Source of the DNA: a virus
Reading direction: 5' to 3' (one strand)
IMG/VR virus record: IMGVR_UViG_3300029389_000414
DNA length: 64,000 nucleotides
Made by a program: the position numbers and the translations under genes
Shown: in pieces, positions 1 through 64,000 of the stretch
Numbering within the stretch: the stretch's first letter is position 1
How the letters are laid out: each line of letters opens with the position of its first letter
The notes under the pieces: model-generated
Databases searched by the model: none
What the model was told of the DNA's origin: nothing
The model's input: the letters and a program-made list of their open reading frames with translations, nothing else

Positions 1-1671
1 TTATTTACCGGCCATCTGTTTTTCCTGCTGTTCAATCATCTTTTTTACCATAGTATCACAACGCATCTTATTGTTTTTAGGTGTAATGTATTCTTTCTGT
101 ATGTCGTATCCAATGTTTAATTTAAAAGTTAAAGTCATGCTTCTTTCGCTAGTTTTTTTTGCATAAATCTTATCAAATAGAATATCAATTGTTTTTTTTG
201 TAATTGTTGAATCGGTTATTGTGCATATATCATTGAGATGTTTTTTTACTTTACACTCAATTTCGTTAATATGATAATCTGATGTTTCGACCTTTATTTT
301 TTTTAATTCTGCTTCGAGTTCTTTTTTTTGATCTCTTAAAATCCTATCGCGTGAGTAATATTCTTCATTATCTAAATATCCATTTAAGTTGTGTTCAAGT
401 AAACGGTCTTGTTTGGTATGAATTTTTTTGATCTCATTTTCTAATCGAATGATTTCATTTTTTGAATCTGTATTAGAAATTAATGATTTAAAATCACTAA
501 AATATTGATCAACAACCGAATTGAGGTTTCCTAAATCTTCATGGATAATCTCTTTTATTATATGAATTAATTCTTCTTCTTTGATTGGAAGTGAATCACA
601 TTTTTCTTTTCCTTGAACTTTTTTTACCGAACACCCCCAATAAGGAGCGCGATTTTTATTAGTCAATAGCCAATAAGATGCTCCATCATTTTCGCATATG
701 ATTTTTCCAGTAAATAAATTTATTTTTTGAGTGGATCTGTTTTTGCTTTTTACATCGGCTGAACGTTTTTTAAGAATTTCGTTTGCTTTATTCCATAATT
801 CTTCAGAAACAATAGCTGGAACAGTAGTTCCGTCATCTTTATAACAAAGCCAATTTTCTTTTGGTATGAAGCGTTGCTTTTTTGTGAGCATATCTTCTAC
901 AACAACTTTTCCACCACAATAATAGCCTTTATATTTAGGATTTTGAATAATGTTTTGGATTGTACGTGAACTAATAGTTTTTCCATATCGATTTGTGAAG
1001 CCTTTTTCATACAATTCTTTCCCAATTTTGTATGTCCCGACTTCACCTGATGCGTAACGTGAAAAAATGTATCTAACCATTTCAGCAGTTGATTCATCTA
1101 TAGATAAGGAACAGTTTTCTTTTATATAACCATACATGTTATTTGCACCCATAACATGTCCTCTTCTGATGGATTGAGATTGTCCAAATTTTACTCGTTC
1201 AGAAATTTTTCTGGATTCTTCTTGAGCCATTCCAGACATAAATGTCAACATGAATTCAGAATCTTCTTCTAAAGTATTGATATTATTGTTAATGAACCAT
1301 ACTGCTACACCATACTCTAGTAATCGCCTAGACCACTGTATACTATCTAATGTATTTCTAGCAAATCTAGGAACTTCTTTTGTAATAATTAAATCAAATT
1401 TTCCACGTTTGGCATCTTCCATCATTGCGGAAAATCCTTTACGCTTTTGAACTGATAATCCTGTGGTTGCTTCATCCACATACCTTCCAGCATAAGTCCA
1501 ATTAGGAACACTTCGAATTAATTCTTCACTATAATAATTTTGATTGACAATAGAAGACTTTTGCTCTTCCTTTTCTGTACTTACGCGATCATAGTGTACA
1601 ACACGTAGATGTAAGTCTTGGATTTTCTTTAATCCTAATTTTAACTCTCGTCTTGCAGCATAAATATCCAT
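1..1671 (-). CDS. large serine recombinase (resolvase/invertase N-terminal domain, recombinase and zinc-ribbon domains, coiled-coil tail)
   Basis: Complete 556-aa ORF. The N-terminus carries the serine recombinase motif VHYDRVSTEKEEQ. Length and C-terminal coiled coil fit the large serine recombinase family. Confidence 0.85.
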   Translation of the reverse strand: MDIYAARRELKLGLKKIQDLHLRVVHYDRVSTEKEEQKSSIVNQNYYSEELIRSVPNWTYAGRYVDEATTGLSVQKRKGFSAMMEDAKRGKFDLIITKEVPRFARNTLDSIQWSRRLLEYGVAVWFINNNINTLEEDSEFMLTFMSGMAQEESRKISERVKFGQSQSIRRGHVMGANNMYGYIKENCSLSIDESTAEMVRYIFSRYASGEVGTYKIGKELYEKGFTNRYGKTISSRTIQNIIQNPKYKGYYCGGKVVVEDMLTKKQRFIPKENWLCYKDDGTTVPAIVSEELWNKANEILKKRSADVKSKNRSTQKINLFTGKIICENDGASYWLLTNKNRAPYWGCSVKKVQGKEKCDSLPIKEEELIHIIKEIIHEDLGNLNSVVDQYFSDFKSLISNTDSKNEIIRLENEIKKIHTKQDRLLEHNLNGYLDNEEYYSRDRILRDQKKELEAELKKIKVETSDYHINEIECKVKKHLNDICTITDSTITKKTIDILFDKIYAKKTSERSMTLTFKLNIGYDIQKEYITPKNNKMRCDTMVKKMIEQQEKQMAGK

Positions 1672-1716
1672 CCATATATTCCTCCTGTTCAGGAGACTAT
1701 ATATGTGTCACACACA

Positions 1717-1872
1717 TTATAGTCCAGATGCTTGTGCTAATTCAACTTTATTTATATATTTGCTACTAATTTCCATTTCCATTTTGTCGTATTCTTCTTT
1801 TGAAATATATCCATAATTTAATAAATTTTGATTTAATAATTGCATTAAGATGCCTTTTTTAATATCTTCCAT
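1717..1872 (-). CDS. small hypothetical helical protein (51 aa) upstream of the recombinase, possible directionality factor
   Basis: ATG preceded by aaaaaggagg RBS; 52 codons in frame to TAA. Below the 60-aa ORF-track cutoff. Confidence 0.4.
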   Translation of the reverse strand: MEDIKKGILMQLLNQNLLNYGYISKEEYDKMEMEISSKYINKVELAQASGL

Positions 1873-2206
1873 TTTATATACCTCCTTTTTCCATAATATT
1901 TATGGCGTTAAATTGATAAAAATATTCATCAAGAAGTGTAAGATGCCTCTTATTAGTAGTATGTAAAAATACGCAAAAAAAAGAAGCGCAACAATTACGC
2001 TTCTTAAATGTTAATTTTCATCACAAATTTTTGTTAAGCATTTTCATATAATAAAGAAAGATTTTATTGGCCCTTAATGCGTCAGAGATATGCTCTTTAT
2101 ATGGACTGTCTTCATTTAATTGTTTCCACAGCTTATACAAGATCAAATTTTTTTGTTAACGATAATTTCGATTTTTTACCGCAAAAACCAGACGCTCCTC
2201 GCAATA

Positions 2207-2494
2207 TTACAGCTCCCCGAATTGATCTTTGTATTCTTCTAATTGCTCCAAGGTCTCTACCAACTTCACTTCCAAATTATCCTTTTCCGCTTCCAATTCG
2301 TCATATTTTTCATCCAATAAATTTAAGTCCGAACGAACAGCCGACAGGGAATCTTCATATTCTTCTTCCATAGTATTGAGTTGAGAACGAAGGAAAGAGG
2401 ACATCCCCTCGTATACTTCATATGGCATTAATTCCTGAAAATCTTCTAATTTTGTAATGTAATGAACAACACCATCTTTTGTAATGCTTTGCAT
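2207..2494 (-). CDS. hypothetical acidic coiled-coil protein
   Basis: 95-aa ORF, same orientation as neighbours, glutamate-rich heptad pattern. Confidence 0.45.
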   Translation of the reverse strand: MQSITKDGVVHYITKLEDFQELMPYEVYEGMSSFLRSQLNTMEEEYEDSLSAVRSDLNLLDEKYDELEAEKDNLEVKLVETLEQLEEYKDQFGEL

Positions 2495-2514
2495 GGATAT
2501 TGGCTCCTTTCTTT

Positions 2515-3096
2515 CTAGCTGGCAGGCAGATCAACAATTGTTAAATAATGGATCAAAATTTTATTTGCACGGATCACATCGGAAAGGAATTCCAGGTATG
2601 ATGGAGTCTCTTCAGTTGTTTGTCTGTATAGTTTCTGTAGTTTTTTTGTTTCTTCTTTCAGCTGTTCAATCTGTTCTGTGTAATTATTCATTTCTTCTAA
2701 GAAGATCATGGATTCTAGAATTCTGTTTATATATTCCTTTATATCATATTGTTCGTTAATGTTATCAGTTCTTTTTGCAGCACGTTTTTTTAACCGGAAT
2801 AAATTACGATAACTCTTGGATAAATCTACTTCTTTTATGACTGAAGTCTGTATTTTCTTTCCGCAATAAGGACAATAATATATTTGCTCTTCGGTATCTT
2901 TTTCCCGAATTAAAATTCCTGGTATAGATGATTCTTGGCTGTTGATACTAGATTCCATTGATGGGATTCCGAGATAAAATATCCCGTTTTCAGTATTCTT
3001 AAGTTCTTTCCACATTTTATGGCAGCAGTATTTGATTGGTTGATATTTGTAAGTTTCCTGGTTATCCAGTATAATTTTAGTGTACTTAATTTGCAT
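2515..3096 (-). CDS. hypothetical protein with CPYC zinc-ribbon and coiled coil
   Basis: 193-aa ORF with a YYCPYCGKK motif. Confidence 0.5.
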   Translation of the reverse strand: MQIKYTKIILDNQETYKYQPIKYCCHKMWKELKNTENGIFYLGIPSMESSINSQESSIPGILIREKDTEEQIYYCPYCGKKIQTSVIKEVDLSKSYRNLFRLKKRAAKRTDNINEQYDIKEYINRILESMIFLEEMNNYTEQIEQLKEETKKLQKLYRQTTEETPSYLEFLSDVIRANKILIHYLTIVDLPAS

Positions 3097-3099
3097 AGT

Positions 3100-3591
3100 T
3101 CAAATCCTCGATATCGCTAAGTTCCCAATACTGATTGATCTTTCGATCCAATTCATGTACCTGGTCTTGTAATTGCGCTTCTTTTTTCTTACTGTCAGTT
3201 TTTTGGCACTGCTTCCAGAGTTCTGCTCTTTCTTTTGACAATTCCTGATATTTTCCTGATAAATCTTGTTCTTCTGATACATGAATTTGTATTTCTTCCC
3301 CGCAATGAGGACAGAACCTGATACCTGTGCAATCGCATCCACACGGATATTAATGAAATCCTGTGTCGGGATGTAATCTTCTGTCTCGATGTCAATGTCG
3401 ATCTGACCGACCTCCATCCAGTCTACACGTTCAAAGAACGGAATCTTAAATCCAGCCTTTCCCAAAAGTACTCTCGGTTTCTTGCGAAGTCCTGTAATAA
3501 CTGCTGCACGGTTCGGCGGAGCTTTCACATAAGCTGCTGACAAAACGAGAATAATGGCAACAGCTATCGGGATAATGATAAATATACCCAT
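3100..3591 (-). pseudogene. truncated SPFH/flotillin-like N-terminal fragment
   Basis: The first ~95 aa (TM helix then YVKAPPNRAAVITGLRKKPRVL...FFERVDWMEVGQIDIDIETED) match the start of flotillin/SPFH proteins. The rest of the ORF is low-complexity out-of-frame sequence, and an overlapping alternate-frame ORF is present. Confidence 0.45.
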
Positions 3592-3844
3592 CTCTCTTTA
3601 CCTCTCTTTCTTTAATCGTCTTATTTATAGTATGGAAAATCGCACATTTCTCTGTCTTGGCAAAAGGTAACTGCCAACACCTTTATTTACCTCCATCAGT
3701 GAAAAAAAGAAGACCCAGGACAAAAGTCCCGGGCCTTGCCTATATCATTCCTCTTCTTTTCTGATAAATTCCCCTTTTTCTGTAAAAGAAGAATCTACAT
3801 GTACACCGACTTTGATCAAAAAATCAAGCGGTGTAATGTGTTCG

Positions 3845-4381
3845 TTATATGTTTTTTCCATTTTGTGATCCTCCAAGTCTGCCATTTTTGAATATTTCCA
3901 GTCCTTCCTGATATAATTCCTCATTCAGCCAGTATACATATAGTGCAATGTTGCAGTCTTTGAATAAAGATTCCAGTATTGCCCTGTATACGAAATGCCA
4001 GTCGCCGCCTGCTAATCCACAGCCGATAAATCCAGGGATGGCAAGGGAATTACCTGTTGCTATTGCAAGATTTTTCGCGGTTTCCAGGCCTTTGAATAAA
4101 GCAGGGTAATCTGTGTCACACAGAGTTCCTGTCGGAATGTTCTCACCAAAAATATTAATAATGGTACGTCCATCCGACAGATCCATGACCTGTATCTGTC
4201 CCAGACAGCCCTCTCCTTTTTCCAGGCATGCCTGCCGATAGGAATCAAACTGTTTTGGAGTTAACAGGGGCTTGATCTGTTTAGCAAGTCCCGCACCCAT
4301 GACTCCTTTGCAATTCACTTGATGACAGATATATTTTGCATCTTCCTGTTTCAGAACATCTCCGATTTTGTGTATGATCAT
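3845..4381 (-). CDS. macro-domain-like protein (putative ADP-ribose binding/hydrolase)
   Basis: 178 aa. VNCKGVMGAGLAKQI and later GFIGCGLAGG resemble the glycine-rich ADP-ribose binding loops of macro domains. Sits 19 bp downstream of the PARP-like gene. Confidence 0.45.
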   Translation of the reverse strand: MIIHKIGDVLKQEDAKYICHQVNCKGVMGAGLAKQIKPLLTPKQFDSYRQACLEKGEGCLGQIQVMDLSDGRTIINIFGENIPTGTLCDTDYPALFKGLETAKNLAIATGNSLAIPGFIGCGLAGGDWHFVYRAILESLFKDCNIALYVYWLNEELYQEGLEIFKNGRLGGSQNGKNI

Positions 4382-4399
4382 ATGGATATCCTCCTAATT

Positions 4400-5569
4400 C
4401 TATTTTTCTAACTCGATCAAATATTGTAATGTTACCTGCCGTTCGTCATAAACAATGATTTCATCATTGACCAGACTGGTTCCTGCATGAGCAAATAATG
4501 CATCGTGAGGCTGGATGTTTCGTAAAGAACTCATATAAGGTTCCCACGTCATAACATCTTTTTGGTTTTTGTATGCCACTTTGAATACAGCCAGAAAAGC
4601 CTGATCATTTGAACCTTTCGCCCAATATGAGCCACTGATGCTGGTATAATTTATGGATTTTTTAGCCCTGGGAGCGAAGTACAAGCCATGTCCGAACATC
4701 TTTCCAGTAATCGGAGCTTTTGGATTCAGCTTCAGACCTTCACTCATAATCCCTATATAATTCATGTTCTTAGAACCATGATAAAGATAATGAATGTTTT
4801 TCCCCTGTATGTGGTTTTGTTCACAGTAATCCTTAAATTTCTTATCTGATTCCAGGTTATGCACACGAAATGCACGTTTAAATAAATGTGCAGATTCTGA
4901 AGATAAGAATTTCTTGATCTGAGCGTTTTCTTTCTCTGTGCATAGGCGGATGTCCAGTCCCAGGTCATCCAAAATGGTTTTGTCCGGAATTTTTTTGGAA
5001 GTTTTCTTCTCCTGCTGGACTTTTGTACGCATTAAATCTAAAAGATCCTGCTCCCTTTCCAGGATATGCTCCATATCTTTTCCGTTTGCAGCAGCCATCT
5101 CAGAGACTGACTTCATTTTTCTTGGAATGATCCGGAATAATGAAAAGAGCAGATCATTGAACTTTCGGACATCAATAGTCTGTCCAAGCTGAAAGATCAA
5201 TTCCTGGGCGTCTTCGAGCATCTTTTCATTAACATCCTGATAGGAAATGGTATAGGATTCATCCAGCATCCGGTTCGCATAATGCATCAGGGAATCGATC
5301 AGTTCTTTTACAGAAGGCTCCGGTATGTCCCGGTATTTGGAATTTGTAGTCTTCTCTACGAATGTGTAAGAAGTACGATCCGTATATCCTTCCTGGAGTT
5401 TCTTTTGGTAGGTTTCATTCCATAGATACATCGGACGTTTCATTTGGACCGGGGAAGCTCCTATCCGTCCCATTTCGATCCGGAAATTGTCTCCTTCAGC
5501 AACCATCCGGTAATAACGGTTATTGTTGTGTTCAGGGCTTATTTTTATTAAATAAGCAAATTCATTCAT
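4400..5569 (-). CDS. bacterial PARP-like protein: WGR domain plus PARP catalytic domain
   Basis: The N-terminus YYRMVAEGDNFRIEMGRIG is WGR-like. The C-terminus LYHGSKNMNYIGIMSEGLKL...GKMFGHGLYFAPRAKKSINYT...NDEIIVYDERQV matches the PARP1 catalytic H-G-S / Y / E signature. Start chosen at the internal ATG with a gaaggagg RBS. Confidence 0.8.
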   Translation of the reverse strand: MNEFAYLIKISPEHNNNRYYRMVAEGDNFRIEMGRIGASPVQMKRPMYLWNETYQKKLQEGYTDRTSYTFVEKTTNSKYRDIPEPSVKELIDSLMHYANRMLDESYTISYQDVNEKMLEDAQELIFQLGQTIDVRKFNDLLFSLFRIIPRKMKSVSEMAAANGKDMEHILEREQDLLDLMRTKVQQEKKTSKKIPDKTILDDLGLDIRLCTEKENAQIKKFLSSESAHLFKRAFRVHNLESDKKFKDYCEQNHIQGKNIHYLYHGSKNMNYIGIMSEGLKLNPKAPITGKMFGHGLYFAPRAKKSINYTSISGSYWAKGSNDQAFLAVFKVAYKNQKDVMTWEPYMSSLRNIQPHDALFAHAGTSLVNDEIIVYDERQVTLQYLIELEK

Positions 5570-5793
5570 GTGGTTATCCTCCTTCGTTAATTTGGAACGA
5601 TATATGATTTCCTCCATTCTTCATAAAATTCGTTCTAATAATAGAATGGGAAATAAATGCGGAAATAAAAAAGGGGACGGGCCATCCTATGCCCTGTCCC
5701 TATATACGAAATGGAGAACAACCGCAAGATTTTTCTTGCACGATATATCTTACGCTGCCCCTTGGAAAATGGCAAACTTTTGGACAGGAAAGA

Positions 5794-6120
5794 TCAGATG
5801 TCCAGATATGGCACGACGTTGTCCAGCATAGATGGGAATACGTTCTGGCAGTATTTAAAATAATTATGGTCGCTGACTTCCATGATCCGGGAGAATCGCT
5901 GCATAGCACGGATGAATCTTTTTTCGTGTGAGCGTTTTACCTGACATAAGATCAAACGGTATGGATATTTAGGGTCTGCATATTCCTGCCCGGTCCACAT
6001 TTTTACCTTTTTCTGTTGACAGATCGCATCACCTGTCCGTTCTTCATTTTCCAAGTAACAAAAGTATTTGTAACGAAATGAAAACTTTTTTAGTTTTGCA
6101 TAATTTACAGCATATCTCAT
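5794..6120 (-). CDS. hypothetical protein
   Basis: 108-aa ORF with no recognisable motif. Confidence 0.35.
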   Translation of the reverse strand: MRYAVNYAKLKKFSFRYKYFCYLENEERTGDAICQQKKVKMWTGQEYADPKYPYRLILCQVKRSHEKRFIRAMQRFSRIMEVSDHNYFKYCQNVFPSMLDNVVPYLDI

Positions 6121-6373
6121 TTTTCTTCTCCATATATTTTAGTTTCCCGGAAAACGTGAAGGAAAAAATAATAAAGGTAGTCATCATGGGATTTTTGTCT
6201 TCCGGGAAAATTGGTTGTTTGGATAGGGTTATATCTAATGACTATCTTTTATAAAAAGAAAATGTTCTTCCCTAATAGTATGGTAAATCACGCTATTTTC
6301 TTGTCCTAAAGTTTGAAGATTTCTAAAAGGTCTGCTATCATAGGGATACAAAGAAAAGAGCGAGGTGTATATT

Positions 6374-6790
6374 TTGAAGATAATCGTTTGTTTAGATGAT
6401 AACAACGGAATGACTTTTAACTGCCGGAGGCAGACGAAAGACCGTGAAGTGAGACGGGATATGCTATTCCTGGTCCGGGACCAAGAACTGTGGATGAATA
6501 CATACAGCCGGAAGCAGTTTGATCCGAACAAGATATATCCACAGATTCATGTAGATGAAAATTTTCCAGCCCATGCCCCGGAAAATGCCTATTGTTTTCT
6601 GGAAAGTTCGGATTACTTGATCAACAAATATAATGTAACAGAAGTCGTGATCTACCGGTGGAATCGCAGATACCCCGCAGATACTTATTTTGAATTCGAT
6701 TTTACCGGCTGGAAAAAAGAATCAGAAAAGCAGTTCGCCGGATTTTCTCATGAAAAGATCACAAGGGAGGTATGGAAACATGAGCAATAA
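6374..6790 (+). CDS. DHFR/RibD-C-like domain protein (tentative)
   Basis: TTG start with GAGG RBS. The MKIIVCLDDNNGMTFN opening and overall pattern resemble dihydrofolate reductase-like folds. Overlaps the next gene by 11 nt. Confidence 0.4.
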   Translation: MKIIVCLDDNNGMTFNCRRQTKDREVRRDMLFLVRDQELWMNTYSRKQFDPNKIYPQIHVDENFPAHAPENAYCFLESSDYLINKYNVTEVVIYRWNRRYPADTYFEFDFTGWKKESEKQFAGFSHEKITREVWKHEQ

Positions 6791-7712
6791 GAAGATCAGA
6801 TATTTAATTGGAAGTATCCTGCTGTCGCTGTCTTTTGTTCTTGGGGCATGTTCTCAAAGTGCCGGCAGCCAGCAGACAGAAGTGAACACTGAATTATCAG
6901 GTGAAAAAGACACAGGAAGTCCAGAGCAGTCTTCTTTCGATTTAAGCCAGGTTCCGGCGTACTCAGGTGAGCCATATGTAGTCGTAAACAATAATAACCC
7001 ATTTTTTAAGGATTCTGACCTGACAACAGAAGCATTTGAAAAATATTCTGATCTGGACAGTTTAGGAAGATGTGGAGCCGCATATGCAAATGTCTGTCAG
7101 GAAATCATGCCGACAGAAAAGCGCGGTGCGATTGGAATGGTAAAACCGACCGGCTGGCATACCGTGAAATATGACTGGGTGGATGGAAAGTACCTATATA
7201 ACCGCTGCCATTTGATCGGATATCAGCTGAGTGGAGAAAATGCCAATGAGAAGAACCTGATCACAGGGACCAGATATCTGAATGTAGATGGAATGCTTCC
7301 GTTTGAAAACCTGGTCGCCGATTATGTGCATGAGACCGATCATCATGTCCTGTACCGGGTGACGCCTGTCTTTGAAAATAGTAACTTAGTTGCAAGCGGG
7401 GTTCTGATGGAAGCTCAGTCTGTAGAAGATGATGATGTGCTGTTCTGTGTGTATTGTTACAACGTGCAGCCAAAAGTAACGATTGATTATGCGACAGGTG
7501 AGAGCCACGCATCAGAAGATACCAATATTCAGGAAACCTCTCAGTCCACTGGCGAGCAGACATATATCGTAAATGAGAATACCAAAAAATTTCATCTTCC
7601 GTCCTGTTCCAGCGTAAAAGATATGAATTCTGGAAACAAACGGGAATTTACCGGGGACAGGCAGGAGCTTTTGGATGAAGGATATTCCGCATGCAAGACC
7701 TGTCATCCATAA
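6780..7712 (+). CDS. lipoprotein DNA/RNA non-specific endonuclease (His-Me finger family)
   Basis: gggagg RBS; signal peptide with lipobox LGAC. YNRCHLIGYQLSGENANEKNLITGT matches the RGH active-site region of NucA/EndA-type nucleases. Confidence 0.65.
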   Translation: MSNKKIRYLIGSILLSLSFVLGACSQSAGSQQTEVNTELSGEKDTGSPEQSSFDLSQVPAYSGEPYVVVNNNNPFFKDSDLTTEAFEKYSDLDSLGRCGAAYANVCQEIMPTEKRGAIGMVKPTGWHTVKYDWVDGKYLYNRCHLIGYQLSGENANEKNLITGTRYLNVDGMLPFENLVADYVHETDHHVLYRVTPVFENSNLVASGVLMEAQSVEDDDVLFCVYCYNVQPKVTIDYATGESHASEDTNIQETSQSTGEQTYIVNENTKKFHLPSCSSVKDMNSGNKREFTGDRQELLDEGYSACKTCHP

Positions 7713-7802
7713 ATAACAGTACAGTCTCAAATGTTGGGACTGTATTTTTTTGTAAAAAAAGAAAACCCTGGAATTTCCAAGGTCTCTTTTTGCTGTTATG
7801 TC

Positions 7803-9023
7803 TTAGAGAATATTCTTATTCCCATTCCATTCCCCTGCATCAATCTTATCAAATGGCAGTTTCATGAGTTTTGCCACCTGTTCGCAAAGATTCAGGTAAC
7901 GAGTAGGAGTAAGATCATTTTGTACAGAATGTCTCTGGATAATGTCATTCAATGCCAGATAAACATCGATTGCAGTCCCGCCTTTCGGAAATCTCTTTCT
8001 GCAATCCTCTTCTACTGCTTCAGCGATCTGTCTTGGAAAGAAAGTATAGACTTCCCGAATCTGGTCAACACATCCTGCAACATCCGAAATATCAATATTT
8101 CCAAGCTGTTCGATCTGTTCCTCACATTCTTTCAGCACCATTCCAAGATTTTTCATGGCTTCCCCAAATTTTTCTGGAGATGCTTCTCCTTTATGCTCCA
8201 TTGCAATTCCGCCGCCAAGTGTAGTACGGACTCCATCTGCATCATAAAAAATGGATGCATAGACCCTGGATGCTCCGACATCGGAAGTAGAGAAACGGAT
8301 CCCCGCCTTCAGATTCGCGATATCAGCACCTGCATCATTGAGTTTTAACCGGAAGGTCTCTTCCATGGCCCGGTCATTTAACAGGTACTCTGCCATTAAG
8401 AATTCATGGCTGACAGAACCTTTGTCGAACTGAAAATCCGGATGGTCTTCTATAAGCTGTTCCTCCAGGCTCAGGATCAATTCATCTGCCGGAAGGATTG
8501 CATATTCTTTGGAAAGAGCCGCACTGACTTTTCCATCACGCAGTAAGATCTTACAGTTGTCGGAATACATCAGATAATCTCTGGTCAGTCGCTGTGCTTT
8601 CTCATCGATCGGAAGCACCCCCTTATTTGGCTTCACATCAAAACGGTACATTGTACCGCAATCATCGTCTGCACGTTTACAGATAGATGCAAAGGCAATC
8701 CGTCTGGTTGGATAAGGTATGATGTGGTTTTTGTATGGGAATATCAGGAAAAGGCCGGTATCCTCGATACATTCATGATTTTCTTCATTATCATAGTCAA
8801 TATCCGGGATGTCAATAGTATATCCATTTTTTCGTACTTTGATGTTATGGCAGTATTCCGGGAAAAATAATGGTTCATTTTTAATGCCGACTGCCGCCAT
8901 TTCATTGATATAGACATTTAACCATTCATCATTCTTTTTTCGAAAATCCAAGTATTTTTTTAAGTCCTCACGGTTTTCTAAATAAACTACACTGTCATCA
9001 TTTGCTAAAAATTTCTTTGTCAT
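7803..9023 (-). CDS. hypothetical 406-aa protein
   Basis: Long ORF; no motif confidently recognised. Confidence 0.5.
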   Translation of the reverse strand: MTKKFLANDDSVVYLENREDLKKYLDFRKKNDEWLNVYINEMAAVGIKNEPLFFPEYCHNIKVRKNGYTIDIPDIDYDNEENHECIEDTGLFLIFPYKNHIIPYPTRRIAFASICKRADDDCGTMYRFDVKPNKGVLPIDEKAQRLTRDYLMYSDNCKILLRDGKVSAALSKEYAILPADELILSLEEQLIEDHPDFQFDKGSVSHEFLMAEYLLNDRAMEETFRLKLNDAGADIANLKAGIRFSTSDVGASRVYASIFYDADGVRTTLGGGIAMEHKGEASPEKFGEAMKNLGMVLKECEEQIEQLGNIDISDVAGCVDQIREVYTFFPRQIAEAVEEDCRKRFPKGGTAIDVYLALNDIIQRHSVQNDLTPTRYLNLCEQVAKLMKLPFDKIDAGEWNGNKNIL

Positions 9024-9194
9024 TTGGTTATCCTCCTAATTGTTTGTTGATACGAACATAACAGTATTTTTTAATCCTCCGTTCTTCTGAAATTTTATGT
9101 TCTATAGATAGAATGATTTTTCTGTTAGAAAATAAAAAAAGAAGTCCCCGTATTGGAGACTCCTTAATTACCGTAATGTTTAGAAATATTCTTT
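9024..9194 (-). repeat. intergenic cassette copy 1 (terminator, promoter, conserved 5'UTR; inverted repeats aacataacagta / taccgtaatgtt)
   Basis: Carries the shared elements gttatcctcc, cagtatttt, ttctgaaattttatgttctatagatagaatg, aaaataaaaaaagaagtcccc...ggagactcc and ccgtaatgtt. Confidence 0.7.
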
Positions 9195-9662
9195 TTATGT
9201 TGTATCATTGATAAGTGCAAGAATTTTGTCCAGGCATGTTTTGTAAGCATCTGGGGCTGAATCCAGATGTTGTTTTGCCTGATTGACTGCATCCAGCAAT
9301 TCCACTTTTACGGCAGGACTGATCAGTCTTTCATTTTTAAGAGCTTCTTTCACAGCATACTCTTCATTCGACCATTCCTGAAAGCTGTTGTTGTTTATTT
9401 CGTATTTTCCTTCGTAATCGCCGTAGTAAGTAAAAGATCCATCAAGCTGGATATTCTCTTTCTGGCAGGATTCACATAAGGCTTGGAGATTATCTTCAAT
9501 ATCTCCATGAATATGGGATACTTCTATTTCTGCCATGCCTTTAAATTCTGTGACATCAGCGTTTTCTTCCTTTTCAATAAGTTTTTGGGATACCAAAAGT
9601 TCAAGAAATTTTGGTACACTTTCTTCTTTGATTTCAAATGAACCGTCATTCACTAAATACAT
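9195..9662 (-). CDS. hypothetical protein
   Basis: 155-aa ORF directly downstream of cassette copy 1. Confidence 0.5.
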   Translation of the reverse strand: MYLVNDGSFEIKEESVPKFLELLVSQKLIEKEENADVTEFKGMAEIEVSHIHGDIEDNLQALCESCQKENIQLDGSFTYYGDYEGKYEINNNSFQEWSNEEYAVKEALKNERLISPAVKVELLDAVNQAKQHLDSAPDAYKTCLDKILALINDTT

Positions 9663-9677
9663 AAGCTATCCTCCTTG

Positions 9678-10025
9678 TTAATCATCACAATTGTTTAATG
9701 CAGCATAAGCATTTTCCATTGCTGTTCTTAGTAATGCATTTGCATATTCTTCTTTGCATTCTTCTGCTATTTCTGGCTGCAAAAAACAATATAATTTATT
9801 TATATCGTAATCTCCAAAGACATAGTCCTCCAATATAAGCCGATATGTCGTTCTCAAGGCATGACGGATTAAAGAGCCATATGTACTGTCGTGTCTTTCT
9901 TTTGCAAGCGCTATACAAGCATATTTAAAGGCATCCGTTAATAAAGATTCTGCATATAAATCCTCGGGTTTGAATTCACTTGATAAACAATTCTTTAAAA
10001 TATTTGCTGCTTCTTTATTTGTCAT
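9678..10025 (-). CDS. hypothetical protein
   Basis: Start set at the ATG after a ggaggataac RBS. Confidence 0.5.
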   Translation of the reverse strand: MTNKEAANILKNCLSSEFKPEDLYAESLLTDAFKYACIALAKERHDSTYGSLIRHALRTTYRLILEDYVFGDYDINKLYCFLQPEIAEECKEEYANALLRTAMENAYAALNNCDD

Positions 10026-10047
10026 TGTTATCCTCCTTATAAACTGG

Positions 10048-10266
10048 TTAATCATCACTATTGCTTAATACTGCGCAAGCATTTTCAAAGAGTTCTGATA
10101 GTTCCCGAATTCCATCGTCAGTCAGAAGTGAGTGAGTCACATTCAGCTGCGTTTCATCTTCTTCATGCTCTCGGTTCAAAAATCCGACATTCACACAGGA
10201 ACATCTTTTGATCTCAGATACAGAACTGGTGTATATTTTGTTTTTCATCATTTCAGCAATTGTCAT
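10048..10266 (-). CDS. hypothetical small protein
   Basis: 72-aa ORF in the operon-like minus-strand run. Confidence 0.4.
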   Translation of the reverse strand: MTIAEMMKNKIYTSSVSEIKRCSCVNVGFLNREHEEDETQLNVTHSLLTDDGIRELSELFENACAVLSNSDD

Positions 10267-10469
10267 CTGTTTTCCTCCTCGTCTGGGTCATCCCAAAGAT
10301 ATTCATTTCTAACTTTTTCTTCAATATCTAAAACACTAAGCCATCCAAAACAACAATCACAGACACGGATCGTCTTCTGGCGTCTTTTACCATAATATTT
10401 TCCTGTAAATTTAATCTTAGTGTTTGGGACCTGTAAATCACTTGCCCCGCAAATCCAGCAGCGTATCAT
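10263..10469 (-). CDS. small zinc-ribbon protein
   Basis: 68 aa with CWICG...CDCCFGW; 4-nt overlap with the downstream gene. Confidence 0.45.
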   Translation of the reverse strand: MIRCWICGASDLQVPNTKIKFTGKYYGKRRQKTIRVCDCCFGWLSVLDIEEKVRNEYLWDDPDEEENR

Positions 10470-10480
10470 CCTGCCACCTC

Positions 10481-10762
10481 CTAATATTCAGATGGGAACA
10501 GGATAGTCGTGACAGAACGGTCCCATTCCGTAATGATCCAGATTTTTCCGTGACTGGTCTCATAAGCTGAAAGGATTCTGTCCCCGGATTCTAATGCGCG
10601 GTCATTTTCTGCCTTGTCTTCTTCACAGACGCTTCCCCAGTCGCCAGATACATGGCGATTCAGGGACTCCATGACTTTCATGTAAAATTCTTTTTCATCC
10701 ATAAATCTCGCAATATCTTGTGTCATGACAACTTTTCCAAGGTTTAATTTGTTTTTACTCAT
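10481..10762 (-). CDS. hypothetical protein, family often seen on plasmids/ICEs
   Basis: ggaggataacaaa RBS. Motifs GDWG...IWIITEWDRSVTTILFPSEY. Confidence 0.5.
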   Translation of the reverse strand: MSKNKLNLGKVVMTQDIARFMDEKEFYMKVMESLNRHVSGDWGSVCEEDKAENDRALESGDRILSAYETSHGKIWIITEWDRSVTTILFPSEY

Positions 10763-10777
10763 TTTGTTATCCTCCAA

Positions 10778-10920
10778 ATGATTATTTGAACATTACAGTA
10801 TAAAATTTAACCTCCATTTCTTCTGTAAATTATGTTCTATAGATAGAATGCATTTTCATTTGAAAAATAAAAAAGAAAGCCCCTTAAAGAGACTTTCTTA
10901 AATACTGTAATGTTACAATT
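10778..10920 (-). repeat. intergenic cassette copy 2
   Basis: Near-identical module: gaacattacagtat, cctccatttcttctgtaaattatgttctatagatagaatg, aaaataaaaaagaaagcccc ttaaagag actttc hairpin, tactgtaatgtt. Confidence 0.75.
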
Positions 10921-11817
10921 TTACTTTTTCTGCTGCAGCTTTATAAATTTGTCTGCCGGTTCAAAGATATTTTCTTTTCGATCATAGTGGTACACGTTGT
11001 TCGTCAGGCGATCAGCCATTTCGACACGGTTCGTACTTACTTCCTGGACTAAGGTATGCCTTCTTGGTGATCGGTGAGAGCCTTTGGATTCTTGTACATG
11101 ACATTCCGAAGGATCCGGAACAAATCCAAGTTCCTTTTTGTATGCCTTTACATACCGGTATCCCACATCCCAGTGTCTGGTAGCAGACGGAACAGATTTA
11201 CCATTCCTGAGCCTTATCAATACAGTTTCCCTGCCCTTGTCGCTGATATCAGGCTCGGAGCTGGATAAGTATGCAATCAGGGAAAAGATCAGATGATTAT
11301 AGGACCGCTCCCCGGTATATCCTCCTTCGAAATCTATCAGGGAATCTTCCAGGGTCTTTCCTTCGGAATAATCCATGCTTGCCTTCATAAATACGATCTG
11401 TACTGGATTCACACGTACCAGTGCGATCATTGCAAGTACCTGGTCTTTTGGATTATTATGGATGTATACCCCGACAATTTCCTTGTCATCTACCGTCATA
11501 TGACTTTCCTCAATATCCATGTAGAATGTATCGTAAGGCAAATGCAGGTCCTGCATCCGAAAATCTAATTCTGTAGCAGCATTGAGTTCGGAAGCAAGCA
11601 GGGGATGGAAACGGTATGCCTGTCTGGTCTTTAAGTATTCTGTAAAAACAGCAACACCCAGGACCACCTCGTTAAGGTCTTCTTCGGTACGATATGTATC
11701 ACGCTCGGCAAAATAAGGACGGATTTCTTCATAGCGGATCTGTTTCGGGCATTTTACATCTTCCAGCGCTTCTCTGGCCAGTCTGGATGCCATGTATTCT
11801 TCTTTGTGTTTTTTCAT
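10921..11817 (-). CDS. hypothetical protein
   Basis: Start at the ATG after ggaggataacctg (MKKHKEEY...). Confidence 0.5.
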   Translation of the reverse strand: MKKHKEEYMASRLAREALEDVKCPKQIRYEEIRPYFAERDTYRTEEDLNEVVLGVAVFTEYLKTRQAYRFHPLLASELNAATELDFRMQDLHLPYDTFYMDIEESHMTVDDKEIVGVYIHNNPKDQVLAMIALVRVNPVQIVFMKASMDYSEGKTLEDSLIDFEGGYTGERSYNHLIFSLIAYLSSSEPDISDKGRETVLIRLRNGKSVPSATRHWDVGYRYVKAYKKELGFVPDPSECHVQESKGSHRSPRRHTLVQEVSTNRVEMADRLTNNVYHYDRKENIFEPADKFIKLQQKK

Positions 11818-11847
11818 CAGGTTATCCTCCAAAAATAGATTGAACAT

Positions 11848-12004
11848 TGCAGTATTTTCTTTTTCCTCCGTTTCTTCTGCATATTATGTTCTAACTATAG
11901 TGTGATTTTTGGAATAAAAAACAAAAAAAAGAAAGCCTCAATTAAGAGACTTTCTAAAAACTGTAATGTGCAGTATTTGTTTTTTGATCCTACCCCGCAG
12001 CCAA
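11848..12004 (-). repeat. intergenic cassette copy 3
   Basis: Same module with variant inverted repeats (aacattgcagta / aactgtaatgtg) and hairpin gaaagcctc...gagactttc. Confidence 0.7.
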
Positions 12005-12913
12005 TTACTGTTTTACACCCTGAAGAAATGATTCAATCTCAGTAAACACGATATTCGAATATGGCTGGTCATGAAGTACATCGTGAGCTGCGTCTTTTAT
12101 ACAGCAGATCTTTGTATCTTTATTGTTTTTATGATAGGCTTTATAGACCTTAGCGACTCCTTTACCGAATCCAGCAACCGGATCATTTTCTCCATACAAG
12201 AAGAGCGTAGGTATTATGCTGTTATTTGGTTTTTTCATTTTTTTGTTGCAGTAAGACATTCCCCTTAAGAATTCGCAGAAGAATCCCGGAGTAAAATCAG
12301 TTTTTACAAGCCAGTCCTCTTCATATTTTATACGCGATTTTTCGTCCGTAAACAGCCAGTAATTGTCAGGCATCCCTTTGATATTGTAATTATCAAAAGC
12401 TAATTTCCTGATCTTATCATTGGAGCGTTCCATTGTATTGCGATATTTGCCCCTCAAATATTTTTCCAAAATCTTCAGAACGGGCGTTGGCTGATGACCT
12501 GTCCCTATTAGGATTTCTGCCGTATATCCATTCAGATTTTCTAACGAGCGCACGACAAATGAGCCAAGTGAAAATCCCAAAAGATAAACTGGTTTTCCCG
12601 GATATAACTCTTCGGATTTCTGTCGGATTAATTTTACATCAGATACAGCATCAAACCAGTTTTTCAGATAAATGTCTGGTTCTATCTTTTTTGTATTGCT
12701 GGAAAGGCCATGTCCGATCATATCATTCCCTATGACGGCATACCCCTGCCTCGTAAAATATTCTCCAAATTCTTCATATCGGTCCATATGTTCTGTCATG
12801 CCATGTGCAATCTGAATGACCCCTGTTACTTCCACATCAGATGGTGTGAAATTTACCACATGGAGGATTGTATTGGAGTCTGTAGATTCACATGAAAAAC
12901 ATTTTTTAATCAT
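12005..12913 (-). CDS. alpha/beta hydrolase (lysophospholipase/monoglyceride lipase-like)
   Basis: Oxyanion-region HGMTEHMDRY, nucleophile elbow GFSLGS, and a C-terminal D...H. Confidence 0.7.
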   Translation of the reverse strand: MIKKCFSCESTDSNTILHVVNFTPSDVEVTGVIQIAHGMTEHMDRYEEFGEYFTRQGYAVIGNDMIGHGLSSNTKKIEPDIYLKNWFDAVSDVKLIRQKSEELYPGKPVYLLGFSLGSFVVRSLENLNGYTAEILIGTGHQPTPVLKILEKYLRGKYRNTMERSNDKIRKLAFDNYNIKGMPDNYWLFTDEKSRIKYEEDWLVKTDFTPGFFCEFLRGMSYCNKKMKKPNNSIIPTLFLYGENDPVAGFGKGVAKVYKAYHKNNKDTKICCIKDAAHDVLHDQPYSNIVFTEIESFLQGVKQ

Positions 12914-12957
12914 TTGTAAATGTCCTATCCTTTCTTTGTAATTATCTTTAGTCTAAT

Positions 12958-13410
12958 TTAGCCCCATTCAACTAACACTTTTCCAGTGTCCTCATCTGTT
13001 GCAGCAAAGTCATATTCTACTTCGCCGCATTCTTCATTGCAGAAATCCGACATTTCTGTGAAAAATGGATTCTCCCCATTTTCTAACATGCGGATTTCCT
13101 CTTGAGTTGCCTCAAATTCCTGAGTGACACTGATGGATTTCTCCAAAGTCACACTAACTGATGTTGTAAATTCGACTTGTTCTTTTTGGAATTCCACGTA
13201 AAAGTCAACTTCATTATTACAGCCTTCCACGTCACAGATTTCACTGGAAGCAGGACTTCTGCTAACACTGGCTTCTTCCAATTCCTTTACATATTTTGCA
13301 CGGCATCCCGGACAGATTGCAGCCCATGGTCTTTCAGAGTTATCTATCGATTTGTGGAAATCATCGAATCTAATTTTTTCTCCGGATGTTGTTTTGTAAA
13401 TCATTTTCAT
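12958..13410 (-). CDS. hypothetical acidic Cys-containing protein
   Basis: ggaggataacaat RBS; 150 aa. Confidence 0.5.
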   Translation of the reverse strand: MKMIYKTTSGEKIRFDDFHKSIDNSERPWAAICPGCRAKYVKELEEASVSRSPASSEICDVEGCNNEVDFYVEFQKEQVEFTTSVSVTLEKSISVTQEFEATQEEIRMLENGENPFFTEMSDFCNEECGEVEYDFAATDEDTGKVLVEWG

Positions 13411-13446
13411 ATTGTTATCCTCCTAATTTTGAAATCTACGTTTCAT

Positions 13447-13596
13447 CTATATAATTTCTACATCGTCCAATTTGTTTCCATTTTTTTTGACTAACCATAA
13501 ATCCTTTGTAAGTCTGCGAATAGGCTGATACCCGTTGTATTCAAGATAATCCTTTCCCTCTTCTGTATTCTCACACCATGTTTTTACGATCTTCAT
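13447..13596 (-). CDS. small hypothetical protein (49 aa)
   Basis: ATG after a taggagaataaaatt RBS; 50 codons in frame. Below the ORF-track cutoff. Confidence 0.3.
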   Translation of the reverse strand: MKIVKTWCENTEEGKDYLEYNGYQPIRRLTKDLWLVKKNGNKLDDVEII

Positions 13597-13701
13597 AATT
13601 TTATTCTCCTAATATAAGTTGGTAATAATATAATTCATCTTCATCAATTCCATTTGATTCTGTTCCTCTTTCGTTTTCTCTTCTTCACCCTCTTTTCTTT
13701 C

Positions 13702-14925
13702 TTAAATGAAAATTATCTTTTCCGGTATTACGGCAGAAACTTGATATCCTTCATTTTTCAATTGTTCCATGACTACTTCTGCAAGAATATCTGTATTCCA
13801 TTCACAGGCCTTGAACTGATAGTCACAGATAGCAATTTCTATTTCATCAATTTTTTCATCTGGCAGCTCAGGACCTGTAAGCTTCAAAATCTGGCAGCCT
13901 TCGTTCCTGTCACACCTGTCACGAAAAGAAATATAGAATTCCCTTACATCTGAATGCTCTGTTTTTGCGGATTCCGTCGCATACCATTTCTTTTCAAATT
14001 CCTGTATTTTACCCAGAAATTCCGGATCTACATCATAGGCCGATTTTGCATTTTCAATGCAGTCCTGCAAGACTTTTGCTTCCTGCAGCACTTTTAACCT
14101 GCCATCAATAACTTCAAGCTTGTAAGAAGTAAAGGTTCGGTAGTTGGCGATCAGGAAATTGTTTCCATCACGATTTACGATATGATCATCATTATCGAAA
14201 AGTTCCAGGTAATCTAACACCATACCTTCATAAGTATCTGTTTTCGGTCCTGTTTTAGAAATTGTCCGTTTTGATTGAAAGTGGGAACACATATTCGATT
14301 CATCATAACTGAGATGATGATTTACTACATAATCATTTAAAGCAAAAAACATATCTCGTTCCAGATTTTTCTGCCAATTGCTGTCATGCCAATTGATCTG
14401 AATCTCATAATCTATATAATCATCAGATACCCAGTCGTCTTCCTGCTCGCCCTGCTTGATGCAGACAAAATATCCAAGAATCGGACGTTTGTCATTTTCT
14501 GTAACAGAACGGCCGCATTGCTCATATGTGGTAATATTAAGTTCTACATCCACATATCCGACTTCCAGCACTGCTACACCGCGGTATGGATCCCCGTTTT
14601 CACAAGTTGCAGACATATAATCTATCTGCAGATCATCGATCAGGGACGGTAGTTCATTGAGCGTAAATGAATAATCTTTCCGTTTTCTTGCCTGATCAAA
14701 AGTAAGCCCGTAAAGTCTGTGTTCCTCTTTCCAACTTTCAAACCTGTCCATAAGTCCAATCCTGCGGATTGTTGACAAGTCCGCGGCTGACATCATGAAG
14801 CTTTTCTGCTCGCAGTAATTGCGGACCATTTCAAATTTTTCTTGACAGAATAATTCATCATCTTCGATCCCTGCTGAAAGTCTGTTGATCATTTCCATTA
14901 AAGACATTTGTTTTGTTGTACTCAT
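13702..14925 (-). CDS. hypothetical 407-aa protein
   Basis: ggaggataacaat RBS directly after a cassette. Confidence 0.55.
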   Translation of the reverse strand: MSTTKQMSLMEMINRLSAGIEDDELFCQEKFEMVRNYCEQKSFMMSAADLSTIRRIGLMDRFESWKEEHRLYGLTFDQARKRKDYSFTLNELPSLIDDLQIDYMSATCENGDPYRGVAVLEVGYVDVELNITTYEQCGRSVTENDKRPILGYFVCIKQGEQEDDWVSDDYIDYEIQINWHDSNWQKNLERDMFFALNDYVVNHHLSYDESNMCSHFQSKRTISKTGPKTDTYEGMVLDYLELFDNDDHIVNRDGNNFLIANYRTFTSYKLEVIDGRLKVLQEAKVLQDCIENAKSAYDVDPEFLGKIQEFEKKWYATESAKTEHSDVREFYISFRDRCDRNEGCQILKLTGPELPDEKIDEIEIAICDYQFKACEWNTDILAEVVMEQLKNEGYQVSAVIPEKIIFI

Positions 14926-15060
14926 ATTGTTATCCTCCAGATTATTATTTGAACATTACAGTATTTTGTTTCTCCTCCATTTCTTCTGTAAATTATGTTC
15001 TATTGATAGAGTGCTTTTTCAGGTGGAAAATAAAAAAAGGTATTTATTAAGAGCAAACAT
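14926..15060 (-). repeat. intergenic cassette copy 4
   Basis: gttatcctccagattattatttgaacattacagtattttg...ttctgtaaattatgttctattgatagagtg...aaaataaaaaaag. Confidence 0.7.
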
Positions 15061-15258
15061 TGAATGCAGTAAGAAATACAATAAAAAGAAGAGGACGATT
15101 AATCCCTCTTCCCTTTTTAACATATAAATATTATCTGTTATGTGTATTTTCTGCCGATGTTGTGATTTCTTTTGATGATTAGCCACCGCACACTCATGAC
15201 TTCAGTCGTGCGAGGTTTCACAAATTGTTCAACTTCTCTTCTTATAAATGTATCCTCC

Positions 15259-16173
15259 TTAATTAACTTTTGAGGCTACACTGTCGTAAGATTTTTTTAA
15301 ACTGTTTTTTAATTCAATTGGATTAATCAGCCACCAGTCCTTCGATGGATCATTTAGTTCCAGACGTTCTAAATAGTCCGCATAGGAATTTGTAAGAGAT
15401 CTGTTTGCTTGTAGTTCAGTCATGATTTTACTATAATTCTTTGTTATAACAGCAAAATTTTTTAAATGATTCTGATTTTTTAAGATCCACTCCCGTAGTG
15501 CGAACATTGTTTTCTTTTCAGACGAAAATCCAGCTAAAATTGTCTTTCTTACATAAGGAAGTTGTATACAAACATTCCATTTATTAAATTCTTTTGAAAC
15601 AATGAATTTCACGGAAAGATTATTTGAAAAATTCAAATATTTAATGTAAGCTGGTTTATCTGGGCGATGCCAGACATCCGTTTCGTGCCGATCGCTTAAA
15701 AATAATCCATAATGTTCTGGAATTCGATAATCCTCCTCGGTAAGCCTGCCTCCACTATTAAATCTTTTTTCAAACATTTTATATATCTGATTCTCTTTTT
15801 TATCCTGAAAATTTAAAAGTTCAGGTGAATACAAATAATGGATCTTTAACTGTTCCCAATCCCGGAAAACAGGAATCCAGTTTTTTGCCGTATCTTTCCG
15901 AATAGTACAAAGCTTACTGCCATCTTTATAAAGAATCATTTTTTCGTTTTTAATAATAAAAGTGTAGTCCGTATTAAAAAATCCTGGCAAAGCTGTATAT
16001 TCGTATATTGGATATTTTTCTCTTAATTCTTTCATAATTGTATCTATGAGTCCGTTTTGGAAAATATCCAAAAGTGTCACCACATGTAAATTATGGGTGA
16101 TGTCTTCTACTTCACAATAAACAAACTCAGTAATAACCTTTTTAGATGCTTCTTTCATTATATAAAAATTCAT
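15259..16173 (-). CDS. hypothetical 304-aa protein
   Basis: ggaggataacat RBS. Confidence 0.55.
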   Translation of the reverse strand: MNFYIMKEASKKVITEFVYCEVEDITHNLHVVTLLDIFQNGLIDTIMKELREKYPIYEYTALPGFFNTDYTFIIKNEKMILYKDGSKLCTIRKDTAKNWIPVFRDWEQLKIHYLYSPELLNFQDKKENQIYKMFEKRFNSGGRLTEEDYRIPEHYGLFLSDRHETDVWHRPDKPAYIKYLNFSNNLSVKFIVSKEFNKWNVCIQLPYVRKTILAGFSSEKKTMFALREWILKNQNHLKNFAVITKNYSKIMTELQANRSLTNSYADYLERLELNDPSKDWWLINPIELKNSLKKSYDSVASKVN

Positions 16174-16468
16174 ATGTTATCCTCCTAATAAAATGTATTG
16201 ACATAACAGATGTATAATTGTATCCTTCTTTCATATCATTTATAATTGACATCATCGATTCCTCCAGATTATTTTTCAATCCGGATTCGTTGATCATACA
16301 GATTAAATTGTACCCTTCCTGATTTTTACATAAAGCATCGTACAGTGTATTGTAAAAACGTTCCTGCACAGCCTCCGCATTTTTCCTTCCTGAAGTTCCA
16401 TTCGAATCACTGCTGAAACGTGCAGTTTTGCATGGTCCGCTCTTGGAATAAATGGAAATGTGACTCAA
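16142..16468 (-). CDS. possible small ORF (start uncertain)
   Basis: TTG start with no RBS. An internal RBS-preceded ATG would give only a 38-aa product. Confidence 0.25.
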   Translation of the reverse strand: MSHISIYSKSGPCKTARFSSDSNGTSGRKNAEAVQERFYNTLYDALCKNQEGYNLICMINESGLKNNLEESMMSIINDMKEGYNYTSVMSIHFIRRITYEFLYNERSI

Positions 16469-16531
16469 TTTTAGCTTCTATCTGAAATTTTCTTGTGTCT
16501 CGTCCATCCATGGTTATTCTCCTTTTTTTGA

Positions 16532-16903
16532 CTAAATTTTTCTTTGCATCAGATCTATCCCCAATGCAACACTTGCGACTACTCTTTTATCCCATTCCGC
16601 AAAATCGAGAAAAGATTCTGGATCGCTGCCATCTTCTTTATAATACAGAGTCGCTTCAACGGACACTGGGCGTCCTTCATTATACATGATAACGGCGTAT
16701 TCATTATTTGAATCATAGACTGGCAGGTTTTCACGTTTACAGATTTCCACCAATTTTGCTGTGTCGTAGTAACGGTTAAATGACGGAAGTTCACAGATTA
16801 GTTGCGCTTTTACATCTGTTACTCTGCGTCCATCAATCTTAATGTCATAAAAATGATAAAACTTAAATACTACATTTATTCTATCTGGTCTTTTATGTCT
16901 CAT
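16532..16903 (-). CDS. hypothetical protein
   Basis: ggaggataact RBS. Confidence 0.5.
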   Translation of the reverse strand: MRHKRPDRINVVFKFYHFYDIKIDGRRVTDVKAQLICELPSFNRYYDTAKLVEICKRENLPVYDSNNEYAVIMYNEGRPVSVEATLYYKEDGSDPESFLDFAEWDKRVVASVALGIDLMQRKI

Positions 16904-17023
16904 AGTTATCCTCCTAATTGTATTGACATAACAGATATTTAATTGATTCCTCCTTTCTTCTGTAAATTTTTATGCCTATTAATAGAATGAAATTTCAACT
17001 GAAAAATAAAAAAGCCCCGGTAT
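16904..17023 (-). repeat. intergenic cassette copy 5 (shortened)
   Basis: gttatcctcctaattgtattgacataacagat...ttctgtaaatttttatgcctattaatagaatg...aaaataaaaaagccccgg...ccaaggctc hairpin. Confidence 0.65.
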
Positions 17024-17488
17024 TTACACCAAGGCTCTTCCCGCAGTTGCGGATAATAAGGTACACAACATAACTCCCCAAATAATCATTAATATCCCAA
17101 CGATCAGGAATGATATTTTTAGCACATTGTCAATCGTTGGACTGGCTGCATATGTACTAGGATTAAGTGTTGGAATGTATAAATAAGTCGGATCCAGTGG
17201 GTCCACATAAATCGTAATCTGCTTGCCAAGAGCTGTCCGACAATCGCCACACACATTGGAACGTTGCCGGTACAATTTTCCTGCATAATCATATTCCAGA
17301 ACCGGATATCTGTAATTGTAATAATCTCCATCCATGATACCTTGCGACATTTGGAGATCTACGATTGTAGCAGTTACCGGAGCTTTACATTTCTTCTTCC
17401 GTTTAGAAAGATCAGAAGACACAACTGCGGAAACTGCAAGGAAGATTCCGTCTGCAATAATAAATATAAGTCCATAATAATTGCTCAT
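17024..17488 (-). CDS. membrane protein (N- and C-terminal TM helices, Cys-rich middle)
   Basis: taagggg RBS before MSNYYGLIFII; hydrophobic termini. Confidence 0.5.
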   Translation of the reverse strand: MSNYYGLIFIIADGIFLAVSAVVSSDLSKRKKKCKAPVTATIVDLQMSQGIMDGDYYNYRYPVLEYDYAGKLYRQRSNVCGDCRTALGKQITIYVDPLDPTYLYIPTLNPSTYAASPTIDNVLKISFLIVGILMIIWGVMLCTLLSATAGRALV

Positions 17489-17699
17489 AATATACCCCTT
17501 AATATTCAATTGCTTTCAAAAATTCCTGTGCATCTTCCATGTTAACTTCCGGAATATCTACATAAATCAGTGTGTTATCGATTTGGCAGAGATGCATATA
17601 TTGTCCGTTTGTTGATAAAGAATACGTCTGGTAATTTTTACCAGATTTTTCTCCTTCCTTTGCAGAACTTCCCTTTGTAGATTCGAAAGACTCCTTATC

Positions 17700-17837
17700 C
17701 TCCTTGTTATATTTAGAACATACAGTATTTTGTTATCCTCCATTCTTCTGTGTAAATTGTTCTATTATTAGAATAGAGAATTTTTCATGTCATAAAAAAA
17801 GAAGCCTCTGTAGAGACCTCTTTTGTTTACTGTAATG
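17700..17837 (-). repeat. intergenic cassette copy 6 (5'UTR deletion variant)
   Basis: acatacagtattttgttatcctccattcttctgtgtaaattgttctattattagaatagag...aaaaaaagaagcctctgtagagacctctttt...tactgtaatgtt. Confidence 0.65.
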
Positions 17838-18149
17838 TTAGAAATATTCGCTCAACTCTTCTCGAATCACAATAGCTTTGATTTCTTTGATTTCTTCCTG
17901 CGTGATATATTCATCCGCATTTTCGAGTTCTTCTATATAAGCATATTCAAGATCCCAGTAAATTGCCACGATCCATTTCTTTTCATTAATATGATATTCG
18001 AATTGGATAAAATAGGGTTCTCCAGCCGAGTCTTCAAACTCTCCCTCTCCAATCTGCATTGTAAATGTAACAGAATCAACCCAGGTGATATAAAAGGGTA
18101 TATACCTGCCTCGAAATATCAGTTGTGCAAAATCAGTTAAAGTTACCAT
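17838..18149 (-). CDS. hypothetical acidic protein
   Basis: ggaggataacact RBS. Confidence 0.5.
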   Translation of the reverse strand: MVTLTDFAQLIFRGRYIPFYITWVDSVTFTMQIGEGEFEDSAGEPYFIQFEYHINEKKWIVAIYWDLEYAYIEELENADEYITQEEIKEIKAIVIREELSEYF

Positions 18150-18181
18150 AGTGTTATCCTCCATTATTCATAACCTTCACA

Positions 18182-18853
18182 TTAATTTTCTGATAAAATA
18201 CTTTGCATATGTTCAATACCGTCTTCCATATAATTCCTTAAAATTTCATTATCAGGAATCACATCTTTCAAAGCGATATATGATTCAACAGATAAAGCAT
18301 TTTCCAACCGGGTCATAAATTTCTCATCTGTTTCCGCAATCTCTGCCAATGCCGAAGTGAGAAGATCATAATGGACATCATCAGTATAATCAAAAAGAAT
18401 GCTCATTTCACAATAGTCGTGAATTTTTATTGCCTGCCCCAGATATTTCTTCTGAGCATCAGTCGCTTGGTATTTTATAAATTTTCTTGTATATGTATCC
18501 TGGAAAAAATCATCTGTCCGCATCCAGCCGACCTTATTGTAATTCTCTTTGCAAAATTCATAGGAAACTGCCAAATACTGCTCATCATTGCAATCAAGGG
18601 AATCATTATCCAGGATCTGCCCCTCAGTGCCAAGGGAAGCGCTCCATAATTCGTGATTTTCGACAGATTGTTCTACTAATTCTACTGCTTCAGCAGGCGT
18701 AACATCGTATACGCATATTGCTCCATCATTGTTATATGTAAAAGCGTATTTGTTCAAAAATGGATTGTATAAATCTCCTTCAGACGTAATAAAATGATAC
18801 ATTGCATTCCAGTCTGAAAAAGTTAAATAATTGAATCGATCTTTTGTTGTCAT
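18182..18853 (-). CDS. hypothetical protein
   Basis: ggaggataacaa RBS; 223 aa. Confidence 0.55.
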   Translation of the reverse strand: MTTKDRFNYLTFSDWNAMYHFITSEGDLYNPFLNKYAFTYNNDGAICVYDVTPAEAVELVEQSVENHELWSASLGTEGQILDNDSLDCNDEQYLAVSYEFCKENYNKVGWMRTDDFFQDTYTRKFIKYQATDAQKKYLGQAIKIHDYCEMSILFDYTDDVHYDLLTSALAEIAETDEKFMTRLENALSVESYIALKDVIPDNEILRNYMEDGIEHMQSILSEN

Positions 18854-19008
18854 TTGTTATCCTCCAGATTATTATTTGAACATTACAGTTTTTTGTTGAT
18901 CCTCCATTTCTTCTGTAAAATTATGTTCTACTGATAGAGTGACTTTTGAGATGAAAAATAAAAAAAAGAAGCCTCATACGAGACTTCTTTTCCATGTTGT
19001 AAATGAAT
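18854..19008 (-). repeat. intergenic cassette copy 7
   Basis: gttatcctccagattattatttgaacattacagtttttt...cctccatttcttctgtaaaattatgttctactgatagagtg...aaaataaaaaaaagaagcctcatacgagacttc. Confidence 0.75.
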
Positions 19009-19683
19009 TTATTTTGCTTTTGTAACTTCACCCGCGAACCATTTGCAGAATTCCTCATGAATCCTATGCGGCTCCTTTGCGAACAGATGACGGTCATAAT
19101 AGATCGCGTGTTCCAGGTCCTTGCCATAAAAGTTTACAGAGAATATGATATCTCCGTATTTTACCATGGCACTTCCCGTGGAATCTTTTCCCCATTTGAT
19201 CGGGGATTCCAGGGAGAATTGTTTCTTTTCCATAAGAACGGGTACCGCGCTTTCACTGTTGCTCTTTTTCGGTTCTGGCATTTCAGTTTTTATTTCTTTC
19301 AGATCCAGACCTAAAGCGGTACGGAAACGGGAAGAGAGGAAATCGTAATCCTCTCCTTGTACTGCAATTTCCTCAAAGCCGTTCTCTTCCATCCAGTCCT
19401 CCACAACATCAATCAGGCGCCCGGTCAATTCCGGGTCGGTCATCTCGATCGTTTTTTGCGGACTTAAGGATTCTTCGAACATACGGATATAGGAATCAAT
19501 ATGTTCAAGCTGCTCCTCTACAGAAAAAGCATTCTTTGTAGAGAAGCAATATCTGGCAACCGTATAGCCGTTCTTGGACATCCAATAAGATGTCTTATTG
19601 TTAAATGCATTCGGAAGTGGATACAGGGCATATATCCCGTCGATGATGTATCCATGTTCTATTTTTTTGATTTCATGTCTCAT
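19009..19683 (-). CDS. hypothetical protein
   Basis: aaggggga RBS. Confidence 0.5.
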   Translation of the reverse strand: MRHEIKKIEHGYIIDGIYALYPLPNAFNNKTSYWMSKNGYTVARYCFSTKNAFSVEEQLEHIDSYIRMFEESLSPQKTIEMTDPELTGRLIDVVEDWMEENGFEEIAVQGEDYDFLSSRFRTALGLDLKEIKTEMPEPKKSNSESAVPVLMEKKQFSLESPIKWGKDSTGSAMVKYGDIIFSVNFYGKDLEHAIYYDRHLFAKEPHRIHEEFCKWFAGEVTKAK

Positions 19684-19695
19684 TTTTAATCCCCC

Positions 19696-19917
19696 TTATA
19701 AGAAAATTGCAGTCAGCAAGAAAAAGACAAATGGTGCATATACTGCACAGAGCAGTTCACCATACTTGTTGATCCGCAATGTTTTCTGTGTATCCTGATA
19801 TCTGTCCATATACTGGATTCGGAAAAGTCTTCCGATTCCCCATATCAGATAGACAAATACCATGGCAGTTACGAGTATGAATGAGATCATGATCAGCGAA
19901 AGTAATATGATTTTCAT
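19696..19917 (-). CDS. small membrane protein (two TM helices)
   Basis: ggaggataaccat RBS; hydrophobic. Confidence 0.5.
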   Translation of the reverse strand: MKIILLSLIMISFILVTAMVFVYLIWGIGRLFRIQYMDRYQDTQKTLRINKYGELLCAVYAPFVFFLLTAIFL

Positions 19918-19936
19918 ATGGTTATCCTCCCTTTTA

Positions 19937-20170
19937 TCAATATGGATTTTTTTCTAAAATGACCTGGCGGTATGCCGGATCATCCGGGTCTTCAAAAGAA
20001 TCAATATAGCGTTCTCCCTCCTCAAAATGTTTTTTTAAGAAATCAGGAAGCTCTTTTAAGCTGACTCTTTCAATGGTATGTTTCCTGTCTGTAAATCTTG
20101 GCAGATCGTAGGTAATAACAGATGCAAACTGCTGTCCGGCAGCCGTATCCCAAAATGAATTCTGATACAT
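19937..20170 (-). CDS. hypothetical small protein
   Basis: ggaggataaccat RBS. Confidence 0.5.
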   Translation of the reverse strand: MYQNSFWDTAAGQQFASVITYDLPRFTDRKHTIERVSLKELPDFLKKHFEEGERYIDSFEDPDDPAYRQVILEKNPY

Positions 20171-20185
20171 ATGGTTATCCTCCTT

Positions 20186-20707
20186 TTAGATTTCGTCATT
20201 TTTTATGAATTCCACAAATTGTTCTTTGAATGGGCGGTTCTGATCGTATACAGCATCATCTAAAAAAGAAAGTAATTCCGCTTTTATGATGCTGGAATCC
20301 AGTTCCTGCAGATATTCCATATCGGTCTTTTCTGTAGGATTTTCTGCTCCGTAAATCAGTTTCGTGCCACATTCCGGACAGTGAGCCGGACGCATTTCTT
20401 CGTAATCATCCATCCTGGCAACAGACGTTCTACAGTTTGGACACAAAATGTCATCGTTTTCATCTGTTCCTTCATAAATGACTTTCATACCGGTACGATA
20501 TTTTTCGCGGTCTTTAATAAGTTCAATAGCATCCGACAGGATGATTCTGTCCTGATCAAAATTGGTATTGTACATACGGATTCGAATATCTTCCAGTTCC
20601 TTCAAAATATCGTAATTGATACCTTTTTCAAACCTTGCAGCAATTTCATCTCCAAGGTCGATATCCGCCTTTCCTTCAATCCATACAAAATCCTCTTTGT
20701 CTTTCAT
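20186..20707 (-). CDS. hypothetical protein with CPNC...CPEC zinc ribbon
   Basis: aaaggagaaaaatc RBS. Confidence 0.5.
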   Translation of the reverse strand: MKDKEDFVWIEGKADIDLGDEIAARFEKGINYDILKELEDIRIRMYNTNFDQDRIILSDAIELIKDREKYRTGMKVIYEGTDENDDILCPNCRTSVARMDDYEEMRPAHCPECGTKLIYGAENPTEKTDMEYLQELDSSIIKAELLSFLDDAVYDQNRPFKEQFVEFIKNDEI

Positions 20708-20904
20708 GATTTTTCTCCTTTGTAAAAATAATCTTTGTGGTCAGTATCCTGCAGTATTTTGACTTTCAGATACCAGGCAAGGCTTTCAAAATCTGTATAC
20801 TCATAGGGACTGATCGGTTTCCCGTTCCAGCTTGCAAAAAATACTCTTGCATCATTTGCCGGAACAAAATTACAATCTCCAGTCCGATAATTCCTATCTT
20901 TCAT
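20704..20904 (-). CDS. hypothetical small protein
   Basis: caggaggc RBS; 4-nt overlaps with both neighbours. Confidence 0.45.
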   Translation of the reverse strand: MKDRNYRTGDCNFVPANDARVFFASWNGKPISPYEYTDFESLAWYLKVKILQDTDHKDYFYKGEKS

Positions 20905-21706
20905 GAGAAGCCTCCTGTCTGCATTTCCGCATGATGTCCCAGTTATGCTCCATCATCCAGCCAACGCCTTTGGAGTGGTTTTCATCGAACCATTCCCAGA
21001 TATCTTCCCGTTCCATTCCTGCTTTCCAAAGAGCGAAGTCCTCAGAAAGAAGCATGCGTCCTTCCGGATCTTCATCGAACGGAATATCGGTCAGCATCGC
21101 CCAAAGCTTTTCGGTCTGTGCATCTGTGACCATCTGGTAAAATTCTTCATCCATGTTCAGCATGAATGTCCGAAATGATGCGGCCTTTTTCAAGTCCTTT
21201 ACATCCGGCGCACCAACATATTTCGTAAGAGGCAGGGAATCAAGGAAATTTTGGAAATTGCTTTGGAAGGTGACGGGCTTTAACATGCAGCCGTATAAGG
21301 CCTCCATTTCTGTTCCGTTCAGATCCTTTGTAGATTCAATGACCGGATTTTTTACCAGATAATCCCGTCTCATAACACTGATCGGTGGCTTTAACATCCA
21401 GCATTCTCCAGTCAGTTCCACATCCGGGACCTCGTTTTTTCTTGGACGCCGGATTGATTTCCAGTCCTGTTCAAGGTAATATGCATGAATGATAACTGGA
21501 ACCTTGTATTTTTGCATAATCTTGATGATTTTCCCCGTTCCCGGCATTGCCATTAATGCACGCTGTACTGTATCAGCGACACAAATTCTAGGGGTACTGT
21601 CATCTTCGCTTATATTTGGTCCGGTAACTCTTGATTTTGGAATCCTTGGAATCAGTGAACACGGTTCCAGAATATCCCAGCTGCAGTGAATATATTTTTG
21701 ACTCAT
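20894..21706 (-). CDS. hypothetical protein
   Basis: Start at the ATG after ttaaggaggaccacc (MSQKYIHCSWD...). Confidence 0.5.
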   Translation of the reverse strand: MSQKYIHCSWDILEPCSLIPRIPKSRVTGPNISEDDSTPRICVADTVQRALMAMPGTGKIIKIMQKYKVPVIIHAYYLEQDWKSIRRPRKNEVPDVELTGECWMLKPPISVMRRDYLVKNPVIESTKDLNGTEMEALYGCMLKPVTFQSNFQNFLDSLPLTKYVGAPDVKDLKKAASFRTFMLNMDEEFYQMVTDAQTEKLWAMLTDIPFDEDPEGRMLLSEDFALWKAGMEREDIWEWFDENHSKGVGWMMEHNWDIMRKCRQEASHER

Positions 21707-21717
21707 GGTGGTCCTCC

Positions 21718-22092
21718 TTAATAATCGATCTGAGTGGTATAGTCCGGATCCTGCATAAGTTCTTTTGCTTTCTGCTGTACCCATGACATGATGCTGAGTG
21801 ATTCAATCCGTTCTTTCGTGATCACATAGCCGATTCCGTCTACATATTTGAGCTTTTCGTGTCCGGATTCCATGACGATGATACAGTCATCATCCGGGAT
21901 AATATCCTGAAGTTTAAAGATATCATCCATGTCAACATCAGAATAGGAACCGAATCCATAAGTGTGGTCTGAACCGGTGAACAGCTCAATTCCAAAATTC
22001 TTTTTCTGGATCTGTTCAAAGATCTGATGAAATTTTTCCTCATCTGTTACATGAAAATAGTTACTTCTTGCGGTTGCTTCGTAATTTGCCAT
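21718..22092 (-). CDS. hypothetical protein
   Basis: ggaggataaccatt RBS. Confidence 0.5.
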   Translation of the reverse strand: MANYEATARSNYFHVTDEEKFHQIFEQIQKKNFGIELFTGSDHTYGFGSYSDVDMDDIFKLQDIIPDDDCIIVMESGHEKLKYVDGIGYVITKERIESLSIMSWVQQKAKELMQDPDYTTQIDY

Positions 22093-22113
22093 AATGGTTA
22101 TCCTCCTTATTCT

Positions 22114-22545
22114 TTACATTGCAAAACGCACGATTCCTAATCCTTCCGGGAGCTGTTTGAATTCACCCTTACCTCCATGGAAGATCTTCCGTGCTTCAAT
22201 TTTTGTGTATCCGATTGCAGTCCAGTCACTGCAGAAATCATCCCAGTCTTTATAATAGGCTGTGATATTTCCGAGGTATGGATAGCGTTTCAGGTGTCTT
22301 CCGATCGAATCCCGGACAGAATCTGTGACTTTGATCCATTTCTGGAGATACTGGATACTGTCCTTTGATATCGGTCTTATAACAAAATCTTTTGTATCCT
22401 GGCAGTAAGCAACTGCCTGGTTCAAAGTCAGACGATCTTCCCAGCATTTTCCATCCGGAGTCCAGACAGAATATGCTTCTGAGAGCGAATCTGCTTTTTT
22501 GTCATATTTGATACGTAACCGGTTGATCATCATTACATTTTTCAT
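22114..22545 (-). CDS. hypothetical protein
   Basis: aaagggg RBS. Confidence 0.45.
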   Translation of the reverse strand: MKNVMMINRLRIKYDKKADSLSEAYSVWTPDGKCWEDRLTLNQAVAYCQDTKDFVIRPISKDSIQYLQKWIKVTDSVRDSIGRHLKRYPYLGNITAYYKDWDDFCSDWTAIGYTKIEARKIFHGGKGEFKQLPEGLGIVRFAM

Positions 22546-22910
22546 TACTCTTGCCCCTTTCTTTTAAATTCAAAGAAAAGTCCATGTTCATAATGTACCG
22601 TCATCCAATAGTCCTTTAGATATCTCGGATCTGGGGAATGATTTGACCACTTGATCTGATGCAGGATCGTACTCCAATAATAAAAGTGCAGACCCTTATC
22701 TCCATATTCCTGATAAGTATCATCCACAATATAGAGTCCCTGATCCTCGGAATATTTCTGAAAGAATTCCAGTTTTTCTACAAATGCTGAAATATCTTCG
22801 ATGATCTGTCCGGAATACAGGTTGTCAAGTCCGACAACCGCGCTGAGTGCCGGGAATGTCCGGTTCTCATGTTCGGTAAGTTTTGTTGTTTTGTAAGCAT
22901 ATTTCTTCAT
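22545..22910 (-). CDS. hypothetical protein
   Basis: ggaggataact RBS. Confidence 0.5.
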   Translation of the reverse strand: MKKYAYKTTKLTEHENRTFPALSAVVGLDNLYSGQIIEDISAFVEKLEFFQKYSEDQGLYIVDDTYQEYGDKGLHFYYWSTILHQIKWSNHSPDPRYLKDYWMTVHYEHGLFFEFKRKGQE

Positions 22911-22922
22911 AGTTATCCTCCT

Positions 22923-23192
22923 CTATGCAGATAGGATCTGCTCTTTTTCTTTTTGTTCTGCCTTTCCCCGGCGTTCCAATTCATTTGTTAAAGCGAGGGC
23001 CAGGTCTTTTGCATAATCACATGGATACTTTTTGTAGAAGAGATCTATCATGCCAACGGCAGTTTCCCAATAGCCTTCTGTACGTTCGCCATTTTGGTCG
23101 CCATTCAACAAGAGTTTCATAATCTTGTAATAGTCTCCGAACATATTGAAATAAAAAGATCCCTTTTCAAATGTTTCTTTTTTCATGGTCAT
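22923..23192 (-). CDS. hypothetical small protein
   Basis: aaaaaggaggatgacc RBS. Confidence 0.45.
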   Translation of the reverse strand: MTMKKETFEKGSFYFNMFGDYYKIMKLLLNGDQNGERTEGYWETAVGMIDLFYKKYPCDYAKDLALALTNELERRGKAEQKEKEQILSA

Positions 23193-23523
23193 CCTCCTTT
23201 TTTCCGGATAAGATGCCGGAAACTTTCATCTTCAAGACATTCCAGCTTTTCAAAGTAAAAGCGGAGTCCATGGAATCCCTCTTCCAGTCCTCAGCCTCTT
23301 CCTTAGTCTCTTCCATATCCAATGGCAATTTCCAAAGCTTTCCATACCATACCGATCCTGTCATGACCGCAAGAGCAGACAGGGAGCAGACCAGGCATTT
23401 TAGGAAACTGATGTCATTGTTCTCACAACCGCCGAAAATACCGGCAAGGAAGAGAAATGATAGGGAGAATGAAGTAAGGCTTATCCCTTGTTTGTGTGTT
23501 GTTACAAAATTTTTCACATTCAT
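23167..23523 (-). CDS. small membrane protein
   Basis: aaatggagg RBS; hydrophobic core. Confidence 0.45.
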   Translation of the reverse strand: MNVKNFVTTHKQGISLTSFSLSFLFLAGIFGGCENNDISFLKCLVCSLSALAVMTGSVWYGKLWKLPLDMEETKEEAEDWKRDSMDSAFTLKSWNVLKMKVSGILSGKKEDDHEKRNI

Positions 23524-23640
23524 TTACTTTGCCTCCATTTCTTCTGTGAATGATTGTTCTATTAATAGAATGGGAAATGGAATAAGAAATAAAAAAAGCC
23601 CTGAATGGGCTTGCATACTTAGAATACAAAAAGACGCCCG
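23524..23640 (-). repeat. intergenic cassette copy 8
   Basis: cctccatttcttctgtgaatgattgttctattaatagaatgggaaatgg...aaataaaaaaagccctgaatgggctt. Confidence 0.65.
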
Positions 23641-23835
23641 CTAAGGCGCCTTTTTGGTTATTGAGGATAACCTGGGATTTTCTCTTATTTTATAGACTCA
23701 TTCGAAATCCACGAAAGCCATTTTTGTCTTACCAAAGGAAGTTACAGAAGAATGGAGTTTCTTATACATTCCTTCCTTTGATGTTTCTAAGTATAACAGA
23801 AGTACCTCTATTTTGCAAAGTTCTGGACAAAAAAG

Positions 23836-25377
23836 TTATGGTTCTTTCTTTGCTCTCTCGGCACAGGTCCAGCACAGCATGGTACCTTCTGGGACAGGCC
23901 TGCCACAGCAGACACAGATGTCTTCCGGTGACACGTATATCTCCGGGTTATCTGAATCCAGTTTCGGGATCCAGTTTTCTTCCGTTTTCTTAAGCATTCC
24001 TTTCGGAACGCAGTCGTTCAGTGCAGAATTATCAGCCAGTGCCATATCGATAATATAAAAGTCGTCCCCATTCTGCATGATGTCCAGACTCCACTGTCCG
24101 TCAAGTTCCAGATCCGGAAGCAGCTTTTCTACTTCCCGGATGATCTGCTCCTTATTCGCTTCATACCTTTCCATTAAGGTCTTTTCATGTGCAGAATAAG
24201 TAATATAGTCATGGATCTGATGCGGGGAATCCTGGTCTTCTTCATGACCGAACCGTTGTTTCATTACATCGCTCCGCCAATACGGGCTGATACCGATGAC
24301 CCGGTCTGTATCTGCATCTATGAATACACGGTATTCTGTATGTAATGACAATCCTTTATAAATGGTCGGGTTATGCTCCTTATCCTGAATGAATTCCCGG
24401 ACGACCCATTCCACGGTCGATCCCTGCCCGTACATAGCCGGCTGATTCCTGCCGCTCAGATCATAATGTGCGTAACAGACTGACTGGAACTGAATAAACA
24501 GCAGATATTCTCCCAGCGTCCGTACCTCTTCTGCCCCAGATACGCGGGCATTTCGGAAATCATATTTAGAAGAGAACATACCTGTTTTAATAAAATATTC
24601 CTTATCTCGGTCAAGATGAAAAGCTTTTTCACAGAACCGATCTACAATCTCCAGAGTCGTCTTTGTCAAAGTGAAATAATCCAGTCTTGCAAGCTGCAGC
24701 ATGGTGAGGGGGACTTTGATGATCGTTGTATCCGGAATCTGAAAGAATGAATGTCTGGATGCTGCTTCAGTCAGCTGCGGGAACCAGTTTCCAATAGAGT
24801 TCTGATTCATCTCCAGCATGCGATACATGACCGCATCTAAATCTTGGAGTTCGAGACCTTGACGGAACATTCCGTAAAGCTGCTGTTTTTTCTTTGGGTT
24901 CTTTTCTTTCTGATAATCAGCATAAATGCCGAGCAGAGCCGGATAAGCGTCATCTTTGATATCACGGATCATAAGATTTCCAGTCAGCTGCGGACGCAGT
25001 TCTTCCGGTAATTCCATAATCTCTTCCTTCGTAACGGGAGTACCCGGGGATAAGACATGGTATGTCCCGCTGGAGGATTTTCCATCTTTATATGTATAAT
25101 ATGCTGTATCCTGCAAAAGTTCTGCAACGATCCGGTCGATCAGTTCACTTACGCATGCATCTTCAACGGTAACATGTTCCTGCATATCAGATGCCTGCTT
25201 TGCATTTACAGCGAATAAGTTATCGCTGACCGGTTCGTTCAGCATTTCTTTGTGATATGCTTTTTCAAAGGCTTCCAATGCTTCCGCATTTGTTCCAAGC
25301 AGTGCTGCGATACTGTCCTTATCTGAAATTGTTAATTTCTTTTTTTTATTTAATATATTTTTAAAAATATCTAACAT
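23836..25377 (-). CDS. hypothetical 513-aa protein, possible ATP-grasp-like core, C-terminal Cys4 ribbon
   Basis: The segment VEWVVREFIQ...YRVFIDADTDRVIGISPYW...QWSLDIMQNGDDFYIIDMA resembles ATP-grasp strands. C-terminal CVCCGRP...CWTC. Confidence 0.45.
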   Translation of the reverse strand: MLDIFKNILNKKKKLTISDKDSIAALLGTNAEALEAFEKAYHKEMLNEPVSDNLFAVNAKQASDMQEHVTVEDACVSELIDRIVAELLQDTAYYTYKDGKSSSGTYHVLSPGTPVTKEEIMELPEELRPQLTGNLMIRDIKDDAYPALLGIYADYQKEKNPKKKQQLYGMFRQGLELQDLDAVMYRMLEMNQNSIGNWFPQLTEAASRHSFFQIPDTTIIKVPLTMLQLARLDYFTLTKTTLEIVDRFCEKAFHLDRDKEYFIKTGMFSSKYDFRNARVSGAEEVRTLGEYLLFIQFQSVCYAHYDLSGRNQPAMYGQGSTVEWVVREFIQDKEHNPTIYKGLSLHTEYRVFIDADTDRVIGISPYWRSDVMKQRFGHEEDQDSPHQIHDYITYSAHEKTLMERYEANKEQIIREVEKLLPDLELDGQWSLDIMQNGDDFYIIDMALADNSALNDCVPKGMLKKTEENWIPKLDSDNPEIYVSPEDICVCCGRPVPEGTMLCWTCAERAKKEP

Positions 25378-25410
25378 ATCCTTACTCCTCATTATTCTGG
25401 AAAAGTTCCT

Positions 25411-25692
25411 TTACAGCTCATCTGGAAAATTACAGCTGCACCCCTGGTCATAATAGTTCTTTTTCCGAATCGCATATTTTTCTTCCATAGTTTTCTCAAG
25501 AACTCTTAATGCGTCCATGACTTCGAGCGCAGCATCCCGTTCTTTCCGTGTCCGGAATTCCTCGTTACATATCCGGGAATGAAAAGCCCCTATATGTTCA
25601 GTCAGCACCTTGAGACGAATCTTATCCTCACATTCTGTCTCATCTTGGCGTCTGATAGTCTCTGTTTCTGTTTCGTATGTATAAGCCTCCAT
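25411..25692 (-). CDS. hypothetical small protein
   Basis: aaaggataaaaaat RBS. Confidence 0.45.
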   Translation of the reverse strand: MEAYTYETETETIRRQDETECEDKIRLKVLTEHIGAFHSRICNEEFRTRKERDAALEVMDALRVLEKTMEEKYAIRKKNYYDQGCSCNFPDEL

Positions 25693-25697
25693 ATTTT

Positions 25698-25999
25698 TTA
25701 TCCTTTCTGAAAATACCTGACTAGATACCTCTGCAATTTTTCTTCGCTGCCGTTATCCAGGACTGAACAGAGATCTTTCCGGTGATCGCCGAGGTATCTG
25801 CAGAACTTGATCCGCTCTTCCCAATCCAGGATATTATCCAGCTGAAACAGGGTTTCCAATTCTCTTCTGCCCTTATTATGCAGGATTTCCTGCAGTTCTT
25901 TTTTGTGTTTTATTACGAACCGGAAGACACCTTCTGTTATGCATGCTGTGACAAAATTGCATCCATATTTGATCTGTATTCTGCTTACTGCTCCCATTC
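25698..25999 (-). CDS. hypothetical protein
   Basis: Start at the ATG after gaggggaggacttgga. Confidence 0.45.
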
Positions 26000-26016
26000 C
26001 AAGTCCTCCCCTCTTG

Positions 26017-26412
26017 TTATTTAACGATATCTGCATTATGTTCGTTGATGATATCGTTAACAACTGAATCTGGGAAAATTCTTTTGATGCAATCCTCACA
26101 GAGGACACCATATGCATAGGGAGCTTTAAAATCTTCCAGATTAACTCCCTTTTCCCATAATTGATTCTCGACAGAGTAGTCTATTTGATACAGCTTTTCT
26201 CCTTGATTCAGCTTTCTCAGGCAGCAACCACATCTGCAGGCGCCGGCTGTTTCGTATGCCTCGTACTCATTTCCGTCGCAATACCTTGTTAATCCGACGG
26301 CAGACCGGATTAAACTCCTTGCCGTATCTGTATCTAACTTCCCTTCATCATATTTCTCATATATACAATTGACCATATGGTCTGCTGCATGTCCAATATC
26401 ATGACAACTCAT
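26017..26412 (-). CDS. hypothetical Cys-rich protein
   Basis: aaaggagaaaagaaa RBS. Confidence 0.5.
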   Translation of the reverse strand: MSCHDIGHAADHMVNCIYEKYDEGKLDTDTARSLIRSAVGLTRYCDGNEYEAYETAGACRCGCCLRKLNQGEKLYQIDYSVENQLWEKGVNLEDFKAPYAYGVLCEDCIKRIFPDSVVNDIINEHNADIVK

Positions 26413-26433
26413 TTTCTTTTCTCCTTTTTTTTC

Positions 26434-27165
26434 TTAAATATTGTTTTCAAGGTTTTCGATTGCTTCAAACGGCACATATACCGTATGGCGCAGGACAAAA
26501 TGTCCATAATCATTCCTGCGACTTTCAAATTTCCAGATTCGAAATCCTGGAAGATATTTCTCGTATAATTTTTCCAGGTTCTTTCTGTTTTTGTCTGTAT
26601 CGAGTAATTCGTCATGGAATTGATCTTCAAAAATGTCCCAGTATTCTCTTTTGTTGATTGGAACAATTCCCCATTCGTCCATATATTTCCTGCATTCTTT
26701 TGGGACACAGCTGCAGGAAGGTTCTTTTTCCAGTTCCTGTGTGACCGTGTATAGGAACATTCTTTGTGTGATCTTTTCCTGGGATGCGTAATGGAATCCT
26801 AATGAGGAATACCAGGCACGAAACAACCCATCCAAGTGATTTAATTTTTCTATCAGCAGCTCTGTGGTAATTGTTTTGCTTTGCTCTGTCAGACTTTCCC
26901 GCAGCTGTTCCCGTAAGGTCCGAATCTCTGTATAGCGTTTTTTTCGTTCCTTAGCAATGACTGAATCATATCCAAGAATATCTGATAGTTCCGTAAAATA
27001 AGATTCAAACAGCCCCATATGAGTTTTTACATTTTCTTTAGACAGTTTGCCACAATTTACTAACTGGTAAAAGAATTCCGTCGAATGTAATAGCTCTGAT
27101 AAACATGTTGATATTTTTTCTTTTTGAGCTGATTGTAAATTGACCATTTCTATTATTTCTCTCAT
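26434..27165 (-). CDS. hypothetical protein
   Basis: Start at MREIIEMV (ggagaag upstream). Confidence 0.45.
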   Translation of the reverse strand: MREIIEMVNLQSAQKEKISTCLSELLHSTEFFYQLVNCGKLSKENVKTHMGLFESYFTELSDILGYDSVIAKERKKRYTEIRTLREQLRESLTEQSKTITTELLIEKLNHLDGLFRAWYSSLGFHYASQEKITQRMFLYTVTQELEKEPSCSCVPKECRKYMDEWGIVPINKREYWDIFEDQFHDELLDTDKNRKNLEKLYEKYLPGFRIWKFESRRNDYGHFVLRHTVYVPFEAIENLENNI

Positions 27166-27197
27166 TTTTTTTCTTCTCCATGTAAATAAGATTCTTT

Positions 27198-27485
27198 TCA
27201 CCCTGTATACAAGTTCTTTCCATCTTCTGAAAATATGATTCCCAAATTACGGATTCTCGTCCCTTTTGTATTCGTACCTCGTCGGTATTGAATACATTTC
27301 TGCTCTAAGAGATATTTGATCACTTTCTTATTTCCTTTTTCCGGAAAGGAAACATCTACGATTGGATTCGCACCGTGAAGTGTCATCGTTCCATGGTTTA
27401 CATGAGCTTCCGGAATGAATTCCTTAATATATTCCTCGGCCTTTGCATATAAATAATCCCAATCAAAATCATCTATTTTCTGCAT
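27198..27485 (-). CDS. hypothetical small protein
   Basis: Start at the ATG after ggaaggagaaataag. Confidence 0.45.
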   Translation of the reverse strand: MQKIDDFDWDYLYAKAEEYIKEFIPEAHVNHGTMTLHGANPIVDVSFPEKGNKKVIKYLLEQKCIQYRRGTNTKGTRIRNLGIIFSEDGKNLYTG

Positions 27486-27486
27486 C

Positions 27487-27939
27487 TTATTTCTCCTTCC
27501 AGACAATCCCCTTTTTCTTCGTAACTGTTCCTTTTTCTGTAATGATGCCTTCTTCCTGCATCTTTGTAAGGATATCCAGTGCCATATTTGCAGGAATACG
27601 GAACCGGTTAATGAGCTTTCCTGCATTGACCACGCCGCATTCCTCTGCCATTTCCACAGCTGCCCGATACTGTGCCTGCGTGTATTTCTTTTTCCTGGAA
27701 GTCTTTTTGACTGGAATATTGGTCTGTAGTAATGCAGATTTCTTGTTCCTTTTTTTTGTGTTTTTAACTGGTTCAGGATCTTTAGCCGGACTCTTTGCCT
27801 TTTTCTCCAGTTCTTTAGTTTTTGGTTTTGCCGTGGTCTCAGTTTTCTTTCTAACCCTTTTGGTTTTGGTCGTGGTTGGTTCCGGTGCAGTCAGGGGAAG
27901 GTCGATCTGACCGGGGACCTGGTTCTTTTTCCTTGGCAT
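27487..27939 (-). CDS. lysine-rich DNA-binding protein with FtsK-gamma-like winged helix
   Basis: The N-terminus is K/T/P-rich and histone-like. C-terminal YRAAVEMAEECGVVNAGKLINRFRIPANMALDILTKMQEEGII resembles the FtsK gamma domain. Confidence 0.55.
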   Translation of the reverse strand: MPRKKNQVPGQIDLPLTAPEPTTTKTKRVRKKTETTAKPKTKELEKKAKSPAKDPEPVKNTKKRNKKSALLQTNIPVKKTSRKKKYTQAQYRAAVEMAEECGVVNAGKLINRFRIPANMALDILTKMQEEGIITEKGTVTKKKGIVWKEK

Positions 27940-27944
27940 ATTCC

Positions 27945-28655
27945 TTACCTCTCAATCTCGGTATAGATCGTGTTCGGTTCCGGCGGTATCGGATGTCCCT
28001 GTGCATCGGTACAGTGTGCTTCTTCCATCTCTTTCTTCGAAACTGGCTCCCATGTTCCATCTTCCCAAAAGACAATACCAAATAAGTAGTCTTTTTCTGC
28101 TTCATTACCAATAGCACGCACGGTCATGACTCCTTGACAGGTGATCATTTCGCAGTAGATTTCAAGGAAACAATGATCAAAAGATTCCTGCTCATCTTCC
28201 GTGATGACTGCTGGAAACCCGTATGCAGATGCCCCCTGGCTGCTGATGCAGCTGATGATCTTCTTTTTGGGAATCTCTATCAGTTTTTTCTTGAGTGCTT
28301 CCATTTCTGATCTGATTTTCTCTGGGAGTTCTTCACTGAGATTTTTCAGTTCCTGTTGGTCCCTTTCATAAAGGTCTATCGTAAGGCGGAACAGGTATGG
28401 TTCCTGTCCCCAATTTCTCAATCTCGCATCCCGGGTCTGTTCCTCGAAATGTTCCGCGAAATAATTATAGAACTCATACAGGTCTTTCCGTTCCTCTTTT
28501 GAGAACTGTCCATGGTTCGTCTCGTTCTTTACCAGATATTCTGCATTTTTAATAGCAAGAAAACCAATGATCTCGTTGATTGACGGGTCAGAACCCGTAT
28601 ATGTTAAAAATTCCTGAATTAAGTTTTTACGCTTTTTGTTATTCTTTTTATCCAT
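27945..28655 (-). CDS. hypothetical protein
   Basis: ggaggataacgat RBS. Confidence 0.5.
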   Translation of the reverse strand: MDKKNNKKRKNLIQEFLTYTGSDPSINEIIGFLAIKNAEYLVKNETNHGQFSKEERKDLYEFYNYFAEHFEEQTRDARLRNWGQEPYLFRLTIDLYERDQQELKNLSEELPEKIRSEMEALKKKLIEIPKKKIISCISSQGASAYGFPAVITEDEQESFDHCFLEIYCEMITCQGVMTVRAIGNEAEKDYLFGIVFWEDGTWEPVSKKEMEEAHCTDAQGHPIPPEPNTIYTEIER

Positions 28656-28941
28656 ATCGTTATCCTCCAAAACAATTGTTTTTGTTCTTCTATCTATTAG
28701 TATGGAGGATTAGGGCAGATTTGGCAAAGTTGTGGACAAGAAAAAGCAGGATTGGTATTTTCTCAAATATTACGTTTCCTTTTTCGACGCAATATGTTAG
28801 AATGATTCTGCTGAATAAATATTATTTGGCACACTCACCCTGATTTTCACCGGTAAAAGTGAAGATCAAAAAAGGGAACTGTTCCAAGAACAGCTCCCAC
28901 CATAGAAAGACGTCTTCCCACAATCGAGGCGTCTTTTTTTA

Positions 28942-29244
28942 TTATATTTTTAGCATGATCCGCTTTTCAAATCCGCCTCGTTCCTTTTTCTTTTGTATGC
29001 GGATCTGGTCAATTTCTTCCAGGCTGCTATGCCTCGATTCTGCAATTGCAGAAATGACTTCCATGATATCTGCAAGCTCTTCCAAAGTTCGGTCCGTCTG
29101 ATATTCTGAGACTTCCTCATGAAGTTTTTCAAGTAGTGCTTGTTCATATTCCTGCTCAGTCTTCAGGCGTATGATTTCGCATGTCTCTCCATTTTTATGA
29201 TTGATGTCCGGAATATGATCTCGTACAAGCTTATATCCTTCCAT
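28942..29244 (-). CDS. MazG-like nucleotide pyrophosphohydrolase domain protein
   Basis: 100 aa, all-alpha, with the EExE...EELADIMEV pattern. Confidence 0.5.
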   Translation of the reverse strand: MEGYKLVRDHIPDINHKNGETCEIIRLKTEQEYEQALLEKLHEEVSEYQTDRTLEELADIMEVISAIAESRHSSLEEIDQIRIQKKKERGGFEKRIMLKI

Positions 29245-29259
29245 AGAATCCCCTCCCTG

Positions 29260-31512
29260 TTATTTCTTTGCATGTTCTTTCGCGAATTTTTTCGCCCGTG
29301 CGTCTGTCAGTCGGTGGTAATTATGCTGCAGACGCCATTCCGATACATCGACCTGCCAGTCCGGGTACAATTCCATGTATTTCCCAAGCATTTCCGCTTC
29401 TTCTGCTTCCCGTTTGCGGATGTATTCTAATGCCGCATGCAGATATCGGATACTGTCTGCATATTCTACAGATTCTCCGCCCCGGGTCCAGCCGCCCATC
29501 TTCCGGTTCTGGATCGCATATTTCAGGTATACAGAATTGAGAAAGGTAAGGTTCAGGTATTCAGATTGGAAGATTTCCATGTTAGCCCGGGATTCCGTCT
29601 GGCCTCCATAATAGTTGTAGTCACTTTTCTTGGCTGAGACGAAAGCATGTGGCTCCGTCTCTACAAATTCGGTGTGGTCATATACTAAATAATAGCTTCC
29701 TTCATAGTCGCGACTGTGATAATCAACGTATTCATCAGTCCGATCATTCTTGTGGAGATTAGCAAAATACATACATACTTCTTCTTTTGTCATTTTCTTC
29801 CCGCCAAGAATATTATTGGTAAGTGTAAAATCGAATCTTCTATAGCCAAGGAATTCCTGCGTTTTTTCTGTAATCAGCTTCTCCTTCACTCTGCCATCTA
29901 CATATTTCCGTTCTGCATGTACCTGCAATTTATATTTTCGGTAAACGCGGTCATAGATATAATCGGTATCGATCAGGTTAATTGGCACGACCTTTCGATT
30001 TGGAATAGATGCATCGTGAGTACGATTCTTTTCCCCTCGGCCGCGGTCATTGTTCCATCGGTCGTCGCGTGTCCGGAAATAATCATCGCGCGTTATGGAT
30101 AATGTAGTGAGAACCATATCGCCCTTCATCAATGGTCGATCTGTCCGCTGCACGATATCATTGAATGTGCCATACCGGTTATCTTCCAGCCAGCCGTCAG
30201 CCATAGACAGGATAATGTATGGATTCTTTCCATTCAGGTCCATTTCTTCCGGAATTCGAAGTAAATTATGGTCGTGAATAATACCGCGCAGTATATTGAA
30301 GAGGAAATATCTGGAAGCGACCTCTTCTTTGGTCGAATTTTTCTGCATATCCTCTTCATCTATGATCTGATCCTTCGCCGGCCGGTAAAATGCATTCCCA
30401 TCCGGAATCTGAATCCGTTCCTGGTCCGTCCAGCCAAGCCACAGATTTTCACCATCCCGAATCAGGATTCCAATGGTCTTGCCATGGAATTTTTCGTATT
30501 CGCATAAAGTATTAGCAATCATTGGGTGATCGACTTTATAACTTTCTGTTTTAGAAATCTTTAAAAGGGAGACACATTTTTTACCTGGTGCAAAGATTTC
30601 CTGGAGATCTTCTCTTGCAGCAAGTAATTTTTCGAACATAGTCAGATTCTCTGAATCTCCGTCAAATCCGTATATGGACAGCCATTTTCCAAGTTCTTCA
30701 TCCAGATACCGGACTTTCTGATAGATTACAACTGGTTCCGTTTCCTGCGCATAATCTCCTTTTGTGATCGGAAGGAAATTGATGACTTCGCCCATGTAAC
30801 AGCGAATGCTATAAATCTCTGTATCGAGCAGGTATAACTGATTTTCCAGCTTTTCTTTTTGCTCTTCTAGTTCGGCTTTTTTCTCCTCGATCTGGGTCAT
30901 GTAATTCTTATATTTTTCTTCAATTTCCTGACGGATCCGTTCCAGCTCCTGCTGTTTTTCTTTTTCAAGATTCTGAATTTCTTTCCGCTTTGCATCAATT
31001 TTTTCGCGCTGTTCATGAAGCTGGTCAGTCACGTCAGAACGGCTCATATGATCAAGGAGCTGCAGGTCAGTCCCTGTTGCACGATCTGCAGTTGCTCCTA
31101 TCAACTGCCTTTTTAATTGTCCCAAAGGAATATGATCCATAGAAGTATATGCTTCCATTTCAACAGTATTTGCAGGGACAGCAACGGTCAGCAATCCAGA
31201 CCGCAGTACAGCTACAGTTTCTGCACAGAATAGGATTTCCCATTTTGAATCAATGGATTCCAAATACTCATGGTGGTCCTGTATCTTTTTGACAATATCT
31301 TCATTCGGAATTGCGATTGGGCCATGTTCGAATTCACCAATTTTTCGCATACATCTCCAAGCAATATCATCAACTTCCCTTGGTACTTTATAGCGGATAC
31401 TCAGATACCAGCTTTCTTCCGGGTGCTGTTCTATATTTTCTGTTTCTTTTTGTACATATTCTATGTATCTATCCCATAATAATCTTGCTTTTCCAATTAC
31501 TTCCATATCCAT
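29260..31512 (-). CDS. large hypothetical protein (750 aa) with central coiled coil
   Basis: Long ORF with an RBS; no recognised catalytic motif. Confidence 0.55.
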   Translation of the reverse strand: MDMEVIGKARLLWDRYIEYVQKETENIEQHPEESWYLSIRYKVPREVDDIAWRCMRKIGEFEHGPIAIPNEDIVKKIQDHHEYLESIDSKWEILFCAETVAVLRSGLLTVAVPANTVEMEAYTSMDHIPLGQLKRQLIGATADRATGTDLQLLDHMSRSDVTDQLHEQREKIDAKRKEIQNLEKEKQQELERIRQEIEEKYKNYMTQIEEKKAELEEQKEKLENQLYLLDTEIYSIRCYMGEVINFLPITKGDYAQETEPVVIYQKVRYLDEELGKWLSIYGFDGDSENLTMFEKLLAAREDLQEIFAPGKKCVSLLKISKTESYKVDHPMIANTLCEYEKFHGKTIGILIRDGENLWLGWTDQERIQIPDGNAFYRPAKDQIIDEEDMQKNSTKEEVASRYFLFNILRGIIHDHNLLRIPEEMDLNGKNPYIILSMADGWLEDNRYGTFNDIVQRTDRPLMKGDMVLTTLSITRDDYFRTRDDRWNNDRGRGEKNRTHDASIPNRKVVPINLIDTDYIYDRVYRKYKLQVHAERKYVDGRVKEKLITEKTQEFLGYRRFDFTLTNNILGGKKMTKEEVCMYFANLHKNDRTDEYVDYHSRDYEGSYYLVYDHTEFVETEPHAFVSAKKSDYNYYGGQTESRANMEIFQSEYLNLTFLNSVYLKYAIQNRKMGGWTRGGESVEYADSIRYLHAALEYIRKREAEEAEMLGKYMELYPDWQVDVSEWRLQHNYHRLTDARAKKFAKEHAKK

Positions 31513-31637
31513 TCCTTTTCTTTCTCAAATACGACACGGGTTCTTCCTTTGATAATATTGTAAAAAAAACAGCCTGATATGGCAAAGTTCTGGACAAGCA
31601 AAACAATCGGGACGTAATTATCCCGATTGAAAATTTC

Positions 31638-32525
31638 TTACTTCAATTTTTTCCGAATCGCTTCCAATCCTTCCTGAAAAAATTCTTTCGTCATAGAGTC
31701 TGAAGATGAGATTTCCATGCAGTTTATAAGGGACTGAAATCGGTTATCCAAAGTCTCTTTTAACATTTTCATCTGCTCGTCCATGCGATCCTGCAAGGAA
31801 ATATTGTTATAATGAAATTCAGCAATATCTGCAATATGTTCCATAGAATGGTATAAGAACCGGACTTCTGATCCGTTCGAAAAAGAATATTCTCCATCTC
31901 CCTGAATGAATTCGATGACGCGATTGAACAATGCAACGGCTTCAAAATATTTGTTATTTTGCTGCAAAATTGTTGCTTTTAAGTAGCAGGTCGGGATGAA
32001 ATTAGGATCAACCTGATAGCCTTTTAACCAGAAACTTTTAGCCAGTTCATAATTTCCATAGGTCACGTCACATTGCAGTCCGATTAAATAACAGATATTT
32101 GCTGTACCATCTAATTTCTGGATCATTCTGAGATAATTCAGTACATTTGGACGTGTAATTGGCGATAAATAGCTGATTTTTGCGGTTATGAACCATAGGG
32201 AAAGGCTTTTGCCATCATATTGAAAAATTGTTTTATAAGAAGTGGAATACCGTGGCAATAGCGAAATTGTTTTGCCTGTCGCCATAGGCAACATAGATAA
32301 ATCCGTACTTTTCTCTCGCGATATGCATTCAACATTCGCTGTGATATACTCTTTTTTGCTTATCTTATTGTCAATGATTCCTGCAATGACTGCTACGATT
32401 AGAATAATGATCATAATTGTTGCAAGTACAAATAGCACAATCGCAAGAATTAGCATAAGTCTATCCATGAAATCATATTGAGTATATTTTGCTTTTTTAA
32501 CAAGTTCTCCTTTGATTTGATACAT
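31638..32525 (-). CDS. membrane-anchored TPR-like repeat protein
   Basis: gaggagataacaga RBS; N-terminal TM helix; helical repeat region. Confidence 0.5.
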   Translation of the reverse strand: MYQIKGELVKKAKYTQYDFMDRLMLILAIVLFVLATIMIIILIVAVIAGIIDNKISKKEYITANVECISREKSTDLSMLPMATGKTISLLPRYSTSYKTIFQYDGKSLSLWFITAKISYLSPITRPNVLNYLRMIQKLDGTANICYLIGLQCDVTYGNYELAKSFWLKGYQVDPNFIPTCYLKATILQQNNKYFEAVALFNRVIEFIQGDGEYSFSNGSEVRFLYHSMEHIADIAEFHYNNISLQDRMDEQMKMLKETLDNRFQSLINCMEISSSDSMTKEFFQEGLEAIRKKLK

Positions 32526-32567
32526 TCTGTTATCTCCTCTTCTGTTATAAATCCCATATTCTTCCTG

Positions 32568-33023
32568 CTACAACGCTTCTATGATTTCGACCATTCCATA
32601 TTCTACCGTCGCCGTTTCCGGAAATGTACGGACCTCAATTTTTGCCTTGTATGACCTGCCGGCTTTCGCTATATTGCAAATGCTACTTTCCGTCGATTTC
32701 AATTTTAAATTATTGTAATCGAAAGTTGCTGATTGAGAGCCGGAATGATGAGGAATCATGATAGGCGGAACAATCATAATGGGTCTGACAATGAAGTGCG
32801 AGCTATTCTCGCTTTCTATGCATTTCACGGTGTCAATCAGATAGCTTTTCTGGCATTTAGAGTCGGAAATAATTTCGCTGACAATATAAATTATGAGTAA
32901 AATCACCATAAAAATAGCGACCGCACTCATTAAAATTAAAAAAATTGTCATAGTGATAGTCATAAGGTCATATTCCCCCATACTATTTCCCCAAATGAAA
33001 TCCATTAATTTACTCATTTTCAA
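32568..33023 (-). CDS. small membrane protein
   Basis: gcaggaggttgaaa RBS; a long TM segment. Confidence 0.5.
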   Translation of the reverse strand: MKMSKLMDFIWGNSMGEYDLMTITMTIFLILMSAVAIFMVILLIIYIVSEIISDSKCQKSYLIDTVKCIESENSSHFIVRPIMIVPPIMIPHHSGSQSATFDYNNLKLKSTESSICNIAKAGRSYKAKIEVRTFPETATVEYGMVEIIEAL

Positions 33024-33330
33024 CCTCCTGCATCATTTCCAAACTATCCCTTAACTAATTCCATCTTTATAAAACTCACCGAGACCTTTTGCCATATTAT
33101 CTAAATTCATATCCAGCCTTTCGTAAGTTTCCTGCTATTCCAAATCTTTTCTGTACAGCCCATATAACTTTTCCGATGTATCTTTCAAAAGAGTTTCTAA
33201 TTCGTTGAAAGATCTGTTCCAGGTGCAGACCAGGAATGGAGCTTGGAATCCGTCGTAATATTCTGCGTAGAACTGAGCATCACTGTACTTATACGGAGGT
33301 TCAGGATAAAATGCGAGGATCCTCGGCTAT

Positions 33331-34758
33331 TCAATTACCGAGAGGAATCGCACGCTTTATCATCATCTGATATCCCGAATTATTTTGTAAAAGTCTGCAG
33401 AACTTTGCATTAACTGTGACCAGATCTCCAGATAAGGTCCGGATGTCGAACGATCCGCTCTTACGGATCATGACCCGTCCGGAAAAATGACCTTTATATT
33501 TGTAGTTTGTGTCTTTTGGCACGTCTGCTACGACCAAATCCCCTGTCTGGAAACCAAATGCTGTTTTGGAGCGGTCCTTCCATTTGCGGATGATCACACC
33601 ACATTGATTGATCTGGCCTCGAAGTCTTGTGCCTCTTCCGGTCGCTTTTGCATACAGATAGTATCCATGTGTCCGGTCAACGAATCCGTCTTCTGGAATT
33701 TCGCCTACACATAAAGCGTCATAGTGATGTTCTTTCGGATATTTAAGTACATTCCGATTGTATTTTGTTCTTCCGCCACTGGAACACTCCAGTTCCGGAA
33801 AACGAAGATACAAATGACGCTGCGAGTATCTTCTGCTCGAATTGACCCATGCGGCATACCGGAGTCCTTTAACTGGAGTTTTTCCTTCCATCACCTGTTG
33901 TACAAATTTCTGACGTATCTGATCCAGTTCTTTCTGTTTTCCTCTTTCTTTCGGAATCCGGTCTTGCAGAATTGTCTGCCATTCTTCCAACGTATGATTA
34001 CCTTTATCCTGATTGCAGTTATGACAGGCAAGTGATGCATTTTTGAGCCTGTCAGAACCTCCGCGGCTTCTTGGGAGCATGTGTTCCCATTCTAAAATGG
34101 GATCGTTGCTCTTTCCACCGCAATACTGGCAGGTATGTCCATATTTTTCCAATAAGTATTCTTTTACTTCATAGCCATACAGGGTTCCCTGCTGATATTC
34201 GACACCTTCAATCTCCGGGTTCTCCATGAGCTGTGTATCGAACCGCACGGATTCGATACTGCAGTTTGTAATGTTGATCCAGCGGCACAGACGTCTAATC
34301 CAGGAAATGATGTTGTCAGCGGTGCTTTTGACACTTGGCGGCAGCCAGTTTTCGTCCCGCCGGCTGTCATAGGACTGACGCTGTTCTTTTGCCGTACAAC
34401 GGTTTCCCCATTTCGGCTTGCGGTATCCAGTCTCCCGGCTTCTGCGGTTCCTTCTTGCGCTACGCCTGGTATCCAGGTTCTTTTTGATCTGTTCTCCCCG
34501 ATGCTCGATCTGCATTGCATACATGAATTCATTTGTATCATCCATTACAATTGCGATACCGGTATATTTTGCTCCGGGATCGATCTTGATCCTATAACTG
34601 GAAAGCCCGGAAAGGTTTCTTGCATCGACATCTTTTAAGATAACGATAGTCGGAAAGTAACGATACAGGACTGCACGTTTTTTCTCCAGCAGGATCCGGC
34701 ATCTCCGTTCGCTCATGAAACCAAGCGGACGTTTGTTCTTGTCTAAAGTAATAACCAT
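33331..34758 (-). CDS. iscB: IscB RNA-guided nuclease (PLMP domain, split RuvC, HNH)
   Basis: NKRPLGFMSERRCRILLEKKRAV (PLMP), KIDPGAKYTGIAIV (RuvC-I), CQYCGG...EWEHMLPRSRGGSD...CHNCNQDKG (HNH). Confidence 0.85.
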   Translation of the reverse strand: MVITLDKNKRPLGFMSERRCRILLEKKRAVLYRYFPTIVILKDVDARNLSGLSSYRIKIDPGAKYTGIAIVMDDTNEFMYAMQIEHRGEQIKKNLDTRRSARRNRRSRETGYRKPKWGNRCTAKEQRQSYDSRRDENWLPPSVKSTADNIISWIRRLCRWINITNCSIESVRFDTQLMENPEIEGVEYQQGTLYGYEVKEYLLEKYGHTCQYCGGKSNDPILEWEHMLPRSRGGSDRLKNASLACHNCNQDKGNHTLEEWQTILQDRIPKERGKQKELDQIRQKFVQQVMEGKTPVKGLRYAAWVNSSRRYSQRHLYLRFPELECSSGGRTKYNRNVLKYPKEHHYDALCVGEIPEDGFVDRTHGYYLYAKATGRGTRLRGQINQCGVIIRKWKDRSKTAFGFQTGDLVVADVPKDTNYKYKGHFSGRVMIRKSGSFDIRTLSGDLVTVNAKFCRLLQNNSGYQMMIKRAIPLGN

Positions 34759-34986
34759 GTTTTTTTCCTTTCATTTGTGGCAGTTACGCCCTTGTATTGA
34801 GACTGCATTCCTGCAGCCTCTTCTCTTCGCGCGTTAGCATACTTTGTTACTGCTGAAGTACTGGCTTTCTTCTCGGCTTGCCTGTTTAACGACAGCGGCA
34901 CGGGACTTGTATTAGAGAAGCGTACAATACCGTGATCACATACTAACCCCTGGCACGGATGCGTTACATCCGGTGGCCAGCCGCTA
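34759..34986 (-). ncRNA. putative omega-RNA of IscB copy 1
   Basis: Structured GC-rich non-coding segment directly upstream of iscB. An almost identical copy sits at 58095-58346. Confidence 0.6.
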
Positions 34987-34987
34987 C

Positions 34988-35422
34988 TCAACCATACGAA
35001 TATCCGTCTTTTTCTATCAGGTCATAGGTCTGAAAGTCCTGCATCCCCTGAATTGCCTCTATCCGGTCCTTTTCTGCCTGATAAGCCGTCTGTAGCACGC
35101 TCCCTGCTGTTGTGTCTTTCGTCTCCTGAAAGAACCGCAGCAGCACAGATACCCCATCTTTACTTGAAGATGCCGTATCCTTTTCGATCTTTAATTCATT
35201 CGTATCCGGAAGGTATGTCTGAACAGAATAATCTTCATCACCGAGGGTCACTGAGGTAAGGTATTGGTATTTGGAATCCTCTTTTTTATCATCCGTATCA
35301 CCTTTATATGGTTCCAGCTCTTTCATTGTTTTTTTTCTGAGCTGTTCATGTCCAATTGACGCGCATCCGGTGAATTGAACAGAACATAAAAGAGCCAGCA
35401 AGAATATCATTATTTTTTTTCG
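34988..35422 (-). CDS. lipoprotein
   Basis: aaaggatgag RBS; MRKKIMIFLLALLCSVQFTGC signal and lipobox. Confidence 0.6.
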   Translation of the reverse strand, partial: RKKIMIFLLALLCSVQFTGCASIGHEQLRKKTMKELEPYKGDTDDKKEDSKYQYLTSVTLGDEDYSVQTYLPDTNELKIEKDTASSSKDGVSVLLRFFQETKDTTAGSVLQTAYQAEKDRIEAIQGMQDFQTYDLIEKDGYSYG

Positions 35423-35430
35423 CATGTATC

Positions 35431-35884
35431 TCATCCTTTCTTGTGCATCCAATCGATCCGCTGTCCGCAGTTACAGCAATAGTTTGGCTGTTCTCCAATC
35501 TTTCTTTCCTGAATAAGTCCTTCCCTGCATGACGGGCAGATGGAAGGAGGATTCGGGGATAACGGGGTCTGTTTTCTCATAGCAGACACCAGGGCGTGAC
35601 ATAGTTCCTTGTTGGGCTTAGTCTTATCGAAATATCGCAGCGTATGAATCAGCCACTGGACATATTCCCGTTTCTGCATTAGCTCTTGTTTTTCTCCCAG
35701 CAGGAAACCGGTGAACCACTCATCTAAGTGGTCTTCTACATCAGATAGCAATTCTTCTAAGAGTTCTCCTGCCGGCCGATCGATGTCGTGCAATACAGGT
35801 TCTTTCCTTTCTTCGATAATAAAAATAGAATACGGATTCATGACCAAAGTGAATTCGCTACCCTCCTCATCGAACCATACCATG
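35431..35884 (-). CDS. hypothetical protein with C-terminal zinc ribbon
   Basis: CPSC...CCNCGQ. Confidence 0.45.
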
Positions 35885-35939
35885 GTTCTCCCCGGTGAAC
35901 TACCCCGACTTATAGAAGTCGGAGCTTCTTGTTTCATCG

Positions 35940-37290
35940 ATTCCGGTTATTATCACACTAAACTGGCAGTTTTCCCAAAATCTCCGCAAGCGTATGCGTT
36001 CGGCCCGTTCCGGACCTACGATTTTATTGTTTTTTTATGTTGCTAGTAAGATTCGCAACCCTTCTGTTTTGATATTTTTTGCAGCGTTGGTATCCCGGTC
36101 ATGAACCTCACCGCAGTCCGGGCAGATCCATTCCCGTATGCGGAGGTCCCTAACTTCTGGGTTCCGGCAGCCGCAGCAATGGCAGATCTGGCTGGACGGG
36201 AAGAACTTATCTACTTTGACAAGTTTTCCGCCGCGTCCCGCCAGTTTGTAATCCAGCATATCAAGGAACATCCCGTAACCATTATCCAATGTCGCTTTCC
36301 CATTTCCGAATCCTTTATTGGACAAGGAACGCATATTTAAGTCTTCTACACAAACATAAGCATACTGCTTGGCTATCGCAGTTGACTGTTTGTGCAGATA
36401 ATCTTTTCTCTGGTTCGAGATATGCCGGTAAACCCTGGCAATCTGTTTCTGCTGTTTCTGGTAATTTCTGCTCCCGGATACTTTATGTCGCAGTTTCCGC
36501 TGTCTCTTTGCAAGTTTATTTTGTGCCATGCGATAATATCCCGGCATATTTTGACAATTGCCATCACTGTCCATAAAAAGTCCGTCAGACTTATAATCGA
36601 GTCCGATAGCCTGTTCTTCCGTCACCGGAACCAGAGATACTTGAACTTCCTCATATTCAAAAAGTATAGAAATATAATAAGTACCATCCCCATACTGAGA
36701 GATTGTAGCGGATTTGATCTTCCAGTCTTTCTCCGGCAAACGGTGAAGCACCGCTTTGACAGACCCTGCTTTTGGTATGCGGATTCTGCCATCCTCTATA
36801 CGGATCGAACTATTCTGGCAATTGGTTGTATAAGATCTGCGGCAGCGTTTCGCTGATTTGAATTTCGGAAAACCAGTCTTCTTATTACGGAAGAAATTTT
36901 TATAAGCAGTCTGCAGATGCAACTGTACATTTGCAAGTGCAAGGCTGTCTACTTCTTTCAGGTAAGGATAAGATTTCTTATACTGTGCCGGTGTCGTCTG
37001 TAACATCTTTTGTGTCTGTTGATAATATGTTATTTTATCTGCAAGCATCAGGTTCCAGATCTTCCTGCAGCAGCCAAACGTTTTGGCAAACAAGACTTTT
37101 TGCTCTGCAGAAGGGTAGATCCGGTATTTGATCGCACGATTTTGCATAAGTACTCCTTCTTTTGTATTTTGTAATGATAAGTCAATTTTCTCAAATAATC
37201 TGTTATTCTTCAAATTTGTGGACAACATAGTTATGGATTCATCCCGCAACCTATAGAGGTCGGGGAATTCTCCTTGATTTTGTTAATTTG
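35940..37290 (-). mobile_element. IS200/IS605-family TnpB-only element
   Basis: tnpB plus a structured left end. The left end is duplicated as a solo copy at 48225-48300. Confidence 0.6.
36035..37147 (-). CDS. tnpB: TnpB (OrfB) RNA-guided nuclease
   Basis: MQNRAIKYRIYPS N-terminus; RuvC-like core; C-terminal CHCCGC...CPDCG zinc finger. Start at the ATG after aaggag. Confidence 0.85.
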   Translation of the reverse strand: MQNRAIKYRIYPSAEQKVLFAKTFGCCRKIWNLMLADKITYYQQTQKMLQTTPAQYKKSYPYLKEVDSLALANVQLHLQTAYKNFFRNKKTGFPKFKSAKRCRRSYTTNCQNSSIRIEDGRIRIPKAGSVKAVLHRLPEKDWKIKSATISQYGDGTYYISILFEYEEVQVSLVPVTEEQAIGLDYKSDGLFMDSDGNCQNMPGYYRMAQNKLAKRQRKLRHKVSGSRNYQKQQKQIARVYRHISNQRKDYLHKQSTAIAKQYAYVCVEDLNMRSLSNKGFGNGKATLDNGYGMFLDMLDYKLAGRGGKLVKVDKFFPSSQICHCCGCRNPEVRDLRIREWICPDCGEVHDRDTNAAKNIKTEGLRILLAT

Positions 37291-37399
37291 TAATTTAGAA
37301 AAGCTTCCAAAAGTTCGATTGGTACATCAGTCAGATAAGATGGATTTCCTGTAAAATCTCCCATATGGAATTCGCACCAACCCAAATTAGGATTTGATA

Positions 37400-37924
37400 T
37401 CATAATTCTTCCCTCCTGTCGCTTGGAGCGTAGTTATTTTTTCTAGCTTCTCTATCTGCCAAGACTTTTCGTATTGCATCCCTCAATGGCAGCCCGCGCA
37501 GATACCAGCGTATGCAGATCCTACGTTCTGCGTTTTCTTCTATGTACTTATTTACAGTAGCAATCAGCTCATTTTTTTGTTCCAAATCTTCTATGAAATT
37601 TAGGCATTTTTTGCTTGACCATACATCGAATCCACCGACCTGCAACTGTAGATAATCTCCGATTTTTGGTGATGTCCTCTTTCGTAATCTCTGGATACTT
37701 TTTGCACAAGCAAGAGTGACCTGATATTTTTCTGCATATGCAGCTGGATCCAACTCTTCAATTTTTTCTTGTTCAAAACATTCCGGAACCCGGATCCCGA
37801 TACCTATATCGCTGTAGCTGAGGAATTGCTCAAAATACTCAATCGGGGTATCTGGAAGGTTGCACTGCTCTTCAAAATCATTAGCATTTGCTTCGTACAA
37901 ATCAAATTCAATATCTCGTAACAT
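37400..37924 (-). CDS. stand-alone copy of the domain found at the C-terminus of the RNase H fusion
   Basis: Shares VPxCFxxEKIEELD...YAEKY.VT..CAK...QVGG.D.WS...RWYLRGLPL..AIRKVL with residues ~160-290 of the 39299-40183 protein. Confidence 0.55.
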   Translation of the reverse strand: MLRDIEFDLYEANANDFEEQCNLPDTPIEYFEQFLSYSDIGIGIRVPECFEQEKIEELDPAAYAEKYQVTLACAKSIQRLRKRTSPKIGDYLQLQVGGFDVWSSKKCLNFIEDLEQKNELIATVNKYIEENAERRICIRWYLRGLPLRDAIRKVLADREARKNNYAPSDRREEL

Positions 37925-37955
37925 AGAATCACTCCTTATGACGAATGGCTTTCTT

Positions 37956-38516
37956 TTATATATAAATATCGCTTTCTTCAATCGACAGTTCTTCTCCAAG
38001 GAAATATTGTTCTTTCTTCGTTAAATCTGTTTTTAACTTTTTTATCATCACACTCTCTTTATAATGAATGAACTCTCCTTCCACGTCTCTTTCATTAGAA
38101 ATACATGCAAGACTGATTCCATTGTTGTCTGTAACAAATTTGTTGTTCTCAAAACCAGTTGCTTTGTCATGCACACTATCCCAAAGCTTTTGTCTCATTA
38201 TTAGGAATTGACTTATGTATTCCGCTAAAAGGGAATATTTTTTTATTCCAGCTAATAGACTTTTTCCTAATGTATTCGGAAACAATATTTCCTGAAAGAC
38301 ATCTTGCAGATTTGGCCGTTCCATATTCATTGCCTTTTCTAATTGCTCATTTTTAATGTCTCCGCGTTTCATTAGCCAGCATAAGAAATGACATGGATTG
38401 AATATTGCTTCGTTTTTCTCAAGATAATCCTCTTCTGTTATTTTCTTATAATTTAGAAAAATACAATAACAACAAAATGGAGATTTTAATCTTTCAGCAG
38501 AATCTATTGTATACAT
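37956..38516 (-). CDS. hypothetical protein
   Basis: aaaggagaaaatatat RBS. Confidence 0.45.
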   Translation of the reverse strand: MYTIDSAERLKSPFCCYCIFLNYKKITEEDYLEKNEAIFNPCHFLCWLMKRGDIKNEQLEKAMNMERPNLQDVFQEILFPNTLGKSLLAGIKKYSLLAEYISQFLIMRQKLWDSVHDKATGFENNKFVTDNNGISLACISNERDVEGEFIHYKESVMIKKLKTDLTKKEQYFLGEELSIEESDIYI

Positions 38517-38653
38517 ATATTTTCTCCTTTCTCTAATTATCTTCTTTCTATTAGTATGAAAAACACGCACGAAAAAAGTAAAGTTCTGGACAATGATTTT
38601 CAATTTATGTTCTTTGCTTGTAATATTTTGCGTAATTTCTTCCGAAATCCTTC

Positions 38654-39277
38654 TTATTTCTTGAGCCTTTTGCGTAATTTCTTCCGAAATTCCTTATCCT
38701 TCCCCGCTCTGACCACTACAATATCCATAACCTTATCCATGAATTTCTGATCCGGCAGATTCCCTTTTAGGAAGTTGCAGAACCGGCAGGTACACTGGAG
38801 ATTATCCATCTCATTATCTCCACCTTTAGACAATGGCTCGATGTGATCGATCGTAAACTCGTCATACGGAACAAAATCGCCACAGATCGCGCATCGGCCT
38901 TCTGCTTTGTTGTAAATCGTGATCCGGGTAGACTGAGGGAGGTTCTTTCGTTTTACAGGATTCTTGGGAAGCATTTCCTTGAGTTCTGCTGAATTACTTT
39001 CTGCATGATCCATTCCGACTGGTTGCAGTTCCTGTTGCTGTAGGACTGGCTGCTCCTTCTTATCAGGACTATTTTCTTCATGCAAAATTCCACTGTCATA
39101 GACCTGATACTCTTTCAACTTTTTCGGGGCATGATTCTTTTGACGCTCGGCTGATGCAACGGAATCGAACAGCGTCGCATTCGTGGGGTCAGTGGTTATC
39201 TTTGTGCCGCCGGTCTTTGTGACCTGCACGTATTGAATCGCATTTCCATTTTGTCTGGCCAATATATGTTTTCCCAT
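38654..39277 (-). CDS. HNH endonuclease
   Basis: CAICGDFVPYDEFTIDHIEPLSKGGDNEMDNLQCTCRFCNFLKG. Confidence 0.8.
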   Translation of the reverse strand: MGKHILARQNGNAIQYVQVTKTGGTKITTDPTNATLFDSVASAERQKNHAPKKLKEYQVYDSGILHEENSPDKKEQPVLQQQELQPVGMDHAESNSAELKEMLPKNPVKRKNLPQSTRITIYNKAEGRCAICGDFVPYDEFTIDHIEPLSKGGDNEMDNLQCTCRFCNFLKGNLPDQKFMDKVMDIVVVRAGKDKEFRKKLRKRLKK

Positions 39278-39298
39278 AATTTTCCTTTCCTCTTAACA

Positions 39299-40183
39299 TT
39301 ATTTCTTGCAATTCTTATTGATTTCTGCATCTACAAGCACTTTTCTGATTGCATGTTTCAACGGCAGTCCACGCAAGTACCAGCGCATGCAGGATTTTTT
39401 ATCTGTATCATTATCGATATACTTTGAGACAGTCTCTACAAATTCGTTTCGATGTTCCATTTGCTCGATATGCTTTTTTAAGTTATCATACGACCAGTGA
39501 TCCAGACCTCCGACTTGCAGATTTTTGTAGTCATTAAAATTTGGATTTTTCTTCTGCTTAAAACGCAAGATACATTTGGCGCAACGTGGTGTGACGTGGT
39601 ATTTCTCAGCATAGGATGAGACATCCAGCTCTTCTATTTTTTCTTCTGTAAAACAATCTGGGACCTGTATATTAATACCCATACTGCCCTTAATCATTTT
39701 TCCTTCTTCTTGTTGCTTTTGTTGGTTACAACCAGCTTTTAAGTCATAATATCCATTGTCATATAACAAATGTTCCGTATCCTGCATTGCCGCTGTGCAA
39801 AGCTCGTCGCATCGCTCATTATAAAAATTTCCTGAATGTCCACGGACCCACTTCGGGAACACGGGAATGGATGCCCTGAGCCATTCCAATTCCACCCAAA
39901 GATCCATATTTGAAGACTTACTATAAGCTCCGCACAGTGTATTAACGACATATTGAGAATCCGAGTACAATTGGACCGGCCCATGGTCAATATGTTTCAA
40001 CGCCAGGATCACAGCCATGATCTCCATACGGTTATTTGTTGTTGCTTTATAGCCGGCCGAATACTCTGAGATTTCTCCGGTATCGGTATTAATTAGGACT
40101 GCTGCGCATCCTCCAGGTCCTCCTGGATTATATGCACATCCGCCATCTGTATAGATGATGTAAGCTGGCTCTGTTGCATCCAT
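39299..40183 (-). CDS. rnhA: ribonuclease H (RNase HI) fused to a C-terminal domain of unknown function
   Basis: YTDGGCAYNPGGPGG...TNNRMEI...YSDSQYVV...VRGHSGNFYNERCDELC matches RNase HI active-site motifs. The C-terminal ~130 aa are paralogous to the 37400-37924 protein. Confidence 0.8.
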   Translation of the reverse strand: MDATEPAYIIYTDGGCAYNPGGPGGCAAVLINTDTGEISEYSAGYKATTNNRMEIMAVILALKHIDHGPVQLYSDSQYVVNTLCGAYSKSSNMDLWVELEWLRASIPVFPKWVRGHSGNFYNERCDELCTAAMQDTEHLLYDNGYYDLKAGCNQQKQQEEGKMIKGSMGINIQVPDCFTEEKIEELDVSSYAEKYHVTPRCAKCILRFKQKKNPNFNDYKNLQVGGLDHWSYDNLKKHIEQMEHRNEFVETVSKYIDNDTDKKSCMRWYLRGLPLKHAIRKVLVDAEINKNCKK

Positions 40184-40295
40184 CTTCGGTTCCTCCTTTT
40201 TTTCTTCTTATTAATAGTATGGAAAATAATTTGTGGATCCGATTATTTCTAGACAAAAAAAAGAAAGCCTGCATAAGACTTTCTAATTTACGCAA

Positions 40296-40379
40296 CGCTG
40301 CAGGCAGGATTCGAACCTGCATGCCCTTCCGGGCTGACGGTTTTCAGGACCGTGGCTCCACCATCTGAGCGACTGCAGC
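40296..40379 (-). tRNA. tRNA-Ser (anticodon TGA), long variable arm
   Basis: Manual cloverleaf fold: 7-bp acceptor, anticodon loop CCTGAAA, TTCGAAT T-loop. Position 33 is C. Confidence 0.6.
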
Positions 40380-40387
40380 ATATATGA

Positions 40388-40473
40388 CGAAGTGTGGAGG
40401 ATTCGAACCTCCGGATCCGTATCGGATCTCCGGATTAGCAATCCGGTGCAATCGGCCTCTCTGCCAACACTCC
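40388..40473 (-). tRNA. tRNA-Ser (anticodon GCT)
   Basis: Anticodon loop TTGCTAA, long variable arm, GGTTCGAAT T-arm. Confidence 0.7.
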
Positions 40474-40481
40474 ATATTTTA

Positions 40482-40553
40482 AGCTCCTGACAGGATTCGA
40501 ACCTGCAGATACACGATCCGTAGTCGTGTGCCTTATCCATTGGGCTACAGGAG
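40482..40553 (-). tRNA. tRNA-Arg (anticodon ACG)
   Basis: Anticodon stem CACGA/TCGTG with loop CTACGGA; TTCGAAT T-loop. Confidence 0.7.
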
Positions 40554-40558
40554 CATCG

Positions 40559-40631
40559 TACCGTATGCGGGACTCGAACCCGCGATTTCGCCGTGAAAAA
40601 GCGATGACTTATCCAACTTGTCGAATACGGC
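40559..40631 (-). tRNA. tRNA-Glu (anticodon TTC)
   Basis: Anticodon loop TTTTCAC; GGTTCGAGT T-arm; 7-bp acceptor with a G-U pair. Confidence 0.65.
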
Positions 40632-40635
40632 ATAG

Positions 40636-40723
40636 TCGGCAGGGAGAGATTCGGACTCTCAATGTTTACCACATGGGTCACGGTTTTACAGACCGTTTGC
40701 TTCAGCCGTTTGCATACCTACCG
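40636..40723 (-). tRNA. tRNA-Tyr (anticodon GTA), long variable arm
   Basis: Anticodon loop CTGTAAA; variable arm of ~20 nt; C1-G72 acceptor. Confidence 0.5.
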
Positions 40724-40729
40724 AGAAAG

Positions 40730-40802
40730 TGGAACGGGCAGAAATCGAATCTGCGACGCTTGGATCTTCGGCCCAACGCTCTACCAACTGAGCTACCGTT
40801 CC
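40730..40802 (-). tRNA. tRNA-Phe (anticodon GAA)
   Basis: 73 nt; D-arm TAGCTCAGTTGGTAGAGC; loop CCGAAGA with C33. Confidence 0.6.
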
Positions 40803-40818
40803 ATGTAAAATTATGAAG

Positions 40819-41040
40819 TTATATTTCTTGCCTAATGATTAGATCATCGATCTTCACGTTCCAGATATGGGAAAGAATAAGGAGGTTATCGAGGGATGGT
40901 ATAGCCTGTCCGTTCTGCCATTTACATACGGCAGCAGCGGATATTCCACATGCCTCTTGAATCTGCTTTATTGTCATTCCAGATCTTTTTCTCATCTCTT
41001 TCAGTTTCTTTCCTGTTGCATTCATATCAATTGTGATCAT
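40819..41040 (-). CDS. XRE-family HTH transcriptional regulator (73 aa) embedded in the tRNA cluster
   Basis: aggagg RBS; LKEMRKRSGMTIKQIQEACGISAAAVCKWQNGQAIPSL is a Cro/C1-type HTH. Confidence 0.7.
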   Translation of the reverse strand: MITIDMNATGKKLKEMRKRSGMTIKQIQEACGISAAAVCKWQNGQAIPSLDNLLILSHIWNVKIDDLIIRQEI

Positions 41041-41060
41041 TTGTAAAATTCCTCCTATAA

Positions 41061-41144
41061 TATGTCCGGCGGGAGTCGAACCCGCACTTCCTGGGTGAAA
41101 CCGGGGCTTAAACCCGGTGCGTCTTCCAATTTCGCCACGGACAC
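41061..41144 (-). tRNA. tRNA-Leu (anticodon TAA), long variable arm
   Basis: Anticodon stem CCGGG/CCCGG with loop TTTAAGC; GGTTCGACT T-arm. Confidence 0.65.
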
Positions 41145-41426
41145 ATAAAAAATACCGCCTGTCATGCCAGAAACATAACAGACGGTGGATAGGATTCCTT
41201 TTACCAATAGAATACATCAATGCTGACCTGTGTTATTTTCCCCATGACGAATAAGACCAAATTCTTTTTCAAAACTTGATAAACTTTCATAGCGATATTC
41301 ATTTGAGAAAAACAAATTCATCTGTCTCATGATGATTCTCCTTTCATAAAAATTTTTTCCTTCTTTGTAACTACAGTATATCACGCATTGTTATGTGTGA
41401 CAATTCAACCTGTAGTTTAATTTGAC

Positions 41427-41857
41427 CTTTTAGGGTACTACAAATTTACATGGTTCTCAAACCAGCAAAAGAGAATAAAGATGCTTCTGAACTTTTGTGT
41501 CACTACAAATTTACATGGTTCTCAAACTCGTCATACACTGTTTCTCCGATATCTTCCCTTTTGGGGTACTACAAATTTACATGGTTCTCAAACTTCCTAC
41601 TTTTCCGGGGTGTTTTGACTCTCTCTTTTGGGGTACTACAAATTTACATGGTTCTCAAACTCCTTCATCGGCTCCGTAGCCTCCACCGGACTTTTGGGGT
41701 ACTACAAATTTACATGGCTCTCAAACCTTCAACTGCACGAACCAACTGATTTTTCGCTTTTGGGGTACTACAAATTTACATGGTTCTCAAACCTCTTGAC
41801 TTGCTGGAAAGTCCCATAAATCTTTTGGGGTATTACAAATTTACATGGTTCTCAAGT
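41427..41857 (-). CRISPR. orphan CRISPR array: 7 repeats of 36 nt, 6 spacers of 29-31 nt, type II-like repeat
   Basis: Top-strand repeat CTTTTGGGGTACTACAAATTTACATGGTTCTCAAAC; its reverse complement reads GTTTGAGAACCATGTAAATTTGTAGTACCCCAAAAG. Repeats start at 41427, 41492, 41558, 41625, 41691, 41757 and 41822. Six spacers are unique. Repeats 1, 2 and 7 carry point variants. Confidence 0.8.
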
Positions 41858-43013
41858 TATCTAAATCATATAACTGATCAGTCTCTTCCTGAATCGTCGT
41901 GTGGTAGTATACGACTCCGAACTTCTGAATCTTTAATTCTCTCGCGCATTGGTACAGGTATTTGACCTGAGATTTTTCCATCCGGTCAATCATATCATGC
42001 TCTGCCCGTTCCATGATGCAGGAATTCCTGTCCTCTTCCGGTACATACTCATCCGGTTCATAGTAAAGATATTCTCTTCCGCTTTCCATGGACATGATAT
42101 CCGAAATGACAGCGCCAAATCCGCAATTACAGCCATTGCAATCCCAAAAATCGGAGAATACCTTTTCTGCGCTTTCCCCTTCCAAAATACGGTTGTAAAG
42201 TTCTATATTTTCCTTTGTGCAGCAAAATGTATCTGCATGTTTATTGAGAAAATCTGTGAATCCTTCCGGAAGTCCGTCCAAATATAGACCATAACCTGCA
42301 TGAGCATATGGGAATCTTCGATCTGTTTTGGAACCAAAGATTGCACGGAGCAGACGTACTTCCTGCTCATAGCTTTTCTTTTCTTTTACTATGGTATTTT
42401 GAATATATGGCCCTGATTCGTGTAATTTGTTCAGAATATCAGAACCGACCAGGATCATTTTTCCTTTTGCTGTACAAATATAGTAAATATTAAAGGTCGT
42501 ACAGCAGATGCTTCGATCATATTCCCAGGTAATCTCCATGACTTTGGATTCCTCGGCGCCCTCCGGCCATACCTGTATAAAGCCCTGCTCCATATCAGAT
42601 TTCCCATAATCCGTAAAATTAATTGAAACTGCCCCTCTTCCAGGAATTAGAAATTTTAAGATCTTATTCTTTAAGTCCTTCAGGTCTTCATAAATGTCCA
42701 GTCCTTCTGCTTTAAACTGAAAGAAATCGTCAATGTCACTTTCAAACTTCCGAATAACATCTTCAATATCCGGCATTTGATATCCACAGGCAACCATTAA
42801 TTCTGAAAGCGTTACGTTGGACATTTTTGCTGCGATGGTCTCTAATGTTTTCATCCTTGGACAAGATATTCCGGTATCGTTGAGCATCCGACTGATCGTT
42901 TCCTGGGCGATCCCGGTCTGTGCGGCGAATTCTTTCTGAGTCCTGGACCCAATTCCTTTGCGGAGCAATTCTTTAAATTCCTTTTCCTGGAATCCCGTAT
43001 TTTTGTTTTCCAT
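41841..43013 (-). CDS. HTH (XRE-like) domain protein with large C-terminal Cys-containing domain of unknown function
   Basis: aggagg RBS. N-terminal GSRTQKEFAAQTGIAQETISRMLN. Its start codon lies 14 nt after the stop of the beta-prime-like gene, so the two form an operon. Its 3' end overlaps the last CRISPR repeat. Confidence 0.6.
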   Translation of the reverse strand: MENKNTGFQEKEFKELLRKGIGSRTQKEFAAQTGIAQETISRMLNDTGISCPRMKTLETIAAKMSNVTLSELMVACGYQMPDIEDVIRKFESDIDDFFQFKAEGLDIYEDLKDLKNKILKFLIPGRGAVSINFTDYGKSDMEQGFIQVWPEGAEESKVMEITWEYDRSICCTTFNIYYICTAKGKMILVGSDILNKLHESGPYIQNTIVKEKKSYEQEVRLLRAIFGSKTDRRFPYAHAGYGLYLDGLPEGFTDFLNKHADTFCCTKENIELYNRILEGESAEKVFSDFWDCNGCNCGFGAVISDIMSMESGREYLYYEPDEYVPEEDRNSCIMERAEHDMIDRMEKSQVKYLYQCARELKIQKFGVVYYHTTIQEETDQLYDLDNLRTM

Positions 43014-43026
43014 GATCGTCCTCCTG

Positions 43027-44265
43027 TTAGACAGCTTCGAACCGGAGCTGTTTTTTTATATATACGTCAATTGTTTTTGCAATACCTTTTTCCAACTCCT
43101 TTACACATTCCGTGTAATATGCCAGGTTCTCCTCATCTTCTGGATGATAGCCGGCCAGTCCATCCCGGATTCCCTGGGTCAGGATTGCACTTGCTGCATA
43201 CGGAAGCGCATGAACAGCATACTGGAAGATTAGCTCCATAAACTCTTCATACATCTTATGATTTTCGTTTACATATGCCTCCACGAACGGGCGCATAAGA
43301 GATTTCAGATCTGCTTCCATTGCTTCCAGTTTTTTTGCTTCCGGGCTGTCTGCAAAATATGTTTCATCCGAAAGGGAAAGATCATATTGACGGATCTCTT
43401 CTGCCTTTTTCAGAAAAAGATTGACATCTGTGACAGATTCCGGGATCAGCATTTTCTTCTTCGAATCTTCTGTTATTGCTTCATACAATTCTTCCAGTGA
43501 ATCGTTTGGCAGGCAGGTGTACAGATCTGCACCGATAGAACCATGTGCCCCGTTACTGATCAGGCGGTCTGCATATCCCTGCAGTTCCCGTCTTTCATTT
43601 ATTAAGATCACTTCCGGACACTGGATACTTAACAGCCTCTGGTATCTCTTGATCCTTAACAGCAGTGATTCATACAGATTGTTCAGAGAACTACCTTGAT
43701 ACCTTTTTTCCGGTTCGTACCAGAAATACCGCATGCATGCCGGCATTACAGGGACAATGTTCAGAACTGCTGATTTTCTGATCTCTTCCGGAACCTGCTT
43801 CATCTCCATGATTTTTTTGACTGCTTCTGCTCCCGTCAGATAGCCGGCCTTGGAATATTTCGGGTCATCCAGGTATTCTTTTGCAGGAATGGTCTTGGAA
43901 TTGTCTGCATCCGATGAGATATATGTTCTTCCGTAAATGAGAGATTCCAATTCTTTTAATGTCATTCCAAGTTCTTTTGCCAGCACCGGTTTTTTCCCAC
44001 GGGTATACTGGATATTGACGATTGGGATCGGCAGAACAATATGTCCCATCTTCTCAATCTCGTCTGTACTGACCTTTCCCAGATTTTCCTTAGAAAGCTC
44101 CCCGAAAATTTCCGGATCTGAGATTTTTCCAGTCCTGGACTCACTTTCGATATATTCTGTTGGATTAACAACTTCCCCGTTTGACGATTTCAGGATCATT
44201 TCGTCAGAGATATCTGTCATTCCGGCCAGCTGCACTGCTTTTGTATTATACCAGGATCTTATCAT
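43027..44265 (-). CDS. truncated RNA polymerase beta-prime paralog (clamp N-terminal region incl. clamp helices, no Zn-finger, no catalytic DPBB)
   Basis: Aligns to residues ~20-340 of bacterial RpoC. DEMILKSSNGEVVNPTEYIE...ISDPEIFGE matches [20 protein letters not shown]...RDGLFCARIFGP. IEKMGHIVLP matches RERMGHIEL. VLNIVPVMP...GSSLNNLYESLLLRIKRYQRLL...PEVILINERRELQGYADRLISNG matches ILTVLPVLPP...[23 protein letters not shown]...[23 protein letters not shown]. The CxxC zinc-binding cysteines and the NADFDGD region are absent. Start at the second ATG, after GGAGGG. Confidence 0.7.
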   Translation of the reverse strand: MIRSWYNTKAVQLAGMTDISDEMILKSSNGEVVNPTEYIESESRTGKISDPEIFGELSKENLGKVSTDEIEKMGHIVLPIPIVNIQYTRGKKPVLAKELGMTLKELESLIYGRTYISSDADNSKTIPAKEYLDDPKYSKAGYLTGAEAVKKIMEMKQVPEEIRKSAVLNIVPVMPACMRYFWYEPEKRYQGSSLNNLYESLLLRIKRYQRLLSIQCPEVILINERRELQGYADRLISNGAHGSIGADLYTCLPNDSLEELYEAITEDSKKKMLIPESVTDVNLFLKKAEEIRQYDLSLSDETYFADSPEAKKLEAMEADLKSLMRPFVEAYVNENHKMYEEFMELIFQYAVHALPYAASAILTQGIRDGLAGYHPEDEENLAYYTECVKELEKGIAKTIDVYIKKQLRFEAV

Positions 44266-44539
44266 ATGTTTCCCCTCCATGTTATTGATGTGAAATTGAT
44301 ATTTGATTTATATGTTGATATTAGTATATTACAAACCGGAATGAAAAGTCAAGAAAGATTTTGATTTTTAATTGATATTTGATTTGTTTATTGATTTATA
44401 CAAGAAAAATCCCAGGTATCTGCCCGGGACTTTTCCTTGAGGAGTACTTTTCCGAAGTTTTTCCGTTACAATACCTGTTGCACAAGAAAATTCCTGAAAA
44501 AGTAAAAGTAAGAGAAACAACTGTACAGCAAAAATATCT

Positions 44540-44615
44540 GTACATATATAGTATGGTAAAATACGCAAAAAAAAGAAAGCCCCATAAAAGAGACTTCCTT
44601 TTGCATCCTGTAATG
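44540..44615 (-). repeat. partial intergenic cassette (terminator half) downstream of the Rpn gene
   Basis: aaaatacgcaaaaaaaagaaagccccataaaagagacttcc...tcctgtaatgtta. Confidence 0.55.
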
Positions 44616-45548
44616 TTACTTACTTATACAGAGCTGTTCCTCTGCTTTTCGGATTTCTTCTTCCGTTGCACCGGAATACTTCATGATATCTTCTACAGGC
44701 ATGTGTTTGGAAAGCATGTTTTTGATCAAGTCCATTCGACCTTTTTCAATACCTTTCTCAATGCCTTGCTCTTCAATTCCGTAAGATAGATTACACATGG
44801 TATCCAGCTCCTTTCTGATATGAGTTCCTGCAGGCATATCTTCCCGTTCACTTAACAATCGAACTTTGTCTCTTGGAGACAAGTCGTTAGAGAAGATCGT
44901 GCCGAGCATGTAGTGTAAATTGCTGTCTGTTGTTTTGAGAGCTTCTTCGCTCAAATTCTTATCCAAACCTACCAGAAAAATGTTCATAAGCTCCAAATCG
45001 CCCAGCCATTCATGAGTTCCAAACAGAGACGTATTTGTCAGATGCAGATAATTCATACAATTTTCTTCCAAATTAAAACAGATCCAAATAGAATACGTCC
45101 GGAGCATATCTCCATAATTAGAATGGTCGAAATTCCGGTTCTTCTGAGATGATATTAATCTGGCAATGTAAAATATTGTCCGGTTCACCAATGGATATGG
45201 TGGTTTTTCGATTCCCTGCGCCTCCAGATTAATGATAATACGACTAACACCATCTTTCATACGGACGTAAAAAATTATATCGAAAATAATCGTTCCTTCT
45301 TCCAGTTCTGTACTTTCTGTATTATTTCCAGTAATTTTACCATGAAACGTCTGATTTGTCTCGCCAGGTTCTGTGCTGACTTTTGAGACAAGTGGTTCGC
45401 CTTCAATCAGTTCCATGATATCTTCCGCTTCCATATCTTCAAATTCCTTAATCGTAAATTTCAAGATACGTGACAAAATCTCTTTTTGAGAAAGAATAAA
45501 TTTAGCGTAATCATCATACTGGACATTTTTCGTTTTCTTTTGGCTCAA
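44616..45548 (-). CDS. Rpn/YhgA-like PD-(D/E)XK recombination-promoting nuclease (putative transposase family)
   Basis: N-terminal nuclease core (IFDIIFYVRMKDG...IINLEAQ) and a C-terminal helical GIEKGIEKGRMDLIKNML repeat typical of Rpn proteins. Confidence 0.65.
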   Translation of the reverse strand: MSQKKTKNVQYDDYAKFILSQKEILSRILKFTIKEFEDMEAEDIMELIEGEPLVSKVSTEPGETNQTFHGKITGNNTESTELEEGTIIFDIIFYVRMKDGVSRIIINLEAQGIEKPPYPLVNRTIFYIARLISSQKNRNFDHSNYGDMLRTYSIWICFNLEENCMNYLHLTNTSLFGTHEWLGDLELMNIFLVGLDKNLSEEALKTTDSNLHYMLGTIFSNDLSPRDKVRLLSEREDMPAGTHIRKELDTMCNLSYGIEEQGIEKGIEKGRMDLIKNMLSKHMPVEDIMKYSGATEEEIRKAEEQLCISK

Positions 45549-45760
45549 AATGTTCTCTCCTTTACAATAATATTGTAGTCAGTTTTGTCATTTTCGTCAA
45601 TTACTTCTTCATTTGGTTATCCTCCTAAAATAGTTTGAACACTACAGATTTAATTTCCCTCCTCTCTTCTGTATATTATGTTCTAACTATAGAATGATTT
45701 TTTCAGAGGAAAACAAAAAAAAGAAAGCCCCAGGTACTCCCAAGACTTCCCTTTTCTCGA
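45549..45760 (-). repeat. intergenic cassette remnant (a full module whose downstream ORF is reduced to 3 codons)
   Basis: gttatcctcctaaaatagtttgaacactacagattt...ctgtatattatgttctaactatagaatg...aaaaaagaaagcccc. The ggaggataaccaaATGAAGAAGTAA stub looks like a deleted cassette gene. Confidence 0.6.
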
Positions 45761-45823
45761 ATCTTTTAACACACTGTGAGCAAGGAATCCCCCACTTCTA
45801 CAAGTGGTGGGATGAATTGCGTA

Positions 45824-47098
45824 TTATGCAGTGGTTTTTGTAATATACTGCCAATTATTATTGTGGCAAACATGTTGCAGATTCGAAATACCTACTTGTT
45901 TGTAAGATTTATTTGGCAAAGTAATGTATTGGTTATCAGAATCTTTGACATAAGCAGCGCCACCTGTAAAACCGGATATATAACCGGTCTTACCAAGTAC
46001 GCGGACCTTATCATTCAGATGATATCCACGATAGTATGGCGTGTTCTTTGAATTACGCTTTTGTGTGCGATTCGGTTCTTTTCTTCCCTTGCGTGGAGTT
46101 CCTTCGTGCAGAGAACGTTTCTTTTTACGGAACTGCCGTATAAACAGCCATTCATCCGGATTTTCCGAAATCGTTTGGACTCCACTGATAATAATGGCAT
46201 CATTATAATGTGTTTTATCCAACCCCTTTTCTTTTCGTTTCGGCGTTGTCTCAGAACCATATGTAATGGCAGCATCTGGATATTTTGCAAATATCCTCCT
46301 GCGTAAAGTATTCATAAATGGCGGTTCTTTATACTGCCTGACTTTTTTATGCTGTTCCTGCCACTTGTAGAGCATGCCGCCCTTTTTGTGATTTTTTGAT
46401 GTGTGGCAATCCGTACAGACTGTAATTAGATTGTCAGCTCTGTCTGTGCCGCCGTTACTGCGATAAATGATATGATGTGTCTGTAAAATTTTTCCCTTTG
46501 ATTTGCCACAGCATTGACAGGTATAATTATCTCTTGCAAAAACATAATATCTTTCATCAAAAAAGCCATACGTCTGTCCATGTTGATAATCAACACCATG
46601 AATCTCTGGATCGATCATTTTTGCCGTATCAAATTTCCCGACCTCTATATGAAGTGTCGGGCTTGGCACTAAGCCGCGTAATGTATCAATCCAATGAAAA
46701 GTATGGTCTAATCTGTTTTGTAAGCTGGGCGGCAGCCACTTATCCGCTTTCCTGCGATTAAGAAATCTGGGCTGTCTATATCTTGTCTTCCGATTACGCC
46801 TGCTTCTGCGATAGATACGCCTTGTATCGAGATTCGATTTCACATCCTGGCGGAGTTCTATTTCACCTTTGAATAAAACTTTACCTTCAGAAGTGATAGC
46901 CACTCCTACATGTTTTGCCCCTGTATCTATACCTACATGACAATCTTGTGTGTTTTCTCCTGTTGCATGGGTTAACTGGATTGTAAACGGATTGTATTTA
47001 TAGATGACCGCCTTACCTTCTTTGAGAAGTATTCTGGCTTTTCTTTGTGTGCATGGCATTAATGGAACACCACGCATGTTGAATACAAATACTCTCAT
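45824..47098 (-). CDS. iscB: IscB RNA-guided nuclease, second paralog
   Basis: MRVFVFNMRGVPLMPCTQRKARILLKEGKAVI (PLMP), GIDTGAKHVGVAI (RuvC-I), CQCCGKS...THHIIYRSNGGTD...CTDCH (HNH). I estimate ~35-40% identity to copy 1, by eye. Confidence 0.85.
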   Translation of the reverse strand: MRVFVFNMRGVPLMPCTQRKARILLKEGKAVIYKYNPFTIQLTHATGENTQDCHVGIDTGAKHVGVAITSEGKVLFKGEIELRQDVKSNLDTRRIYRRSRRNRKTRYRQPRFLNRRKADKWLPPSLQNRLDHTFHWIDTLRGLVPSPTLHIEVGKFDTAKMIDPEIHGVDYQHGQTYGFFDERYYVFARDNYTCQCCGKSKGKILQTHHIIYRSNGGTDRADNLITVCTDCHTSKNHKKGGMLYKWQEQHKKVRQYKEPPFMNTLRRRIFAKYPDAAITYGSETTPKRKEKGLDKTHYNDAIIISGVQTISENPDEWLFIRQFRKKKRSLHEGTPRKGRKEPNRTQKRNSKNTPYYRGYHLNDKVRVLGKTGYISGFTGGAAYVKDSDNQYITLPNKSYKQVGISNLQHVCHNNNWQYITKTTA

Positions 47099-47350
47099 AA
47101 TTTTACCTTTGATAACGACTCGCAAGTGTTATCCCTTTCTTTTGAAAGTTTGTTACCCTTCGCCAATGTTGTATCTGCTTGTCATGACCGACCTCACCAG
47201 GTTGACCGCTCCTACCTCACAGAGCTATTACAGAGCCTGCACAGAGCTATGGACTAGGATATCATCCATAGGTGTGATAACAGAAACAACGTAGTGCCCG
47301 CAGCACTTAGGCTAGTCAACTTGAGCTTTTGCAAGCTCCGACCTCTAAGG
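47099..47350 (-). ncRNA. putative omega-RNA of IscB copy 2
   Basis: GC-rich structured sequence directly upstream of iscB, with several stems (e.g. gccataggtcggggtagttgacgcc). Confidence 0.55.
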
Positions 47351-47352
47351 CA

Positions 47353-47892
47353 TCAGCCATAGGTCGGGGTAGTTGACGCCAGAATATCCAGAAACAGATC
47401 CAGGATAGCTGCATCGAACATTGTGTCTGACTGCTCTCTCATATATGCCACAGCCTTTGCTTTGCTCCACCCGTTTCGATATGGACGGTCAGAGATCAGG
47501 GCATCATAAACATCACAGATATGGATGATGCGGGAGCCTAGCGGAATATTGTCCCCGTCCAGCCCGTAATAACCGCTTCCGTCCATATTCTCATGGTGAT
47601 ACAGGATCATATTACAGACTTCCGGAACAAAAAGGTTCTTCATCATATCTGATCCATATACAGCATGTTTCTTTATCTCTGTGTATTCAGAATCAGTCAG
47701 CCGTCCTGGTTTGTCCAGGATTGAGAGCGGGATTTTGATCTTTCCGATATCATGATAAGTGGCAGCTAAGGAGATCTGGCAGATTGTTGTCGTATCCAAA
47801 TCTAAAAGATTAGCAAGCTCTGCTGAAAGATCACCCACCCTATTACTGTGTTTCATCGTATTCTCGTCGAGTTGTGTAAAAAGATTCATCAT
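47353..47892 (-). CDS. HD-GYP-type HD domain protein (stand-alone, variant GYY motif)
   Basis: ggagg RBS; HDIGKIKIP and HHENMDGSGYYG motifs. Confidence 0.7.
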   Translation of the reverse strand: MMNLFTQLDENTMKHSNRVGDLSAELANLLDLDTTTICQISLAATYHDIGKIKIPLSILDKPGRLTDSEYTEIKKHAVYGSDMMKNLFVPEVCNMILYHHENMDGSGYYGLDGDNIPLGSRIIHICDVYDALISDRPYRNGWSKAKAVAYMREQSDTMFDAAILDLFLDILASTTPTYG

Positions 47893-48224
47893 TCATTCCT
47901 CCATTTCATCTTCCTTATGCATCTACCTATAGAGTGGTGAATGAATTGAAAAATAAAAAAGGCCCAGATAAGTTGAGGGGACGTTTTGGGTCTGGGCCTC
48001 TTTTTAGGAACAGCACTGGTTTTGCTGTGGGATTGCGCTTTCCGGTGGAAAGACAAGTGCTGGTTCCATATACAACAGGATTGTTCAAACTCCTGTTCAT
48101 TATTAGTATGACAAATTATAACACTATGATACTCTTTCAAGCGAATACCATTGGAAGTTGTTACGCTTCCAACAGCAAAATAAAGATAAAAAATACTCCC
48201 ATTATAGTATGGAAAATACACTTT

Positions 48225-48350
48225 GTAGACAACATAGTTATGGATTCATCCCGCTGCCTATAGAGTCCGGAGGATTCTCCTTGAATGTGTTAACCTTTTA
48301 CCCTCTAACATATCAGATGAAGCTTTTGCAAGCTCTTGACAATAGTCAGG
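48225..48350. repeat. solo IS200/IS605-family end remnant
   Basis: Positions 48225-48295 are ~85% identical to the TnpB left end at 37207-37280 (tttgtRgacaacatagttatggattcatcccgc..cctatagag..cgg.g.attctccttga). The next 50 nt share gcttttgcaagctc with the IscB-2 omega region. Confidence 0.55.
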
Positions 48351-48352
48351 AG

Positions 48353-49131
48353 TTAATTGACATTCGGATTCCCATGCACCACCATGGCGCTCATGTTATC
48401 CGGGTATTTCACTTCTACTTTTGCGGCCTGGACCAGATTGTAAGATGCTTCCTGGCAGCTTCCGCTTTTAAGTATGATATCAGCCATGAACTCCGGCTGG
48501 ACAGCATAATGAACGCCATCCGTTGTCAATACGACCAGGTCTGTCGGACGGATCTTTCCATGCTCTGTCTGAATGACCGGATCAATCACCACTCCAATCC
48601 CACTCGTCATCCTGAGCCGGTCCGGATGTACATGCAAGGTCTCCCGGTCAATCTGCCCTGCTTCAAATAATTCCTCTGCTTTTGTATGATCCCTGGTAAG
48701 CTGGTTCAGCTTTCCATCTCTCATAATATACGCCCTTGTATTCCCGCAATGTGCCAGATATATTTTATAGTCATTAGACAACAGGATTGCCGTTATACTT
48801 GCCGCATACCCGCTGTAATACTCTTCATTCCCCATCTTCAATGCGCCCAACAGTTTATTACTGCAGATAAAGGCATCTTTCAGGAAAAATTCAGGATCGC
48901 TCAGAAACAGATCTTTTTTCGCTTCAAATTCTCTGGCAATATGCTCTGTGATATCAAGGACGGCTATGGGAGCTGGCTGTGGATGGTCTTTTCTGGAGCC
49001 TGTCCCGTCTGCAATGATGCATAACAGGTTTTCATCATCCAGTTCCCTGAACTGTACAAAATCTTCCTGATTCTCTCGTTCGCAGCCAATATCTACAGTC
49101 GCGCCAATCTTATACTTATTCACATGCATTC
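48353..49131 (-). CDS. PP2C-family Ser/Thr protein phosphatase
   Basis: aaaggag RBS before MHVNKY; the ADGTGS and TTDGV motifs match PP2C metal-binding regions. Confidence 0.65.
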
Positions 49132-49216
49132 TCCTTTCTGAAAATACTTTCTTATATATAGTATGTAAAAAAGCGAAAAAAAAGAGTGCCATATGGCACT
49201 CTGATAATTCAAAGGA

Positions 49217-49651
49217 CTACAAATTAAAGATATGAGGAACTACATATATGAAGACCCATAACGCTATGAGGGCTACTACAATTATAAACAAAATTGCTGC
49301 TCCTGTCGATATATCATCCTCTTCATCATTTACATCTGGATTTTTCTGCTGTATATATTGCTTTTCTTTTATTTTAATTTTATCTTCTAATGCTTCCGAA
49401 TTGTAATATACAATTGCATTCTTTAATTCCTCCGTCATTATATTTCTGTTCTCTGATTCATCGTCCTGATAAATATATGCTTTGTTGTCGTCAATACAAT
49501 ACAAAGTAATCGGGACATACTTTTTTATGATTTTATTTTGTACCTCAAATAATTTTTCTCCAATGAACGAAAAATCTTCTTTGGATATAAGTATATTGGA
49601 GCAGCAATTATAAATCTGCTTCTTCAAATTTCGAATCCCGTTACACATCAC
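49217..49651 (-). CDS. hypothetical protein with C-terminal TM helix
   Basis: 144-aa ORF overlapping the upstream gene end by 4 nt. Confidence 0.4.
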   Translation of the reverse strand: MMCNGIRNLKKQIYNCCSNILISKEDFSFIGEKLFEVQNKIIKKYVPITLYCIDDNKAYIYQDDESENRNIMTEELKNAIVYYNSEALEDKIKIKEKQYIQQKNPDVNDEEDDISTGAAILFIIVVALIALWVFIYVVPHIFNL

Positions 49652-50415
49652 AATTTCATTAGATTCTGTTTCAAGAAATATTCAACCGCTCGTTTTTCAC
49701 GTCTGAGCTGCTGAACAGGAGTTTCCTCTGTTTCCCCAGATTGATAAGATGTCCCGTTTACAATTTTTCGTTCGTTTCCATCAATATCATATTCATATCT
49801 TGTTCCAGACTGTGTTCCGCGATTTTTTACTTCGATAACAAACACACCGTTTGTTGTCAGCAATAAAGCATCAATTTCTGTGTCATGGTCAGAATCCTGG
49901 TGTGAAGGAAGGAATATATTGGTAAACAATGCGGTATTTGGTATATTGTCTCTCAAATATAAAAAAACGTTTGCCTCCGCTTCATCTCCTTTTTCTTGAT
50001 TTGATATTTCCTGCTTTTGAGATTTTATTGCTTTTTCATATTTACTAATAAGTTTATTTATACCACTAAAATCAGTCTGCTCAATCAGAGACTGATCATA
50101 AATTCCCCCGTAAACATCTTGGATATTTTGAATCTTTGAAAAACAAGCTGCCATATCTGCTAAATATTCCATCCGTCCTTTGATTGCATCAATATCTGAC
50201 CTTAAATATGCCAGCTTATCGTCTTTCGGAACCATATATGTATGTTCTTTAAAATTCGTTTTTAAGGGTTTTAACTTTTTTATTGTATATAGTTCCGTTT
50301 TTATACGTTCAATTTCTTCACGTTCCACAATTATTACCTCATATTTATAATTTCTGCTTTTTATTTTAACACACTTCCCTTTTCGCGTCACTATACTGAC
50401 CCCGTATCTCTTCAT
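49648..50415 (-). CDS. NERD (nuclease-related) domain protein
   Basis: GDEAEANVFLYLRDNIP...EIDALLLTTNGVFVIEVKN matches the NERD core. Confidence 0.7.
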   Translation of the reverse strand: MKRYGVSIVTRKGKCVKIKSRNYKYEVIIVEREEIERIKTELYTIKKLKPLKTNFKEHTYMVPKDDKLAYLRSDIDAIKGRMEYLADMAACFSKIQNIQDVYGGIYDQSLIEQTDFSGINKLISKYEKAIKSQKQEISNQEKGDEAEANVFLYLRDNIPNTALFTNIFLPSHQDSDHDTEIDALLLTTNGVFVIEVKNRGTQSGTRYEYDIDGNERKIVNGTSYQSGETEETPVQQLRREKRAVEYFLKQNLMKL

Positions 50416-50443
50416 TTTTTCACCTTTTTCCCACTATATCGAC
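50385..50443. repeat. two copies of 16-bp motif GTCACTATACTGACCC at the NERD gene start
   Basis: 50385-50400 is exact; 50428-50443 is degenerate (cccactatatcgaccc). The same motif recurs at 57611-57742. Confidence 0.6.
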
Positions 50444-50518
50444 CCATTGCTCTAGACAAAAACATCTGAGTGCGATATATTAACAAATAATATCTGAGAA
50501 CGGAAGGAAAGATTAAAC

Positions 50519-50791
50519 ATGCAAACCTATCACCCAGGAGATACCTGCTATATTCTAGAGAACAACCGGATCGTCCGTAAAGCTGTCATTGTAAAACAGA
50601 CCGGGGATTTTTATCTGATCCAGTTCGGGGATTCCAACGGAATGACCAGGCTTCGTAGAAATCGGTTATTCTGCTCTGAACAAGAAGCTTACGACAGCCG
50701 CTATAAAAATGAATACAGGACAAACGAGGATTTGCACGGGTATGTAGATGTATTTGCCGGCAGGCGCACGAACCGGAATCCACACGCATAA
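50519..50791 (+). CDS. hypothetical small protein
   Basis: gaaaggaaagattaaac RBS; 90 aa. Confidence 0.5.
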   Translation: MQTYHPGDTCYILENNRIVRKAVIVKQTGDFYLIQFGDSNGMTRLRRNRLFCSEQEAYDSRYKNEYRTNEDLHGYVDVFAGRRTNRNPHA

Positions 50792-50865
50792 GGCGGTACT
50801 TTTTGTATCGTCTTTTTTTTGCATAAGAAAAGAGTGCCATCTCTGACACTCTCTTCTTGTCGGTA

Positions 50866-53800
50866 TTACTTTTCAGATAAATAATCCTTTCTCTTTCTGG
50901 ATGCGATCATCAGCATGATCAGTGCCGTTCCGATCAGGATTACCAGCATGTAACTTCCTGTGTTCGGAAGTGCATACCAGACGATCCGTTCATTTGTAAA
51001 TGTGACTGCATCGTTCTCACCCTTATCAATTGTCTCAATCTGGGTGGAAAGACTGCTGTTTCGTTTTACGATCCGGTCCGTCTTTTTCACGACAGTCGCC
51101 GCATCAATGCTGTAAGATGGACGATACTCACTGCCGCTCTCTGTGATCTGATACTTACTTCCGACCGGAAGTTCATGGAAGATCATCTGCTCGCCATTCT
51201 TTAAAGAAATGTTCTTTGTTGCATTTCCGCTTGCATCTGCAGTAACGTCTCCTGCTGTAGAAGAGATCACTGCATTCGCCGGAAGTCCGGTGAACTTGAC
51301 GGTAAAGCTGAATGCTTCTTTGGCATTGTAAGCACTGCCATCTGCATTGACTGTTTTCTTTGTCAATGTCAGGTCCTGTGACATCTGGAATTCATTCGTA
51401 AAGGTAACTGTCACCTTTTCTCCCTTGTCTGCTGTCTCTGTTGCAGTAGAGATCTCCTGATCCTCTTCTGTGTTTGCTCCGGATGCTGTTGCGATCTTCT
51501 GAAGTCCTGCTGCATCCGTGACTGCATAGCTGGAAGTGTATGCTCCTGCTGCTTCCGTGAACCGGTAAGTACATCCGGCCGGCAGATGCAGGAATGTAAC
51601 ATTCTCTCCCTTGCCAAGCGTAAATGTTACGGTTGCTTTTCCATCCGCATCAGACTGGAACTCTGTTTCATCAGAAAGTCCGTAATTCCAGTTCGCCCTT
51701 AAATGATCGAATACTGCTGTGAACTGGAATTTCTCCACGGCTCCGGCATCCTCCGGAAGTACTTTCTTGGATACCGTGAGGTTGACTTCATCTTCTCCAG
51801 GTTCTTCTTCTTTCAAATGCATGTTCACAAAACTTGCTTCTGCAGTCTTTCCATCTTCAATGGTTCCTGCATCTCCTGTTGTCATGATTGGACGATACAA
51901 TCCGCTCTGCTCTTCCACGACACGGTATGTCGTTCCGCTTGGAATGTCTTCGATCAGTTTGCTCTCTCCATGCTTCAGGGAGATTGTTCCAACACCATTG
52001 GTGAATGTCACTCCTGAGAGCATCATGGAGTCTTTGATCCGGCTGCCTTTCAGCGTGATCGTGAACTTGAATGCTTTGTTCTTATTTCCATTTTGAATGG
52101 TCTTCGTAATTTTCAGCTTACCGACTGTCTCATCCGGCACTTCAACTGTCTGGTCTTTGTCAGTGAGGTCGCTGTGCTGTGCTACAAGCACCTGTTTCCC
52201 GTCCACCGTTGTATAGACACTTTCGCAGACTACCAGGGTCTTGTTCTTTGCTTCGGAACTGCTGATCTCAAAGTCCAAAGTCTCTGTTCCGCTGGTCGCG
52301 GATGCCGCAAATGTCTTGGATGCTGTCACATCTTTTCCATTCTCCTGGTACGCATTTCCGGTGGCTTTATCCATCAGTGTTCCCTGGAGCGTATAAGATG
52401 TTCCTTTTGTGAGTCCGTAGTATTTGACCGTATCCCGTACTGTCTGGCTCGTATAACGGTCATTCTGGCCGGCAGTCGTCTGAATGGCTGCTGTTGTTGT
52501 GATTCCGGCAACCGTCACTGTCTGTCCTGCATCTTTCAGGTCCTTATGCTGTGCAATGACCACTCCGTCTGCATAGCAGATCTCTTCATAAACAACAAGT
52601 GTCTTACCCATGAGATTTCTTCCTTTAATTGGGATCTCAACATCAATGCTTCCATTGGTCTCATCCGGAAGGATCTCTGACTCTACGATGATGTCATTTC
52701 CGTCAGAGTCTTTAGCTGCCTTGCCTGTTGCTTTGTCCATGACCGTGGATCTTACAGTCAACGGGAGTCCTGTCTGCATGCCGGTATAACTGATCGTATC
52801 TACGATGGTCATGTCATCCTGCGCATCAATGACTTTTGTACCGTTCCGTTTATCAACAGCTGTCGTGCTTGTGATGACTGGGAAGGACAATGTCTGATAC
52901 TCGTTATCCAGTGATCTCTCAGACACGATCTCTTTTCCATTCAGGCTCAATGTCTCGTATGCCACCAGGCTGGAGGTATTCAGGTTCGCGGCATTCAGCG
53001 TGAATTCTACATCTACTTCACCGCTCTTCTCCGCCGGGGTAAAGGTCTTTGTAACGGTCATTTCTTTTCCATTTCCGTCCACGAACACTTTTCCGGTCGC
53101 TTTCTCAATGAGCTGACCGGTCAGTGTATAAGACTGTCCCGGAATCAGGCCTTCATAATAGACCGTATCCACTGCATTGACACTGGAAGAAGCTTTTACG
53201 AACTGTGTATTCGTCGCTGCGTCTACAAGCTGTGTGGTGATGCCTGGAACATTGACCAGCTGGTCTTCGTCGTCCATGTCTTCGTGGGAAGCCCATTTTT
53301 CCATGGATCCATTATCCGTGATCCGGTAAAGTGTTTCATAAACAACATATTCACCACCTGGCATACCTACACCGTTAAATGTAAGGTCTACCGTCGCACT
53401 GCCTGATGTGGCGGATGCCGCAAAGTCTTTATTTCCTGTGATCGGCTGTCCATCTCCGTCTACGGCAGCTTCTCCTGTCAGCTTGTCCATCAGGACTGCC
53501 TGCAGCTGGTATTTATATCCTGCCACTGCGCCCTTATAACTAACGGTATCTGTAATGGTTGTTTTGCTGCTGAGTGTTACCTGCTTGCTTCCAGATGCTT
53601 TATCTTTCGCAACAGTACTGATAAATGTCGTGGTCGCTGTCAGCTCACTGACCTCTTTGAACGTGCGTCCCGGATATAAGATCTCCTGTTCGAACTTGTC
53701 CTTATTAATACCTTCCTCGTTCAAGACCTGGCCGCTTTCTGTACATAATACATATTTCGAACCGTCATCACTTAAACGGTAATATCCTTCTGCCTTGCTG

Positions 53801-56800
53801 CCTTCATAGGATACGGCATTCTTTAAATGATAGATCGTATAAGGAGCAGCTTTAACCAGTTCATAGTTGCTGTCTTTGCTCGGTTCTACTTTGGTGATGT
53901 CATATTCATCTTTACCATAGGTACATTCCCTGGTACTGGAAATGACTTTACCGGTTGTCTTGTCTACGATCTTTCCTTCGATGGTATATACATTTCCAGG
54001 GATCAGCCCGATCATGTCTACTTCGTCAGATATGCCTTTGTCTGTATAAGCAACATTGTCTGAAGAGACATAAGTGTTTGTGATCACCGGGATGCTGACT
54101 GTCTGATCTTCGTTCGACAAATCTTTTTCAGCGGCCCATTCAATATAATTCTCATAGACAGAAGGGTCTGTGTAGGAGAAATAGACCTGTACATAGGAAG
54201 TTAGTTTCTGTCCTGCATATTTTTTCATGACATCTGAGGATAAGCTGTAGGTCAGTGCTGTACCATTTTCCAGTTCCTCTTTTGTGACCTGATGGCATGC
54301 GATCTCAGACTTGATCTGATTTCCGCTGTTGTCTGTGACCGGATTCCCGGACGCATCCATTAAAGTTCCTTCATACTTGATATAGTAGAAATTGATCTCA
54401 TCATAGGAAGGGAAGTTGTGCAGATCGATCTTGTCTTTCAGCGTGACTGTCTTGCCATTGGTCTGCAGGTCATGTAACCCAGTAGAGGAATCAGTAAGTT
54501 CTGTTGTGATGTTCTGGAAGCTGACTGTTTCCTGTGGATCATTCATGTCCGTGTGTGATACTAACAGGTTGTCATAATTCGGAGTCCCGTCAGATTTCAG
54601 TTCATAAATATAGGTAAAGAACACATAGTCCTTTCCCAGCATGTTTGACACATCTTTGACCGGCATGGTAATGCTTCCTGTTCCGGTGTATCCTGCTGCA
54701 GTATCGTTATACTCGATCAGTGTTCCTGTTGCCTGAAGGTCATTTCCGTTCTCATCTTTGACAAAATCTCCAGTCTCTTTATCGACCAGCTTGCTGACGA
54801 TATAGCCGGAAGTCAGGCCTTTGACATTGATATCGTCACAGAGTACGGTTGCATATTCTCCCTTATAAACACCCATATCATAATATGGCGCTTTATGATC
54901 GAACTGGATCCGGTTCGTTTCGGATTCACTGCCATAAGAAGTGGTACTGACCTCAATACTGGTATTTACGATCTTACCAAGGTCTACGACTGCAGCACTG
55001 TTCCCATTGACTGAGAAGGAACCGGTGTACATGACCATCCCCTTATTTGCCGCACTGGATACCTCTTCGATCGTGTAATCTCCGTATTCAAATGCGCCCT
55101 GATCGTCAGAGAGCTGATCCATATCCCCGAACCATACCCCGGCACCTGCCTGGTCTGAATTCGTGTCTTTTGTATTCACCAGTTTTGAAGAATCAAAGAT
55201 ACCGTTCTCATCTGTGTAGACTGTATGGCTCTCGCCTGTTCTTGTGTTCGTGATCTTGAACGGAACGTCTGCGATCGGATTGTCATTGACACCATTGACC
55301 TTGAGGAGTTTGATATCACTTCTTGCATAAGAGTCCTGCCCCTCGAAAGTCTGGCTTCCCATGAGCTTCGTAAGGTCTCCCTCATTCCTGATCTGTGCAA
55401 GGTAGACTCCGTTCTTACTGGAATTTCCCTGTGCATCTGTCATCTCCAGGTCATTCCTGTATCCTTCCGGTGCTTTCATTTCCTGGATCGTAATGGTTCC
55501 GCGAGGGATCGTAGGAATCGTTCCTGCATAATAAAAGGAATCACCGCCCACCTTATAGCTGTCTGTTAATCCAGCCACATAGACTTTTCCATTTTTCGAA
55601 GTCTTTTCTTTCGTCTCGACCACCCATGTCCTGGTCGCTTTTGATGGAAGCGTATCCTGATCATAAAAGCCTGCATAGTAGCTGACCGTGAACTGTGCCC
55701 CGGCCATGGACGTTCCGCCTTCCGGATCATCGCCGGTCAGCTTGTCTTTCTTCGTGATCTGTATTGCTGACGGATCGTTCACCGGTTCATCCGATACACT
55801 CACAACTTTTGTATCACAGTTCCCCAGATAAAAAGATCCGACGGACTGATTTAGTTCATATCCTTCCGGAGCCTGTGTTTCCTTGTAATAGTAAGTTCCT
55901 GTATCTAATGTTGCAGTACCGGTATTTCCGTTTCCATCCGTACTTAGTGTTGCGACGCGGTTCGTACAGCCTGCATCACTGTAAATGGAATACTGTGCGC
56001 CTGCCAGGGAATAACAGATGTTCCCATTGGTGATGGCAGAATTGGACGATGACTTCCGGAACTGTACCGTGGACGCATTCATGACCTGGAACGCCATTGG
56101 CTGTGCCCGTCTGTTTCCGTTTATATAACTGGTATCAAAATAATAACAGCCATATCCTGCCGGTGCAGAAGCCATCCATGTGATCTGGGTCGCTTTATTT
56201 TTGATATGGTTCTTTACAGAACTGGAAACACCATGGAATGCGTTGTTCGCTCTTCCTGTATCATGCAGTACATATAATGCATACATATACGAAAGCATGA
56301 TATGCGTATAAGCATATTCATACTGTTGGGATCCATCCCAGATCCATCCATAGCTGTTCACAAAAGAACTGTATCCAGGACCTCCGTATGCATAGTAAAA
56401 TGCTTTCCTCACGACATCATTATCGATCAGGTATCCCGTGTACCAGCCTGCCTTTGGTGTCTTCCAGACCGGATTCATACAATAGGCATATTGGTTTTCA
56501 TTGGTCGTATAGTATCTGGTCGTATAAGAACCGTACCGGACTGATGATCCCGGCACATTCAGATAAATGGATTTACTGCCTGCGATCCTTGCAGACTGAG
56601 CAGATACATTTGAGTCATCACTGCATACAGCAACTTCATTTGCACTGCCTCCACTGTTCGCTTCTATCTGTGCGATCTCTTCATCTGTAAGTTCCTCTTC
56701 AAAAGCGGCAGAACCTTCCTCATCCATCTGGTCAAGCTGTTCATCCGTGTAAGCTTCAAAAGAAGCTGTGATCTTTGCTTCACTTTCTGGCATTGTAAAG

Positions 56801-57399
56801 GCAGCGGTTCCTTCCTCGCTGACTTCCAGATCCTGTATCTTCTTGCCTTCTTTATCCAGCAGTTCTGCGCTGACCAGGTAATATCCGGAATCCGGTGCGA
56901 TGCTGACTTGGACTTCGCTGCCCTCCTCGAATTTCTTGCTTTTCTTCTGCTCCTGTTTCAGAGCCTCTTCCAAAGCTTTTTGCGGATTTTCCATATCCGC
57001 TTTTACAACTTCATCTTCTGAAACTGGAAATGCGATCAATCCATTTTCCGGATCCTCAATGGACACTTTATATGATTCTGCCTTAGCAGGTTCTTTTGTA
57101 TCCTTGGCATCTGACTTTTTCTCATCAGATTGTCCGGACTGTTCACTGGATTGCTCTGTATCAGATTTTTTATCCTGTGACTCAGGCGTCTGTCCGCCAT
57201 CCGCACTTTTATCAGAAGATGCAGATTCCTGAACAGTTCCTTCTGCTTTGTCTGAAGCCCCATCCGATCCCGGTGCTTCGGCTGATGCCTCGGTATTATC
57301 CGGGGATGCAAACACGGTCGTTCCAATGGACGACGGGACCATTAAAATTGCTGCCAGGGTCAATGCAGTTGCTCTGGCAAGTAACTTCTTCTTTTTCAA
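50866..57399 (-). CDS. giant LPXTG-anchored surface adhesin (2177 aa): Cna-B/SpaA-like repeat domains, possible thioester-type domain
   Basis: TTG start with aaggagag RBS; signal peptide; ~15 tandem ~130-aa repeats with the D..DQTV.VP...T/Y(V)YE(T)L signature; YAYCMNPVWKTP region; C-terminal LPNTGS plus TM helix plus a charged tail. Confidence 0.85.
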   Translation of the reverse strand: MKKKKLLARATALTLAAILMVPSSIGTTVFASPDNTEASAEAPGSDGASDKAEGTVQESASSDKSADGGQTPESQDKKSDTEQSSEQSGQSDEKKSDAKDTKEPAKAESYKVSIEDPENGLIAFPVSEDEVVKADMENPQKALEEALKQEQKKSKKFEEGSEVQVSIAPDSGYYLVSAELLDKEGKKIQDLEVSEEGTAAFTMPESEAKITASFEAYTDEQLDQMDEEGSAAFEEELTDEEIAQIEANSGGSANEVAVCSDDSNVSAQSARIAGSKSIYLNVPGSSVRYGSYTTRYYTTNENQYAYCMNPVWKTPKAGWYTGYLIDNDVVRKAFYYAYGGPGYSSFVNSYGWIWDGSQQYEYAYTHIMLSYMYALYVLHDTGRANNAFHGVSSSVKNHIKNKATQITWMASAPAGYGCYYFDTSYINGNRRAQPMAFQVMNASTVQFRKSSSNSAITNGNICYSLAGAQYSIYSDAGCTNRVATLSTDGNGNTGTATLDTGTYYYKETQAPEGYELNQSVGSFYLGNCDTKVVSVSDEPVNDPSAIQITKKDKLTGDDPEGGTSMAGAQFTVSYYAGFYDQDTLPSKATRTWVVETKEKTSKNGKVYVAGLTDSYKVGGDSFYYAGTIPTIPRGTITIQEMKAPEGYRNDLEMTDAQGNSSKNGVYLAQIRNEGDLTKLMGSQTFEGQDSYARSDIKLLKVNGVNDNPIADVPFKITNTRTGESHTVYTDENGIFDSSKLVNTKDTNSDQAGAGVWFGDMDQLSDDQGAFEYGDYTIEEVSSAANKGMVMYTGSFSVNGNSAAVVDLGKIVNTSIEVSTTSYGSESETNRIQFDHKAPYYDMGVYKGEYATVLCDDINVKGLTSGYIVSKLVDKETGDFVKDENGNDLQATGTLIEYNDTAAGYTGTGSITMPVKDVSNMLGKDYVFFTYIYELKSDGTPNYDNLLVSHTDMNDPQETVSFQNITTELTDSSTGLHDLQTNGKTVTLKDKIDLHNFPSYDEINFYYIKYEGTLMDASGNPVTDNSGNQIKSEIACHQVTKEELENGTALTYSLSSDVMKKYAGQKLTSYVQVYFSYTDPSVYENYIEWAAEKDLSNEDQTVSIPVITNTYVSSDNVAYTDKGISDEVDMIGLIPGNVYTIEGKIVDKTTGKVISSTRECTYGKDEYDITKVEPSKDSNYELVKAAPYTIYHLKNAVSYEGSKAEGYYRLSDDGSKYVLCTESGQVLNEEGINKDKFEQEILYPGRTFKEVSELTATTTFISTVAKDKASGSKQVTLSSKTTITDTVSYKGAVAGYKYQLQAVLMDKLTGEAAVDGDGQPITGNKDFAASATSGSATVDLTFNGVGMPGGEYVVYETLYRITDNGSMEKWASHEDMDDEDQLVNVPGITTQLVDAATNTQFVKASSSVNAVDTVYYEGLIPGQSYTLTGQLIEKATGKVFVDGNGKEMTVTKTFTPAEKSGEVDVEFTLNAANLNTSSLVAYETLSLNGKEIVSERSLDNEYQTLSFPVITSTTAVDKRNGTKVIDAQDDMTIVDTISYTGMQTGLPLTVRSTVMDKATGKAAKDSDGNDIIVESEILPDETNGSIDVEIPIKGRNLMGKTLVVYEEICYADGVVIAQHKDLKDAGQTVTVAGITTTAAIQTTAGQNDRYTSQTVRDTVKYYGLTKGTSYTLQGTLMDKATGNAYQENGKDVTASKTFAASATSGTETLDFEISSSEAKNKTLVVCESVYTTVDGKQVLVAQHSDLTDKDQTVEVPDETVGKLKITKTIQNGNKNKAFKFTITLKGSRIKDSMMLSGVTFTNGVGTISLKHGESKLIEDIPSGTTYRVVEEQSGLYRPIMTTGDAGTIEDGKTAEASFVNMHLKEEEPGEDEVNLTVSKKVLPEDAGAVEKFQFTAVFDHLRANWNYGLSDETEFQSDADGKATVTFTLGKGENVTFLHLPAGCTYRFTEAAGAYTSSYAVTDAAGLQKIATASGANTEEDQEISTATETADKGEKVTVTFTNEFQMSQDLTLTKKTVNADGSAYNAKEAFSFTVKFTGLPANAVISSTAGDVTADASGNATKNISLKNGEQMIFHELPVGSKYQITESGSEYRPSYSIDAATVVKKTDRIVKRNSSLSTQIETIDKGENDAVTFTNERIVWYALPNTGSYMLVILIGTALIMLMIASRKRKDYLSEK

Positions 57400-57604
57400 A
57401 GTCTCTCTCTCCTTTCTTAAATAGTTCTATTAATAGTATGAGTAATCGAGTGTTCAGGAAGAAATGCAGATGATGACAGAAGGACGCTATATTCTCATTT
57501 CTACATGTGATTTGAAAGTCAATCGGATATGTTATATAATGGATGCAGAGAATCAAAGAGGAAAAAGGCGGTCCTGTTGAGGGCTGTCTTTTTTTACCTT
57601 TTTA

Positions 57605-57745
57605 TTTCAATATAGTGACCCGGTATATATCCATTTTCTTATATCACGTCACTATACTGACCCAGTTTAGATTAATTGTGGGTCATTATACTGACCCGTT
57701 TTTAATGAACACAACCAATGAGGTCACTATACTGACCCAGTTCTA
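57605..57745. repeat. cluster of four 16-bp GTCACTATACTGACCC iterons (three direct, one inverted) upstream of the adhesin gene
   Basis: 57611 is inverted (tatagtgacccgg); 57649, 57683 (gggtcattatactgaccc) and 57726 are direct. Confidence 0.6.
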
Positions 57746-57959
57746 ATAAGTATCTTCTGCGTGGGGAGTGGCATGAGCTAAAAAAAAGGACACCCAGAGG
57801 CATCCTTTTCTTATGATCTTTGGATATATACGTCGGAAGCTGCTGCACCATTCTATGCAGGAATTGTATTGGCATTTTCTGCAGATGTCGTCTGAGCAGC
57901 TGCTTCTGCCTGATTTCCTGCCTGTTTATTTGCCTGTTCCGCTTGTTTGGCTGGTCCTT

Positions 57960-58346
57960 TCTGAGCCTGCATGTCTTTTACATAGTCGGAAAGTAACGAT
58001 ACAGGACTGCACGTTTTTTCTCCAGCAGGATCCGGCATCTCCGTTCGCTCATGAAACCAAGCGGACGTTTGTTCTTGTCTAAAGTAATGACCATGTTTTT
58101 TTCCTTTCATTTGTGGCAGTTACGCCCTTGTACTGAGACTGCATTCCTGCAGCCTCTTCTCTTCGCGCGTTAGCATGCTTTGTTACTGCTGAAGTACTGG
58201 CTTTTCTTCTCGGCTTGCCTGTTTAACGACAGCGACACGGGACTTGTATTAGAGAAGCGTACAATACCGTGATCACATACTAACCCCTGGCACGGATGCG
58301 TTACATCCGGTGGCCAGCCGCTACTCAACCATACGAATAGCCTGAC
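57960..58346 (-). pseudogene. truncated third IscB copy retaining an intact omega-RNA region
   Basis: 58095-58346 is >95% identical to the copy-1 omega region, and ~135 nt of the iscB 5' end follow before the homology breaks. The ORF-track hits at 57853-58110 and 34592-34774 are out-of-frame readings of this region. Confidence 0.65.
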
Positions 58347-58601
58347 ATATAATTATGCTGCAAAGGACAGCTCCTCATGCTCGGTTATTCAATATCCGAG
58401 TTGGTTGACATTCTGGTCTTCTTCTTTTTTATCCGGATCATCCTGATTATCATAAGACAGGGTATTTACACTTTCTGTCTTTACCGTTGCAGTGTCTGTA
58501 TGGTCTGCAGCAGCCACAGTTGCGTAAGATGGAAAGAGATTGCCGGACATAAGTATCACTGCCAAGGATATACCAAGGATTCGTTTTACTCTGTTTCGAC
58601 A

Positions 58602-59255
58602 TTACTCTTCACTCTTTCTTCTCCTTTCTGCAACTGCCATTCCAATGACCAGAACAGATGCACCTGCAAGCATCAGATACACATTCGTCCGGGCCGTATC
58701 CCCCGTCTTTACCGTTTTTGTCTTTGTTGTCTTTCCCTTTTTCGGCTCCGTTGTTTTTCCCGGAGTCGGTTTCGGTTCTGTCGTATCGTATTTGACATAA
58801 CTTGTCAGGGAAGATTCCATTTTAGAGCTGATCTTCAATACGAATGGGACCGGATCATAGGTGTAACCATCGATCTTCATCGTATCCCCGAGGATTAGGT
58901 AGGTACCGTCCTGGAAAGAAGCTTTTCCTTCGCCTGCGGCATTGGTCGTGAACCGTTTTATCGGTTCGATTCCCGGATGGGAGTTCACATAAGTCTTTAA
59001 TGCTAGGGCATATTCCGCTTCATCTCCGGTATCTGTAACTTCCGCAAAACCATTCACGGCTGTTCCGGTCTCATCTACGACCTGGTATGCTTTGAACCCT
59101 TCATTTTCAAAAGTCACTTTCTGGTCCGTAGTCGCACATTTAAAGGTAACGTCATAACTGGATGAGGCTGCCATTACGCTGGTCGCTGGAAAAATGCTTG
59201 TGGCAGCCATGAGAAGTAAGGCGCCGATAAAATTGATACCTTTTCTGATTTTCAA
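58602..59255 (-). CDS. sortase-substrate pilin-like protein (Cna-B-like fold) with atypical sorting signal
   Basis: TTG start with aaggaggg RBS; signal peptide; C-terminal TVKTGDTA, then TM helix, then RRRKSEE. Confidence 0.55.
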   Translation of the reverse strand: MKIRKGINFIGALLLMAATSIFPATSVMAASSSYDVTFKCATTDQKVTFENEGFKAYQVVDETGTAVNGFAEVTDTGDEAEYALALKTYVNSHPGIEPIKRFTTNAAGEGKASFQDGTYLILGDTMKIDGYTYDPVPFVLKISSKMESSLTSYVKYDTTEPKPTPGKTTEPKKGKTTKTKTVKTGDTARTNVYLMLAGASVLVIGMAVAERRRKSEE

Positions 59256-59273
59256 GATATTTTCCCTCCTTTT

Positions 59274-59735
59274 TTAGAAATAAATAGTTCTTGCACTAAA
59301 TGCAGAAAATCCAAGGATCACTGCAACCAGGATATAAAGAACAAATAACACTGCAATGATCAGGAGCTGTGCCTTGCAGAAGTTCTTCCGGTTTTCATTT
59401 CCTGCAGAACTAAATCCCCAGACAATGTACAGGATGATACCGACACATGGGATCATTCCCATGATCAGTGTCACGACCCACTGTCCGATTCCCAGAACTG
59501 AAGTATCGTTCCCATACTGGTTATTCTGAGGCATGTATGGCGGTACCGTCTGGGAGTGTTCCTGCTGATATCCACCAGCCTGCTGGTAATTTCCTCCATT
59601 CTGCGCCTGCTGACCGTAAGCATATCCGTTCTGTTCCATATTCGGGATATCTTCTCTTGCATGCACTTCTTCCGGACCCGATGCTGATCCATTTCCTACC
59701 CGGTATTCCGGAAGCCCGTTATTATTATTTTCCAT
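59274..59735 (-). CDS. Gln/Asn-rich membrane protein (two TM helices)
   Basis: Start at the ATG after ggaggaaaaaac; Q/N/G/Y-rich N-terminal half. Confidence 0.5.
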   Translation of the reverse strand: MENNNNGLPEYRVGNGSASGPEEVHAREDIPNMEQNGYAYGQQAQNGGNYQQAGGYQQEHSQTVPPYMPQNNQYGNDTSVLGIGQWVVTLIMGMIPCVGIILYIVWGFSSAGNENRKNFCKAQLLIIAVLFVLYILVAVILGFSAFSARTIYF

Positions 59736-59757
59736 GTTTTTTCCTCCACATTCCTTT

Positions 59758-60441
59758 TTAACTTGATGATGATGGCAGATACGGCCGTAATGCTCCTGCC
59801 ACATTGCTGATCGGCATTGTCTGTAACCATACATGTCCGGGTCCTGTAATGACTGTATGAAAGAACCCTTCCCCGCCAAAGAGCATATTTTTGACTCCCG
59901 GCACACTGATGATCTCCATACGACAGCTCCCGGTCATGGCAGCCAAGTGTCCGGTATCGACCACGATCTGCTGCCCTGGCTGTAGCTCATATCCCACGAC
60001 ATGTCCGTCAAACTCTGCAAATACGGTCCCATTTCCTGACAGTCTTTGCATAATGAATCCTTCTCCGCCGAACAGTCCTGCTCCAATCTTTTTATTAAAG
60101 AAAACAGAGAGATTTACACCTGCTTCGCCGGCAAGGAATGCGCTTTTCTGAAAGATCATTTCCTGTCCCGGACTAATGCGGAACGCTTTGATCGATCCTG
60201 GAAAGCTGGAAGCGAATGCGATCATTCCGGGACCGCCCTGGGCTGTATAGATATTCTGAAACATCTTTTCGCCTGAGAACATCCGTCCGATCGCTTTTCC
60301 GACTCCACCATTCGTTGTTGTTTCCATTTTCATGTTCGGGGACATCCAGGACATCCCACCGCCTTCTGTGATCATTCGTTCCCCGTTCTCCAGATTACAG
60401 ATCACGACCGGAAGTGTTTCACCTTTGATCTCATATCTCAT
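59758..60441 (-). CDS. TIGR00266/DUF124 (AIM24-like) family protein
   Basis: MRYEIKGETLPVV...EGGGM...LFGGEGF...VDTGH...FGGEGFF...LQTMP. Confidence 0.75.
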   Translation of the reverse strand: MRYEIKGETLPVVICNLENGERMITEGGGMSWMSPNMKMETTTNGGVGKAIGRMFSGEKMFQNIYTAQGGPGMIAFASSFPGSIKAFRISPGQEMIFQKSAFLAGEAGVNLSVFFNKKIGAGLFGGEGFIMQRLSGNGTVFAEFDGHVVGYELQPGQQIVVDTGHLAAMTGSCRMEIISVPGVKNMLFGGEGFFHTVITGPGHVWLQTMPISNVAGALRPYLPSSSS

Positions 60442-61343
60442 AAATTTTTCCTTTCTCTGATACGTTTCCGGATCCTTTTAATATCCGGGATGATATAGAT
60501 AAGCAGGATCAGTATTGCTCCCAATGCCATCACAAGCTCATATACCGCGAACCTTGCCATGAGCCATTCCCAGATACGTTCCCATATCGGCTTCTGTTGC
60601 TGTGCTTTTTTGATCTGTTTCTTATCCGGGGTTGGAATCCTTATCCCTCGGACTAATAGTCTCTGGGAGTTCAGCCCTACCGGGATACAGGTAATGAGTG
60701 TACAGTAATCTTTTCCTTCTTCGATCCCAAGTTTTGAAATGTCATCCGGATACACTTGATTGATCAGATCGACCTGGTAAGTCAGGGTCTTATCGAGGAC
60801 TTTGATCTGGAATGTGTCTCCTTTTTCCAGCTTGGTAAGTTCTGAGAACATTTTTAGCCCTGCCATTCCGGTATGCCCGGATAACACACAATGCGTGCTC
60901 TCTCCGCCGACCGGCAGGGATGATCCTTCATAGTGTCCGACTCCGGACTGCAGGACCGCGTCTCCTGTCCCGTGGTAGATTGGCATATTCTTGACCCCGA
61001 TCTTATCGCAGGTAATATAGGCCATGACATCTGTCCCCGGGAGTTTTAATTTACTTTGGTATACTGATCTTTCTTCATCTGTCATCGCAAACCGGGAATC
61101 GCCTTGAGGCGGCAGGGTATTGTTATAATCAATGGCATCCTGTAAAAGTGTTTCATAGTCCTGCTTGTCCATATCCTTTACGGTATCCTGATATGACCCA
61201 AACATTTGACTAGTATGCTGTGCATTCCACAGATCGGAGAAAATAGGATAACCAAGCATGCATACGCAGAGCAGTAAAAGGATATCGGACACGATCAATG
61301 TACGGATGGACTGAGTTTTCTTCTTTTTCTTTTTGTTACGCAT
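60438..61343 (-). CDS. class C (pilus-associated) sortase
   Basis: N- and C-terminal TM helices; LSGHTG; TLITC active site. Confidence 0.85.
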   Translation of the reverse strand: MRNKKKKKKTQSIRTLIVSDILLLLCVCMLGYPIFSDLWNAQHTSQMFGSYQDTVKDMDKQDYETLLQDAIDYNNTLPPQGDSRFAMTDEERSVYQSKLKLPGTDVMAYITCDKIGVKNMPIYHGTGDAVLQSGVGHYEGSSLPVGGESTHCVLSGHTGMAGLKMFSELTKLEKGDTFQIKVLDKTLTYQVDLINQVYPDDISKLGIEEGKDYCTLITCIPVGLNSQRLLVRGIRIPTPDKKQIKKAQQQKPIWERIWEWLMARFAVYELVMALGAILILLIYIIPDIKRIRKRIRERKNL

Positions 61344-61431
61344 TTCTTTTCGTCCTTGTTATATTGTTGCTGATATGGAAAAACGGGAGAGGATATCCCT
61401 CCCCCGTTTAAAGGTTCATGTCATAAAGCTT

Positions 61432-62979
61432 TTATGCTTCTTCTTTCTTTCTCATTCTTACGATTCCGCTTGCACCAAGTACAAGAGCAGCTCCGCCTAC
61501 GAGAACGATGAGTCCTGTAGATCCTGTTGTCGGAAGTACAGTACCACCGATATTGACTACATCACCTGTCAGAGATCCGGCAGTTACACTTCCTGTCAGT
61601 GCGCTTGTTCCCATTGCCTGGTCTTTGTCTGCTACATTTGCTGCTACGAGGCCTGTAAGCTCATCACCTGTAAAGGATGAATCAACATCGAATGTAATAT
61701 CCTTGATCGTATTATATCCGTTCGGTGTAGTTGTCTCGGAGAGCTTGTATGTACCTGCATCCAGTCCTTCCCATTTGAACAGGTTCTTCTTTCCGTCTTT
61801 TCCTGTAGCACCTTTGACTTCATCGCCGACCTTATTAAAGGTTCCTTTGGAATCTTTTTTGTAAAGGGTAAATCCGGCACCTTCGAGGGCTTTCTTATCC
61901 TTGTCTGTTTTGTTTACAATCAACTGGTAGCTGTATACTTTGACTTCTTTTTCCGGTGTCTCGGATGTGCTGCCTTCCTGGTCTGTATTCGGGTTGTTTG
62001 AGAATGTCAGTGTAACTGTATTCGGGTTTCCTGCAGAACCAAGAACTGTTCCATTTGCAGTTGTGTTTAATGTAGCTGTGTATTCTACGACAACCTTGGA
62101 ATCTTTATTTACAAGCTTGGATCCATCTTCATTTGTCAAAGCTTTCAAGTCGTCACAGCTGACTGTGAATTTGCCGTTTGCAACATCTGAGATTGTAAAC
62201 TTGCTTGTAACATCTGTTCCGTCGATGGATACTTTTACGCCGTCTTTTGCACATCTTGTAAGACCTGCGCTGAGTGTATCGTTGAAAGAATATTTGTATG
62301 TCTGGTACTCATCATAGTTTGCTGCAATTGTACCTGTTAACTGGAATGGAATCACATCTCCAATATCGTAATCACCATGTCCCTGCCAATCAGATACTTT
62401 GCCTGTTGTATCGTTTGTCTCTTTGACTTTCTTTTCTACAGTCGGAACTGCTACTTTTCTTTCAATTGTTGTATTTCCTGCTACCTTTACGATGTAAAGT
62501 GTGTATGCATCGTAATCTCCAACAGATCCTGCTGCTTTATCTTTGATGAGGTAGTAACCAGGTGCAACGGTTGCCGGTGAATCCTTTGTTACGGATTTGA
62601 TCGGTGCGCTTCCAAGGTCTACATATTTCTCGATCGCTGCAAGCTTCTGGCTGTCTGTAGTGGATGTTTTTGCTGTATCCACGATATCTTTTACAGCAGC
62701 ATTTACAGATGCCTCGTCTGTGTTTCCTTTGTAGTTCTGACCAGCTTTGATGTTGGACAGTTTGTTTCCGGAATCACTTCCGTCTGCTTTCGTACCAGCT
62801 AAATCACCTTTTAAGATCTGATAAACATCGTAGGAATGTGTATCGTCTGTTTTTGCTGAGATCGTGAATGTTCTTGTATCTGTGATCTCATTGTTTGCTG
62901 CAAGTACAGGTACTGCAGTCCCCATTACCATGGCTGCTGACAGCCCCATTGTTGCAAGTTTTACCACTCTTTCTTTCAT
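61432..62979 (-). CDS. major pilin subunit (SpaA-like) with E-box and LPTTG anchor
   Basis: Signal peptide; YKLSETTTPNGY E-box; LPTTGSTG plus TM helix plus RMRKKEEA. Confidence 0.8.
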   Translation of the reverse strand: MKERVVKLATMGLSAAMVMGTAVPVLAANNEITDTRTFTISAKTDDTHSYDVYQILKGDLAGTKADGSDSGNKLSNIKAGQNYKGNTDEASVNAAVKDIVDTAKTSTTDSQKLAAIEKYVDLGSAPIKSVTKDSPATVAPGYYLIKDKAAGSVGDYDAYTLYIVKVAGNTTIERKVAVPTVEKKVKETNDTTGKVSDWQGHGDYDIGDVIPFQLTGTIAANYDEYQTYKYSFNDTLSAGLTRCAKDGVKVSIDGTDVTSKFTISDVANGKFTVSCDDLKALTNEDGSKLVNKDSKVVVEYTATLNTTANGTVLGSAGNPNTVTLTFSNNPNTDQEGSTSETPEKEVKVYSYQLIVNKTDKDKKALEGAGFTLYKKDSKGTFNKVGDEVKGATGKDGKKNLFKWEGLDAGTYKLSETTTPNGYNTIKDITFDVDSSFTGDELTGLVAANVADKDQAMGTSALTGSVTAGSLTGDVVNIGGTVLPTTGSTGLIVLVGGAALVLGASGIVRMRKKEEA

Positions 62980-63233
62980 ATCTTCTCTTTTCCTTTCTTT
63001 TCCACTATCCGGCCGGATATCGGGACGGACTGCCGGGGGGAATCTTATTTTTTATTTCCGGCATCTGGGTTCGTTTCGGCGGTATGTCCGGCAGATGTTC
63101 CCTTCTAGATCTGCCGCCGGCGTCTGTGGTGTTTTCCCTTTCATATATAGTATGGAAAATCATGCATTTAATTGTGAACGGACGGGGATATTACCTATCC
63201 CCATACCGTTCCTTAACGGATATTCACAGTCTT

Positions 63234-64000
63234 TTACTGGTCCTGTCCGTCGTTTTTATCTTTCTTTTTGTCCTTTTTAAAGACACATACACTGCCGATC
63301 ACAAGGAGTGCTGCTGCGCCTGCAAACAGTCCGTACATACGGAAGTTATCCCCTGTCTGTACCTTGCCCTTTGCCGGCTTTGGAGGGTTTACAAGCTTGA
63401 CGGTCTGACCTTCGTCATTGATGTCCTCATGATTTGCAATTTCTTTGCCATCAGCAGTATAAAGTTTTTCGAATACGACTACAGACTTGCCACCAAGTTT
63501 GGAAGCATCAAACGTAAAGTCCACATTGACCGTTCCGCTTTCTTTTTCTGCAGTGAATTCAGCTTCCGCTTTGACCTCATTGCCATTTATAAGGACAGCC
63601 TTTCCTGTTTCCTTATCCATCAAAGTACCAACGACTTTGTATTTTGCACCAGGAAGCAGGTTCTCATACCGGACAGCATCCGTAATCGTTACTTTACCTG
63701 CTGCAGTTACCTGATGATCGCCATCCGCCTTATCTGTTGCAGTTGTATGGATCTCTGGGAAATAAATGCTCTGGTCCTTATCGTTGATATCAGAATGTGT
63801 TGCCACCTGTTTGCCATCAATGTAAAGGTCTTCGAATGCTACGATCGTCTGATTCTTTAATGCAGAACCATCGAATTCAAATATAACTTCTACACTTCCC
63901 TCAGATTTCTCTGCAGTGAATGTAGTTTTACCAGTCACTTCCTTGCCATCTACGAGCAATGTTTTTTCAGTTGCTTTATCATAGAGTTTTCCGCTTACAG
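63234..64000 (-). CDS. surface protein (3' part; runs off the window) with the same repeat domains as the giant adhesin
   Basis: Repeats HSDINDKDQSIYFP / HEDINDEGQTVKL; C-terminal KVQTGDN sorting-signal variant, then TM helix, then KKDKKKDK. Confidence 0.6.
   Translation of the reverse strand, partial: VSGKLYDKATEKTLLVDGKEVTGKTTFTAEKSEGSVEVIFEFDGSALKNQTIVAFEDLYIDGKQVATHSDINDKDQSIYFPEIHTTATDKADGDHQVTAAGKVTITDAVRYENLLPGAKYKVVGTLMDKETGKAVLINGNEVKAEAEFTAEKESGTVNVDFTFDASKLGGKSVVVFEKLYTADGKEIANHEDINDEGQTVKLVNPPKPAKGKVQTGDNFRMYGLFAGAAALLVIGSVCVFKKDKKKDKNDGQDQ

What the first reader, a model, noticed from the sequence alone, without database searches (positions are those of the whole stretch)
41427..41857. 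Orphan type II-like CRISPR array with no cas genes nearby
The 36-nt repeat, read on the minus strand, starts GTTTGAGAA and ends CCCCAAAAG. That shape, and the 29-31-nt spacers, match type II arrays. There is no cas9, cas1, cas2 or csn2 anywhere in the 64-kb window. The terminal repeat overlaps the stop of the HTH gene. Arrays like this on mobile elements can serve as mini-arrays against competing elements or hijack a host Cas9.
Basis: seen in the sequence. Interest (0 to 1): 0.65.

Follow-up and report, generated by a model that had tools for sequence, protein, structure and literature searches.

The report
CRISPR array orphaned by cas9 deletion
This is a genuine type II CRISPR array on an integrated mobile element of a human-gut Lachnospiraceae bacterium; it lost its own cas9 and tracrRNA through a recent ~6-kb deletion, so it is a stranded remnant and not a stand-alone weapon, although its spacers still match gut phages perfectly.

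Summary
There are seven 36-nt repeats and six 29–31-nt spacers at 41427–41857, and the 64-kb window has no cas9, cas1, cas2, csn2 or tracrRNA.

The array is not an independent mini-array. At least ten sister elements (93–99% identical flanks) carry, between the same HTH gene and the same array, a PDDEXK gene, an antitoxin, a canonical tracrRNA and a 1356-aa Cas9. L034 is 98.6–99.3% identical to the window up to base 41854 and then continues into that module. The window instead jumps ~6.1–6.4 kb into an internal repeat, so "repeat 7" is a deletion junction that supplies the HTH gene's last codons and stop.

Spacers W2 and W3 match IMG/VR gut phage contigs 30/30. Family spacers share an NNNRAT 3' PAM (P≈1e-6).

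The array units are unchanged relative to cas9+ sisters, so the deletion is recent. The array is most likely inert unless Cas9 and tracrRNA are supplied in trans.

Side findings: the family's Cas9 has D10N/H983N RuvC substitutions (predicted HNH-only nickase), the locus has no adaptation genes, and the array appears to grow at its cas9-distal end.

The finding itself is ordinary; the family is moderately interesting.

The parts
41427..41857 (-). CRISPR array: 7 repeats of 36 nt and 6 spacers (W1-W6, numbered from the high-coordinate end). The crRNA sense is the minus strand (GTTTGAGAAC...CCCCAAAAG).
   Evidence: The crRNA strand is set by complementarity to the sister-element tracrRNA anti-repeat and by homology to canonical II-A repeats of relatives.
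41822..41857 (-). Chimeric 'repeat 7', which is the deletion junction. HTH-gene sequence ...GATTTAGATAACTT is joined to repeat position ~5 (GAGAACCATGTAA...). The breakpoint is at about 41853/41854, with TT microhomology. The repeat supplies the last codons (LRTM) and the TAA stop of the HTH gene.
   Evidence: cas9+ sisters read ...GATTTAGACAACTT|TTATTTATGYTAG (DNFYLC*). L034 is 98.6% identical to the window up to 41854 and then diverges. The repeat preceding spacer W1 in sisters is GTTTGAGAACCATGTAAATTTGTAATACCCCAAAAG, identical apart from the first 2 nt.
41727..41756 (-). Spacer W2 (CGAAAAATCAGTTGGTTCGTGCAGTTGAAG). It has a 30/30 protospacer in IMG/VR contig IMGVR_UViG_3300029441_000300, with 3' flank AAAAAT.
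41661..41690 (-). Spacer W3 (TCCGGTGGAGGCTACGGAGCCGATGAAGGA). It has 30/30 protospacers in 8 IMG/VR contigs (4-39 kb; four are 28-38 kb). In L024 and L027 the site lies inside the ORF of a tyrosine integrase. The 3' flank is AGTAAT.
   Evidence: A diverged copy of the same target is the 27/31 hit in the integrase of Clostridium phage phiCs5676-1.
41385..41426 (-). Conserved cas9-distal flank of the array. On the plus strand the junction reads AATTTGAC|CTTTTAGGG, which resembles a type II-A leader end. This flank also holds the promoter of the downstream 37-aa ORF (TTGTCA-17-TATACT with a TG extension, 41403->41375).
   Evidence: junction identical in 12 of 13 loci. Compared with canonical leaders ...TTTGAG|GTTTGAGAG in L036 and L038.
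41841..43013 (-). HTH_3-domain gene (390 aa). It is the upstream neighbour whose 3' end was fused to the array. With no promoter or terminator detected between it and the array, it is the probable source of any read-through transcription of the array.
   Evidence: The same gene lies upstream of PDDEXK_2-antitoxin-tracrRNA-cas9 in sisters.

Best explanation
The array is what remains of a minimal type II CRISPR-Cas module (tracrRNA, cas9 and array, with no cas1, cas2 or csn2) carried by a family of large integrated mobile elements in uncultured human-gut Lachnospiraceae. In the lineage sampled by this window, a single ~6.1-6.4 kb deletion with a 2-nt microhomology junction joined the 3' end of the upstream HTH gene to an internal repeat. 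It removed a PDDEXK_2 gene, a PhdYefM antitoxin gene, the tracrRNA, cas9 and the cas9-proximal repeat-spacer units (at least 4, and 6-7 in most sisters). Steps that are shown: the deletion, the identity of the lost genes, the type II nature of the array, real phage protospacers with a consistent 3' PAM, and the lack of decay since the deletion. Steps that are inferred: the array can now be transcribed only by read-through from the HTH operon. Without tracrRNA and Cas9 in cis its transcripts cannot be processed or used, so it is functionally inert. It could work only if a co-resident sister element or another locus in the same cell supplied the matching Cas9 and tracrRNA. In intact sisters the module most likely lets the element attack competing temperate phages, with a Cas9 predicted to cut only the target strand.
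For: Array reality. Sister loci L012-L016 share W1-W6 in various combinations and have the same downstream flank. In L016 a 1356-aa ORF ending at the first repeat is Cas9 (TIGR01865 at 772 bits; Pfam REC, PI, HNH, BH and RuvC; PDB 9jwk_A at 2.8e-181). The tracrRNA has a 12/12 sigma-70 promoter, a 7+15 bp duplex with the repeat around a bulge (cofold -46 to -48 kcal/mol) and a terminator hairpin, and it is 98% conserved in L017 and L018. The synteny HTH390-[PDDEXK_2]-antitoxin-tracr-cas9-array-37aa ORF-HTH73 holds in L017/L018, L029-L035 and L028. Breakpoints; L034 is 98.6-99.3% identical to the window over 9.1 kb up to 41854. No cas9 or tracrRNA in the window. No adaptation genes. Protospacers at 30/30 for W2 and W3, and four more family spacers hit the same phage group at 27-29 of 29-30 nt. 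PAM NNNRAT in 5 of 6 independent protospacers, against a background of 0.044, gives P=9.5e-7. Window repeat-spacer units are identical to those of cas9+ sisters except for 2 junction nt and 1 nt in W4. No minus-strand promoter or terminator lies between the HTH gene and the array.
Against: Only about 10 kb beyond each end of the window could be inspected. A second cas9/tracrRNA locus elsewhere in the host chromosome, or on a co-resident element, cannot be excluded. The perfect conservation of repeats and spacers is also what purifying selection on a trans-used array would produce. All 12 contigs carrying the deletion come from a few related sample series, so neither persistence nor turnover of the orphan array can be judged. 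Expression was not tested.
Confidence: 0.8

Rival explanations
1. The array still works, in trans. Its read-through transcript is processed and loaded by a Cas9:tracrRNA pair encoded elsewhere, either on a co-resident cas9+ sister element or at a compatible locus in the host. The cas9-less element would then keep anti-phage immunity, or free-ride on it, without paying for cas9.
For: Repeats and spacers are undecayed, and W2 and W3 still match extant phages 30/30. The family is common in gut metagenomes, with 365 Cas9 and 237 HTH sequence variants, so co-residence is conceivable. Adaptation-less and array-less CRISPR loci that rely on trans components are well documented (PMC12669027; PMC11656645).
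Against: No cas9 or tracrRNA lies in the window or within ~10 kb of either end. No representative genome carries this repeat. The nearest chromosomal II-A system (P0002, 56% identity) has a repeat that differs at about 8 of the first 25 nt, so cross-use is doubtful. Sister elements would occupy the same integration site, which makes stable co-residence unlikely (inference). Lack of decay is equally explained by a recent deletion.
Confidence: 0.14
2. The orphan array acts as an RNA decoy (an RNA anti-CRISPR). Its repeat-containing transcripts would soak up the Cas9:tracrRNA of invading cas9+ sister elements and protect the Δcas9 element from them.
For: Phage- and MGE-borne repeat units that mimic crRNAs and inhibit CRISPR systems are known (review PMC11656645; a Cas9-directed RNA mimic in bioRxiv 10.64898/2026.06.03.729762, seen). 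The repeats here pair perfectly with the sister tracrRNA.
Against: The configuration arises from one simple deletion, with no dedicated promoter. The spacers are the inherited ones. No sister-element spacer significantly targets this element, so there is no evident threat to counter (the only lead is a 20/22 match of one L017 spacer at 41286-41307, at chance level after multiple testing).
Confidence: 0.04
3. The array belongs to one of the neighbouring OMEGA nucleases (IscB at 45824-47125 or TnpB at 36035-37249) and supplies their guides, as in the rare CRISPR-associated IscB loci.
For: IscB and TnpB lie about 4 kb on either side of the array.
Against: The IscB has its own ωRNA immediately upstream (Rfam HEARO at 122 bits, against a gathering score of 83). 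Three unrelated genes separate it from the array. Sisters L029-L033 have the array and cas9 but no IscB at that site, while L034 has both. The repeat pairs with a Cas9-type tracrRNA.
Confidence: 0.01
4. It is not CRISPR at all, but a tandem repeat or a coding repeat (for example the 99-aa plus-strand ORF at 41450-41749).
For: A 99-aa ORF spans part of the array.
Against: The spacers are unique, vary between sister loci, match phage DNA 30/30 and carry a shared PAM. The same array abuts cas9 and tracrRNA in relatives. The ORF is a by-product of the repeat periodicity.
Confidence: 0.01

Closest known systems
Canonical type II-A CRISPR-Cas (tracrRNA, cas9-cas1-cas2-csn2, leader, array; e.g. S. 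pyogenes). The nearest natural example found here is the chromosomal locus of P0002 (L036).
   Same: 36-nt unstructured repeat starting GTTTGAGA, ~30-nt spacers and a 3' PAM. The cognate Cas9 of sister elements is a long SpCas9-class protein (REC+PI; SpCas9 E~1e-118) with a divergently transcribed upstream tracrRNA.
   Different: The window has no cas gene and no tracrRNA. Intact sisters also lack cas1, cas2, csn2 and a 5' leader, since the cas9 stop abuts a degenerate first repeat. Their Cas9 has D10N and H983N. The array's conserved old end is next to cas9 and its variable end is distal.
Isolated or orphan CRISPR arrays in bacterial genomes and their mobile elements (Bernheim et al. 2019, PMC7145637; Pinilla-Redondo et al. 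2021, PMC9071438)
   Same: An array without adjacent cas genes, located on a mobile element.
   Different: Here the origin is documented base by base (a deletion of the cognate cas9 and tracrRNA), with the intact ancestral state preserved in sister elements.
Virus-borne CRISPR mini-arrays used in inter-virus conflict (reviewed in PMC11656645)
   Same: An MGE-borne array with no cas genes, whose spacers target other mobile elements.
   Different: Mini-arrays have 1-2 spacers, repeats identical to the host's CRISPR, and spacers against close relatives. This array has 6 spacers, a repeat found in no representative genome, and targets that are unrelated temperate phages and not sister elements.
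Variant II-C2: phage-encoded Cas9 with an inactivated RuvC and an apparently active HNH (Makarova et al. 2025, PMC12669027; PMC11656645)
   Same: The sister elements' Cas9 is MGE-encoded, lacks an adaptation module, and has RuvC catalytic substitutions with an intact HNH.
   Different: It is a II-A-class Cas9 (1356 aa), and its nearest RuvC-intact relative sits in a cas9-cas1-cas2-csn2 operon. Only 2 of 4 RuvC catalytic residues are replaced. Its arrays carry phage-matching spacers with a PAM, which points to targeting and not to crRNA sequestration. This Cas9 is not present in the window.
RNA anti-CRISPRs / solitary repeat units on phages (reviewed in PMC11656645)
   Same: Repeat-bearing RNA on an MGE without cas genes.
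   Different: This is a multi-spacer array inherited by deletion, with no dedicated promoter.

Membership tests
CRISPR array (generic) | Three or more near-identical direct repeats of 23-47 nt at regular spacing | tested here: met
   7 repeats of 36 nt, spacing 65-67 nt, 0-3 mismatches to the consensus.
CRISPR array (generic) | Unique spacers of uniform length that vary between related strains | tested here: met
   6 unique spacers of 29-31 nt. 51 distinct spacers across 11 related arrays, with shared and private blocks.
CRISPR array (generic) | Spacers match foreign DNA (protospacers) with a shared adjacent motif | tested here: met
   W2 and W3 match at 30/30 in 9 IMG/VR contigs. NNNRAT occurs in 5 of 6 independent protospacers, P=9.5e-7.
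Type II CRISPR-Cas locus | cas9 adjacent to the array | tested here: not met
   No Cas9 in the window (tblastn best E=3.7; PADLOC). The feature is met in sister loci, where Cas9 scores 772 bits on TIGR01865 directly upstream of the same array.
Type II CRISPR-Cas locus | tracrRNA with an anti-repeat complementary to the repeat | tested here: not met
   There is no anti-repeat in the window: mismatch search, BLAST, a duplex scan whose best site (-28.4 kcal/mol) falls within the range for shuffled repeats (-24 to -34), and no homologue of the sister tracrRNA. The feature is met in sisters.
Type II CRISPR-Cas locus | Repeat of type II character: ~36 nt, unstructured, homologous to repeats of bona fide type II loci, with ~30-nt spacers | tested here: met
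   MFE 0 kcal/mol. 17 of the first 25 nt are identical to the repeat of the relative's locus L038 (P0005 Cas9), and the partial repeat of the canonical cas9-cas1-cas2-csn2 locus L036 is similar.
Subtype II-A | csn2 (with cas1 and cas2) in the locus | tested here: not met
   Absent from the window and from all intact sister loci. Present in the nearest chromosomal relative.
Subtype II-A | Leader ending ATTTGAG-like at the 5' (GTTT) end of the first repeat, with new spacers added there | tested here: not met
   In sisters the cas9 stop abuts a degenerate first repeat. The conserved old spacers (s07, s08...) are at that end, and the unique spacers and homogeneous repeats are at the other end. An ATTTGAC-like junction lies on the opposite strand at the distal end.
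Viral/MGE mini-array | Only 1-2 spacers | tested here: not met
   6 spacers here and up to ~19 in sisters.
Viral/MGE mini-array | Repeat identical to the host's own CRISPR repeat | tested here: inconclusive
   No hits for two repeat patterns in 185,579 species-representative genomes. However, the actual host genome (an uncultured Lachnospiraceae) was not available.
Viral/MGE mini-array | Spacers target close relatives of the carrier element | tested here: not met
   No significant match of any of 46 family spacers to ~300 kb of sister-element DNA. The identified targets are unrelated temperate phages, which show no similarity to the window.
Variant II-C2 (applies to the sister-element Cas9, not to the window) | RuvC catalytic residues lost and HNH retained | tested here: met
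   D10->N and H983->N. E762, D986, D839 and H840 are retained in L016, P0001 and L030.
Variant II-C2 (applies to the sister-element Cas9, not to the window) | Cas9 of the II-C lineage | tested here: not met
   The best structural-sequence matches are long II-A Cas9s (9jwk_A over the full length; SpCas9 at 1e-118), whereas compact Cas9s (Nme, Sau and others) score only 1e-10 to 1e-14. The nearest relative is in a csn2-containing operon. No phylogeny was built.
CRISPR-associated IscB / OMEGA | Array adjacent to iscB and replacing the ωRNA guide | tested here: not met
   The IscB has its own HEARO ωRNA. Array and IscB occur independently among sisters.

The most novel reading that the evidence does not exclude
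The window preserves one state (cas9 lost) of an undescribed MGE-borne, II-A-derived minimal CRISPR module. Its features would be a natural HNH-only nickase Cas9 (D10N/H983N), no adaptation genes, and an array that grows at the end distal to cas9 (the 3' end in crRNA sense) next to a leader-like junction on the opposite strand, while still inserting spacers in the PAM-correct orientation. cas9 has been lost or broken in at least two lineages (deleted here, frameshifted in L028) while arrays are kept. That would fit cas9-less elements persisting as users or cheaters of Cas9 supplied in trans.
Probability: 0.2. Interest if true: 0.65.

Novelty: new member of a known kind. Interest (0 to 1): 0.4.

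Why it matters
For this finding the main value is the explanation. An apparently mysterious orphan array, and the odd overlap of a repeat with a gene's stop codon, are both accounted for by one mapped deletion, so the array should not be read as a new kind of cas-independent system. It is also a clean natural example of how orphan arrays arise, with ancestral and derived alleles both sampled. The wider family may deserve attention in its own right. It is an abundant human-gut Lachnospiraceae element with a tracrRNA-cas9-array module that lacks adaptation genes. Its SpCas9-class Cas9 has two RuvC catalytic residues replaced, which predicts a natural target-strand nickase with an NNNRAT-type PAM. 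Its array polarity is opposite to canonical II-A. If confirmed, these features bear on how mobile elements use Cas9 against rival phages.

Tried and rejected
1. Exact repeat and half-repeat scans of IMG/VR returned nothing, as did two scans of GTDB representative genomes. No host or viral array with this repeat was found there.

2. Megablast of the locus against INPHARED phages and PLSDB plasmids gave no match.

3. Blastn of the whole array against phages and plasmids gave only E≈2-6 hits. In hindsight, one of them (the phiCs5676-1 integrase) is a diverged homologue of the true W3 target.

4. Anti-repeat searches in the window by mismatch search, BLAST and duplex energy left one candidate, at 50491-50535. 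I rejected it because shuffled repeats reach equal or better energies.

5. Spacers W1, W5 and a W4 core had no IMG/VR match.

6. Sibling targeting: 46 family spacers against all held sister DNA gave nothing significant.

7. The PADLOC 'Csx1' and 'Cas9' model hits turned out to be the TnpB and a 207-aa HNH endonuclease.

8. Two encoding-contig look-ups failed because of start-codon differences.

9. A jumbo-phage reading of the element was considered and dropped. No capsid, terminase or tail PHROGs were found in the window, and a serine recombinase at the window's start abuts chromosomal housekeeping genes.

Full report
**1. The observation**

The sequence at 41427-41857 contains seven copies of a 36-nt repeat with start-to-start spacing of 65-67 nt. 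They are separated by six unique spacers of 29-31 nt. A whole-window repeat scan finds no second array. On the minus strand the consensus is GTTTGAGAACCATGTAAATTTGTAGTACCCCAAAAG, and it has no predicted structure (MFE 0 kcal/mol). The stop codon of the 390-aa HTH_3 gene (41841-43013, minus strand) lies inside the repeat copy at 41822-41857.

**2. No cas genes in the window**

- Nearly all genes are on the minus strand.
- A seven-tRNA cluster lies directly below the array, at 40295-41145.
- Rfam finds a HEARO/IscB ωRNA at 47148-47377, upstream of a 433-aa RRXRR+HNH IscB. A second IscB (33331-34758) and a TnpB (36035-37249) are also present.
- A PADLOC screen of all 141 ORFs of ≥85 aa finds no Cas1, Cas2, Csn2 or Cas9. 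Its 'Csx1' and Cas12f hits are the TnpB, and its weak 'Cas9' hits are a 207-aa HNH endonuclease.
- tblastn with the cognate Cas9 (see section 3) finds nothing in the window (best E=3.7).
- No anti-repeat is present by mismatch search, BLAST or duplex energy. The best thermodynamic site (50491-50535, -28.4 kcal/mol) is within the range obtained with shuffled repeats.

**3. Relatives supply the answer**

A metagenome scan for the repeat core returned five human-gut contigs (L012-L016). Their flanks are 93-99% identical to the window, and they carry longer arrays at the same position, sharing window spacers W1-W6 in various combinations.

In L016 a 1356-aa ORF ends exactly at the first (degenerate) repeat. 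It is a Cas9:
- TIGR01865 at 772 bits.
- Pfam Cas9_REC, Cas9_PI, HNH_4, bridge helix and RuvC.
- Full-length match to PDB 9jwk_A (2.8e-181) and to SpCas9 (~1e-118).

Upstream of that cas9, on the opposite strand, lies a textbook tracrRNA:
- A TTGACA-16-TATAAT promoter (12/12).
- An anti-repeat, ACAAATTTACATGG-AGAG-TTCAAAT, which pairs with the repeat over 15+7 bp around a bulge.
- Further stem-loops and a terminator hairpin followed by a T-run.
- It is 98% conserved in L017 and L018.

Longer contigs establish the family synteny: adhesin, NERD, PP2C, HD, a 310-aa protein, RNAP-like 412 aa, HTH390, [PDDEXK_2], PhdYefM antitoxin (minus strand), tracrRNA, cas9, array, 37-aa ORF, HTH73, tRNAs, RNase H.

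**4. The deletion**

- L034 also carries the IscB/HEARO insertion seen in the window. It is 98.6-99.3% identical to the window over 9.1 kb, up to window base 41854, and then continues into PDDEXK_2, antitoxin, tracrRNA and cas9.
- Sisters end the HTH gene as ...GATTTAGACAACTT|TTATTTATGYTAG (…DLDNFYLC*). The window reads ...GATTTAGATAACTT|GAGAACCATGTAA (…DLDNLRTM*). That is HTH sequence joined to position ~5 of the repeat that precedes spacer W1 in sisters, and it shares that repeat's GTAATACC variant.
- Relative to L029 and L032 the missing segment is 6.1-6.4 kb.
- This explains both the orphan state and the overlap of a repeat with a stop codon.
- The remaining repeat-spacer units are identical to those of cas9+ sisters, apart from the 2 junction bases and 1 base in W4. 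Even the 'degenerate' repeats of the window exist in the same positions in sisters. So there has been no decay since the deletion.
- cas9 is also broken independently in L028, by a frameshift that yields 165- and 887-aa fragments.
- Nine of eleven distinct alleles examined have an intact cas9.

**5. The array is, or was, a working immune memory**

- The PAM-proximal 22-mers of W2 and W3 hit one and eight IMG/VR contigs respectively, and every hit extends to 30/30 identity outside any array.
- In L024 and L027, W3 lies within the ORF of a tyrosine integrase. That integrase is 59% identical to the integrase of [Clostridium] scindens phage phiCs5676-1.
- Four further family spacers hit the same phage group at 27-29 of 29-30 positions.
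- Five of six independent protospacers have R-A-T at positions +4 to +6 on the 3' side. The background frequency is 0.044, giving P=9.5e-7. This indicates an NNNRAT-type PAM on the canonical side for Cas9.
- No spacer significantly matches sister-element DNA.

**6. The element and its host**

Just beyond the window's low end, after the large serine recombinase (window 1-1671), come rsmD-like, coaD, pepD, M23 and rsmB/F genes. The element is therefore integrated in a chromosome. The flanking dipeptidase is 63-66% identical to proteins from [Clostridium] hylemonae, Bariatricus and Lachnospiraceae. No phage structural PHROGs occur in the window. The locus matches nothing in INPHARED or PLSDB. No representative genome of 185,579 species carries the repeat.

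**7. Mechanism**

Shown: the array's cognate effector and tracrRNA were element-encoded and have been deleted here.

Inferred: no minus-strand promoter or terminator lies between the HTH gene and the array, so the array can be transcribed only by read-through. Without tracrRNA and Cas9 the transcript cannot be matured or used. I therefore regard it as a recently stranded, currently inert array (confidence ~0.8). The main rival is use in trans by a Cas9:tracrRNA pair encoded elsewhere (~0.14). RNA-decoy, OMEGA-associated and non-CRISPR readings are unlikely for the reasons given in the rival explanations.

**8. Features of the family noticed on the way**

- The Cas9 of L016, P0001 and L030 has Asn at the positions of SpCas9 D10 and H983. 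It retains E762, D986, D839 and H840. This predicts an HNH-only nickase.
- The same two substitutions occur in P0003 and P0005 (55-56% identity). P0005 sits on a different MGE that also lacks adaptation genes, but its two arrays have canonical 5' leaders.
- The nearest RuvC-intact relative (P0002, 56% identity) sits in a chromosomal cas9-cas1-cas2-csn2 operon.
- A phage Cas9 with an inactive RuvC has been catalogued as rare variant II-C2 (PMC12669027; PMC11656645). The present proteins are II-A-class, so they may be an independent case.
- In this family the conserved spacers (s07, s08...) and the degenerate repeats are at the cas9-proximal end. Each array ends distally with private spacers flanked by homogeneous repeats, next to an invariant junction that reads AATTTGAC|CTTTTAGGG on the opposite strand. 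This polarity is opposite to canonical II-A and to the relatives in L036 and L038, yet the PAM orientation is canonical. I could not resolve how that works. A deletion-plus-recombination history is not formally excluded.

**9. Verdict**

The 'type II orphan array' reading is right. The 'mini-array that hijacks a host Cas9' reading is not supported. The finding itself is a new member of a known kind (an orphan array created by cas loss) and of modest interest. The intact module in sister elements is the more interesting object.

Noticed in passing
window 45824-47377 (-); also 33331-34758 (-) and 36035-37249 (-): A 433-aa IscB with its HEARO ωRNA (Rfam 122 bits) sits ~4 kb from the array. It is an insertion present in the window and L034 but absent at that site in L029-L033. 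A second IscB (475 aa) and a TnpB (Cas12f-like) are also in the window, so the element is rich in OMEGA nucleases.
   Followed up: partly
L016 780-4850; L030 10001-14071; proteins P0001, P0003, P0005: The family's Cas9 has Asn at both SpCas9 D10 and H983 (RuvC), with E762, D986 and the HNH residues D839/H840 intact. This predicts a natural target-strand nickase. The same pair of substitutions occurs in a 55-56%-identical clade on another MGE (L038) that also lacks cas1, cas2 and csn2.
   Followed up: partly
window 41412-41435 (+) and the arrays of L012-L033: Array polarity appears reversed relative to canonical II-A. Old shared spacers and degenerate repeats lie next to cas9, and private spacers with homogeneous repeats lie at the distal end. 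The invariant distal junction AATTTGAC|CTTTTAGGG resembles a II-A leader end on the opposite strand, yet the PAM is on the canonical 3' side. Unexplained.
   Followed up: partly
L028 9507-12664: cas9 is frameshifted (165-aa and 887-aa fragments) in a 149-kb contig of the same family. This is a second, independent loss of cas9 with the array retained.
   Followed up: partly
window 1-1671 (-) and L039 12711-20537: A large serine recombinase at the window's start is followed by chromosomal housekeeping genes (rsmD-like, coaD, pepD, M23 peptidase, rsmB/F). The element is therefore integrated, and the host is an uncultured Lachnospiraceae (pepD 63-66% identical to C. hylemonae and Bariatricus).
   Followed up: partly
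window 41217-41330 (-) and 40819-41040 (-): A 37-aa ORF (MRQMNLFFSNEYRY...) has a strong promoter flanked by an inverted repeat. After tRNA-Leu comes a 73-aa HTH_3 protein. Both are conserved immediately downstream of the array in almost all sisters. They could be a regulatory or Acr/Aca-like pair. One L017 spacer matches 20 of 22 nt inside the small ORF (41286-41307), at chance level after multiple testing.
   Followed up: no
window 40295-41145 (-): A cluster of seven tRNA genes (Ser x2, Arg, Glu, Tyr, Phe, Leu) lies inside the mobile element, directly downstream of the array.
   Followed up: no
window 10921-11817 (-); 3845-4381 (-); 4400-5617 (-): An AcrVA2-like protein (Pfam PF26125, from the precomputed annotation of L039). 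Separately, an adjacent pair of a PARP-domain protein and a macrodomain protein that matches the DarG model, which suggests counter-defence or ADP-ribosylation functions.
   Followed up: no
window 57606-57750 (+): Four copies of a ~28-nt motif (GTCACTATACTGACCCAGTT...) spaced 34-42 nt apart, just upstream of the 2177-aa LPXTG-type adhesin gene (50866-57399). They look like iterons or operator sites.
   Followed up: no
L016 164-439 (-); L017 6364-6609 (-): A PhdYefM-family antitoxin gene sits next to the tracrRNA in all cas9+ sisters, with no obvious toxin partner. It was lost together with cas9 in the window's deletion.
   Followed up: no
window 43027-44280 (-): A 417-aa protein matching only domain 1 of the RNA polymerase largest subunit (PF04997, 45 bits). 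It is conserved next to the HTH gene in all sisters, and its function is unclear.
   Followed up: no
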